Origin: a crenarchaeote SCGC AAA261-N23
GTDB taxonomy: Archaea > Thermoproteota > Thermoprotei > Gearchaeales > Gearchaeaceae
Assembly: GCA_000375685.1 (NCBI GenBank)
Contig: AQVQ01000002.1
Location: forward strand, 1-43,601
DNA length: 43,601 bases
Direction: 5' to 3'
In this document: positions 1-43,601 of the stretch, piece by piece
Layout of the letters: each line of letters opens with the position of its first letter
How positions within the stretch are numbered: position 1 is the stretch's first letter
The notes under the pieces: generated by a model
Told to the model about the DNA's origin: nothing
The model's input: only the letters and a program-made list of their open reading frames with translations
Database searches by the model: none
Position numbers and translations under genes: made by a program

Positions 1-30
1 TCCTAGTCATTGATCAATTTTAGAAAATAA

Positions 31-189
31 TTATTTAAGCCTATTCATCCCCACCATGAATGGCGAGGCTTTCATTTCTTTGTAAAGATGATAAAGTAAA
101 ACATCTTGAAAATAATCTTTCTCAATATGTTCTCTGTTTTTTAATCCTTTGTTTTTTGCAACTTTTAGCAAGAACTCGCTATCTATCAA
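31..189 (-). pseudogene. AbiEii/DUF1814-type nucleotidyltransferase toxin, N-terminal remnant only
   Basis: The minus-strand translation from a TTG that overlaps the AbiEi stop (TTGA) reads LIDSEFLLKVAKNKGLKNREHIEKDYFQDVLLYHLYKE, with the EKDY-type N-terminal signature of AbiEii. All three frames reach stops by about nt 30-45. The expected L-x-F-K-G-G motif (ESLAIHGG) is readable only after a 1-nt frame change. Confidence 0.4.
49..90 (-). repeat. Copy A of a ~45-nt motif with a GC-rich hairpin
   Basis: The minus strand reads catctttacaaagaaatgaaagcctcgcc-attcat-ggtgggg. The stem 49-55/62-68 pairs with G-U wobbles. It shares gaaagcctcgcc (12/12) and catctt(t)acaaa with copy B. Confidence 0.45.
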
Positions 190-848
190 ACTATCACCCT
201 CCACTTTTCATTTTTCTTCTTTCCTTTTACTATTGGGTCGAGAAAAACAAATTTTTTGTCTATAAAACTTCTCAATTCAGAATAAACATCGTATCCTTGC
301 TTTTCAAGCAAGTAGCCAATTCTCTTTGTTAAGCTTCTTTTTCCAATTTTTTCCACATATTCTAAAATTTTCTCTACATTAATTTTTTCTAAAGCTTCTT
401 CAAAAACGTAGATTGGAACTTTTCCTATCGAGTCTATTATTGCTTTCTCTCTCTGTGCAATCGAAACTTTAAAACCTTTGTATTCTTTTTCTTCAAAACC
501 AAAGAAAAAATTTGTATGGAAAAATCTTATCGTTTGAATGAAATGAAAAGTTTTTGGAAGCTTGTTAGTAAAACAAAAAATTTCGTTTGGAATTTGTGAA
601 ATATCTCCGTAAAATGATAAAGCTGAAATGCTTGAAATGTAGCTAGGTCTTACTATAAAAGTAGCGACTAAAAAAGCATCTTCGTGCAAAGTATAAAGGT
701 CTCTTTTTATTTTTTTAATTTTTCCTTTTTTCAGAAGAGAAGAAAGAAGGAATTTTGCATATGCTTTGCTTTTAGTTATTTGAGAAACGTCAGCTAGAGA
801 GAAAACTGGCATGCTCGAAAATTTTTCCAAAATTATTATTTCATACAT
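186..848 (-). CDS. AbiEi-like antitoxin / COG5340-type wHTH transcriptional regulator
   Basis: 220-aa ORF. Its N-terminal winged-helix pattern (PVFSLADVSQITKSKAYAKFLLSSLLKKGKIKKIKRDLYTL) is typical of AbiEi. It sits directly upstream of an AbiEii-like N-terminus. The true start may be the internal Met at 812. Confidence 0.6.
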   Translation of the reverse strand: MYEIIILEKFSSMPVFSLADVSQITKSKAYAKFLLSSLLKKGKIKKIKRDLYTLHEDAFLVATFIVRPSYISSISALSFYGDISQIPNEIFCFTNKLPKTFHFIQTIRFFHTNFFFGFEEKEYKGFKVSIAQREKAIIDSIGKVPIYVFEEALEKINVEKILEYVEKIGKRSLTKRIGYLLEKQGYDVYSELRSFIDKKFVFLDPIVKGKKKNEKWRVIV

Positions 849-950
849 AACTTTTATTTGCAGTTAGTATATAAAAATCTAGACTTTCTGAAAATAATTT
901 TCTTTTTTAGAGTTTTTGGGTGTCTAATGATTTCTTTGGTTGTATAAATT

Positions 951-1000
951 CATCTTACAAAACGAGAAAGCCTCGCCCTAAAGGGCGAGGAGGAGGTCAG
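951..1000 (+). repeat. Copy B of the hairpin motif
   Basis: Sequence is catcttacaaaacgagaaagCCTCGCCCtaaaGGGCGAGGaggaggtcag. It has a perfect 8-bp stem with a 4-nt loop at 971-990. This is the most GC-rich spot in an otherwise AT-rich intergenic region. Confidence 0.5.
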
Positions 1001-1250
1001 GAATTTGTTTTGGAAACATTAAGAAAGGAAAATAAAATGGTTAGAAAAGGAAATTAGAATGTGATTAAATGCTAAAATAAATAAATACATTCCTAGTGAG
1101 ATTAAAGACTTCATTGAAACCAAAAATGTTTGTGTTAAGAAGAAGCCAAGAGCTTCAACTGTAAATTATGTGAAATGTATATCTTTTCCTATGCATAGTA
1201 ATCAATTTTAATTAAATCTTTATATGCATATTAAAATTGGTCTACAAGAT

Positions 1251-1260
1251 TTTAAATAAA
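1251..1260 (+). promoter_or_regulatory. Putative TATA box for the VapB-like gene
   Basis: TTTAAATAAA lies 28 nt upstream of the ATG at 1279, which is leaderless-type spacing. Confidence 0.3.
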
Positions 1261-1278
1261 CATATGCATTATGTATTT

Positions 1279-1512
1279 ATGCCAAAAGTAATAACTATTT
1301 CAGAAGAAGTATATGAAAAGCTTTCTAAATTGAAAAAGGGAAGGTCTTTTAGCAAGACAATAGATGAACTAATTGAATTTTATGTATCTAATAAGAAAGG
1401 CAACAAAGAAATTCTATGGGAAATGTTTGGAGCAATATCAGAGGAAGAAGCCAATGAGTTAGAAAAAGAGGTAACTAAATTCAGAAAAAGCTTTATTTTA
1501 AGAGAAAATTGA
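1279..1512 (+). CDS. VapB-type antitoxin (PF02697/DUF217-like), orphan
   Basis: MPKVITISEEVYEKLSKLKKGRSFSKTIDELIEFY matches the archaeal 70-80-aa VapB antitoxin pattern. I prefer the ATG at 1279 over the TTG at 1237. No PIN/VapC ORF follows. Confidence 0.55.
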   Translation: MPKVITISEEVYEKLSKLKKGRSFSKTIDELIEFYVSNKKGNKEILWEMFGAISEEEANELEKEVTKFRKSFILREN

Positions 1513-1525
1513 AGTCATAAGGTCT

Positions 1526-1574
1526 CTACATCAATTAAAAAGAACGCTCGTCCTTTAGGACTTGTATAGGTCAG
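1526..1574 (+). repeat. Copy C (degenerate) of the hairpin motif
   Basis: Sequence is ctacatcaattaaaaagaacgctcGTCCtttaGGACttgtataggtcag. It aligns with copy B, sharing ctcg.cc, the hairpin position and the terminal aggtcag. It has the same orientation as B. Confidence 0.35.
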
Positions 1575-1633
1575 TTTTGATAGAGATTATTATTTATAAA
1601 AAAGTAAGATAGCAAATTTAAAGCGATCAGTTT

Positions 1634-1984
1634 TTAAACTTTTATAATGTCGTTTTTAATGAATTTTTTATACCAATTCTCGTATTCTAAAGGCTTAACT
1701 AAATGGATTTGAAAAATCCCTTTTTCAAAATCTTTTAAAATCTTCGCCTTAATTTTAGCTTGTTCAATAACATTATCTGTAATTTTTTCAGAAACGATCA
1801 TAATATCTATATCGCTCATAGGATCATAATCTCCTCTTACAACGGAGCCAAAAACATAAACTTCTGCATCGTTTAACAATTCCTTTGCTTTTTCTTTTAT
1901 CATTTTAGCATAGAACATATAGTTATCTAGATATTTCTTTCTCAGTTTTGCTTCCTCCAAAATTATTTCATAAAAACTTTTCAT
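1634..1984 (-). CDS. Minimal nucleotidyltransferase (MNT) of an HEPN/MNT pair
   Basis: Carries the G-S-x(n)-D-x-D signature (VFGSVVRGDYDPMSDIDIMIV). The 116-aa ORF overlaps the upstream HEPN gene by 17 nt. Confidence 0.8.
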   Translation of the reverse strand: MKSFYEIILEEAKLRKKYLDNYMFYAKMIKEKAKELLNDAEVYVFGSVVRGDYDPMSDIDIMIVSEKITDNVIEQAKIKAKILKDFEKGIFQIHLVKPLEYENWYKKFIKNDIIKV

Positions 1985-2399
1985 TTGAAATGTTCTCTAA
2001 AAAACTTATCAATTTTTCAGAAAATAAGATTAATGCTTTAGCTTCGTTTTTATCGTATTCTTTTCCTAAATATCTAGAACTTAAATAAGCACTTTCTAAT
2101 GCTTGGAGCTCAATACTTCTTTCCTCGATGAATTTTTCTATTTCCTCTTTTCTATAGGCTTTGCTAAGCTCTTTCATAAGCACCGTTAATAAATGTGTTT
2201 TTGGATAATCGCCTGCTTTCAAATACAATAAATATTTTAAGAATAGTTGACAAGCTTGCTCTGCATTAAAAACGCTCAAATTATAGAAACCTTCTTCGAA
2301 ATTTCTTTTTGCAGATAGATAAAATTCCTTGGCTCTTTTCTTTAAAAAATCTTCACGCACAATAATCAAAATATTTTTAAACTTAAAATAACTATTCAA
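1968..2399 (-). CDS. HEPN-domain protein (COG2250/PF05168-like), partner of the MNT
   Basis: Helical protein whose pattern FYNLSVFNAEQACQLFLKYLL...LESAYLSSRYLGKEYDKNEA is typical of classical HEPN. No clear R-x4-6-H motif is present. The start is uncertain (TTG at 2399 or an internal GTG). Confidence 0.7.
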   Translation of the reverse strand: MNSYFKFKNILIIVREDFLKKRAKEFYLSAKRNFEEGFYNLSVFNAEQACQLFLKYLLYLKAGDYPKTHLLTVLMKELSKAYRKEEIEKFIEERSIELQALESAYLSSRYLGKEYDKNEAKALILFSEKLISFLENISNEKFL

Positions 2400-2472
2400 A
2401 ACTATTCTAAGCTGAAATTTGGCGCTGCTATTCTAAAGACGAAAATAAAATTATCCAAGAAATTATAATCTT

Positions 2473-2664
2473 ATGATTCATAGAAAGACCTTTAGAATAT
2501 TTTTGTTCATTTTTCTCTTAGCACTTCTTTCCTTGCTGATTTCTTTCATTGTTTTGATGAGCTTAAGCTTCAACTTCAATTTCTCTTCTTTGTTCAGTGC
2601 AGGAATTTCACTTTTAGTTTTAGTAATATCAATTTACTTTTTTAGAAAGGATTTGAAAAGTTAA
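2473..2664 (+). CDS. Small two-TM hydrophobic protein, hypothetical
   Basis: 63-aa ORF with two hydrophobic helices. An AT-rich TATA-like stretch lies about 25-32 nt upstream. No homology recognised. Confidence 0.3.
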   Translation: MIHRKTFRIFLFIFLLALLSLLISFIVLMSLSFNFNFSSLFSAGISLLVLVISIYFFRKDLKS

Positions 2665-2750
2665 ATATGCATTAAATTAAATCTTTCAATTAATCAACAC
2701 ATAAATAAATATATATAAAGATAATGAATTTAAAAACTATCAACAATAAG

Positions 2751-2763
2751 TTTTTAAGGTTTG
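2751..2763 (+). promoter_or_regulatory. TATA-type promoter element TTTTTAAGGTTTG
   Basis: This 13-mer is identical to 14958-14970. It lies 32 nt upstream of the ATG at 2783, against 31 nt for the second copy. Confidence 0.55.
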
Positions 2764-2782
2764 GCTTTAATTCTAAAATATC

Positions 2783-3112
2783 ATGAATTTGGACTACTTT
2801 GATTTAGTCAATATTTATAAGCAGAGTTTGAGAAGGAAAAGTTGGATCCTCCTCGATTCAATTGAGAAATCCTTCTTTAAGGCTTGCTTAATTTTTTTAA
2901 GGAAGTTTAAAATCAAGAGCTTAGCTGTGATTGAAAATTTACAAAAAATAATCAATAAGATTAGATCCTTTAAATTTATGGTTATTAACAGAGGAAAAGA
3001 GATGGCGATACAGATTCAGAATTCAAAAATTGCAGCAATATTTCCTGAAGTCAAATCGCTATTAAATGACAGTGACTATATATTTTGGTTAGGATTGAGA
3101 GCAATAAGATAA
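2783..3112 (+). CDS. Small helical protein, paralog A (family unknown)
   Basis: 109 aa. It aligns end to end with the ORF at 14989..15324, sharing LRRK.W, SFF.ACL and C-terminal YIFWLGLR. It is the first gene ahead of the envelope operon. Confidence 0.6.
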   Translation: MNLDYFDLVNIYKQSLRRKSWILLDSIEKSFFKACLIFLRKFKIKSLAVIENLQKIINKIRSFKFMVINRGKEMAIQIQNSKIAAIFPEVKSLLNDSDYIFWLGLRAIR

Positions 3113-3139
3113 AAATCTTTAACAATTTCAGATTGCAAT

Positions 3140-4153
3140 ATGACTAGCTTGAGGAATATTAAAAGAAACTTATTTAAGATACTGATTGTTTCTTTTATAG
3201 TTATTCTTATCTCAGCAAATAGTTTTGCGCATTTAAATGCACAAGCTACATATAACGAAGCACAAAATAAGATCATAGAAGCATACAAGTCTATATTATA
3301 TGCCGAGGAAAATGGAGGCAATATTACGAACTTAGCAAACATGCTCAATGAGGCAGTGCAACTTTTAGATATGGGAAATTACTATTCGAAAATAAACTCA
3401 ACTTTGGCCTCAAAATATTATAATGAGGCGTATTTAATTGCAGAAAATGTATCAAACCAAGCTCCTAATGTTGCAAAGGAAGGAATGATAAATCAAAGAA
3501 ATGCGATGATATTTTTCATATTCCAGATATCTTTGCTTATCGTCATTGGGTATTTACTTTATAGATATTTACCAGCATTGTATTGGGAACTTTGGTATAG
3601 AACGCATAAAAATTGGAAAATATTCAGATTGAAATCGAACAAAAGGAAAGCTGAGAACAAAGGTAGTTCGTATAAAGTTGATGAACAAATTGCTATATTT
3701 GCCTTAATAGTTGTGATAATCATTGGCGGATTCTTGGTTTCGAATTATTTTCTAGCGAATCTAAATAAGAATCCTTATTCATCTCTTGGAATTCTTGGGC
3801 CCAATGGGAAAATAGGAGATTATCCTAAGAATCTTACATTAGGACAAAACTTTACCCTTTATCTTTATGTTGAAAACGAAGAAGGGCATGTAATGTATTA
3901 TCAAGTTTTGGTAAAAATTGGTAATGCTACGAGCATAGTAAATCAAACTAATTATCTAAACGTTCCTCCTATAGCTACATATAGCTTTATTCTATTAAAT
4001 CATCAGAATGAAACAAGGAAAATTACTCTAGCAATCAACGTTACAGGAGAAAATATTAAGCTAATATTCGAACTTTGGGCATACTCAGTTAACCAGAATA
4101 GTTTTAAATACATAAATATTTGGGATCAGCTATTCGTTAATGTAACAGCATAG
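3140..4153 (+). CDS. Secreted/membrane glycoprotein with a DUF1616 C-terminal-type domain
   Basis: Has a signal-like N-terminus (KILIVSFIVILISANSFA), a helical ectodomain and two TM helices. This is followed by SLGILGPNGKIGDYPKNLTLGQNFTLYLYVENEEGHVMYYQVLV, which resembles the extracellular half of archaeal DUF1616. It contains many N-x-S/T sequons. Confidence 0.55.
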   Translation: MTSLRNIKRNLFKILIVSFIVILISANSFAHLNAQATYNEAQNKIIEAYKSILYAEENGGNITNLANMLNEAVQLLDMGNYYSKINSTLASKYYNEAYLIAENVSNQAPNVAKEGMINQRNAMIFFIFQISLLIVIGYLLYRYLPALYWELWYRTHKNWKIFRLKSNKRKAENKGSSYKVDEQIAIFALIVVIIIGGFLVSNYFLANLNKNPYSSLGILGPNGKIGDYPKNLTLGQNFTLYLYVENEEGHVMYYQVLVKIGNATSIVNQTNYLNVPPIATYSFILLNHQNETRKITLAINVTGENIKLIFELWAYSVNQNSFKYINIWDQLFVNVTA

Positions 4154-4154
4154 A

Positions 4155-4757
4155 ATGCAGAAAATACTAGATAAAGAATTAAGATCCATGATTTTAGGAA
4201 TGTTAGCAGAAGAATCTTTGACAGTCGATGAAATTGTAAAGCAAATTAGGTTTAAAACTGGTTTGAAGAAAAATAAAATATTAAAAATCATTAACGATTT
4301 AATAGATGAAGGCTACTTAGCTAAAGTCGATTATAATCCTCCAACAAGATTTTTAAGTTACTTAAAATCAGGTTATTCACTTTGGTTTTGGGGTGTTATT
4401 GCAATTTCTTTAGCAACACTTTTTACAATATACATAATGCCTCAAATTTATCCTCTGATAATTTTTAGATACATTCTTGGCTCAATTTTTATTTTCTTTT
4501 TGCCAGGTTATGCAATAATTGAAAGCATTTTCCCTAATTTAGATGAACTGGATAGCATTGAAAGGTTCGCTCTTTCAATAGCTATTAGTGTTGGAGTTGT
4601 AGCTTTGGAAGGTTTCATTCTCAACTATACACCTTGGGGTATTAGACTTGAACCTGTTTTGGTTGCTTTAATCTTAACTACATTCTCTTTTTCAATAATT
4701 TCAATATTTAGAAAGCTTCCTTATTTGAGGTTGTTGAATCAGGCTAAGGAAGCATGA
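4155..4757 (+). CDS. wHTH-like N-domain fused to a DUF1616 N-terminal-type membrane domain
   Basis: FFLPGYAIIESIFPNLDELDSIERFALSIAISVGVVALEGFILNYTPWGIRLEP matches the conserved LPGYA...IER...LNYTPWGIRL core of the DUF1616 TM half. Residues 1-60 look like a winged helix. Confidence 0.55.
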   Translation: MQKILDKELRSMILGMLAEESLTVDEIVKQIRFKTGLKKNKILKIINDLIDEGYLAKVDYNPPTRFLSYLKSGYSLWFWGVIAISLATLFTIYIMPQIYPLIIFRYILGSIFIFFLPGYAIIESIFPNLDELDSIERFALSIAISVGVVALEGFILNYTPWGIRLEPVLVALILTTFSFSIISIFRKLPYLRLLNQAKEA

Positions 4758-5452
4758 GGGAAAGCTATTCATTATTTGGAAAAGTATTAATTATATTTGG
4801 GATTATAGTCTCATTTTTCTTTTATGTATTTTATGGAAACATACCTTTAACAGCGATTGGAATTGGTGCAATAATTATAGGCATCGCAGCGATAATGCTT
4901 CCTGAAGAACCTATTCCTCCGGCAACAATAAGATCATTGATTGAAAGCTCAGCTTTAACAATCGAGGCAATACTTGAGGAACTTAAAATTGAATCCAAAG
5001 CTGTTTATTTGCCACCAAATGAAAGTTATGCCTCAGTTGTTTTACCTGTTAAAAGCTTTGAAAATTTGCCTTATGAAGAGCTTGATAGAAGAAACGTTTT
5101 CTTACTAATCAAGAATATACCTGCTATTAAATTCTATCCCCCTGGATGCACAGTGGTTAAAGGTATCTCAAATGATGATCTATCATTGAGTGAAGCTTTG
5201 GAAAAAGTTCTTATAGATATAACAGAAATTTGCTCAAAAGTAAGGGTTGTTGAAACAGGAGAGAACGTAGTTATTGAATTAAGCGATCCATATATGAAAG
5301 AAAAGCTTCCTTATTTTTCTAAGAACTTGGGTTCTTTGCCTTCAAGTTTAGCTGCATTAACGGTTGTAACAATAAAAAAGATTCCTTTGGAAATAGTTAA
5401 AGAAGAATTTCAAAAAAACAAAATTTACGTTTATTTAAGATATTTAGAATGA
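4754..5452 (+). CDS. Membrane-anchored protein, unknown family
   Basis: 232 aa with two N-terminal TM helices and a ~170-aa soluble domain. ATGA overlaps on both sides. Confidence 0.5.
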   Translation: MRESYSLFGKVLIIFGIIVSFFFYVFYGNIPLTAIGIGAIIIGIAAIMLPEEPIPPATIRSLIESSALTIEAILEELKIESKAVYLPPNESYASVVLPVKSFENLPYEELDRRNVFLLIKNIPAIKFYPPGCTVVKGISNDDLSLSEALEKVLIDITEICSKVRVVETGENVVIELSDPYMKEKLPYFSKNLGSLPSSLAALTVVTIKKIPLEIVKEEFQKNKIYVYLRYLE

Positions 5453-5694
5453 ATAAGCATACAAAATATTTACTCACACTATCATTAATCATAGTAATTT
5501 TGGATGTATTATTCGTTTTCTTCAATGTAGACAAAATTGAAGCTTATCTGGTTGCCTATGTTACTGTATATTTTTTCGTTTCTGAACTCTATTCTCCTCG
5601 AAGAAAATACTTCGACTATTTAGGATTATCTTTATTCATCATTTTCGTTTACATTGTTGTTGTATACGTATTCAGAGTGCTGTTTTTATCATGA
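5449..5694 (+). CDS. Small three-TM membrane protein, hypothetical
   Basis: 81 aa and hydrophobic. ATGA overlaps with both neighbours argue for translation. Confidence 0.45.
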   Translation: MNKHTKYLLTLSLIIVILDVLFVFFNVDKIEAYLVAYVTVYFFVSELYSPRRKYFDYLGLSLFIIFVYIVVVYVFRVLFLS

Positions 5695-7583
5695 ATTTTA
5701 AAAAGCAAAATATTTTAGGTATAATTCTAATAGTATTTCTTATTTTGATTTTAATAAACGGCTGGTATAGTTACATACCTTCTTATAGTCAAGTTAATCA
5801 AGTACAAAGTCTTAAAATTGCACCAAATCCTTCTGAGCTGCAATCAATGCCTGCTCCTAATTTGTTGATAGTTAATCTTTATATCAAGCTGATCGGTGCA
5901 ATTAAAAGCGGCAACTCCACTTTAGCATCCAAAATACTTGATCAGTTAAACTACGTTAACTATCCTTCAAATTTAAAGATCATTTTTGAAAGAATGAATA
6001 ATATCTTAAGTCAGATTAATCAACAGTTCATGCAGCTGAATGATTCTTTAAACGAAGCAATATTTTATGTTAAGATTTCTGATCTTCAATCAGCTATAAC
6101 TGTTCTCAATTCTGTCAACTCAACTTTAGCCTCTGTAAATTCAACTCTAAATGAATTGAATCTCGCTTACTCTTTAGTGTCCAATTCTTTAGGTGATGCC
6201 TCAGCTTTATTGGCTAAATATTTGGGAGATTTGAATGATGTTTATTTGAAATACTTGCAAGAGTATCGTGACTTGGTTAATTTTATAAACGAAATAACGA
6301 GCGGGGTTTTAAACGGTAAAATAATACCTACCTCATTATCTTTGAATGCAAATACAACTATTGCATATGTTGGTTCTGAAATTCTAATAAACGGTAGACT
6401 CATTACAGGAGATGGTAAAGGACTTGGAAATCAAAAAGTATCTGTTTTTCTGGAAAACATGCTTCTCAAGAACTTTACAACAAGTCAAGATGGTAGCTTT
6501 TCTGGAATTGTAAGAATACCGTATTTTTACAAAAATTCTACGTTTATTTTTGCTAGCTACTTCCCAACAGGAAATTATTCCCAGAAGTATTCTCCTTCAG
6601 TATCGAATAAAATAGAATTAACATTGATTTTTTATAAGCCTCTTTTGAACGTTTATGCGCCGCATGTAATTTATCCAGCCAAAAGTTTTCAGATCGTTGG
6701 AAACATTAGTCTTAATTCAAATCCACTTTCAAACATTACTTTAGTACTGCAAATCTTTAACAAAATTTATAAAGCCAAGACAAACATTGAAGGAAAATTT
6801 AACTTTACAGTTCTTGTTCCTGAAAATCAACCACAGGGAAACATAACATTTACTCTTCAAACTTTTGCTCAAGGCCTTATTGCCCCAGTTTTCTACACCT
6901 CAAAAATTACTGTAGAGAGAAGCATAATCGAAATTTCCATAAACTATCCTAAACTTACATTTACTGGAACGTATATAGTAATCTCAGGAAAGATAATTTC
7001 TAATGGTACTCCTTTGGCTAATGCATTAATTCAAGTATATGGTTATGGAATCAATTCCTATTCTTTAACAGATGGAAACGGAACCTTCGAAATTTATGTC
7101 AGTCCAAGCTTTCTTATTCCTATTGGAAATTGGGAATTAACGATATATGTTCAGCCAAAAGAGCCATGGATCTCTCCTATAAAACAAGATTTATCAATAT
7201 TCGTTTTCAATCCATTGGAAGTTATCTTGCCATTATCCATCATTTCCATGTCCATATTAATAAGAATTAATAGACAAGAAAGACCTCAAGCTTTATTAAG
7301 GGAAAAGGAGGAAAGAGTTGAAACTTACGAAGAATTTGATGTGAGTGACGTATATTGGCAAGCTACGTTATTTGTTTCACAGGTTACAGGAAAGATACCT
7401 AAGAAAAGTCAAACAATAAGAGAATATTTGAAGGACGTAAAGGATATTCTGAAAGGATACGAATACTATGAGAAGATAAGCTTTGACCATGAAAGGAAAG
7501 TATATGGCTTAGGTCTTAGTGAGGAAGAAATCAAGAATGACATTAAACTATTCAATAAGCTGAGGGAAATTTATGGAAAGTAA
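5691..7583 (+). CDS. Large surface protein: N-terminal TM, helical NST-rich region, three Ig/CarboxypepD_reg-like repeats, TM, cytoplasmic DUF4129-like tail
   Basis: Three ~90-aa repeats have the pattern I.G.h...G.PL.N..h.h......T...G.F. At least 14 N-x-S/T sequons are present. The C-terminal KKSQTIREYLKDV...ERKVYGLGLSEEE fits the DUF4129 pattern T.rEY....Yg.... Confidence 0.6.
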   Translation: MNFKKQNILGIILIVFLILILINGWYSYIPSYSQVNQVQSLKIAPNPSELQSMPAPNLLIVNLYIKLIGAIKSGNSTLASKILDQLNYVNYPSNLKIIFERMNNILSQINQQFMQLNDSLNEAIFYVKISDLQSAITVLNSVNSTLASVNSTLNELNLAYSLVSNSLGDASALLAKYLGDLNDVYLKYLQEYRDLVNFINEITSGVLNGKIIPTSLSLNANTTIAYVGSEILINGRLITGDGKGLGNQKVSVFLENMLLKNFTTSQDGSFSGIVRIPYFYKNSTFIFASYFPTGNYSQKYSPSVSNKIELTLIFYKPLLNVYAPHVIYPAKSFQIVGNISLNSNPLSNITLVLQIFNKIYKAKTNIEGKFNFTVLVPENQPQGNITFTLQTFAQGLIAPVFYTSKITVERSIIEISINYPKLTFTGTYIVISGKIISNGTPLANALIQVYGYGINSYSLTDGNGTFEIYVSPSFLIPIGNWELTIYVQPKEPWISPIKQDLSIFVFNPLEVILPLSIISMSILIRINRQERPQALLREKEERVETYEEFDVSDVYWQATLFVSQVTGKIPKKSQTIREYLKDVKDILKGYEYYEKISFDHERKVYGLGLSEEEIKNDIKLFNKLREIYGK

Positions 7584-8523
7584 AAAAATCTTGTTTATTT
7601 CTACCTTTGCAATTTTGATAACAGTTCTATTTGCGATTTATTACACACCTACTATTCAAGTCTTTGGTGATTCTAACTCCTATTGGAACGGCCTATCAAT
7701 TCTAAAATCCAGGTTGAATGCTACAAGCCTAAATTCATATTCTTCTTTGCCGTTTATTGGTCAGGGCTTTGCTTTAATTATTATAGGTCCTCAAAAGCCA
7801 TTTTATGCCCAAGAAATAGCTATCATAGAACAATTTTTAAATACTGGAGGAACGCTGATAATAGCAGATAACTTTGGTACAGGAAATCAACTGATTTCTA
7901 GCTTAGGATTGGATTCAAGATTTGGCAATCAAACTGTTTATGATCCTGTTTTTAGCTTAGGAAATCCATCAATTATTTATGCTTTTTCTTCAATCAAAAG
8001 CATAAAAAACATCACATTGTATTATTCTACGTATTTGATATTAGGTTCGAATTACAAAGTAATAGCAAACTCAAGCATTTTCAGTTATATCAACATCAAC
8101 AATACTTCAGTAAAATATGGTCCATTTCCTGTAATAGCTTATACAAACTACGGTAAGGGAAAGGTTGTATTAATAGCAACTCCTTATATTTGGGTTAATT
8201 TCTTCATAAATGGAGGTAACTTAGAACTTTTAGATTATATTATTCAAAATGAAACAGCTATTTTAGATGTTTCGCACTGGTATGTTGACACTTTAACGAT
8301 TTTTAAAGAATACGAATTTTTAGCGTATTCAATTCTCTCAACGCCTTTCATAAAGTATTCTATTTTAATAGGTAGCGTTGCATTTATATTCTTGTACAAA
8401 TTTGAAAAAAGTATAATGTCAAAATCAGATGAGATTGAGAAAATCATAAAGGAAAATCCTGATTGGGATGCTGAGCTTATTAGAAGAATAAAAGAGGAAA
8501 GAGAGAATTATGGAAGCAAGTAA
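7573..8523 (+). CDS. DUF4350-like membrane-anchored protein
   Basis: Has N- and C-terminal TM helices. FALIIIGPQKPFYAQEIAIIEQFLNTGGTLIIADNFGTGNQL fits the DUF4350 core. It occupies the canonical position upstream of MoxR-DUF58. Confidence 0.5.
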   Translation: MESKKILFISTFAILITVLFAIYYTPTIQVFGDSNSYWNGLSILKSRLNATSLNSYSSLPFIGQGFALIIIGPQKPFYAQEIAIIEQFLNTGGTLIIADNFGTGNQLISSLGLDSRFGNQTVYDPVFSLGNPSIIYAFSSIKSIKNITLYYSTYLILGSNYKVIANSSIFSYININNTSVKYGPFPVIAYTNYGKGKVVLIATPYIWVNFFINGGNLELLDYIIQNETAILDVSHWYVDTLTIFKEYEFLAYSILSTPFIKYSILIGSVAFIFLYKFEKSIMSKSDEIEKIIKENPDWDAELIRRIKEERENYGSK

Positions 8524-9445
8524 AATTTTTAATTCAATCGTTAATGAAGTTTCCAAGATAATAGTAGGAAATAAAGAAGTAATCGAAATTTCGATAATAA
8601 CCTTGATAGCAAGGGGGCATGTTTTACTTGAGGGTCCTCCTGGAGTAGGAAAAACAACTTTGGCTAAAACCCTAGCAAGAGTTATAGGAGGAAAATTCAA
8701 CAGGATTCAGCTTACCGTTGATACTTTGCCTGCAGATATAATCGGTACGAGTGTTTATAATCAAAAAACTCAGGAGTTTGAAATAAAAAAGGGGCCTATA
8801 TTTGCCAACATTGTTATGGCAGATGAATTCAACAGAGCCCCTCCTAAAACACAGGCAGCTTTTTTGGAAGCAATGCAAGAGCAACAAGTTACGATTGAAG
8901 GCAAAACTTTTCAGCTTCCTAAACCTTTCTTGGTTATAGCTACTCAATTGCCCTATGGTTACGCAGGAACTTATCCTTTGGTTCCCAATCAATTGGATAG
9001 ATTTGCTGTAAGAATTGAGTTAAGCTATCCAAAGAAGGAAGAGGAAATTTCAGTAATATCAAACATCGATAAAATTGAGCTTTTTGATGTTAATCAAGTA
9101 ACTACTCCTGAACAAATGGAGTCTTTATCTGAACAATCAAAACAAGTATATGTTTCAGATAAGGTCAAAGAATACATTGTCGATATTATTCAAAGAATAA
9201 GGGAGGATAAAACTTTCTTCAAATACTCTCCAAGTCCAAGGGCAAGCATTTGGATTCTAAAGCTTTCAAGAGTAAAAGCTTTGCTTGAAGGAAGAAATTT
9301 TGTTATTCCTGATGATGTAAAATTCGTAGCTCCCTATGCTTTAACTCATAGATTGACTTTATTGTCTGAGCTTCAAACCGAGGGAATTAAAGTTCGAGAG
9401 AGTATAAACGCTGTTCTAGATAGCATTCCTGTTCCAAAATTTTGA
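8510..9445 (+). CDS. moxR: MoxR-family AAA+ ATPase
   Basis: Walker A is GPPGVGKT and Walker B is VMADEFNRAPPKTQAAFLEAMQE. The length (311 aa) and overall pattern fit COG0714. Confidence 0.9.
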   Translation: MEASKIFNSIVNEVSKIIVGNKEVIEISIITLIARGHVLLEGPPGVGKTTLAKTLARVIGGKFNRIQLTVDTLPADIIGTSVYNQKTQEFEIKKGPIFANIVMADEFNRAPPKTQAAFLEAMQEQQVTIEGKTFQLPKPFLVIATQLPYGYAGTYPLVPNQLDRFAVRIELSYPKKEEEISVISNIDKIELFDVNQVTTPEQMESLSEQSKQVYVSDKVKEYIVDIIQRIREDKTFFKYSPSPRASIWILKLSRVKALLEGRNFVIPDDVKFVAPYALTHRLTLLSELQTEGIKVRESINAVLDSIPVPKF

Positions 9446-10716
9446 AAAACATTAAATTTACATCAAGAGGAGTAAAAATCTCGATTTCTTCTTTAGTTGC
9501 TTTATTGTTAGGTCTTTTTTTCTTTGATTGGATAATTTTATCTATATCAGTCATCCTTGCTTTATTAATCCTCTATGATTATCTCACTCTGAAAATAGCT
9601 TATAGAGATTTGAAAAAAATTAAAGTAGAGCCAAGTTCAATTCAATTAAATACCTTCAGAAAAAGCACAACTAAATATAAAATTACAATCGAAAGCAAAT
9701 TGGATTTGAATTTAGAAAAGCAATCATGGTTAAGTTTTTCTGAAGAGAAACTGATGAAGGGAAAGAATGAAATAATTTTGTTTTTAGAGCCAATTCATTC
9801 AGGAATATTTAGGCTCGATGGAATTAAATCAAAATTCAAGAGCAAGCTTTCATTATTTGAAGGAACTTATCAAATTCCTTTAAAAATCGAATTGACTGTT
9901 TATCCATTGCTTTATTTAAGATTGATTGAAGCAATAGGACTACTTGCTGAATTGGGATACTATGGCATGGGTGAGCTTCAACAAGTTAGTAAAGGATTAG
10001 GAACTGAATATGCCTACAGTAGAGAATACATTCAAGGAGAAACAATTAGAAGAATAGATTGGAAAGCTTCAGCAAGGCATGCAAAGTTATTTGTAAAGGA
10101 ATTTCATGAAGAGAAGGGAGGAAGTCTTTACATTTTTTTCGATACAAGATTTCCTGGAGAGCTAACAAAGGATGAGCTCAGTAGCTATTTTTTAAGCCTT
10201 TTAATGAACTACGTTTCTATGGATATTCCTCTGCTCGTTTCTATATATGGAAAAGAAAAATTGATAATAAAACGAGAAAGTGGAGTTAATATTCTTGAAA
10301 AAGTCTTAAAATACATAATTGATTATTATAAGATAAAATTAGATGAAATATACAAAATTAAAGATATCATTCCTTCTGAAAAATTAAAAGAGATTATAAA
10401 TCTATTCGGAAATGAAATATTGTTTAAGATATTCAATTTGAATATTCAAAGTTATTTAGAGGAGAAAATTTTGCCTGAGAATGAAAATATGGAAGAGGAA
10501 AATGTTCAAACAGTTTTCATTGTAACAAGTTTGATTAAAGATGTTGAGAAATTTGTAGACATGTTCCAAAATCTAGATGCCTATTTCATATATTATCCAA
10601 AGGTTTATCTTGAAACAGAAAGTTTAGAAGAAAGCTACATTGCAAAGAAATATTTGGAAAGAACAGTTGCAAATCTCAAATCTTTGAACTTTAAAGTTGT
10701 TCCTGTTCCAGATTGA
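9442..10716 (+). CDS. DUF58 protein (vWA-like partner of MoxR)
   Basis: Has two N-terminal TM helices. RRIDWKASARHAKLFVKEFHEEKG is the hallmark DUF58 motif. The TTG start sits in a TTGA overlap with moxR. Confidence 0.8.
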   Translation: MKNIKFTSRGVKISISSLVALLLGLFFFDWIILSISVILALLILYDYLTLKIAYRDLKKIKVEPSSIQLNTFRKSTTKYKITIESKLDLNLEKQSWLSFSEEKLMKGKNEIILFLEPIHSGIFRLDGIKSKFKSKLSLFEGTYQIPLKIELTVYPLLYLRLIEAIGLLAELGYYGMGELQQVSKGLGTEYAYSREYIQGETIRRIDWKASARHAKLFVKEFHEEKGGSLYIFFDTRFPGELTKDELSSYFLSLLMNYVSMDIPLLVSIYGKEKLIIKRESGVNILEKVLKYIIDYYKIKLDEIYKIKDIIPSEKLKEIINLFGNEILFKIFNLNIQSYLEEKILPENENMEEENVQTVFIVTSLIKDVEKFVDMFQNLDAYFIYYPKVYLETESLEESYIAKKYLERTVANLKSLNFKVVPVPD

Positions 10717-11588
10717 GAACTAAGTTAATTTTTATTTCTTTTTTAAGAACAAGAAATTTAATAGTAGGTTGCATTATAACCGCACTGGTAGGCTCTGTTT
10801 TCTTAGGTATTTATACAATAACTGTTCAGGCAAGCGATATAATACATGATCTTAATTCCAAGATAGGCAATTCAAATTCAAAAAGCATACAATACTCGCT
10901 TTATTACTACAATTCAAGCATTTGTATAATTAAACTTAATGAAAGTGAATTAAAATACTTTGCAAATGTTCCTTTAAACTCATCAGAGCTATTAGCTTCT
11001 TCTAGTTTAATTTCTAAACTTAATTTAAAAGATAGAATTATGATTTCGAATAGATCATACAGCTTGGTTGAATTGAATAATCTTTCTTCGATACTTGGAG
11101 ATTGTTTAATTTCGAATAGCATAGTTAATTCTACTAAGCTAATTGGTAATGGGACTTTAAATCTAGGATATCCTAGCCCTAATGAATTTCTTAGCCTAAT
11201 TTCAAACTCGTTGAATGAAATATCTTTAAACTGGATATATTTAGGCTATTTTTCTATTGCGGTTTTTTCTGCGATATTCTCTTATCTAACAATTAGAGAA
11301 AGAAAGGAAGATTTAAGGGCTCTCTATGAGCAAGGAACTGATAAAAATTCAATATATACAGCTTACATATATTCATGCTTGGTTTTTTCAATCTTAACGA
11401 TTTTGCTTTCGCAAACATTCAATTTAGTTATTCAGAACATATCAATAGGAATAATCAACGATTTACTTGGATATGTTCCTTTTTATTCAAGATTTGATTT
11501 GTCCATTTTTCAAAGCCTTTATTACGGAATCATATCTTTTCTTTCTCAACTTGCATTTTCTTTAAAGCTTGCATCTTTATTTTCCTAA
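10713..11588 (+). CDS. FtsX-like ABC permease (MacB/LolC type), short ectodomain
   Basis: N-terminal TM, a sequon-rich external domain, then LTIRERKEDLRALYEQGTDKNSI plus 3 TM helices. That motif is the FtsX-domain signature R..E...L.A.G. Confidence 0.6.
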   Translation: MRTKLIFISFLRTRNLIVGCIITALVGSVFLGIYTITVQASDIIHDLNSKIGNSNSKSIQYSLYYYNSSICIIKLNESELKYFANVPLNSSELLASSSLISKLNLKDRIMISNRSYSLVELNNLSSILGDCLISNSIVNSTKLIGNGTLNLGYPSPNEFLSLISNSLNEISLNWIYLGYFSIAVFSAIFSYLTIRERKEDLRALYEQGTDKNSIYTAYIYSCLVFSILTILLSQTFNLVIQNISIGIINDLLGYVPFYSRFDLSIFQSLYYGIISFLSQLAFSLKLASLFS

Positions 11589-12642
11589 GATAATAAAGAT
11601 AATTTATTCAAGGAAATCTACAATATTAGTCGCAATAATAATGTTCGCCTTATTAGCTTTGAGTTCATTCCCCTACATAGCAACACTATCCGTCGTAAAC
11701 GATGTAAATTTTGCAAGTTTGCCAAACAGTAAAGTAATAGTTCCTTCAAATTCTATAGTTCCATTGACAGGCTACATGAAGGTACCAGCCAATATGTCCT
11801 GTTTTTATAGTGCCGAGATAGCAATTGAGGCTAAAATAAACGGAATTTATTCTATAATAAGAGGCATAAACATTAATAACTCAAGCTATTTTTATAAAAT
11901 AAATATTTTGGAGGGAAATTGGTTTTCAAATGTATATGAAATAGTTATAGGTTATGATTTGGCTAAAAAATTAAATCTAAAGCCTAATGACAAGATTTCT
12001 GTTGAGGATGTTCTAACAGGAAATGTTCAGCCATTCTTAGTTTCTGGAATATTTTATTCAAATTACTCGATTTTCAATGAAGAAGGATTTGTAAGCATTG
12101 AAGCAGCTAGGAATTTATCAAATATTCCTGAAGGGTATTTTAGCTATGTAAGAGTTCCAGAGAATTGTAGCTCAGTAAAAAATTTAAACTCAATTTCTGT
12201 TGGTCTTTCTCAGGTATTTTCCAGAATTTTATCTGGATTTCAGTCAGCTTCTTCAAACTATTCAGTTTATCTTGGAAGTCAAACATTGACAAACGAAATT
12301 TCCGTAATTTCTTTAATCATTATCATATCAATACTAAGCTCAGTATGGTTCATTACTAGAATGTATATTTATTCATTTGAAAAGGATTTGAAGATTCTTT
12401 ATGAACAAGGAGTTTCGGAAAAGAGCATAAAAATTGCGATAATTTTACTTGTTTTGCTCTTATTCATTCCTTTGGCATTTTTATCTTCTTATCTTTCTTA
12501 CACTATTATATTACGATTTGCATTTACCGAAGCATTGCATTATAAAGCGTTGTTGCCAAACTTCATCAATGTTTCATTGTTGCCCACTGAAGCTATAATA
12601 ATTTCATTAATTTCTAGTTTATTTTATAAATTATCTAAATAA
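11569..12642 (+). CDS. FtsX-like ABC permease with a MacB-type extracytoplasmic domain
   Basis: ILEGNWFSNVYEIVIGYDLAKKLNLKPNDKISV is MacB_PCD-like. The C-terminal FEKDLKILYEQGVSEKSI plus 3 TM helices is FtsX-like. Uses a TTG start. Confidence 0.65.
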   Translation: MHLYFPKIIKIIYSRKSTILVAIIMFALLALSSFPYIATLSVVNDVNFASLPNSKVIVPSNSIVPLTGYMKVPANMSCFYSAEIAIEAKINGIYSIIRGININNSSYFYKINILEGNWFSNVYEIVIGYDLAKKLNLKPNDKISVEDVLTGNVQPFLVSGIFYSNYSIFNEEGFVSIEAARNLSNIPEGYFSYVRVPENCSSVKNLNSISVGLSQVFSRILSGFQSASSNYSVYLGSQTLTNEISVISLIIIISILSSVWFITRMYIYSFEKDLKILYEQGVSEKSIKIAIILLVLLLFIPLAFLSSYLSYTIILRFAFTEALHYKALLPNFINVSLLPTEAIIISLISSLFYKLSK

Positions 12643-12681
12643 TGATTCTTAATATTATTCTTAAAATTTTTAAAATTAATT

Positions 12682-13344
12682 ATGAATGATATATTAATAG
12701 AGGCGAAAAATTTAAGTAAAATTAAAAACGAAAAAACAATACTTAAAGATATAAACTTAACAATCAAAGAAGGAGAGCTTGTATTGATTTTCGGAAAATC
12801 AGGTGCAGGAAAAACAACCCTTCTAAGAATACTAGCACTTATTGATAAAGAATATGAAGGCCTTTTTAAATTAAATTTTCATTCCTATAAACAAGATGAA
12901 ATCAGGCTTAAAGAAATAGGTTATATACCACAATTTCTCGATATGATTAGCTCACTTACAATCGAAGAAAATATCATTCTTCCTTTAGAACTCATTGGAG
13001 AAAATAGAAGCGTTATGAAGAAAAAACTCGATGAACTTACAAGTACACTTCAAATAAAGCATATATTGGACAAATATCCAAACGAAGTTTCAGGTGGTGA
13101 GTTGCAAAGGGCCTGCATTGCAAGGGCATTAATTAAAGACCCTAGAATTATAATTGCAGATGAACCAACTTCCCATCTAGATGATGAGATGGAGAAGAAA
13201 GTTATTAGCATTCTTGAAAAATTTTCAAAGAAAAAAGTAACTATAATTTTGTCTTCTACCCATGAATATTATCCAATAAATCCAACTTCTATTTACAAAA
13301 TGGAATCTGGAATGATTAAATTTCATAAGAAAATTGAACTCTAG
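12682..13344 (+). CDS. ABC transporter ATP-binding protein (LolD/MacB-type, COG1136-like)
   Basis: Walker A is GKSGAGKTT, the signature motif is VSGGELQR, Walker B is IIIADEPTSHLD, and the H-loop is SSTHE. Confidence 0.9.
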   Translation: MNDILIEAKNLSKIKNEKTILKDINLTIKEGELVLIFGKSGAGKTTLLRILALIDKEYEGLFKLNFHSYKQDEIRLKEIGYIPQFLDMISSLTIEENIILPLELIGENRSVMKKKLDELTSTLQIKHILDKYPNEVSGGELQRACIARALIKDPRIIIADEPTSHLDDEMEKKVISILEKFSKKKVTIILSSTHEYYPINPTSIYKMESGMIKFHKKIEL

Positions 13345-14917
13345 AAAATTAGTTTATATAATTACTTTAGCTTTAATATTGTTCAACCTATTCTACAGAA
13401 TCTCACCAGCTTTAACAAATGCTCCAGTTTTTAGCTTAGATGCATGGTCTCTTTTAACAGATGTTAAATACATGCTAGAAAACGGGAAAGGCTCATTAGT
13501 TTCATGCAATTCTCTTCCTAGCTGTTATTTTGGCTATTGGCCAAGTCCAATTGTTATAACTACAATTACTTCCCAAATAACCAATTTAAACATTTATTGG
13601 GCACCAGTTGTTGTAACATTCTTCATGAATACTCTTTTCATTTTTGCTTTACTTCTGATAATCTATAGGATAATATTGAATAAGCTCAGGGCTTTCTTCT
13701 TTGGGTCATTGATAATTTCAAGCTTATGGTTTACGAACATATTCTATTCAGGATTTAAAGCTGAAATGATCGCAATGCCTTTATTGATGGTTTTAATATT
13801 ACTATTAATAAGATTTGAAGAGGGAAATTCAAGAGAAACAAAATTGATTCCATTAATATTATACATTTTCTTAATTATCGTTTTTACTCACCATTTCACA
13901 ACTTACATTGCAATGGCAACAATAGGTGGATATTTTGTTTATAAACACGTTAAGAACAAACTTGCTTCATTTGACAAAAGACTTTTCTCAATCTTTTCAT
14001 TTTCTTTCTTGATCTTAGTAATTTATTATTCATTTCAAGGATTTTCCACTTTGGAAAGCTTTGCTTCAGAAGGATTTTTTCCAACTCTGATTTCATATTA
14101 TCTTATATTGTTAATGATAACAGGCTACACTTTGCTTAAAGGCTTCAAGAAGTTCTATCTTTATGTTACAATTTTAGGAATCGCTTTAGCCTTTGTTCTA
14201 AGCTTAGGAATGTCATACTTTTTGCCTGGAATGCCAAGCTTTTCAATATACGATGCTTCTTTAGCTCCTCCATTGATATTGGTTTTAATCTATGGCATAT
14301 TTGGAGCATATTTTATGAACAAGGATTATGATTCTAGATTGCCAATAATCACTTCATGGTCCATTGCACCTTTTTCATTAGTCATTTTTTCATTCTTCGA
14401 TGGTTCAGGTCTCACTTTAAATAGAGGAATAATTGCTGCAAGTATTCCTATGACAGTTTTATCTGCATATTTTATTCAAAGGATTTTCAATGGCCAAAAA
14501 AATTTTAGCTTAATCAAGTTCGTTAATGCCATAATTATTGCTGTTGTTCTTATTAACGGGATTTTCATTCAGTTTCAGCCTTACTTTCAACAGAGAAACG
14601 TATACACAGGAATTTCATGGTATTACAGCACGGATCAAATTGATCAGATAAAAACAATAGTGCACTTTATTCCTCAAAATTCCTATGTTCAATCAGACAG
14701 CATGTTTTCCCAGCTTGCAAGTTTCTTTAATTCTACATTCACAATTTCAAATTCAAGCTTACTACTTATAAATAAATTGGATTTCAATAATTCGAAATAT
14801 TATTCATTCGGAATTGGTCTTGGATATTCATGGACCAAAGAATTTATCAATTTAAAAATTAAAAATAGCGATGTACTATTCAATTCAGAAGATAACATAC
14901 TTATCATGAAAAAATGA
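13334..14917 (+). CDS. Polytopic membrane protein, GT-C-like (possible lipid-linked glycosyltransferase or polymerase)
   Basis: 527 aa with at least 12 predicted TM helices. The first external loop carries an acidic motif (FSLDAWSLLTDVKYMLENG) like PMT_2/ArnT-type GT-C enzymes. It overlaps the ABC ATPase gene by 11 nt. The function call is weak. Confidence 0.4.
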   Translation: MNSRKLVYIITLALILFNLFYRISPALTNAPVFSLDAWSLLTDVKYMLENGKGSLVSCNSLPSCYFGYWPSPIVITTITSQITNLNIYWAPVVVTFFMNTLFIFALLLIIYRIILNKLRAFFFGSLIISSLWFTNIFYSGFKAEMIAMPLLMVLILLLIRFEEGNSRETKLIPLILYIFLIIVFTHHFTTYIAMATIGGYFVYKHVKNKLASFDKRLFSIFSFSFLILVIYYSFQGFSTLESFASEGFFPTLISYYLILLMITGYTLLKGFKKFYLYVTILGIALAFVLSLGMSYFLPGMPSFSIYDASLAPPLILVLIYGIFGAYFMNKDYDSRLPIITSWSIAPFSLVIFSFFDGSGLTLNRGIIAASIPMTVLSAYFIQRIFNGQKNFSLIKFVNAIIIAVVLINGIFIQFQPYFQQRNVYTGISWYYSTDQIDQIKTIVHFIPQNSYVQSDSMFSQLASFFNSTFTISNSSLLLINKLDFNNSKYYSFGIGLGYSWTKEFINLKIKNSDVLFNSEDNILIMKK

Positions 14918-14957
14918 TTACATATTAAAAAATTTTTCATTTTAATGAAATGAAAGG

Positions 14958-14970
14958 TTTTTAAGGTTTG
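14958..14970 (+). promoter_or_regulatory. TATA-type promoter element TTTTTAAGGTTTG (second copy)
   Basis: Identical 13-mer to 2751-2763, lying 31 nt upstream of the ATG at 14989. Confidence 0.55.
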
Positions 14971-14988
14971 AATGAATTATAATTAAAA

Positions 14989-15324
14989 ATGTCAAAATAT
15001 TCATACTCATTCTTTGACTTGTATTACATTAAGTGCCAATTGTTAAGAAGGAAAATATGGTTTAAAATTGACAGGCTTGATAGATCATTTTTCATAGCCT
15101 GTCTTAAGTTTTCAAAGATTAGACCAATAACTAGCAAGGAGGTCATTGAAACATTAAACAACGTAATGAGAAAGATACTATCAATAAAGGAAAAAATAAT
15201 AAGCCTTGGAAAATCATTGATGCAAAAGATCCTTAGCTCCAAAATAGTCGATATGTTCCCTTCATTGTTTAAACTTGCTAACGATAAAAACTACATATTT
15301 TGGCTAGGATTGAGAGGAATATAA
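14989..15324 (+). CDS. Small helical protein, paralog B (family unknown)
   Basis: 111 aa and a paralog of 2783..3112 (LLRRKIW, SFFIACL, YIFWLGLRG). It heads the glycosylation operon. Confidence 0.6.
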   Translation: MSKYSYSFFDLYYIKCQLLRRKIWFKIDRLDRSFFIACLKFSKIRPITSKEVIETLNNVMRKILSIKEKIISLGKSLMQKILSSKIVDMFPSLFKLANDKNYIFWLGLRGI

Positions 15325-15339
15325 TTTATCAAGATTGAA

Positions 15340-16224
15340 TTGCCTAGGATAATAGCAGTCATTCCTGCTTTCAATGAAGAGGAAAATATAGCTAAAGTTA
15401 TAATTAAGGCTCAAAAATATGCGAATAAAATCATTGTTGTAGATGATGGTTCAAGCGATATGACTTCTGAGATTGCAGAAAAGCTGGGAGCTATTGTTTA
15501 CAAACACAAGGAAAATCTTGGAAAGGGAGAAGCTTTGAAAACAGGTTTTGAATTAGCTAAGAAAATGGATTTTGATGTTTTAGTTACGTTAGATGCAGAC
15601 GGCCAACATGATCCTGAAGAAATCCCTATTCTTATCGAGCCGATTGTCAAGGGAGAAGCTGATATGGTTATAGGTTCAAGAAAGATAAACAAATCCGAAA
15701 TGCCTTTTCATAGAAGATTAGGTAATAAAATTCTAGATTCAACTACCCAACTTGTTGCGAAGATAAAAATAAATGATACGCAGAGCGGCTTTAGAGCATA
15801 TACAAAGCAAGCTATAGAAAAGCTTGAAATAAAGGATCATGGAATGGGTGTTGAATCGCAGTTAATAATAGAAGCTATTGAAAAAAATCTTAGGATTAAG
15901 GAAGTTCCTGTTAAAGTTAAGTATGGCAAAGGTCATTCAACTTATAATTTCCTTAGGCAGGGTTCTTACGTTTTACTAACAATTTTAAGAACCGTTATCG
16001 AAAAAAGTCCTTTGCTTTATTTAGGCCTTCCCGGATTAGCAATATCAATTATTGGATTGATACTTGCAATTTGGCTTTTGATAATTTACAATGCAGAAAG
16101 ATACTTTAGTATTCCTATAGCAGTATTAGCTTTAGGAGGCATTCTTCTAGGAATTATTCTCGTGGTAACTGCAATAATACTCTATGCAATACGAACATTG
16201 CATACTAGATTGAGAGAAGTTTGA
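15340..16224 (+). CDS. GT2 glycosyltransferase, dolichyl-phosphate-sugar synthase-like with C-terminal TM helices
   Basis: IIAVIPAFNEEENI, VVDDGSSDMT and TLDADGQHDP motifs. Two C-terminal TM helices. TTG start. Confidence 0.8.
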   Translation: MPRIIAVIPAFNEEENIAKVIIKAQKYANKIIVVDDGSSDMTSEIAEKLGAIVYKHKENLGKGEALKTGFELAKKMDFDVLVTLDADGQHDPEEIPILIEPIVKGEADMVIGSRKINKSEMPFHRRLGNKILDSTTQLVAKIKINDTQSGFRAYTKQAIEKLEIKDHGMGVESQLIIEAIEKNLRIKEVPVKVKYGKGHSTYNFLRQGSYVLLTILRTVIEKSPLLYLGLPGLAISIIGLILAIWLLIIYNAERYFSIPIAVLALGGILLGIILVVTAIILYAIRTLHTRLREV

Positions 16225-17396
16225 AAAAGATAACAATAATCTCGCAATATTGGGAACCTGATTTCAATGGAGATGTTGTTAGGCTAAAGAGATGCATTGA
16301 AGTCTTTATTAAACTTGGTTACAAGGTTGATTTGATAACTGCAATTCCTAATTACATTATTTCTAGAAGGAATGAAGCAAAGGTTGGCTTGGAATTCGGT
16401 AAAAATATTAGGATACTTAGGCTTTGGATGCCAAAAATAGAACACAATAGCTTTGCAAAAAGACTGTTAATCTATCTATGGTTTATGCTTATTTCTTCAA
16501 TTCCTGCTATAATATTTGCTAGGAAAGGATACATCTGGGCTTTTTGCCAAAGAGTCTTCTCAACATATTCATGTCTTATTCCTAGAATAATTTGGAAAAC
16601 AAAATTAATTTCAGATGTAACAGATGTTTGGCCTGAAGCTTTAGTAAATACAGGTTATCTTTCTTCAAACTCAATTTCTTATAAATTAGGTAAGATAGTT
16701 GCTTTAATAGCTTATAGGATAAGCGATAATATCACAACATTGAATCCTGCTATGGCTTCTTTAATTATCAGGAATTATGGAGTGAATGAAGCAAAGGTAA
16801 AGATTGTGCCAAATATAGCTAAAGATATGAAAGTCAATCCAAATTTAAAGAATGAGAATTTCAATATAGTTTACTTTGGAAATTTAGGAACTAACTATGA
16901 TTTCAAGATTTTGTTAGATACTGCTAAAATTCTTGAAGAAAGTGGAGTAAATTTGGTCATAAGAGGAAATGGTGAAATGCTTGAATATGTAAAAGAATAC
17001 ATTAAAATAAAGAATATTAATAATGTAAAACTCATAACAAAGATTTTAAGTCAAGATGAAATGATTGAGCTTCTTAACGATGCAAGTTTGCTCATTTTAC
17101 CAATGAAGGAACAGATATTCGAAAACGCATCGTTTCCAATAAAATTCGTTGAATATTTGAACACAGGTATTCCTGTATTATACATTGGAAAAGGATATGC
17201 CTATGATATAATAGAAAACTATAAAGCAGGGATTGCGATAGATAAAAGGGACCCTAAGCTTATTGCAGAATACATTATTGAACTTAAGAACAATAAAGAG
17301 AAACTTTTAAATATTATGAACTCATCAAGACTTATATCGAGAAAGATGTTTTCAGAAGATGCTTTAATTGAAAAAATAAAAGAGGTCTTCTCTTAA
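16221..17396 (+). CDS. GT4 (GT-B) glycosyltransferase, WbuB/WcaI-like
   Basis: N-terminal KITIISQYWEPDFNG. The C-terminal Glycos_transf_1-like domain begins IVYFGNLGTNYDF. TTGA overlap with the upstream gene. Confidence 0.7.
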   Translation: MKKITIISQYWEPDFNGDVVRLKRCIEVFIKLGYKVDLITAIPNYIISRRNEAKVGLEFGKNIRILRLWMPKIEHNSFAKRLLIYLWFMLISSIPAIIFARKGYIWAFCQRVFSTYSCLIPRIIWKTKLISDVTDVWPEALVNTGYLSSNSISYKLGKIVALIAYRISDNITTLNPAMASLIIRNYGVNEAKVKIVPNIAKDMKVNPNLKNENFNIVYFGNLGTNYDFKILLDTAKILEESGVNLVIRGNGEMLEYVKEYIKIKNINNVKLITKILSQDEMIELLNDASLLILPMKEQIFENASFPIKFVEYLNTGIPVLYIGKGYAYDIIENYKAGIAIDKRDPKLIAEYIIELKNNKEKLLNIMNSSRLISRKMFSEDALIEKIKEVFS

Positions 17397-18388
17397 TGTC
17401 TATCCAAAAAGAATTTTGGTTTGGAAAAAACGTATTGGTTACAGGAGGAGCTGGCTTTATAGGATCAAATCTTGTAGAAAAACTTGTTGAGCTTGGTTGC
17501 AATGTAAGGGTTGCTGATAATTTGTCAAGGGGGAGCTTAGATAATATATCTGAATTCATGGATAAAATCGATTTCAGAAAGGTAGATTTAACAGACATAA
17601 ATTCATGCATTGAAGTTACTAAGGGAATAGATTATGTTTTCCATTTAGCCTCTTCTGTAGGAGGAATACATTACATAATGCGTGAGAAAGTTGGCAACTT
17701 AACTCCTTCAGCAATCATGAACTTGAACATGCTAGAAGCCTGCATAAAAAACGATGTTGAAAGATTTCTATTTACAAGCTCAGCATGCATTTACAATGGA
17801 AAAAGCAATACAGTTAATGTTTACAAGGAGGAAGATGCTTATCCTGCAAATCCTTTAAATACCTATGGTTGGGCTAAAGTAATTGGAGAGATTGCTTGTA
17901 AAAGCTATCATGAAGACTATGGATTGAAATGTTCTGTAGTAAGAATATTCAATGCCTATGGAGAAAAGGAAAACCTTGATCTCAAGTGGGCCCATGTAAT
18001 TCCTTCTTTCATTGTAAAGGCAATATTATATCCAAAGATTCCCTTCAAAATTTTCGGAGATGGGAAGCAAATAAGGTCTTTTCTATATGTCAAGGACTGT
18101 GTTGAAGGAATGCTTTTAGCTATGCAGAAAATTGAAAATGCAGACCCTATAAACTTAGGAAACGATAAACCGATTTCAATATTGGAACTTGCCTATAAAA
18201 TAATAGATATTGCGAAAAAAGAAATAAAGGTTGAACTTGATCTTAAAGGAACTGTTGGCGTTCATGGGTACTATGCTAATACAGAAAAAATGAAGAAAGT
18301 CTTAAATTGGGAACCAAGAACAAGCTTGGATGAAGGATTGAGGAGAACCTTTGATTGGGCAAAAAGAAAGCTTTCAAATGGAACTTAA
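17396..18388 (+). CDS. NAD-dependent epimerase/dehydratase (extended SDR)
   Basis: VTGGAGFIGSNL Rossmann motif, catalytic YGWAK (YxxxK), and SSACIY. Confidence 0.85.
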   Translation: MSIQKEFWFGKNVLVTGGAGFIGSNLVEKLVELGCNVRVADNLSRGSLDNISEFMDKIDFRKVDLTDINSCIEVTKGIDYVFHLASSVGGIHYIMREKVGNLTPSAIMNLNMLEACIKNDVERFLFTSSACIYNGKSNTVNVYKEEDAYPANPLNTYGWAKVIGEIACKSYHEDYGLKCSVVRIFNAYGEKENLDLKWAHVIPSFIVKAILYPKIPFKIFGDGKQIRSFLYVKDCVEGMLLAMQKIENADPINLGNDKPISILELAYKIIDIAKKEIKVELDLKGTVGVHGYYANTEKMKKVLNWEPRTSLDEGLRRTFDWAKRKLSNGT

Positions 18389-19415
18389 TTTTTACGAAAA
18401 CAAAAAGGTTTTAGTTACAGGAGGGGCTTCTTTCATAGGATCCCATCTTGTAGATAAGCTAGTTTCTTTGAAGAGCAATGTAACCGTTGTAGATGATTTA
18501 AGCAGTGGTAGATTGGAAAATCTAAGCAATGTAATTGATAAGATAAAATTCGTAAAGGAAGATCTTGAATATGCAAGTCTTCAAAGACTTAAGGAAATTT
18601 TCAAAGGAAATGAAATCGTTTTTCATTTAGCTGCAGTACATGGAGGCAGAGGATACATAGCTACGCATCCAGCAGATGTTTGTTCAATTTTTGCAATTGA
18701 TCATCATGTATACGATGCATGCCTTGTTTCAGGTGTTGAAAAAGTTGTCTATGCAAGTTCTGCATGCGTTTATCCTCCAAATCTTCAAAAAGATGATGAA
18801 AGCTTGCTTAACGAGGATCTATCAAATCCTTTAAATCTAGATTCTTATTTAAGTGCAGATATTGAGTACGGCTGGGCCAAGTTAATGGGGGAGGTTCAGC
18901 TCATCTCTTTCATTAAGCAATATGGATTAAAGGGTGCTATACTAAGGTTTGTAACAGCTTATGGCCCTAGAGAAAATGAAACACACTCGATTATAGCTTT
19001 AATTTACAAGGCCTTTGAAAGAATGGATCCTTTTGTAATTTGGGGTGATGGAAATCAAAGCAGGGATTATACCTATGTTGAGGACATTGTTAATGGAACA
19101 CTGCTAGCTGGAATAAAGGTAAACGATGGTACTCCTATAAACTTAGGAACAGGAAGAAGATACAAAATTAAAGAAGTTGCTGAAAAAATCTTTGAAATAA
19201 TGAATTGGAGGCCGAGTAAGATAATTTACGATAAATCAAAGCCTGTAGGTGTTTATAGTAGAGCCTTGGATATTAAAAGGGCAAAGGAAATACTAAATTG
19301 GCAACCTAAGTATTCTTTGGAAGAAGGATTGAGAAAGACAATTGAATGGTATGTTTCTACTCATAAGCCAACTGGAAAGGTAGATGAAAGGAAACTTTTA
19401 GAAAGAACAGCGTAA
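18378..19415 (+). CDS. NAD-dependent epimerase/dehydratase (extended SDR), tandem paralog
   Basis: VTGGASFIGSHL, SSACVYPPNLQ and YGWAK. I prefer the ATG at 18378 (MELNFYENKKVLVTGG) over the TTG at 18351. Confidence 0.85.
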   Translation: MELNFYENKKVLVTGGASFIGSHLVDKLVSLKSNVTVVDDLSSGRLENLSNVIDKIKFVKEDLEYASLQRLKEIFKGNEIVFHLAAVHGGRGYIATHPADVCSIFAIDHHVYDACLVSGVEKVVYASSACVYPPNLQKDDESLLNEDLSNPLNLDSYLSADIEYGWAKLMGEVQLISFIKQYGLKGAILRFVTAYGPRENETHSIIALIYKAFERMDPFVIWGDGNQSRDYTYVEDIVNGTLLAGIKVNDGTPINLGTGRRYKIKEVAEKIFEIMNWRPSKIIYDKSKPVGVYSRALDIKRAKEILNWQPKYSLEEGLRKTIEWYVSTHKPTGKVDERKLLERTA

Positions 19416-19452
19416 TCATATTAAAGAGTTGTTTTTATAAATTTGTGTTTTA

Positions 19453-20256
19453 ATGGTTATTAAAAGTCTTACACTCGATCAAACAATACCTAAATTGAAA
19501 AAGTTATTCGAGAAATCTGAAAATATTGAAGCTGCTATATTATTCGGATCTATAGCAAAAAATAAGTTCAGTACTCATGATATAGATATTGCCTTAAAAC
19601 TAAAAAAGGAAGACCTACTAGAAGTTGGTTATATTGTAAGCCAAATAGCAAAAACATTACACATTAAAGAAGATTATATAGACATTGCGCTCTTAAACCA
19701 AACAAACCCAATAATGATTTCAAAGATACTCAAAGATGGTATCATAATCAAAGCTCAACCTAAAATTATTGAGGAACTCTCACAACAAGCACCAGATGCA
19801 ATAATGGAAATTAAACAATGGTCATCTTTAGATCCAAAATTAGATAAAACGATTATTACATCAAGGATTGAAGAGATCAGAAAAAATTCAGATTTTATAA
19901 AAAGCGAAATACTATCTAGAAAAATTGAAGAATTAGACTACAAAGACATACTAGCTCTAGAAAGAGCCATGCACAAAATAATTGAATCCATGCTTTATAT
20001 ATGTAGACATTTAGTCTCAGTTTATTCGCTAGGTCTTGTAGAAAGCTATGGTGAATATCCACAAAAACTGGCAAAAGCGAATAAGATGCCAAAAGACTTA
20101 GCAAAGGATGTAACAAAACTTTCAGGCTTAAGAAATATACTTGTTCATAGATATTTAGAAATTAGAACAGAGATTCTTTATCAAGCAGCTAAAGAAACAG
20201 TTGAAAAAATAGTAAACAAATTCATTGAATGGGCGAAAGCAATAGCAGAGCATTAA
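19453..20256 (+). CDS. Single-chain fusion of a minimal nucleotidyltransferase (MNT) and a DUF86-type HEPN domain
   Basis: The N-terminal ILFGSIAKNKFSTHDIDIAL is G-S-x10-D-x-D. The C-terminal LSGLRNILVHRY is the R-x4-H HEPN motif. Confidence 0.75.
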   Translation: MVIKSLTLDQTIPKLKKLFEKSENIEAAILFGSIAKNKFSTHDIDIALKLKKEDLLEVGYIVSQIAKTLHIKEDYIDIALLNQTNPIMISKILKDGIIIKAQPKIIEELSQQAPDAIMEIKQWSSLDPKLDKTIITSRIEEIRKNSDFIKSEILSRKIEELDYKDILALERAMHKIIESMLYICRHLVSVYSLGLVESYGEYPQKLAKANKMPKDLAKDVTKLSGLRNILVHRYLEIRTEILYQAAKETVEKIVNKFIEWAKAIAEH

Positions 20257-20383
20257 GAATGGAAAAACAAGAAGATTGCCTGTTGGAAAAAAATATTGCA
20301 AGGCTTGAAGGAAACAATTAATGGTTTTCAACATAAAAGGAAAAAGTTAATCAACTAAAGGTTTCTTTTAAAATAGCTTAAAC

Positions 20384-22084
20384 TTGAAAAATATAACAAT
20401 CCTTGGAATTAACGACGGCCATGATTGTGGTGCAGCTTTGATTAGGAATGGAAAAGTTATCGCAGCTGTTCAAGAAGAAAGGCTTTCTAACATAAAACAT
20501 CACAGCGGGGTTCCAGAGATTTCAATAAGGGAAGTCTTTAAAATAGCAAAAATTCATCCAAGTGAAGTCGATGCAATAGCAATCGTTAGTCTTAACAGAG
20601 TCTATTCTCCACTAAAAGAATATCCTTTGAAAGTTAAATTCTTTGAAAAGATAGCTCCGCTATTTCATGGTAAAACCTTTGCTAAGTTATATGTTAGCAT
20701 TTTACATAAATTCAGATCTGTAAAGCATTTAATGAAGATATTTCAAGAATTGGGAATTGAAAATAAAGAAGTAAGATTTGTCGAGCATCATTTAGCTCAT
20801 GCTTCATGTGCTTACAGAACATGCCCTTGGGGATATGATGAAAAAGTTTTAGTAATGACAGTTGACGGTGCTGGAGATGGTGTCTCATCTACAGTAAATA
20901 TAGCAGAAAAAGGAGAGATTCAAAGGATAGCATGGTCAACATTTTATGATTCGCCAGGAAACGCATACTATAGCGAGATAACAAGATACCTAGGAATGAA
21001 ACCATGGGACCATGAATACAAAGTAATGGGTCTAGCACCTTATGGAAAAGCAGATTATTGCATAGATAAAATGAGAAAGATTATTAGATTAAATCCAAAG
21101 AATCCATTAGAATTCCAAAATATTTTTGGTTCTTATCTAAAATCAATGCAGCCTAAACTATACAGATTACTAAAGGAACAAAGATTCGATAACATAGCTG
21201 CAGCATGCCAAGCATATTATGAAGAATTGATGACTTCATGGGTAAAGGCAGCGATAGAAAAAACAGGCATTACTAAGGTAGCTTTTGCAGGAGGCAATAT
21301 ATTAAACGTAAAAGCTAACATGAGAATATCGGAAATTGAAGAAGTCGAGGATGCATTCTTCTATCCTGCATGCGGAGATGATGGAACTCCTATAGGTGCA
21401 GCTTTACAAGTTTATTATGAGATTTGCAAGGAAGAAGGAATTAAGCCTGAATTTCATCCTTTGGAAGATCTATACTATGGACCTGAATACAGTGATGAAG
21501 AAATAAGGGAATGTTTGAAAAAGGAAGGTTTGATCGAAAAATCTGAAAAATACGATGGAATAGAAGAAGTTGTTGGAGAATTATTAACAAAGGGAAAAAT
21601 TGTTGCAAGATTCAATGGAAGAGTTGAATGGGGGCCAAGAGCTTTGGGCAACAGAAGCATTTTAGCTGATCCAAGAGATTTTAGGGTGGTAAGAAAGCTA
21701 AACAGTGCAATAAAGCAAAGAGATTTTTGGATGCCCTTTGCACCTACGATATTGGAAGAAAGGATGCATGAATATTTAGTAAATGCAAGGCCTGCAAGAT
21801 ACATGATTCTCGCTTTCAATACTACTGAAAAAAGGGATGAGATAATCGCAGCTATTCATCCACAAGATTATACTGCTAGGCCCCAAACTTTGAATGATTG
21901 GAATCCTTCTTATAGAAAAGTTATTGAAAGATTCGAAGAGGAAACAGGTGTGGGAGGAATTCTTAATACAAGCTTTAATCTTCATGGATATCCAATCGTT
22001 GGCACTCCTGAGCTTGCAATATGGACGTTTAAAAATTCAGGTCTAGAATATCTTGCAATAGGAAACTACCTAGTTAAGAAGTAA
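20384..22084 (+). CDS. NodU/CmcH-family carbamoyltransferase
   Basis: ILGINDGHDCGAALIRNGKVIAAVQEERLSNIKHH at the N-terminus, and GPRALGNRSILADP in the C-terminal domain. 566 aa, TTG start. Confidence 0.85.
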   Translation: MKNITILGINDGHDCGAALIRNGKVIAAVQEERLSNIKHHSGVPEISIREVFKIAKIHPSEVDAIAIVSLNRVYSPLKEYPLKVKFFEKIAPLFHGKTFAKLYVSILHKFRSVKHLMKIFQELGIENKEVRFVEHHLAHASCAYRTCPWGYDEKVLVMTVDGAGDGVSSTVNIAEKGEIQRIAWSTFYDSPGNAYYSEITRYLGMKPWDHEYKVMGLAPYGKADYCIDKMRKIIRLNPKNPLEFQNIFGSYLKSMQPKLYRLLKEQRFDNIAAACQAYYEELMTSWVKAAIEKTGITKVAFAGGNILNVKANMRISEIEEVEDAFFYPACGDDGTPIGAALQVYYEICKEEGIKPEFHPLEDLYYGPEYSDEEIRECLKKEGLIEKSEKYDGIEEVVGELLTKGKIVARFNGRVEWGPRALGNRSILADPRDFRVVRKLNSAIKQRDFWMPFAPTILEERMHEYLVNARPARYMILAFNTTEKRDEIIAAIHPQDYTARPQTLNDWNPSYRKVIERFEEETGVGGILNTSFNLHGYPIVGTPELAIWTFKNSGLEYLAIGNYLVKK

Positions 22085-22091
22085 ACTTGAA

Positions 22092-23897
22092 ATGAGCATT
22101 TTAGAAAAAATAATAAATTTAAAAACAGTTAAAATACTGTTCCCTATATCTATTTTAATTCTTATTTTACTATTTATTTCTCTTTTCATAAAGTTTACAG
22201 TAACAGGATACTTTTTAACAATGAACTTTTTAGGTGTTGTATTTGGGATAGCTACGTATTTGTATTTCGTTAAGAAGCCAAGCTATAATGAATTCAATAT
22301 CAATAATGATAAGCTTAATATTGCCTTAGCTATTATCTTTTCGTCTTTTATCTCGATAACTGTTTTCTCGATTTACATGAGTAATGTTTACAGAGTAATA
22401 GAATTCTACGTATTTATTACAGCAGCAATGGGCTTGCTAACTTTTGAAGCCTTATTTTTAAAAGTTTCAAAGAAAACAGCGCTGCTAATATTAATACAGC
22501 TAATTATTCTAGATTTCATACAAAGGATAAGCTTGTATTTAATTAACGGTGTTCCTCCATGGTGGGATCCCTACTATCATTACTTTAACAGCGTTACAGT
22601 TTACAATTTAGGGCATGTAGCCAACTTTGCTGAATATACATACTTTCCGCTGTATTACATTCTCAATACAATCATTTGGCTAATTCCATTTGGCAAATTA
22701 ACATTCATGTACATGTTGCTCAATTCACTGATCGTTAGCATTTCTTTGTTTTTTGTTTACGCAATTGTTTATAGGATTTCAAGCAATGAAAGAGTTTCAT
22801 TGATATCTACGATTGTTTTTAGCCTAATATACAGCTATACTTCTTTTAGTTCTTATACACCGCATCCTTTTTCATTCATTCTTTTCTTAATCTCTTTTTA
22901 TTCATTAATACGAATTGAAGGAAACAGAAAATTTGCAATAATTCTAATTTTAAGCTCAATTTCAATGTTCTTATTCCATCCTACAGCAGCACTTATTTTT
23001 GCAATAGTAATGTTAGTTTTGACATTTAGTTTATTTACCTACAACAAATACATGAAAACATATTCGATAGCTTATTTTGGATTAATAATATTCTATTTAT
23101 TTTTCTTTGCCTATCCTTATTTATCTTCCTTTCTAACAGGTCTAATTAATCCACCAGGTACTTTGAATCCAGAAAGCCCATCGACTCCTTATTTTAAACC
23201 AATTTTAGATTCTTTAACATTCTATGCCTTATCCCATTTATGGTATTCTATAACGATCTATTTAGGAACAGTAGGTTTGTTATATGCTCTCATAAACGGG
23301 AAAAACTTTAAGAATTATTTTCTTGCTCTAACCGCTTTGACTATTGTAGCATATAATTTTGCGATTCTTTTTTCTGGCACTGCCATAGCTGAAACTATTG
23401 CTGTATTTTACATATTAGTACCTTTGTCCTTTTTATCTGGATTATTTTTAGTCTTTAAGAGGAAAGCCATACTTGCATTGTTATTAGTCCTTATCATCTT
23501 TGCTTTCTTTTCATCTAATTTACTAACAGATGATAGCCCTTATTTTGCAAAGTATAGTTATCCATCACAGGTAATAATGTATGACGATCAGCAATCATTT
23601 TCTTTAGCTAAGTTCATACTTTATATGAACCCTCCTGCAAAAATCTTTGGAACAATAGATCCAAGCATTGTGCCTTATTATTTTAACGGAACTCTATCCT
23701 CTTCAATAGCTTACTATCATTTATCTCTTAATGTGAATACAAGTAATTCCTATATAGCTGTAAGTATCTATACTGTAGAAAGATGGGCCAATGGAATATC
23801 TCCAGCGTCTTTTTCAAATTATTTAAATTCCTTAATATATAAAAGTAACAATGACATTCTTTTTAATAACGGAGATTCATATTTAATTATGATCTAA
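22092..23897 (+). CDS. Polytopic membrane protein, GT-C-like
   Basis: 601 aa with at least 13 TM helices and a ~120-aa C-terminal external domain. The loop motif PPWWDPYYHYFNSVTVYNLG resembles the acidic first-loop motif of STT3/PMT_2-type GT-C enzymes. It starts 7 nt after the carbamoyltransferase stop. Confidence 0.4.
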   Translation: MSILEKIINLKTVKILFPISILILILLFISLFIKFTVTGYFLTMNFLGVVFGIATYLYFVKKPSYNEFNINNDKLNIALAIIFSSFISITVFSIYMSNVYRVIEFYVFITAAMGLLTFEALFLKVSKKTALLILIQLIILDFIQRISLYLINGVPPWWDPYYHYFNSVTVYNLGHVANFAEYTYFPLYYILNTIIWLIPFGKLTFMYMLLNSLIVSISLFFVYAIVYRISSNERVSLISTIVFSLIYSYTSFSSYTPHPFSFILFLISFYSLIRIEGNRKFAIILILSSISMFLFHPTAALIFAIVMLVLTFSLFTYNKYMKTYSIAYFGLIIFYLFFFAYPYLSSFLTGLINPPGTLNPESPSTPYFKPILDSLTFYALSHLWYSITIYLGTVGLLYALINGKNFKNYFLALTALTIVAYNFAILFSGTAIAETIAVFYILVPLSFLSGLFLVFKRKAILALLLVLIIFAFFSSNLLTDDSPYFAKYSYPSQVIMYDDQQSFSLAKFILYMNPPAKIFGTIDPSIVPYYFNGTLSSSIAYYHLSLNVNTSNSYIAVSIYTVERWANGISPASFSNYLNSLIYKSNNDILFNNGDSYLIMI

Positions 23898-24105
23898 AAA
23901 AATTATCTTGTAAGTAGATTAAATAAACAATTTGGTAAAAATCTCATCATTGTCATTAGTATATAATTTGGATATGGGTGTAAAAATTAATTTATCTTGT
24001 AAACGTATTTTTTCTAATTCTTTTATTTTAAATCAAGATTGCAAAAACACTCATAATACAAAATTATGTTATATAGTAATTGATTCGATTATTTAACTTT
24101 TTCAA

Positions 24106-25308
24106 ATGATCAAACTTAAAATTTTGCTAGTTTGCGAACAACCTTTACCTTCTAAGAAAAGAGCAGGAAGACCAAACTACAGTGTTAAGTATCTTTCAGA
24201 ATTAGGAAACGATATAACAGTTATTTGCCCTAAATCAGATTTGCCAGAAGATAACTTTGCCAATTATGAATACATAAACTTAGATTTCAAACAATTCAGC
24301 ATCTTATCGAGAATAAAAATAATGAGAGAAATGAGAAAGAAAATAAAAGAACTAGTTAAAAAAGAAAAATTTGATGTAATCAGAACAATAAATATCTTGC
24401 CAACTTATGCAACAATATCAAACAAAAATGATATAAAAATACCAATTTATGCAGAACTGACAGACTTTATCAGCGATCTTTACATTCAATTTGATATGCC
24501 TTTTAAAAGTTTAGTTGTTCCTTTTCTCAAAAGAATGGAAAAGAAAATAGCTAGAAATGTTGATTATGCAAACGTTGAAACTGAGCTAGGTAGAGATTTT
24601 TGGTACGAATATGGTCTTGATGGAGAAAGAATTGCAGTAATACCTAACGGTGTTGATACAGAACATTTCAATCCTTATAAAACAGATCCTGATATAATAA
24701 AAAGTAAATTAGAACTAAAGGATGAAGTGATTTTCTACCACGGTGACATGGGGTCTTATGATGGTGTTCATTTGTTGATAAAAGCCTTTAAAAAACTTAA
24801 AGAAAAACCTTCCTTATTAATTGTGGGAGAAGGTAAGGCTTCTTATATGAATTATTTAAAGTCCTTAATAAATGAAAACGGTTTAAATAAAGAAGTTAAG
24901 CTAACGGGATGGATCGAATATGAAGAGTTACCGAATTATATAGCTTCAGCGTCTTTGTGTGCTTTACCACTGATACCTAAAACAAAGATGAATCGAGTAA
25001 ACCTTCATACAAGAATAAGAGAATATTTGAGCATGTGCAAACCTTTTCTAGTTACAAAAACTGAAGGTATCTCAAGATCTTTAGGCAACGTAGCAATGTA
25101 TTTCAGAGATCCTTTAAATGTGGATATGACTGCTAAAGACTTGGAGCTTGCTTTAAAAGAAGTTAAAAATAAAGATTTTAGCTTTATGCGAAACATTGCT
25201 AAAAAATTAGATTGGAAGAATATAATTCATCAGGATTTCAAAGTAATGGAAGTAATAGTTGAAGGTAATGCTAAAGATCTAAGAGAGTTCGATTTGAAAC
25301 TGAATTGA
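24106..25308 (+). CDS. GT4 glycosyltransferase
   Basis: Glycos_transf_1-like C-domain (VIFYHGDMGSYDGVHLLIKAF...LLIVGEGK) with GT-B-type length. Confidence 0.7.
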   Translation: MIKLKILLVCEQPLPSKKRAGRPNYSVKYLSELGNDITVICPKSDLPEDNFANYEYINLDFKQFSILSRIKIMREMRKKIKELVKKEKFDVIRTINILPTYATISNKNDIKIPIYAELTDFISDLYIQFDMPFKSLVVPFLKRMEKKIARNVDYANVETELGRDFWYEYGLDGERIAVIPNGVDTEHFNPYKTDPDIIKSKLELKDEVIFYHGDMGSYDGVHLLIKAFKKLKEKPSLLIVGEGKASYMNYLKSLINENGLNKEVKLTGWIEYEELPNYIASASLCALPLIPKTKMNRVNLHTRIREYLSMCKPFLVTKTEGISRSLGNVAMYFRDPLNVDMTAKDLELALKEVKNKDFSFMRNIAKKLDWKNIIHQDFKVMEVIVEGNAKDLREFDLKLN

Positions 25309-25350
25309 TAATTTTGAAAAATAGCATTAAACTCAGATAGAATAACATTA

Positions 25351-26048
25351 ATGGATTATATTCTAAATAAACAATATATTAAACATTTTGTAAAAAATCC
25401 ATCTGACATCAGATTTATAATTCATTATTTAGGGAGAGAACGCAAATTGGTCAAATTAACAGGAGAAGAAAAAGAAAAAATTAAAAGATTATTAAATGAA
25501 GCTGAAAATATAAGAAAATACATCGTTGATAAATTATCAGAATTTCGTGCCTTCCATGGAACTATGGTCTCTCCTTTAGAAAGACCAATAATTTATACAA
25601 TTATTAGATGTTTTAAACCTAGAATAGTGGTTGAGACAGAGGTAGCAAATGGTGCTTCTTCAACTTTCATACTAAGCGCTCTTGAAAAGAATAACTTCGG
25701 TAAACTTTATAGCATAGATTTGCCAAGTAAAGACCTTTTATTAAAGGAAGAAGTAGGATGGTTAGTACCGCAATCCTTAAGGAATAGATGGGGCTAATCA
25801 TAGGTGACTCAAGAATTATTTTACCAAAATTACTAGCTGAGTTAGGTCATGTTGATATATTTCTTCATGATTCATTACATACTCTAGAACATATACTTTT
25901 TGAGTTAAAAGAGTCTTATAATTACATACCAAAAGGAGGTTTTTTAATTGTAGATGATATAAACGTCGATTGGATAAAGAAAATTAATCAAGAAATTAAA
26001 ACAGAAAAATCTGAACTATTCTATGATTTGCTTGTTTTAAAGAAATAA
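25351..26048 (+). pseudogene. Class I SAM methyltransferase (Methyltransf_24-like) split by a frameshift in a G4 run
   Basis: The two ORFs 25351..25797 and 25788..26048 read ...LRNRWG* and (M)GLIIGDSRIILP...DIFLHDSLHT...GGFLIVDDI. Adding one G to 25790-25793 gives a continuous ~232-aa protein. Confidence 0.6.
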
Positions 26049-26087
26049 TGTTATTGAAGCATGGTAAAAAAATTTAATTAGTACAAA

Positions 26088-27239
26088 TTGATAATTTTAA
26101 GATTGATAGGAGAATTTGGAAGCGAATTTACAGGCCCTTCAAAACAAGCATATCTTTTAACTAAAGGTTTAGAAAAGAAAGGAATCAGCTCAATAATCTT
26201 AACATTTAAAAAAGGGTCAATAAATTTAAGGAGAAGCAAAATAGTTGAATATAAACCATTTTTTAGCGCAGGCCATTACAAGCTATCTTTGAAGATGCTG
26301 CTCGATTCTTTAAAAAAAGATTGTAACATAATTCATGTTCATGGCTATAGGAATTTCCAGACAGATGCAGGAGCTATATCCTCTTTCCTTAGAAAAGAAC
26401 ATTTAATAATTACAACGCATGGAACTGTTAGAGGCTATGAATTCTTAAATTTAGATTTGAAATCAAGATTGCCAAATATAATCTATGATGCAATAACAAT
26501 GAGGTTTTCTTTAAAAATAGCTAAAAAAATCGTTGCTACATCAAAAAAAGAAGCAAAAGAATTAATTAGTTTTGGGATTCCAGTAAATAAAATAAAAATA
26601 ATACCAAATGGTATAGAATTTCCAAATATTGATATAAAGAAAGAAAATAAAGAAATAATAAATTTACTTACTGTAAGCAGATTAACTTATAAAAACAATT
26701 TAGAAATGGCAATCAAAGCTTTCTATGAAGCTTATAAAAGAAATAATAAGCTTCGTTATATAATAGTTGGAGATGCAATTCCTAGCAGATATGGGAAAGA
26801 AGAAAAAGGATATAAAGAAAAGCTAATTAAATTATGCAAAGACTTAGGTTTACAAGACAAAGTGATCTTTAAAGGATGGCTAAGCGGCGAAGAATTATGG
26901 AAAGCCTATTGTGATTCGGATTTATTTCTTTGGAGCTCAAGATATGATAACTTTGCACATGCTTTAGTTGAAGCAGCGTATTTCAAATTACCAATTATAA
27001 GTACACCAGCAGGTATAGCTGAAGAGCTTATAGGAAAAGAAGGAGGCTTCATCGTAAATCATGAAGATTATAAGGAAATGAGCGAAAGAATAATTGAAAT
27101 TACAGAAAATCCTAAATTAATGAAAGAAATGGGAGAACATAATCATAAGCGTTCTTTAAACTATAGCTATGAAAGAATGGTAGAAGAATATTACAAATTA
27201 TATGAAGAAGTAGCACAATGTGCGGAATCTGCGGAATAA
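26088..27239 (+). CDS. GT4 glycosyltransferase
   Basis: E-x7-E region FAHALVEAAYFKLPIISTPAGIAEEL. TTG start. Confidence 0.8.
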   Translation: MIILRLIGEFGSEFTGPSKQAYLLTKGLEKKGISSIILTFKKGSINLRRSKIVEYKPFFSAGHYKLSLKMLLDSLKKDCNIIHVHGYRNFQTDAGAISSFLRKEHLIITTHGTVRGYEFLNLDLKSRLPNIIYDAITMRFSLKIAKKIVATSKKEAKELISFGIPVNKIKIIPNGIEFPNIDIKKENKEIINLLTVSRLTYKNNLEMAIKAFYEAYKRNNKLRYIIVGDAIPSRYGKEEKGYKEKLIKLCKDLGLQDKVIFKGWLSGEELWKAYCDSDLFLWSSRYDNFAHALVEAAYFKLPIISTPAGIAEELIGKEGGFIVNHEDYKEMSERIIEITENPKLMKEMGEHNHKRSLNYSYERMVEEYYKLYEEVAQCAESAE

Positions 27240-29032
27240 TAGGGGAACCAAGTAAGTACATTTTAAAATTAATGTGCAATAGTTTGATTCATCGAGGCCC
27301 TGATAGCGAAGGATATTATATTGATGATCAAGTTGACTTAGGCGTTAGGAGATTAAGAATAATTGATTTAAAAACTGGAGACCAGCCTATTCATAACGAA
27401 GATGAAACTGTTTGGGTTGTTTTCAATGGTGAAATTTATAACTTCGTTGAATTAAGAAATGAACTTAAATCAAGACATAAATTTTATACGAATACAGATA
27501 CAGAGATATTAGTTCATTTATGGGAAGAAGAAAAGGAGAAAATGCTAGATAAAATAAGAGGAATGTTCGCTTTTGCAATATATGATTCAAAGGAAAAAAC
27601 TGTTTTCATAGCAAGGGATAGATTTGGAGAGAAACCTTTGTATTATACTTTTGTCAATGATAACTTCATATTTGCTTCTGAACTAAGGGCTATTACCAAT
27701 TGCATTGAAAAACCAGAAATTAATCCTAATGCAATAGCTAGTTACTTGGTTTTCTTTTATAATCATTTAGAAGAGAGCTTCATTAAAAAAGTCTATAGAT
27801 TAAAGCCTGCAAGCTACATTTTATATTCCTTGAAAGATAAAAAAGCTACTTTCAATTCTTATTGGGATTTAAACTTTGAAGGAAATGATGAAATAGATTT
27901 AGATACTGCATTAAAAATTCTCGATACCAACTTAAAAGATACAGTCAAGAATACTTTAATAAGCGATGTTCCTTTAGGAGTTTTGCTAAGCGGAGGTGTT
28001 GATTCAAGCGTTATAGCAAAGGTTGCTTCAGAGTATTCAAAGCTTAAAACAATGCACGTTACAAGTGGTGAAGAAGAAGTTAAATTTGCTGAAGAAGTAG
28101 CGAACTTAATAAAAAGCGATCATAAAACAATACATGTAAAAACAGATTTCATGAGAGACTTCGACTTAATTACTCTTGCAATAGATGAACCTGTAGCAGA
28201 TCCTTCAATCGTTCCAGCGTTTTATATATGTAGAGAAATAAAGAAGGAAGTAACAGTTGCTTTGACAGGCGAAGGAGGAGATGAAATGTTCTGGGGATAT
28301 CCTTGGATAAATATAAACGACATGCTCAAAAAATGGTTTAGCTTACCAAAATTCATTAGAAATATAATTATTTCTTTAGGAAGTAATTTGGGCGAAAATT
28401 TAGCAGGAATTTTTCAGGATTTGAATAGATATGAAAATCTTAGATATTATTCATTGGATAATGCAGGTAAAAGAATGCTGAGACTTTCTCATTTCAGCAA
28501 AGAAGAATTGAAAAGCATAATCAAAAGTAACTTCGAGGATCCTTTTCAAGAATATGAAATAATACTTAAAAAAGGAGATGAGCATAAAAGCGCCGCTTAC
28601 GTTACTATTAAGAAGGTATTGCCAAATGATTTCTTGCATAAGGATGATAGAATTAGCATGAAAAACTCATTAGAGCTAAGAGCACCATTTTTAAATCATG
28701 TTCTGATGCAGAAAGTATTTAGTTTTCAAAATAATATGAAGATAAATCATGGAATGAACAAATATTTGTTAAAAATGTATGCAATTAAATATCTAAAAAT
28801 ACCAAGGCATATAATTTTAAGAAATAAAGTTGGATTTAGCATGTCTTTAAAGAAATATCATAAAGATTTTATAAATAAGATAGATGAATTAAGTTATTTA
28901 TTGAAAGAAATGAACTTAAATTATAATGAAATAAAGAAATATTATAAATATTATCCTTCTTATGAATATACAAATAGATTATTTTCAATCGCTTTACTTT
29001 TAAACTGGTATAAATTATCCTTTGCTAATTAA
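27218..29032 (+). CDS. asnB: Asparagine synthase (glutamine-hydrolysing)-family amidotransferase
   Basis: MCGICGI N-terminal nucleophile and the SGGVDSS PP-loop. 604 aa. Confidence 0.9.
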   Translation: MCGICGIIGEPSKYILKLMCNSLIHRGPDSEGYYIDDQVDLGVRRLRIIDLKTGDQPIHNEDETVWVVFNGEIYNFVELRNELKSRHKFYTNTDTEILVHLWEEEKEKMLDKIRGMFAFAIYDSKEKTVFIARDRFGEKPLYYTFVNDNFIFASELRAITNCIEKPEINPNAIASYLVFFYNHLEESFIKKVYRLKPASYILYSLKDKKATFNSYWDLNFEGNDEIDLDTALKILDTNLKDTVKNTLISDVPLGVLLSGGVDSSVIAKVASEYSKLKTMHVTSGEEEVKFAEEVANLIKSDHKTIHVKTDFMRDFDLITLAIDEPVADPSIVPAFYICREIKKEVTVALTGEGGDEMFWGYPWININDMLKKWFSLPKFIRNIIISLGSNLGENLAGIFQDLNRYENLRYYSLDNAGKRMLRLSHFSKEELKSIIKSNFEDPFQEYEIILKKGDEHKSAAYVTIKKVLPNDFLHKDDRISMKNSLELRAPFLNHVLMQKVFSFQNNMKINHGMNKYLLKMYAIKYLKIPRHIILRNKVGFSMSLKKYHKDFINKIDELSYLLKEMNLNYNEIKKYYKYYPSYEYTNRLFSIALLLNWYKLSFAN

Positions 29033-30215
29033 AGTAGTATTCGTTGGTCAAAGTTTTTCGCAAAAAAGGCAAAGCTATTTATTAAATGAACTAAGCAAGT
29101 ATTTTTTAATTTATGCATTGGTTCCTAATTGGAGTGAAAAGTTAAAATATTTAGGAGTCCCTAAGCAAGTTCTTATAAATGAGAAAGAAGTAAAGTTTAA
29201 CGTAATCTGGCATAAAGTGTTGTTTGTAGACAAACCTTTAATACAATTTATACCTACTGTAATTTTCAGTCTTTACAGAATAAAGCCCAAAGTAATAGTA
29301 CTTAATCTTTACCATTCGTTGATGGGCATATTGGTCGCAATATTTTGCAAAATTACAAAAACACCATTTATAGTAATTTCAGCACTGAACCCTACAATTA
29401 AATATATGAAATTCGAAAGATTTATACTTAAAATTTTATACTTAATCCCAGATTTTGTAGTAGTTCTAACTAATGGTATGAAAATAAAATTAATTGAAGA
29501 ACTAAAGGTTAATGAGAATAAGATCTTTATCATTCCTGAAAGTGGCTACTACGTTAAGGAAAGTATTAAGGAAAATGATAATAATTATGTAACTTTCCTG
29601 TATACAGGAAGACATGTATATGAAAAAGGACTATTCTACCTTATATTTGCCTTTAAGAGGTTAATAGATAAGGGATTCAAAGCAAAGCTAATCTTATGCG
29701 GCGAAGGAATAATAACTAATTATCTAAGAAAATTTTCAGAGAAATTGGGTTTAAACGGATTAATTGACTTTAAAGGTTATGTTGATGAAAAGGAATTACA
29801 AAAATATTTTGAGATAAGCGACATTATAGTTTATCCCTCCATTAAAATAAAAAATTGGGAAGAACAGTTTGGTTATAGCGTTTTAGAAGGAATGAGCAAT
29901 GGTTTAGCTACTATAGTTACTGATTGCGGCTCATTACCTGAGCTGGTAGGCAATGCAGGTATTATAGTTCCTCAAAAAAATGTCGAGAAATTAGCTGAAG
30001 CTATGGAATTTCTTGCAAGAAACAGAGAAAAGCTCAATGAATATAAGAAAATGAGTCTAGAAAGAGCTAAAGAATACTCTTTGAAGAATGTTGAGGAAAA
30101 ATGGAGAAAATTAATAAATTTAGCCTCTAGCAGTAGCTACTATACAGCCAATATTTTTACCTCTTTAAAAAATAAAAATAATGTAAATAATCAAATTACA
30201 ATTCATAATTCTTAA
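29022..30215 (+). CDS. GT4 glycosyltransferase
   Basis: EEQFGYSVLEGMSNGLATIVTDCGSLPELV (E-x7-E). TTG start overlapping asnB. Confidence 0.75.
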   Translation: MLIKVVFVGQSFSQKRQSYLLNELSKYFLIYALVPNWSEKLKYLGVPKQVLINEKEVKFNVIWHKVLFVDKPLIQFIPTVIFSLYRIKPKVIVLNLYHSLMGILVAIFCKITKTPFIVISALNPTIKYMKFERFILKILYLIPDFVVVLTNGMKIKLIEELKVNENKIFIIPESGYYVKESIKENDNNYVTFLYTGRHVYEKGLFYLIFAFKRLIDKGFKAKLILCGEGIITNYLRKFSEKLGLNGLIDFKGYVDEKELQKYFEISDIIVYPSIKIKNWEEQFGYSVLEGMSNGLATIVTDCGSLPELVGNAGIIVPQKNVEKLAEAMEFLARNREKLNEYKKMSLERAKEYSLKNVEEKWRKLINLASSSSYYTANIFTSLKNKNNVNNQITIHNS

Positions 30216-31370
30216 ATGATCATCCTTATAATTAGTCCCGGATTAGTTGAAGTTCCTCCTATTCGAATTATTGGAGGAATACCTGAAATGGACTATCGAA
30301 TAGGTACCCAAATTTCTGCATATTATAAAACTATAATTACTTCACCTTTTTACTACAAATATCAAAAATATAAAAAAGTTAATAAAAATCTTAAAATACT
30401 TTATATATATCATCCTGCCATAAATAGGTCTGCAAAAGTTAATATTTTGCGATTATCCTCAGAAACATTATCAATCTTATTCTTTTATACTTTTCAAGTA
30501 ATAATAAATATTATCAAACTAAAGAAGTATGGATTAAATTTGGTTGTACTTAGTGAAAGATACTCAGGTATTATTCAAATTTTGGTTTGCAAATTACTTA
30601 AAGTTAAAACAATCTTTTCTGAAAGCAATCCATATCCATGGTATTCGCCTTTTTTAAATAAGAAACCGTCTGCGATTAGTTGGGGAGTTAATTTAAGTTT
30701 TGGAAAGTTAGCATGTAAATTAACTGATAAAATTAGGTCACAATCAATATTAATAAAAAGAGGTATGATTAATTACGGAATATCAAAAGACAAAATAGAA
30801 ATAATTCCTGCAGGAGTTGATACGAACATTTTTAGGCCTTATAATTCCAATGAAACAAATTATGTTGTTGGATTCCTTGGAAGATTAACAGAAGAAAAAG
30901 GAGCTAGCCTTTTATATGATATTATGAAAACATGCGAAAAAGAATTGCCTGAAGTTAAATTTATTGTTCTAGGTTCTGGTCCTTATGAAAATATGTTAAA
31001 AAATTTGAAGAACATAGCATTTCAACAGACTGTTCCAAGAAATGTATTGCCAATATTTATTAATAAAGCAAATGTGTTTGTTAGTACATATTATGATTTC
31101 TCATTGTCAGATTTAGAAATCTTATCCTGTGGTAAACCTTTAATAAAAATAAACACGCCTGAAATGAATGAGCTTTTTAAAAACTATGAAGAGATTATTT
31201 TTTGTGATAAAAATGTAAAAGATTTCGTAAATAAAATAAAATTATTGTACGAAAATAAAGATTTGTGTAAAAAAATAGGAGAAAATGCTCGAAAAAAAGT
31301 TGAGAAGGAATTTGATTGGAAAGTTATAGGAGAACAGTGGGTAAGATTAATAAATAGCTTGCTAAAATAA
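30216..31370 (+). CDS. GT4-like glycosyltransferase (divergent)
   Basis: VVGFLGRLTEEKGASLL and FIVLGSGP motifs. The E-x7-E motif is not obvious. Confidence 0.6.
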   Translation: MIILIISPGLVEVPPIRIIGGIPEMDYRIGTQISAYYKTIITSPFYYKYQKYKKVNKNLKILYIYHPAINRSAKVNILRLSSETLSILFFYTFQVIINIIKLKKYGLNLVVLSERYSGIIQILVCKLLKVKTIFSESNPYPWYSPFLNKKPSAISWGVNLSFGKLACKLTDKIRSQSILIKRGMINYGISKDKIEIIPAGVDTNIFRPYNSNETNYVVGFLGRLTEEKGASLLYDIMKTCEKELPEVKFIVLGSGPYENMLKNLKNIAFQQTVPRNVLPIFINKANVFVSTYYDFSLSDLEILSCGKPLIKINTPEMNELFKNYEEIIFCDKNVKDFVNKIKLLYENKDLCKKIGENARKKVEKEFDWKVIGEQWVRLINSLLK

Positions 31371-32506
31371 TGGTAAGAATAACAATTATAACACCTGTTT
31401 TTCCATATCCGAAAAGGGGAGTTTATACAGGAATCGAAAGGCATGTTGAAGGCTTATGCAAAGGTTTTAAAAAATTGGGTCATAAGGTTACAATAATAAC
31501 TACATTTTGGAACGGCGGGACTTCTTATCACAGTTTTAATGATATAGAAATTTATAGATTTAAAGATCTTAGAGCAATCTTAGGAAAACTTGGAAAGCTA
31601 AGTGGAGCATTTGAGCTGGATTTTTTAACTTTTTCTTTAAACGTTACATTGAATAAAAATTTACTGGATACTGATCTCTTATTGATAAATTTGCCATTCC
31701 CGTTTTTGAGTTTAATAGATGGCAATTTTATAAGCATTGGTCTTTTACATCATGCACAGCCTATTGTGAACCTTAAAGATGCTCTCTCAGCACCTTTCGG
31801 AAATATTTATGGGAAATTAACTAAGCCAGACTATTGGGTAGCACCGAGTAAATTCACAGCTGAACAATTCATAAAATTATTCAAAATATCGAAGGAAAAA
31901 ATAAAGATTATTCCAGAAGGTGTAGATTTGGAAAAATTTAACAGAAATATTGATGCTTCAGATATTAATGATAAACTTGGCAATGAAAGAAAAATATTGT
32001 TTGTAGGAAATCTTCATCCAAATAAAGGAGTTCATTTTCTAATAAAATCTTTTGCATTGGTTAAGTCAAAAATTGACGATGTAAAACTTGTAATTGTCGG
32101 TGATGGTTCTTTAAAACATTACTTAATCAATCTAACAAAAAGATTGAATTTAGAAAAAGATGTTATTTTCGCAGGATTTGTTAGCGATGAAGAGCTGCCT
32201 AAATATTATGCTTCTTGCGATATATTCGCTTCAGCAAGCGTTCTTGAAGGCTTTGGATTAATATTCTTAGAAGCAATGGCTTTGGGTAAATCAATTGTAG
32301 CTTTCAATCTAGCAAGTATACCTGAAGTTGTAGGAAATGCAGGAATTCTAATAGATGAAATAAATCATGAAAGATTCGCTAATGCAATTATCGAATTATT
32401 AAAGAATGATGAGCTGTATAAAGAAAAATCCCAAATCGCATTTAACAGAGCTAAACTATTTTCATGGGAAAATATAGCTGAGCAGTTTATTAAAATTATT
32501 AAATAA
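31370..32506 (+). CDS. GT4 glycosyltransferase
   Basis: SVLEGFGLIFLEAMALGKSIVAFNLASIPEVV and ILFVGNLHPNKGV. Confidence 0.8.
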   Translation: MVRITIITPVFPYPKRGVYTGIERHVEGLCKGFKKLGHKVTIITTFWNGGTSYHSFNDIEIYRFKDLRAILGKLGKLSGAFELDFLTFSLNVTLNKNLLDTDLLLINLPFPFLSLIDGNFISIGLLHHAQPIVNLKDALSAPFGNIYGKLTKPDYWVAPSKFTAEQFIKLFKISKEKIKIIPEGVDLEKFNRNIDASDINDKLGNERKILFVGNLHPNKGVHFLIKSFALVKSKIDDVKLVIVGDGSLKHYLINLTKRLNLEKDVIFAGFVSDEELPKYYASCDIFASASVLEGFGLIFLEAMALGKSIVAFNLASIPEVVGNAGILIDEINHERFANAIIELLKNDELYKEKSQIAFNRAKLFSWENIAEQFIKIIK

Positions 32507-32592
32507 AATTTATAAATCAATGATTAATGAATTATAAATTACTCTATTAAAAAATTGATATATTGCCTCTTAAATCTTAACAACAATTAACC

Positions 32593-33719
32593 ATGATTAA
32601 TAAAAATTTACGATTCCTAATCTATTCGCATTTTTACTATCCTAAAATTGGAGGTGTTGAAAGGCATACTGATAACTTAGCAAAACTATTAATAAATAAA
32701 GGATACACTGTTACTATCATAACCCAAATAGGAAATCCGGGTATAGAAATAAAACATAAAATAACAATTGTGAGAAAACCATCAATACCATTATTAAGTT
32801 TCCTTATATTTTATCATGATATAATTCATATACAAGGATTTAATATTTTTGTATATTTGTTTGCTAAATTGTTTAAGAAAAGAATCATTTGGTATCACCA
32901 TACTTATGATTTATGTAGCGTTGGAGGAGGAACATCTATTTATAAAGGATTCTTTAAAACTTTGGAACCACATTTAAGAAGAAGTTTGGTTGGAATACTT
33001 CTTTGGTTAAGCTTTCATATTAGTAGAATGATTGCAAAAATTGATAAAAAATAGCACATATAGTTACAACTTATTACATGTTAACGGGATTTAGAGAATT
33101 TATAAGAAGCTTAAATTGGCATGTAATTTATTATCCTGTTTTATTTGATAATTTAAATCAAATTCCTTTAAACAATTCAAATAATGATGAAAATTACATT
33201 TTACTATACGGAAGAATGATGGCAGGTAAAGGGGAAGATGTGCTGATAAAGGCTTTAAGTATTCTCAAAGATAAAGGTATCATTTACCGAGTAATTATTT
33301 GCGGACCTTCACCTAACAAAGATTACCCTAGTAATTTAATAAAATTTTATGGATTAGAAAATCAAGTAGTTTATGTTGGTCCTCAAACCGGTGAAGAGTT
33401 AGTTAAACTAATAACTAGAAGTTCAATAGTAGTAGTTCCTTCCACATATGAAGAAATGTTTGGCCAAACAGCTATTGAAGCAATGCTATTAGGCAAATCG
33501 GTCATAGCGAGTAATACTGGTGGGCTTGCTGAAGTTGTTAATAACTTTGGCATACTTGTTCCTCCCAATGATCCTTATGCTTTAGCAGAAGCTATTCATG
33601 AGCTTATGAGTAATAAAAATAAAATTGAAACGGTGGGCAAGAAAGCAAAGGAATATGCAAGAAGCGTTTTCGATCCTGAGAATTACATTCAAAAATATCT
33701 AAAGGCTGTTTTAAAATGA
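32593..33719 (+). pseudogene. GT4 glycosyltransferase interrupted by a frameshift in an A6 run
   Basis: ORF 32593..33054 is the GT4 N-domain (YPKIGGVERHTDNLAKLL). ORF 33078..33719 is the C-domain (EEMFGQTAIEAMLLGKSVIASNTGGLAEVV). The downstream frame is open from 33048, and one extra A in 33046-33051 joins them (..AKIDKKIAHIVTTYYMLTG..). Confidence 0.7.
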
Positions 33720-34420
33720 AAACTACTAACCAAGTGAAATAAATAAAGAGGCCTTTGATAGAATATCTCTAGCTGAAGAATGGTATTATAAGCAACAATT
33801 ACCAAGAATAGAAATCTTAATGGAAATTTTTAAAAGTATTGAGAATAAGGAAACTGTAGCAGATATAGGCTGTTTCACTGGAATAATCTCTCAAGAATGC
33901 TTTAAGCTTGGAGCAAAAATTTAGAAGGCTTTGATGTATCAGAAAAAGCTTTGGAAAAAGCAAGTAAAAGATTAACAAGGTATATAAGTGGAAAGCTGGT
34001 GAAGAGGCTTGTCCTGTAGAGAATGAAAGATATGACGTGATAATAGCTTCAGAAATCATAGAACATGTGTTCGACACAGATTTCTTCATTGAAGAATTGA
34101 AAAGGGTACTTAAGCCCAATGGAAGAATAATCATAACAACTCCTAACATGCACTCTGCAACTAATAGATTGCTATTTTTAATGGGGAAATTTCCATGGAC
34201 TTATCCCGGAGTTTCTACAAAATATAACAAAGATCCAAGGATTGATTTAAAACATGTTAGACTTGGCAATTTATCTGAATGGAAGTACTTCTTCGAAATA
34301 CATAGCTTAATAGTTGAAAAGGTTATAGGAATAAACTATTCTTTGTTAGGCAAGCTTATTTCTTTATCAAAAACTTCGCTTTCGCATAATCTAGCTTTTG
34401 TAATTAAAAATTATGAATAA
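33716..34420 (+). pseudogene. Class I SAM methyltransferase (Methyltransf_11/23-like) with three frame breaks
   Basis: The ATG at 33716 sits in an ATGA overlap. Pieces in three frames read MKTTNQVK / EAFDRISLAEEWYY...VADIGCFTGIISQECFKLGAK / LEGFDVSEKALEKAS / KAGEEACPVENERYDVIIASEIIEHVFDTDFFIEELKRVLKPNGRIIITTPN. Each junction is repaired by adding one A (33737-39, 33915-19, about 33966-69). Confidence 0.6.
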
Positions 34421-35535
34421 TGAATACAATGAATCGACCTAAAGTTACAGTAATAATTGTAGCATATAACGCTGAAGGAATGAAAAGTATATTCAAACAA
34501 TGTCTAGATTCTTCTTTAAATTTGAAATATGATAATTATGAAATAGTTGTGGTGAACAATGGTTCTACTGATAAAACAAGAGAAATTTTAGAAGATTATG
34601 AAAAAAACTTAAAAATAATTAATTTGAAGAGAAATCTTGGACTTGCTGGTGCCCGCAATATAGCTTATGAGAAATCAAAATCCGAATTCGTTCTACTCTT
34701 AGATTCAGATGTTATTCCTGAACAAGATTCGCTTACAGAATTAGTTAAAATTAGTATAAATGATAATAAAATTGGAGCCTTAGGGGGTATTCAAGTTGAT
34801 TACAAAAAAAGAAATATTACAGGACTTGGAGGGTTATGCGATATCTGCGGCAATTGGATTGTTCCGAAAGATAAACTAAATGTTAATGAAGTTAAAGAAT
34901 CTTATTATTCTTATATTCCTTCGGCATTCCTTTTAGTAAAAAGGAAAGTAATTGGAAATACGTTGCATCCAAAAGAATTTTTTACTTTTGTAGAAGATGT
35001 TGAACTTTGCTTTAGAATATGGAGTCGAGGATATTATGTGAAATTATATCCTGCTGTTGTTTGCTCGCATGAGTTTAGAACAAGTATAAAAGTTGCTTCA
35101 AAGAGAAATTTATTTTTAAATAGAATGCTTAGTCATTCTTATGCTAAAAATTCTGCTCTACTACAATCCGTGTATAGAAAATTGTTACCAAAAATATATG
35201 CATTAAAATTTTTAGTCTTGATCTTATATCAACCAATTATTGAAATAATTCATTTTCCAAGATATTTATTGCACAAAAATAATTACAATTTTGCAGGTGC
35301 ATACTACCCATCTATAACGATGACTTATTTAAAATATTCGATAAAAGAATTATCAACTATAAATGAATACGGTAATTACATACCTTTATCAGTAAAGTTA
35401 AAAAATTCTAAAAAATTCTTATTTAATCCTTATAAAGTAATACTTAATCCACTAATAAAATTAGATTATGAGAAGATGATAATAAATGATGGAGATATAT
35501 TAAAAGCTTCAATAAAATTTATAATATCAAAATGA
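34420..35535 (+). CDS. GT2 glycosyltransferase
   Basis: VTVIIVAYNAEG, VVVNNGSTDKT and LLLDSDVIP (DxD). Confidence 0.8.
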   Translation: MNTMNRPKVTVIIVAYNAEGMKSIFKQCLDSSLNLKYDNYEIVVVNNGSTDKTREILEDYEKNLKIINLKRNLGLAGARNIAYEKSKSEFVLLLDSDVIPEQDSLTELVKISINDNKIGALGGIQVDYKKRNITGLGGLCDICGNWIVPKDKLNVNEVKESYYSYIPSAFLLVKRKVIGNTLHPKEFFTFVEDVELCFRIWSRGYYVKLYPAVVCSHEFRTSIKVASKRNLFLNRMLSHSYAKNSALLQSVYRKLLPKIYALKFLVLILYQPIIEIIHFPRYLLHKNNYNFAGAYYPSITMTYLKYSIKELSTINEYGNYIPLSVKLKNSKKFLFNPYKVILNPLIKLDYEKMIINDGDILKASIKFIISK

Positions 35536-36253
35536 GGATAAAGAAAATATTAAATTATATATACGTATATAATACTCCTCAATGGATTAAAAATTTATTA
35601 AATTTATTATTACTACCCTTATATATTTCTCTTATAAATAAAAGTAAAAAGTATATAGATGATATTCGTAGCACTGTTAATTTTGTTTTTTCTTTTAATC
35701 TTTTAGATATATTCTTTACTCAGCAAAGTCAATATGAAGTATATAATTTATTACAAGTATTAGTTCAGCAAAGACCGAAAATCCTTCTTGAAATAGGTTC
35801 AGCGAGCGGCGGCACATTGTTCTTATTTTGCCATATAGCAAGCTAAGATGCAACATTAATATCGCTAGATATGGATAATGTTTTATGGAAAAAGTTACTT
35901 TTTAAATATTTTTCACTAGGAAAACAAAAGATTGTAGTTATTAAAGGCGATTCACACGACCCAAAAATATTTAATGATATAAAAAAGATTTTGGGGAACT
36001 GTAAAATTGATTTTTTATTTCATGATGCGGATCATTCATATGAAGGGGAAAAAAGGATTTTGAAATTTATTCACCTTTGGTAAGAAAAGGCGGAATAATC
36101 GCTTTTCACGATATTGTAACAAATAGCGTTATATGTCCTCATGGATGGGATATTAGTAAATTTTGGAATGAAATAAAAAACAGATACAACTACATGGAAA
36201 TAATAGAGAACAAAAATCATATAGCAGGAGGAATTGGAATATTATTTGTATGA
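35532..36253 (+). pseudogene. Class I SAM methyltransferase (CmcI/Methyltransf_24-like), paralog of 39549..40259, with a nonsense codon and a frameshift
   Basis: In-frame TAA at 35844-46, where the paralog has Lys. A frameshift lies in the A6 run 36049-54. The restored reading ILLEIGSASGGTLFLF...IDFLFHDADHSYEGEK(K)DFEIYSPLVRKGGIIAFHDI parallels the intact copy. Confidence 0.7.
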
Positions 36254-36421
36254 ATTTTAAATTTTTCTACTATATCTTTTCAATATTAAGCCCAATTATT
36301 TGAGAATCTATCAAAGTTAAACTCTATCTCAATAAGCCTTAAATAATTAGCCTTGTACGGTTTAGCATAATAATACTCTATAACGTGGGAAATAAGGAGA
36401 GTAATGATATATTAAGTATTT

Positions 36422-37288
36422 TTGAAAATACAAATAATGAATTTTAATTATGATCTAGTAGTTGCGTATCGTGTTTATCCTAAATTCAGTAATGCGTATT
36501 TGAAAATTAGCCATCATTTCAATTTTAAAACTAAATTTGATTTATTTTATGCTTGTCTCTTATCTTTCAAAGAGGCAACAAAAGGGTTAAAGACAAAAAT
36601 ATTTGTTATCTTAGATAAATGCCCAGAAAGTTACATTGAGGCATTCAAGGATGTCTTCAAAGATGTTGATTTTTATTTCATCACTGAAGATTTGAAAGGA
36701 TTAGAAAACGTTGCTAGTTTTTTAATACAAACAAAATTATTATCAGAGCAAAATTTATCCTCTTTAGTTCTCTTTCAAGAAGATGATTATTTTTACATAA
36801 ATAAATTGAATTACGCAATAGATTTTCTTAAATAAATCAAAGAAGCAGATGTTATATCACCTGAATTCCAATTTTCTATAGTAAATACACCTTGGAAAAG
36901 GTATATAAAAGATGCTATAAAATTTAAGAATTTTGAGTGGATTAAGATACCTAGTACTACATTAACCTTCTTGGCTAGAAAAGAATATGTGATCAAGGCT
37001 AAACAATACTTAAAAAATTATTCATTACTAGGTGATTTAGGGATTTCTTTATTAAGTACAAAAAATTTATCTATATTTAGATTCGATTTACCGTATTATC
37101 GATATAGGATAGGGATGTTTTTAAATCTGATTATTAATAAGAAATATAATCTACTAAAAGAGTATGTGTTTAACAAAAAATTTAACTTCTTTATGCCAAA
37201 TCCGTCAATAGCTATTCATTTAAATCCTGTATCAATTAATGATGATCGAATAAGAGCAATAAATGAATTTATTAAAGTAATTTATTAA
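36422..37288 (+). pseudogene. GT-A-like protein (putative glycosyltransferase) with a single in-frame TAA
   Basis: ORFs 36422..36835 and 36971..37288 are in the same frame, and the frame is open throughout except for TAA at 36833-35. The pattern LVVAYRVYP...VILDKCPESY...LFQEDDYFY suggests a GT-A fold. The family is not recognised with certainty. Confidence 0.45.
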
Positions 37289-37355
37289 TTAGGAATATCA
37301 TAAAGTGGCCACAATGCAAATTATACCATATTCATTATTCATATAATATGTTCTT

Positions 37356-38195
37356 ATGAACTCATTAAAAAGGAATAGCGAAATTTACAGACAAGAAAGA
37401 TTGCTCAGACCAGTTATCTGTGCCGTCATCAGAGGAAATGTTAAACCTTTAATTGGATATTTTAGGTATTTGAACTTAGAAAGTAAGCTTAAAGAAAAAG
37501 ATTTTGGAACTTTAAGTTATGTGCTTCATCATTGCGGGTTCAATATTCAAAACCAAATCTTAAGTTATTTGATACAAGAAAAACCTATCGTTATTGAATT
37601 TTATGATAAAAGTAAGTTTTATGTAAGTCATCTTCTAGACTATCTAGTTGCTGGTTTATATAATGAACCAAAAACTTTTAATTTCTTTAAAGAACAAATT
37701 AAAAATTGCAAGGTATTTGTTGATGTTGGGGCAAACATAGGCGGTTATTCGGTAAGAGCTGCTAAATATTGTAAAGTATATGCAATTGAACCTTTGCCTA
37801 GAAATTATGAAATATTGAAGATTAATGAAAAACTGAATAATGTTAAAATAAATAGCTTTAATTTAGCTGCAGGTAAAGAAAGAGGAAAAATAAAATTATA
37901 TTATGAACCAAGGGGTTACGGAACACCTTCAATTAAACGAAAACAAAACTATTTCATAGAAGTAGAAATGAAACCTTTGGATGAAATAATAAATGAAGAA
38001 AGCATAGATTTAATTAAAATAGATGTTGAAGGAGCTGAAGATTTAGTATTAGAGGGAGCAAGGAATTGTTTGAAAAGGACAAAAATGGTAATTATTGAAA
38101 GAAGTGAATCTTTTCCAAAGGCTTATAGAATATTGAAAGAAGAAGGTTTTAAACTCAGAAAATTCTTAGATCATAATGTTCTTTTTACAAAATAA
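37356..38195 (+). CDS. FkbM-family methyltransferase
   Basis: VFVDVGANIGGYSVRAA, VYAIEPLPRNYEIL and IDLIKIDVEGAEDLVLEGA. Confidence 0.8.
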   Translation: MNSLKRNSEIYRQERLLRPVICAVIRGNVKPLIGYFRYLNLESKLKEKDFGTLSYVLHHCGFNIQNQILSYLIQEKPIVIEFYDKSKFYVSHLLDYLVAGLYNEPKTFNFFKEQIKNCKVFVDVGANIGGYSVRAAKYCKVYAIEPLPRNYEILKINEKLNNVKINSFNLAAGKERGKIKLYYEPRGYGTPSIKRKQNYFIEVEMKPLDEIINEESIDLIKIDVEGAEDLVLEGARNCLKRTKMVIIERSESFPKAYRILKEEGFKLRKFLDHNVLFTK

Positions 38196-38199
38196 TATA

Positions 38200-39324
38200 A
38201 TGTCTAGAATTCTTTTCATATCTTATGTCTCAAATCAGCATTCAGGTGTAGGCAATAGAGTTTATTATTTATCTCGTGAACTTGCAAAAAAAGGTCATGA
38301 AGTGCATGTAATAACTAAGCAAGGAGAATATGTAAGCAATGAAGTCAATGCTTATTATGTTGAAATACCGGGATATATTTTTAAAGTTCCTCCTGTTCCC
38401 TTACCTCAGGTTTCAATCTTTAACTTGCTAGCTTACAAGAAGTTTGAGGAAATAAAGTATAAAATTAAACCAGATATAATAGATGTCCAGCATGTTCATG
38501 TTTCACTTATAGTTCATATGATTAAAGAAAGAGATAATTTAGCAATAACTTGTCATGGTACTGAAATGGGCTTATTCAATTTGGAGAGAAGTTATTCAGG
38601 ATTAGTTAATTTAATCAATTCAGAATTTGAAAAGAACATATTCAAGAAAAGCAAAGCTGTAATAGCAGTTTCTGATTACATAAAAAAAGAAATAATAAAC
38701 TATTATGATCTTCAATCTAATAAAGTAATAACTATTCATAACGGAATTGATTTAAAAGAATTTAATAATATAAGAAAAATTAATTTAAAAGATAAGCTTG
38801 GAGTTTCAAATATAATATTATTTATGGGCGGATTTTCAAAAAGAAAAGGCATTCATATCCTAATAAAAGCATTAGCTGGAATTAAAGAAAAAGATTGGGC
38901 TTTAATAATTGTCGGTAGCGGAGACCTAAAAAGCAAAAAAGAAATTATCAATCTTATCAATATTTTAAATATAAAAAATAAAATAATAAATTTTTCAAAT
39001 GTTTCAAGAGAATTATTAAAGTGCATATTATTTGAAGCAGACATATTTGTTCATCCAGCACTTTATGAACCTTTCGGCATTGCAGTTTTAGAAGCTATGG
39101 CTTTAAGTAAAGCTATAATAGCTACAAAAGCAGGAGGAATTCCAGAAATACTAACTAACGCAGGTATACTTATTAACACTAGTTCAGAAGAATTAAAAAA
39201 TGCTTTAGAGCTATTAATTTCTGATATTGGGTTACGTAAAAAATACTCTAAGTTAGCAAAAGAAAGAGCAAAAATTTTCGATTGGACTCAAATCGCTGAG
39301 AAGTACAATAGTTATTTACAATGA
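38200..39324 (+). CDS. GT4 glycosyltransferase
   Basis: I prefer the ATG at 38200 (MSRILFISYV). E-x7-E region is YEPFGIAVLEAMALSKAIIATKAGGIPEIL. Confidence 0.8.
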   Translation: MSRILFISYVSNQHSGVGNRVYYLSRELAKKGHEVHVITKQGEYVSNEVNAYYVEIPGYIFKVPPVPLPQVSIFNLLAYKKFEEIKYKIKPDIIDVQHVHVSLIVHMIKERDNLAITCHGTEMGLFNLERSYSGLVNLINSEFEKNIFKKSKAVIAVSDYIKKEIINYYDLQSNKVITIHNGIDLKEFNNIRKINLKDKLGVSNIILFMGGFSKRKGIHILIKALAGIKEKDWALIIVGSGDLKSKKEIINLINILNIKNKIINFSNVSRELLKCILFEADIFVHPALYEPFGIAVLEAMALSKAIIATKAGGIPEILTNAGILINTSSEELKNALELLISDIGLRKKYSKLAKERAKIFDWTQIAEKYNSYLQ

Positions 39325-39548
39325 CAGATCATCTTAAACTATCAGTACAAAGTTTTCTTAGAAGAGTAGGACATTTTGTATTTGATCCAAAAATCTAAAT
39401 TAGATTTTTCTTCAAAATTTGCTTTCTAAAAGGGAATGAAGAAGAATTATTTAGCAATAGCTGAGAATAGAAAACATCTACTTCAATACCATACATCACA
39501 GCACAGGGCAAATATTACTGTAAAGGTAATAAGTAAGATAAACAGAGC

Positions 39549-40259
39549 ATGATAAATAAATTTTATTCAATGTTACCAACATTACCAAGACGATTTGTGG
39601 GGATTATCTTATTAGTTAGAGATTTAATTTATATAAAAACAAACTTACGAAAAGTCAAAACTCTTGATGATATTTTGAAAATAGCTTTTAATACAAGGAT
39701 GATTCTTATTCCTATACAAATAAGAGAAGAAATAAAGAGTTTATTATTAATTCTGGATAAAGTTAAACCTAAAGTAATTTTAGAAATCGGAACTTCGCGA
39801 GGTGGCACATTATTCTTATTTTCGTACATCACACATAAAGAAGCTACATTAATTTCAGTTGATCTTAACCAACATCTTTGGGTAAGAATTTTATTGGAAT
39901 ATATTCTTAAAGGAAAGCAGAAAATCTATTTAATTCAAGGAGCTTCGCATAGTATTGAAACATTAAGAAAGATTGGAGGAATATTGAGGGATAATAAGGT
40001 CGATTTCCTTTTCATAGATGCTGATCATAGCTATGAAGGAGTTAAGAAGGACTTTGAAATTTATTCACCTTTGGTAAGAAAAGGCGGAATAATAGCTTTT
40101 CATGATATCATTCCTGATTATTATGCAAAACGCGGGATTAAGCCATCTTCCGGTGTCTATAAATTTTGGAATGAAATTAAAGGGAAATACGAACATTTAG
40201 AAATAATTAAAGATAGAAACCAGGATGGATTTGGTATAGGTGTTCTTTTTATTAAGTGA
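39549..40259 (+). CDS. Class I SAM methyltransferase (CmcI/Methyltransf_24-like), intact paralog
   Basis: VILEIGTSRGGTLFLF, VDFLFIDADHSYEGVKKDFEIYSPLVRKGGIIAFHDI. Confidence 0.75.
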   Translation: MINKFYSMLPTLPRRFVGIILLVRDLIYIKTNLRKVKTLDDILKIAFNTRMILIPIQIREEIKSLLLILDKVKPKVILEIGTSRGGTLFLFSYITHKEATLISVDLNQHLWVRILLEYILKGKQKIYLIQGASHSIETLRKIGGILRDNKVDFLFIDADHSYEGVKKDFEIYSPLVRKGGIIAFHDIIPDYYAKRGIKPSSGVYKFWNEIKGKYEHLEIIKDRNQDGFGIGVLFIK

Positions 40260-40304
40260 TATGTTAAAAATAGAGCCCAAGTAAATTAAGCTGAAATTAA
40301 TAAC

Positions 40305-40541
40305 ATGTTAAACGTAGCTCTAATAGGTTTAGGTTTAGGTTATTGGGGAAGGAATTATTTGAGAGTTTTGCAGAACATTAATGGAGTTAAATTAAGTTAC
40401 GTTTGCGATAGCAATCCTGAAGCGCTTAAGGATGTTCCAAGTAATGTTAACACTACTTTAGATTATGAAGAAATAGCTAAAGATGAAAATATTAAAGCAG
40501 ACCCGCTTGAACTCATTACAAAGCAGTTGAAGTATCTATAG
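40305..40541 (+). pseudogene. Gfo/Idh/MocA-family oxidoreductase, 5' fragment only
   Basis: MLNVALIGLGLGYWGRNYLRVLQNINGVKLSYVCDSNPEAL is the N-terminal Rossmann segment of a normally ~300-350-aa family. The ORF stops after 78 aa and no continuation appears in any frame. Confidence 0.55.
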
Positions 40542-40624
40542 AGAAAGGTAGAAAGGTTAAGCGAAAAATTACCTTACTACTGCTATTTTAAAAATTTTGT
40601 AAAATTATAATAAATAATAAAATC

Positions 40625-41866
40625 ATGAAAATAATCCATATGTATTTCGGTTGGTCGTATACTGGATATAGAAAAGGGTGGCAACGATTTGATTTTATTA
40701 CTTCAGAGCTAAGGAAAGCAGGACATGAAGTTTATGTTATAGGTCTAAAAAAAACATGGAATGATAAAAAGCAAAAATTGCTCGGATACTTCGAAAAAAC
40801 TGATGAGGCTATTAATATTATCGGACCCAAATGGACATCAATGATTGGTAATATATTTATAAATACGTTATTTATTGACGACTTTTTTGAAGCCGTCATG
40901 TTTCTAATTTTATGTCTAAAAGTAAAACCTGATGCGGTGATTATTCAAAATGAACCTGTTGGCTTTAGTTTTTGGTTTACTATATTTTCAAAGATATTTA
41001 AGATTAAAACATTTGCAGATTATCATGATTTAATTGTAAGATTGGGTTCTTATCCTAATAAAAAAGGAATATTATATAAATTAGGTATCTTAATTAACGA
41101 GAGAATAGTTCCGAGAAATATAAAAGGATTAACAGTCACAACTGAATTTGGAAAGAAATACTTTAGTCCTGTAGCAAGAAAAATATTTATAATACGGGAA
41201 TTGGTGGATCCAGAAATCTATAATAATGTATCAGAAGAAGTTAAAAACCAAATTATTTCAAAATTTAATATAAATTTAAATAAACATAAAATATTATGGA
41301 CAGGTTTTATTCATATAAGGCATTTAAAATCTTTAGTTATGTTATTTAAAGCTGTAAGCGACATTCCATATAAAGAAAAAATTCAAATAATAATTGTAGG
41401 AAGCGGCGAACATCTTCCATATTTAATGCGACTTAGTAAAACATTATCGCTTGATGTGGTATATACTGGATATTTACCTCCTCAAAGTCAATCATTAATA
41501 GCTTTGTATAAATTATCAGATATAGGATTTATGACCGGTGTAAATGAATTGTTTATGCATTTCGTTGCAGGTCTTAAATTATCCGAATACTTAGCGAGCG
41601 AGCTACCTGTAATTGCCCCTTCTTTACATGGAATTAAAGAAGTAATAAAAGGTAATGGCGTTTTATACAATCCTGATGACATAAACGATCTTAAGCAAAA
41701 AATAATTTTTATGTTAAATGCAGACTTGAAAGAAATGAGTCATGCATCAAAGGAAATCGCTCATAAATTATTATCTCCTATGGCTTTTCGAAACATTTTA
41801 AACGATTTTATTAACTTTCTAAAATGCAATGAAAGAGAAAATAAAATTAAAATTTTTTTTAAATAG
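40625..41866 (+). CDS. GT-B/GT4-like glycosyltransferase (divergent)
   Basis: 413 aa. The C-domain pattern is ILWTGFIH...IIIVGSGEH...GLKLSEYLASELPVIAPSLHGIKEVI. Confidence 0.55.
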   Translation: MKIIHMYFGWSYTGYRKGWQRFDFITSELRKAGHEVYVIGLKKTWNDKKQKLLGYFEKTDEAINIIGPKWTSMIGNIFINTLFIDDFFEAVMFLILCLKVKPDAVIIQNEPVGFSFWFTIFSKIFKIKTFADYHDLIVRLGSYPNKKGILYKLGILINERIVPRNIKGLTVTTEFGKKYFSPVARKIFIIRELVDPEIYNNVSEEVKNQIISKFNINLNKHKILWTGFIHIRHLKSLVMLFKAVSDIPYKEKIQIIIVGSGEHLPYLMRLSKTLSLDVVYTGYLPPQSQSLIALYKLSDIGFMTGVNELFMHFVAGLKLSEYLASELPVIAPSLHGIKEVIKGNGVLYNPDDINDLKQKIIFMLNADLKEMSHASKEIAHKLLSPMAFRNILNDFINFLKCNERENKIKIFFK

Positions 41867-41884
41867 ATATTAGCATCTCCAAAG

Positions 41885-42440
41885 GTTCCGCTCATTAATG
41901 CTTATAAGCTCTAATTAGAGAAGATTCTGTAATAATCGATGTTGGAGCTTACAGAGTAGGATATACAATAAGATTTGCTAAGATAGCAATAAAAGGAAAA
42001 ATAATTGCTATTGAACCTAATTTTGAAAACTACAAGTTCCTACTTCTGAATATCTACTATAATGATGTTAAAATGCAATTGTGTATAAAACAATGCATAC
42101 AGCTATAGAACAAAAATTAAAGTTTTTTTAAGAACAAAGATATACGAGCGATGTAAAGTATTGTTACCGATAACAGCAACAACATAAAATTAGAAGCAAT
42201 AACTTTGGATGAAATTACTACATCAAATGGATTGAAAAAATAGACGTGATAAAAATCGACGCTGAATGTTCAGAATATGAAATTCTTAAAGATTCTTAAT
42301 ACACATTAAAGTTGGCGAAATATCTTATAATTGAAATCAGCACGGATCTAAAACAAATTTTAGATTTTCTTGAAGAGAGAATTTATAGTAATAAACTTAG
42401 GCGAATTCTTAAATCAAGACTATTACATATATATACCTAA
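41885..42440 (+). pseudogene. FkbM-family methyltransferase remnant (N-terminally truncated, multiply disrupted)
   Basis: Pieces read DSVIIDVGAYRVGYTIRFAK...IIAIEPNFENYKFL...LEAITLDEITTSNGLKK / IDVIKIDAECSEYEILKDS* and parallel 37356..38195. There are at least 5 frameshifts and in-frame TAA codons at 41912-14 and 42297-99. Confidence 0.6.
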
Positions 42441-42456
42441 ATAAAAGATTTTTATC

Positions 42457-43601
42457 ATGAGTAGATTGCTCTACGTAAGCTTTTGGGGGACAAGTAAAGG
42501 TTGGTGGGATAGGCTTGATTTATTATTCGATAGTTTAGCTAAAGATTTCGAGGTATATGATGTAGGATTTCTTCACAATCATGCTTTTAATATAGTAATA
42601 AAAAAAGATAATCATGTTAATTATGTTAGATTTCTCCTTAGATTTAAAAAGTTAGAATCTAAAATCATAATTAATCAATTATTTCGTTTTCCATTTTTAA
42701 TATATACAATTGCAAAATTTAGACCTGTTGCAATTATCTTCTTTTCTAACGTTATTCCTTTGTATATTCTAACCATTATTTTCAAAATTAATAAGTTATT
42801 TAATTTTAAAGTAATTTTAGATCTAGATGAATTTGGAGGCAAAGAGGAGGAAAAAAGGAGTATAATTAACAAAATATATGATAAAGTCACTATAAGGTTT
42901 TTAAGATTCTCCAATTTGATATTGGTATTAAACAATTTTGCCAAGAACTTTTTAAAGAATTATGGTATAAAAGATTCAAAAATATTCGTTTTGTCTCAAT
43001 TTGTTAACCCTAATAGGTTTAGAAACCATGTAAACAAAGAAGAATTAAGGGAAAAACTAGGGCTGAATAAAGACGAGATCATAATCATGACTAGCGGGGT
43101 TTTTAGGGCAGGGAATTATTCAGCAATGTTAAAATTTATAAGAGCGTTTGCTAGCTTAGAAAACGAGTTTAAGAAAAATCTTGCACTTGCGATAATTGGC
43201 GTTACCCATAGAAAAGAGTTTATCTCAAAGGCAATCGAAGAAGGAAATAAAGTAGGCTTAAAAGTAAAGTATCTGGGACCATATTATAAGGAGACGCTGA
43301 ACCATTACTTAAGGGTTTCGGATATAGTTCTCTTTTTAAGCTTAAAAAATCTAGGATCATGTTTTAATACTCCAATAAGGTTTTCTGAATATCTAATGAG
43401 CGGAATGCCTATATTGGCTGTTGATCAGCCTAATGTAAGAGAATATATAAAAGATGAAAATTTTTTATTCGATATTTATAATGAAGAAGATATCTCTAAT
43501 AAGATAAAAAATTTAATTAATTTAATAAGAGAAAATAAATTAGTTTTTAAAGCAAAAATACCATCTGAGTTAGATTTGAAAAATGCTTACTTAAAATTAA
43601 A
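42457..43601 (+). CDS. GT-B/GT4-like glycosyltransferase, 3'-partial (runs off the window)
   Basis: Open frame from the ATG at 42457 to the window end (MSRLLYVSFWG...IIIMTSGVF...IRFSEYLMSGMPILAVDQPNVREYI). It resembles 40625..41866. It is absent from the ORF track because no stop codon is reached. Confidence 0.6.
   Translation, partial: MSRLLYVSFWGTSKGWWDRLDLLFDSLAKDFEVYDVGFLHNHAFNIVIKKDNHVNYVRFLLRFKKLESKIIINQLFRFPFLIYTIAKFRPVAIIFFSNVIPLYILTIIFKINKLFNFKVILDLDEFGGKEEEKRSIINKIYDKVTIRFLRFSNLILVLNNFAKNFLKNYGIKDSKIFVLSQFVNPNRFRNHVNKEELREKLGLNKDEIIIMTSGVFRAGNYSAMLKFIRAFASLENEFKKNLALAIIGVTHRKEFISKAIEEGNKVGLKVKYLGPYYKETLNHYLRVSDIVLFLSLKNLGSCFNTPIRFSEYLMSGMPILAVDQPNVREYIKDENFLFDIYNEEDISNKIKNLINLIRENKLVFKAKIPSELDLKNAYLKL

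Follow-up and report, generated by a model that had tools for sequence, protein, structure and literature searches.

A putative archaeal envelope machine and an optional, linked ABC transporter module with a probable membrane glycosyltransferase

Do twelve tightly packed genes of a crenarchaeote (SCGC AAA261-N23) encode one envelope machine, and on what might it act? In the window, the whole 43,601-nucleotide stretch of DNA analysed here, the ORF listing places exactly 12 same-strand ORFs at 3140-14917. Their junctions, from ORF1 to ORF12, are +1, -4, -4, -4, -11, -14, -4, -4, -20, +39 and -11 nt, that is, two gaps (1 and 39 nt), five 4-nt ATGA/TTGA overlaps and four longer ones of 11-20 nt. 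These figures agree with the first-pass annotation, which had counted 12 ORFs with two gaps and overlaps elsewhere, and uphold its view of a single co-directional, tightly overlapping cluster. Choosing the longest TTG-started ORFs could have created such overlaps artificially, but this is disfavoured because gene calls made independently on a related contig (L006; 630-aa protein 53% identical) give the same overlapping layout. The limits 3140-14917 had to be moved outwards, since genes of ~110 aa on either side, called bracket proteins below, belong to the conserved neighbourhood. The features are as follows.

2783..3112, + strand: bracket protein, leader copy, 109 aa; soluble, helical, with a C-terminal YIFWLGLR motif
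3140..4153, + strand: ORF1, 337 aa; parts 1a and 1b fused; 10 sequons
4155..4757, + strand: ORF2, 200 aa; winged-helix-like cytoplasmic N-terminus and four TM helices
4754..5452, + strand: ORF3, 232 aa; N-terminal TM hairpin and ~170-aa alpha/beta domain
5449..5694, + strand: ORF4, 81 aa; small membrane protein, 2-3 TM segments
5691..7583, + strand: ORF5, 630 aa; large ectodomain, TM segment, cytoplasmic DUF4129-type tail
7573..8523, + strand: ORF6, 316 aa; signal peptide, extracellular DUF4350 (GldG-like) domain
8510..9445, + strand: ORF7, 311 aa; cytoplasmic MoxR-type AAA+ ATPase
9442..10716, + strand: ORF8, 424 aa; DUF58-type protein with N-terminal TM hairpin
10713..11588, + strand: ORF9, 291 aa; divergent, shortened FtsX-type permease
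11569..12642, + strand: ORF10, 357 aa; LolC/LolE-like type VII ABC permease
12682..13344, + strand: ORF11, 220 aa; ABC ATPase of the FtsE/LolD/MacB-type group
13334..14917, + strand: ORF12, 527 aa; about 13 TM segments and a ~110-aa C-terminal ectodomain
14989..15324, + strand: bracket protein, trailer copy, 111 aa; paralogue of 2783-3112, 71 nt past ORF12

The two bracket copies are 47% identical (E 2e-28), and the pair flanking the system had previously gone unnoticed. The unit probably starts with the leader gene, which ends 27 nt before ORF1; the leader protein matched no Pfam family. In L001, L003/4, L007-9/13, L010, L018, L031, L034, L056, L075 and L109-113 a leader homologue immediately precedes the first DUF1616 gene, and second copies lie directly past the DUF58 gene or the ABC module in L006, L010, L034, L075, L081, L111/113, L155, L163/164 and L170-172.

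Chance juxtaposition of the DUF1616 genes with the DUF4129/DUF4350/MoxR/DUF58 genes, raised by the first-pass annotation as a way to be wrong, is contradicted by their synteny across many Thermoproteota lineages. At least five of the six core genes 3-8 were present in 20 of the 31 non-redundant species-level loci across Thermoproteota that extend at least 8 kb either side of an ORF2 homologue; related loci share ancestry, so these locus counts are not independent events. The order 1-2-3-4-5-6-7-8 is kept in relatives whose counterpart of the 630-aa protein is 53-64% identical and in a Nitrososphaerota-type genome with an ORF2 only 41% identical, and the Desulfurococcales carry the same genes in the permuted order 7-3-4-5-6-8-1-1-2. 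For genes 1-8 the architecture is not new, contrary to the earlier statement that no description of the combined architecture was known. A neighbourhood of DUF1616, DUF4350, MoxR, vWA/DUF58, Ig-like and small membrane proteins was predicted from genomes by Makarova, Galperin and Koonin in 2015 (PMC5898192; section 3.2, Table 2, Fig. 2), who modelled this arCOG01314-type neighbourhood as a novel system with a putative role in secretion or membrane remodelling; ours agrees with their Table 2. The literature searched yielded no functional or expression data on any homologue.

The DUF1616 assignment was confirmed by Pfam for both proteins and proved unusual in form. ORF1 matches the C-terminal half of the family (55 bits, model positions 135-288) and ORF2 the N-terminal half (87 bits, positions 3-117); thus, DUF1616 is here spread over two genes with its halves in permuted order. 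ORF1 is itself a fusion of 1a (signal anchor, helical ectodomain, TM segment) and 1b (TM segment and Ig-like ectodomain, the DUF1616 half), which most lineages keep as separate genes: its family HMM splits at 9-158 / 164-324, and each half is its own ~150-160-aa gene in L010, L020, L034 and L081. At the other extreme, 493-aa proteins in L075 and L109-113, directly 5' of the ABC module, fuse 1b, 1a and ORF2. The four TM helices of ORF2 make up its DUF1616 half, and its loop LNYTPWGIRL is invariant (alignment A1). ORF2 has 1825 homologues, and no fold in PDB matched its AF2 model (pLDDT 86.6) at E<1. The two small genes that follow are conserved core components. ORF3, whose alpha/beta domain is probably cytoplasmic, has 66 syntenic homologues across loci; its family gave no Pfam match in 25 members and no PDB match, and its counterpart in L010 has just a weak precomputed DUF7982 match. 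ORF4, likewise unmatched in Pfam, has 56 syntenic homologues, which range from 72 to 116 aa with most at 80-97 aa and are almost always flanked by ORF3 and ORF5.

Behind an initial signal or TM segment, ORF5 has a helical/coiled-coil ectodomain spanning residues ~50-210 and then three to four beta-sandwich domains of the CarboxypepD_reg/Ig-like type. A TM segment at residues ~500-527 leads into the DUF4129-type tail. The first-pass DUF4129 call fails on the window protein (no match at E<0.1; its sole Pfam match is CarboxypepD_reg, 30.7 bits against a cutoff of 32.3) and stands for the family: within alignment A5, 24 of 32 members match DUF4129 (best 8.5e-11) and 19 of 32 CarboxypepD_reg. The C-terminal motif SETLREYL...E..LY is conserved, and PDB profile matches are to Ig-repeat adhesins and coiled coils. 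ORF6 is the arCOG01314 signature protein, ending in a TM segment and a charged cytoplasmic tail; Pfam confirms its DUF4350 domain (35.4 bits, cutoff 30.4; ABC_transp_aux 23.9 bits), a family whose similarity to GldG has been reported (PMC5898192).

The MoxR call for ORF7 is firm: AAA_3 matches with 192.9 bits and AAA_lid_2 with 56.7, and Walker A (GPPGVGKT) and Walker B (MADEF) are both intact. It also matches bpMoxR (50 bits), a Pfam model that derives from MoxR-vWA-beta-propeller ternary systems. For ORF8, Pfam supports DUF58 with 33.2 bits over just 42 residues (193-234); the family consensus reaches 43 bits, and the motif REY.PGD..R.IDWKATAR..L.VKEF is strongly conserved. ORF8 is the presumed vWA-like partner of MoxR, the vWA fold being assigned by inference, as the protein matched no PDB sequence. 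Its body is probably cytoplasmic, since it contains no sequons; Makarova et al. judged the family likely to be secreted (PMC5898192).

Sequons are absent from ORF7 as well as ORF8, and the excess previously proposed for the extracytoplasmic proteins is real. Predicted ectodomains exceeded the shuffled expectation in ORF1 (10 vs 4.2) and ORF5 (14 vs 7.7, all 14 within the ectodomain), and also in ORF6, ORF9 and ORF10. The glycan island said to adjoin the cluster is borne out at least to 30.2 kb, where genes for a GT2 enzyme and several GT1/GT4 enzymes accompany those for two epimerases, a carbamoyltransferase and an amidotransferase of the AsnB type. In L006, as in the window, the cluster is followed by GT2, GT1 and epimerase genes. 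That the machine may act on a glycosylated surface structure, as the first-pass annotation proposed, is a plausible hypothesis.

Genes 9-12 are a separate, tightly linked and optional four-gene module of two LolC/E-like permeases, an ATPase and the 13-TM protein. Pfam confirms the ATPase ORF11 (ABC_tran, 112 bits; best NCBIfam models L_ocin_972_ABC 3e-47, FtsE 4e-44, LolD 4e-43 and DevA 6e-41). The FtsX/MacB call, in contrast, does not hold on the window permeases, neither of which matches Pfam FtsX, and is recovered in their families. ORF10 (TM1, MacB_PCD-like ectodomain, three C-terminal TM segments) reaches 22.8 bits for MacB_PCD, below the cutoff of 27, and 4.6e-7 for NCBIfam lolCE, with the LolC periplasmic domain (E 0.025) as its only PDB match. 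Its family matches FtsX in 12 and MacB_PCD in 7 of 17 members; the consensus scores 53.6 bits (MacB_PCD) and 28.2 bits (FtsX), and the profile finds LolC (3.3e-14) and LolE (1.3e-13) in PDB, as well as LolF, YbbP and MacB. ORF9 (TM1, ~130-aa ectodomain, C-terminal TM segments) has no Pfam match alone; its family consensus aligns with FtsX (E 0.0094, positions 8-117/120) and with permease family A3 (hhalign probability 94.5%, E 8e-8), and in other lineages its position is occupied by a second permease of full length. ORF12 is a probable GT-C-like membrane glycosyltransferase (PMT_2/DUF6541-related). This earlier call is likewise sub-threshold on the window protein, which matched neither Pfam (no GT-C family) nor PDB, and is supported at family level through transitive profile links: the consensus scores 21.7 bits for PMT_2 (below 26.1; positions 8-159/160), and family A2 aligns with DUF6541-positive P0178 (98.5%, E 2e-15) and PMT_2-positive P0180 (97.2%, E 4e-11). 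Fifty family sequences all share P70, H186 and R364, and nearly all share D36 and E144; the AF2 model (pLDDT 45) was unusable. In nearly every anchored locus an ORF12-type gene stands next to the permease genes, usually with the ATPase gene on its other side, making ORF12 an integral member of the module.

Is the module part of the same machine? Among 28 non-redundant ORF12-family clusters with at least 7 kb upstream, permeases occur in 27 and the ATPase in 24; DUF1616 and/or at least three core genes share the locus in 16 (57%), whereas 12 (about 43%) have neither a core nor a DUF1616 gene within up to 10 kb each side. Core and module can therefore work independently, and the twelve genes are not the fixed unit first proposed: only 5 of the 20 full-core loci contain the module, and the closest species-level relatives (L003-5, L007-9, L013) have genes 1-8 and no ABC block, the orthologue of the window's 601-aa protein lying directly 3' of DUF58. 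Compared with them, the window has an extra 11.4-kb segment (10713-22084) that also includes GT and epimerase genes. All this would fit two independent systems in a shared envelope/glycan region, the MacB-type module serving, for example, lipid-linked glycan handling, peptide/toxin efflux or glycosylation of other surface proteins. We regard this as a serious but less probable explanation, because 57% co-location compares with ~1-2% by chance (a rough estimate assuming one core per ~2 Mb genome), and the linkage survives several independent rearrangements, usually with gaps <50 bp. The block recurs beside core genes in distant lineages, which also argues against chance juxtaposition. At least four arrangements occur: it may lie 3' of DUF58 or 5' of gene 1, point away from ORF2 while sharing the orientation of gene 1, or carry its ATPase inverted. 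Furthermore, P0170 apparently fuses a full-length ORF12-family domain, which is certain, to a DUF1616-like TM hairpin, the weaker part. The module is optional yet strongly linked to the core.

Two other readings concern the core. It could be an envelope-stress sensing device, ORF2 being a membrane-tethered transcription regulator whose state is set by MoxR/DUF58, with the small soluble bracket proteins as co-regulators. The three-helix N-terminal domain of ORF2 does weakly resemble winged helices of many families (E about 0.04) and, in Foldseek, partially those of Lrp/AsnC-type and RRE proteins (probability 0.5-0.6). The winged-helix matches are all below threshold, and a cluster of mostly large glycosylated ectodomain proteins better fits a structural or mechanical role, making a regulatory device unlikely. 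We give still less credence to a system for vesicle formation or membrane remodelling, the latter being the alternative reading of Makarova et al. (PMC5898192), or to an anti-virus conflict system built on a MoxR-vWA pair, although the bpMoxR match might point this way. PADLOC gives only generic AAA+ P-loop similarity, and beta-propeller and effector domains are missing from the cluster. Unlike typical defence islands, the cluster shows conservation and synteny across phyla and apparently occurs in single copy.

We therefore favour, with somewhat better than even confidence, an extended arCOG01314-type trans-membrane envelope machine consisting of a core and an accessory ABC module, and its best reading is a predicted machine that assembles or remodels surface glycoproteins. 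Our observations concern which genes are present, their domain families, indications of topology, the conservation of synteny and the reciprocal genomic linkage of the modules; all physical interactions, substrate and direction of action are what we infer. The core would comprise genes 1-8 and one bracket protein per side. On the cytoplasmic side, the MoxR ATPase and a membrane-tethered DUF58/vWA-type adaptor would face cytoplasmic handles on membrane proteins, provided by the tails of ORF5 and ORF6, by the domain of ORF3 and by the winged-helix-like N-terminus of ORF2. The ectodomains, presumably glycosylated, would lie outside: in ORF5 the coiled coil and the array of Ig-like domains, in ORF6 the GldG-like DUF4350 domain, and in ORF1 the Ig-like and helical domains of DUF1616. 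Other MoxR-vWA pairs mature their client complexes, and by analogy MoxR and DUF58 may spend ATP on assembling or remodelling the scaffold in the membrane. The LolCDE-like heterodimeric type VII transporter, joined to the 13-TM GT-C-like protein, attaches to the core at its DUF1616 or DUF58 end, in the genome and probably also physically. Its mechanical work would be done outside the cytoplasm, on a glycoconjugate or glycoprotein that is membrane-anchored or lipid-linked; the GT-C-like subunit could modify this substrate, or transfer it, with lipid-linked sugars that adjacent glycan genes may supply.

The twelve genes are a real cluster of a widespread, putative archaeal envelope machine. Beside the machine predicted in 2015, an optional LolCDE-like ABC transporter with a probable membrane glycosyltransferase recurs as an add-on in many distant archaea.

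All twelve same-strand ORFs that the first-pass annotation had read between positions 3140 and 14917 (ORF1 to ORF12) were recovered in our ORF listing, as was the overlapping arrangement described for them; successive junctions measure +1, -4, -4, -4, -11, -14, -4, -4, -20, +39 and -11 nt. Independent gene calls on a related contig (L006, 53% identical at the 630-aa protein encoded by ORF5) gave an identical overlapping layout, so the overlaps cannot be put down to a preference for the longest TTG-started ORFs. Three minus-strand ORFs (3076-3348, 8425-8700 and 8672-8992) lie inside well-supported plus-strand genes and were treated as spurious. The window has a GC content of about 30%, and over its whole length we found no RNA family of Rfam and no tRNA gene. 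We refer to genes 1-8 as the core and to genes 9-12 as the ABC module; the features in and around them are as follows.

2783-3112, plus strand: first bracket protein, ~110 aa
3140-14917, plus strand: ORF1 to ORF12, itemized in the next lines
ORF1: DUF1616, 55 bits (Pfam), only the C-terminal half of the model
ORF2 (4155-4757): DUF1616, 87 bits (Pfam), only the N-terminal half; a small winged-helix-like domain ahead of it
ORF3 and ORF4: no Pfam match
ORF5 (630 aa): CarboxypepD_reg below threshold only; no DUF4129 on the window protein (Pfam)
ORF6: DUF4350, 35.4 bits against a cutoff of 30.4 (Pfam); hydrophobic segments at the N- and C-terminus
ORF7: MoxR AAA_3, 193 bits (Pfam)
ORF8: DUF58, 33 bits over 42 residues (Pfam)
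ORF9: no Pfam match on its own sequence
ORF10: MacB_PCD, 22.8 bits against a cutoff of 27 (Pfam); no FtsX
ORF11: ABC_tran, 112 bits (Pfam)
ORF12 (527 aa): no Pfam match and no GT-C model at cutoff
14989-15324, plus strand: second bracket protein, ~110 aa, a paralogue of the first (47% identity)
19453-20256, plus strand: fusion of a Polbeta/MNT nucleotidyltransferase and a HepT-like RNase, 267 aa, in the glycan island
22092-23897, plus strand: polytopic membrane protein, 601 aa, no Pfam match

The DUF1616, DUF4350, MoxR and DUF58 assignments made from the sequence alone were thus borne out by Pfam on the window proteins themselves. Since DUF4129 and FtsX, whose failure in HMM searches the first-pass annotation had named as grounds for giving up its reading, were not matched by the window proteins, we tested them at the level of families, using homologues gathered from related loci. 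DUF4129 (PF13559), although not matched by ORF5 itself, was matched by 24 of the 32 members of its family (best E-value 8.5e-11), CarboxypepD_reg by 19/32, and a C-terminal motif, SETLREYL...E..LY, is conserved in the family and present in ORF5. Similarly, the FtsX/MacB permease calls failed on ORF9 and ORF10 individually and held for their family (FtsX, PF02687, in 12 of 17 members; MacB_PCD, PF12704, in 7).

ORF5 carries Ig-like repeats, and ORF3 and ORF4 have TM segments. No Pfam family was found for 25 members of the ORF3 family, and sequence and profile searches of the PDB returned nothing for the ORF3 and ORF8 families; ORF8 is presumed, from its DUF58 match, to be a vWA-type protein with a putative vWA fold. 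The AF2 model of ORF2 was confident (pLDDT 86.6), and when it was compared with the PDB by Foldseek no match reached E<1, the only resemblances being partial ones to winged helices. In ORF2, residues 157-165 form an invariant LNYTPWGIRL motif that holds a strictly conserved N-Y-T sequon, in a loop between predicted TM3 and TM4 that would lie on the outer face if an N-in topology is assumed; the sequon could be an N-glycosylation site or mark a functional loop. Word-indexed homologue searches returned only 4-5 proteins for ORF5 and ORF12, the index being saturated by hydrophobic words.

The core is conserved well beyond the immediate relatives of the window, and more than 1800 ORF2-family sequences were identified. 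Its gene order is kept in L001 and L003-9 (L006 among them), where the 630-aa protein has 53-64% identity to that of the window, and also in a Nitrososphaerota-type genome whose ORF2 homologue is only 41% identical. The latter locus begins with a pair of ~160-aa genes that match ORF1 (and DUF1616 too in the case of the second), followed by DUF1616 (187 aa), proteins of 243 and 80 aa, DUF4129 (620 aa), DUF4350, MoxR and DUF58, and then by unrelated metabolic genes. A scan for the ORF2 family, with each GTDB species represented by a single genome, gave more than 567 loci, which span Bathyarchaeia, Nitrososphaeria, Desulfurococcales/Ignisphaera, Methanomethylicia, Caldivirga, Brockarchaeota and others, the nearest being "Thermoproteota archaeon PSS.bin.9" (77%). 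When iterative HMMs built from the window proteins were mapped onto these loci, at least five of the six genes 3-8 were present in 20 of the 31 loci that are non-redundant at species level and have at least 8 kb on both sides. Desulfurococcales have these genes too, with their order permuted. Two Desulfurococcales loci (L040:4842-7433 and L042:4889-7363) have a single ORF of 824-863 aa matching both the DUF4350 and DUF58 HMMs, with MoxR elsewhere in the locus, which suggests either a fusion or a missed stop or frameshift.

In the PSS.bin.9 lineage, four large genes (681, 711, 747 and 469 aa) lie upstream of the core (L007:1-7310; also L008, L009, L013 and L003); their products have no Pfam match and an ITHHLT-like motif in common. 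The 711-aa and 747-aa proteins (L007/L013) were recruited by the iterated ORF12 HMM, and we rejected both as homologues of ORF12: BLASTP of the former against ORF12 was not significant (E 0.19), and the latter had a far lower HMM score.

ORF11 belongs with ABC ATPases of the FtsE/LolD/DevA/bacteriocin group: its best NCBIfam matches are L_ocin_972_ABC, FtsE, LolD and DevA (E 1e-41 to 1e-47), and its Walker A, signature and Walker B motifs read as intact. The 17-sequence permease family profile found LolC (3.3e-14) and LolE (1.3e-13) as best matches in the PDB, and also LolF, YbbP and MacB; its consensus scored 53.6 bits with MacB_PCD and 28.2 bits with FtsX. By sequence, ORF9 is a divergent, shortened member of this family (hhalign 94.5%, E 8e-8). 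Membership of LolCDE proper was rejected, with lolCE at 29 bits (cutoff 362) and LolD at 147 bits (cutoff 308) in NCBIfam, and no LolA-like gene seen; the module is at most LolCDE-like in its working.

The first-pass annotation treated the twelve genes as one unit, and as a fixed unit this does not hold: genes 9-12 are missing from the closest relatives (L003-5, L007-9 and L013). There, the gene right after DUF58 encodes a 605-aa protein, 79% identical to the 601-aa protein of the window. It follows from this adjacency that the window and L006 have an extra segment of 11.4 kb (10713-22084) between DUF58 and the 601-aa membrane protein, where the PSS.bin.9 lineage has only L007:16568-16634. The segment contains the ABC module, a 111-aa protein, GT2, GT1, two epimerases, the MNT/HepT gene and a carbamoyltransferase.

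Elsewhere, the ABC module adjoins the core in distant lineages, in varying orientations (L034, L038, L042, L045, L046, L050, L066, L070, L078, L081 and L082), and stands beside DUF1616 genes alone in L014 and L075. As a reciprocal test we scanned metagenomes with the ORF12 family as anchor (narrow alignment A7), with de-redundancy at 80% identity and at least 7 kb upstream. Permeases were present in 27 of the 28 resulting clusters and the ATPase in 24, usually in the order permease, permease, 13-TM protein, ATPase. DUF1616 and/or at least three core genes occurred in the same locus in 16/28 (57%), against a chance co-location that we ourselves estimate at ~1-2%, assuming a genome of ~2 Mb with about one core locus, and the linkage is kept through at least four different arrangements. 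On these counts genes 9-12 are a discrete four-gene module, with the 13-TM protein as an integral member, and a facultative yet non-random partner of the core. The blocks are therefore not a chance juxtaposition, as regards both the core genes themselves (20/31 loci) and the module with the core or DUF1616 (16/28).

The 13-TM protein, ORF12, belongs to a small family (59 representative clusters among 1.84 billion proteins), from which no solved structure could be reached by sequence or profile searches of the PDB; an AF2 model from a 4-sequence alignment was unusable (pLDDT 45). No GT-C model was matched above threshold. The family consensus aligned with nearly the whole of PMT_2 at 21.7 bits, below the cutoff of 26.1. 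Two distant members provide transitive profile links: P0178 matches DUF6541 above cutoff (40.5 bits) and the ORF12 family by hhalign (98.5%, E 2e-15), and P0180 matches PMT_2 above cutoff (26.9 bits) and the ORF12 family (97.2%, E 4e-11). In 50 sequences, D36 (in PFSxDAW, just after TM1) and E144 are nearly invariant and P70, H186 and R364 invariant. Sequons at 466, 473 and 485 imply that the C-terminal domain lies outside. In topology ORF12, with about 13 helices, resembles GT-C proteins, which are polytopic (8-13 TM), carry a conserved acidic residue in their first loop outside the membrane and end in an extracytoplasmic domain. The original label "GT-C-like" is, on topology and profile links, reasonable but unproven.

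Gene fusions join several of these parts. ORF1 is itself a fusion of two halves, 1a and 1b, which are separate genes in most lineages; a 493-aa protein directly before the ABC module (L075, L109-113) fuses 1b, 1a and ORF2. In the 641-aa protein P0170, a complete ORF12-family domain (residues 127-641; hhalign 100%, E 1.6e-43) is preceded, with weaker support, by a DUF1616-N-like TM hairpin (residues 28-93; hhalign 72%, E 3e-5; Pfam DUF1616 E 4.9e-5), which makes the protein an apparent natural fusion of the two. The bracket proteins match no Pfam family and have a C-terminal YIFWLGLR-type motif in common. In many distant lineages their homologues are the immediate upstream neighbours of gene 1a and, at the other end, the immediate downstream neighbours of DUF58 or of the ABC module. 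The start of the unit is probably at 2783 or upstream of it. Within the glycan island, the 601-aa protein shows faint similarity to the ORF12 family (E 1e-6, iterated HMM) and may be another GT-C-like or polymerase-like protein. The ORF at 19453-20256 is a toxin-antitoxin-type pair in one reading frame, and L001, L003, L008 and L010 have comparable MNT/HepT genes close to the cluster.

Hydropathy and the distribution of sequons would place outside the cell the helical and Ig-like domains of ORF1, the coiled coil and Ig-like array of ORF5, the DUF4350 domain of ORF6, the permease ectodomains and the ORF12 C-terminal domain. By the same measures MoxR, the DUF58 body (zero sequons), the DUF4129 and ORF6 tails, the ORF3 domain and the winged-helix domain of ORF2 would be inside. 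Other MoxR-vWA pairs mature or remodel client complexes, and type VII ABC systems act mechanically at the outer face of the membrane. By analogy, MoxR and DUF58 probably act on cytoplasmic handles of a membrane scaffold, whereby an extracellular array would be assembled or switched; on the outer side, the LolCDE-like module would contribute the mechanical work; and the GT-C-like subunit would use lipid-linked sugars, perhaps from the adjacent GT and epimerase genes.

In its full form, which we consider rather unlikely, this proposal makes the cluster a two-motor trans-envelope machine of Thermoproteota. On the inner side, scaffold proteins of Ig-like and GldG-like type would have their cytoplasmic tails remodelled by the MoxR AAA+/vWA pair. 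On the outer side, a mechanotransmission ABC transporter resembling LolCDE, coupled physically both to a GT-C glycosyltransferase and to the DUF1616 proteins, would extract a membrane-anchored component of the surface, glycosylate it and hand it over; a lipid-anchored glycoprotein, a glycolipid or an anchor of the S-layer could fit. Such a machine would parallel, in archaea, the bacterial envelope-assembly systems of Lol/gliding-GldG type; no archaeal system of this sort has been described. Among the rivals, the ABC block and the core may be independent modules; the core without genes 9-12 in the closest relatives speaks for this, and the sharing of a locus by the module and core or DUF1616 genes, far more often than our estimate of chance, speaks against it. 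Less probably, the core may be a regulatory device. A role in membrane remodelling or defence is a further alternative; its defence form was rejected, as PADLOC gave only generic AAA+ matches.

The arCOG01314/DUF1616/MoxR system is among the most widely conserved archaeal membrane-protein neighbourhoods. Its prediction is eleven years old, and in the literature searched we found neither an experimentally determined function for it nor any functional study of DUF4129 with MoxR, of DUF6541 or of arCOG01314. The extended version narrows the hypothesis space by tying the core to genes for glycan synthesis, to a probable transferase of lipid-linked sugars and to an ABC transporter of the mechanotransmission type, and the fusions and the bracket pair suggest which parts touch. 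An old question, how archaeal cell surfaces are built and maintained beyond Sec, AglB and archaeosortase, thereby becomes more directly testable.

The proposal of an uncharacterized machine, with a combined architecture of which no description was known, stands only in part, because the core had already been predicted by computation. Makarova, Galperin and Koonin (2015, Biochimie; PMC5898192) described an arCOG01314/arCOG02884-associated putative novel secretion or membrane-remodelling system, for which section 3.2, Table 2 and Fig. 2 list DUF4350/GldG-like, MoxR, vWA, pfam07760 and Ig-like proteins and small membrane proteins of 2-5 TM segments; the DUF1616-MoxR link is real and already on record there. 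As representatives of the family that paper gives TON_1832 of Thermococcus onnurineus and MMP0360 of Methanococcus maripaludis. As in that list, the core combines in one conserved neighbourhood a membrane-anchored DUF4350/GldG-like protein (ORF6), adjacent MoxR and DUF58 (presumed vWA-type) proteins (ORF7/ORF8), Ig-ectodomain pfam07760 (DUF1616) proteins (ORF1/ORF2), a further Ig-like "S-layer-like" protein (ORF5) and small TM proteins (ORF3/ORF4). In the window lineage DUF1616 is split and permuted, with the 1a-1b fusion followed by the N-half as a separate gene. The ABC transporter, the 13-TM GT-C-like protein and the ~110-aa bracket protein are absent from the published component table (PMC5898192). 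In that table and the other literature searched we found no prior description of the recurrent coupling of the core to a LolCDE-like ABC and GT-C-like module, of the position of the 13-TM protein within it, of the bracket proteins or of the fusions, and all four appear to be new.

In bacteria, DUF4350, MoxR and DUF58 are adjacent in Mycobacterium Rv3691-Rv3693 and M. chelonae (BB28_RS01890, RS01885 and RS01880), within clusters such as Rv3689-Rv3695 and its M. chelonae orthologues that include neighbouring membrane proteins (PMC8191103). These DUF4129-DUF4350-MoxR-DUF58 clusters have SpoIIM-like and RDD membrane proteins in place of DUF1616, ORF3 and ORF4 (PMC8191103) and, like the archaeal core, have no assigned function. 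The ABC module shares with LolCDE and other type VII (MacB/FtsEX-type) systems two non-identical permeases (FtsX-type at family level), a separate LolD/FtsE-like ATPase and the topology of a mechanotransmission transporter. It differs in its remote similarity, with window proteins below Pfam cutoffs and a shortened ORF9 ectodomain, in having no LolA/LolB-like partner, and in its obligatory 13-TM partner; we know of no type VII system with such a partner inside the module. Bat-type MoxR/DUF58 operons are a further bacterial parallel to the core. Finally, although ORF12 sits within an ABC operon, belongs to a small family and reaches no Pfam GT-C cutoff, it has in common with PMT_2/ArnT-like GT-C enzymes and DUF6541 proteins about 13 TM helices, a C-terminal domain placed outside, a near-invariant Asp after TM1, and the profile links that connect the families.
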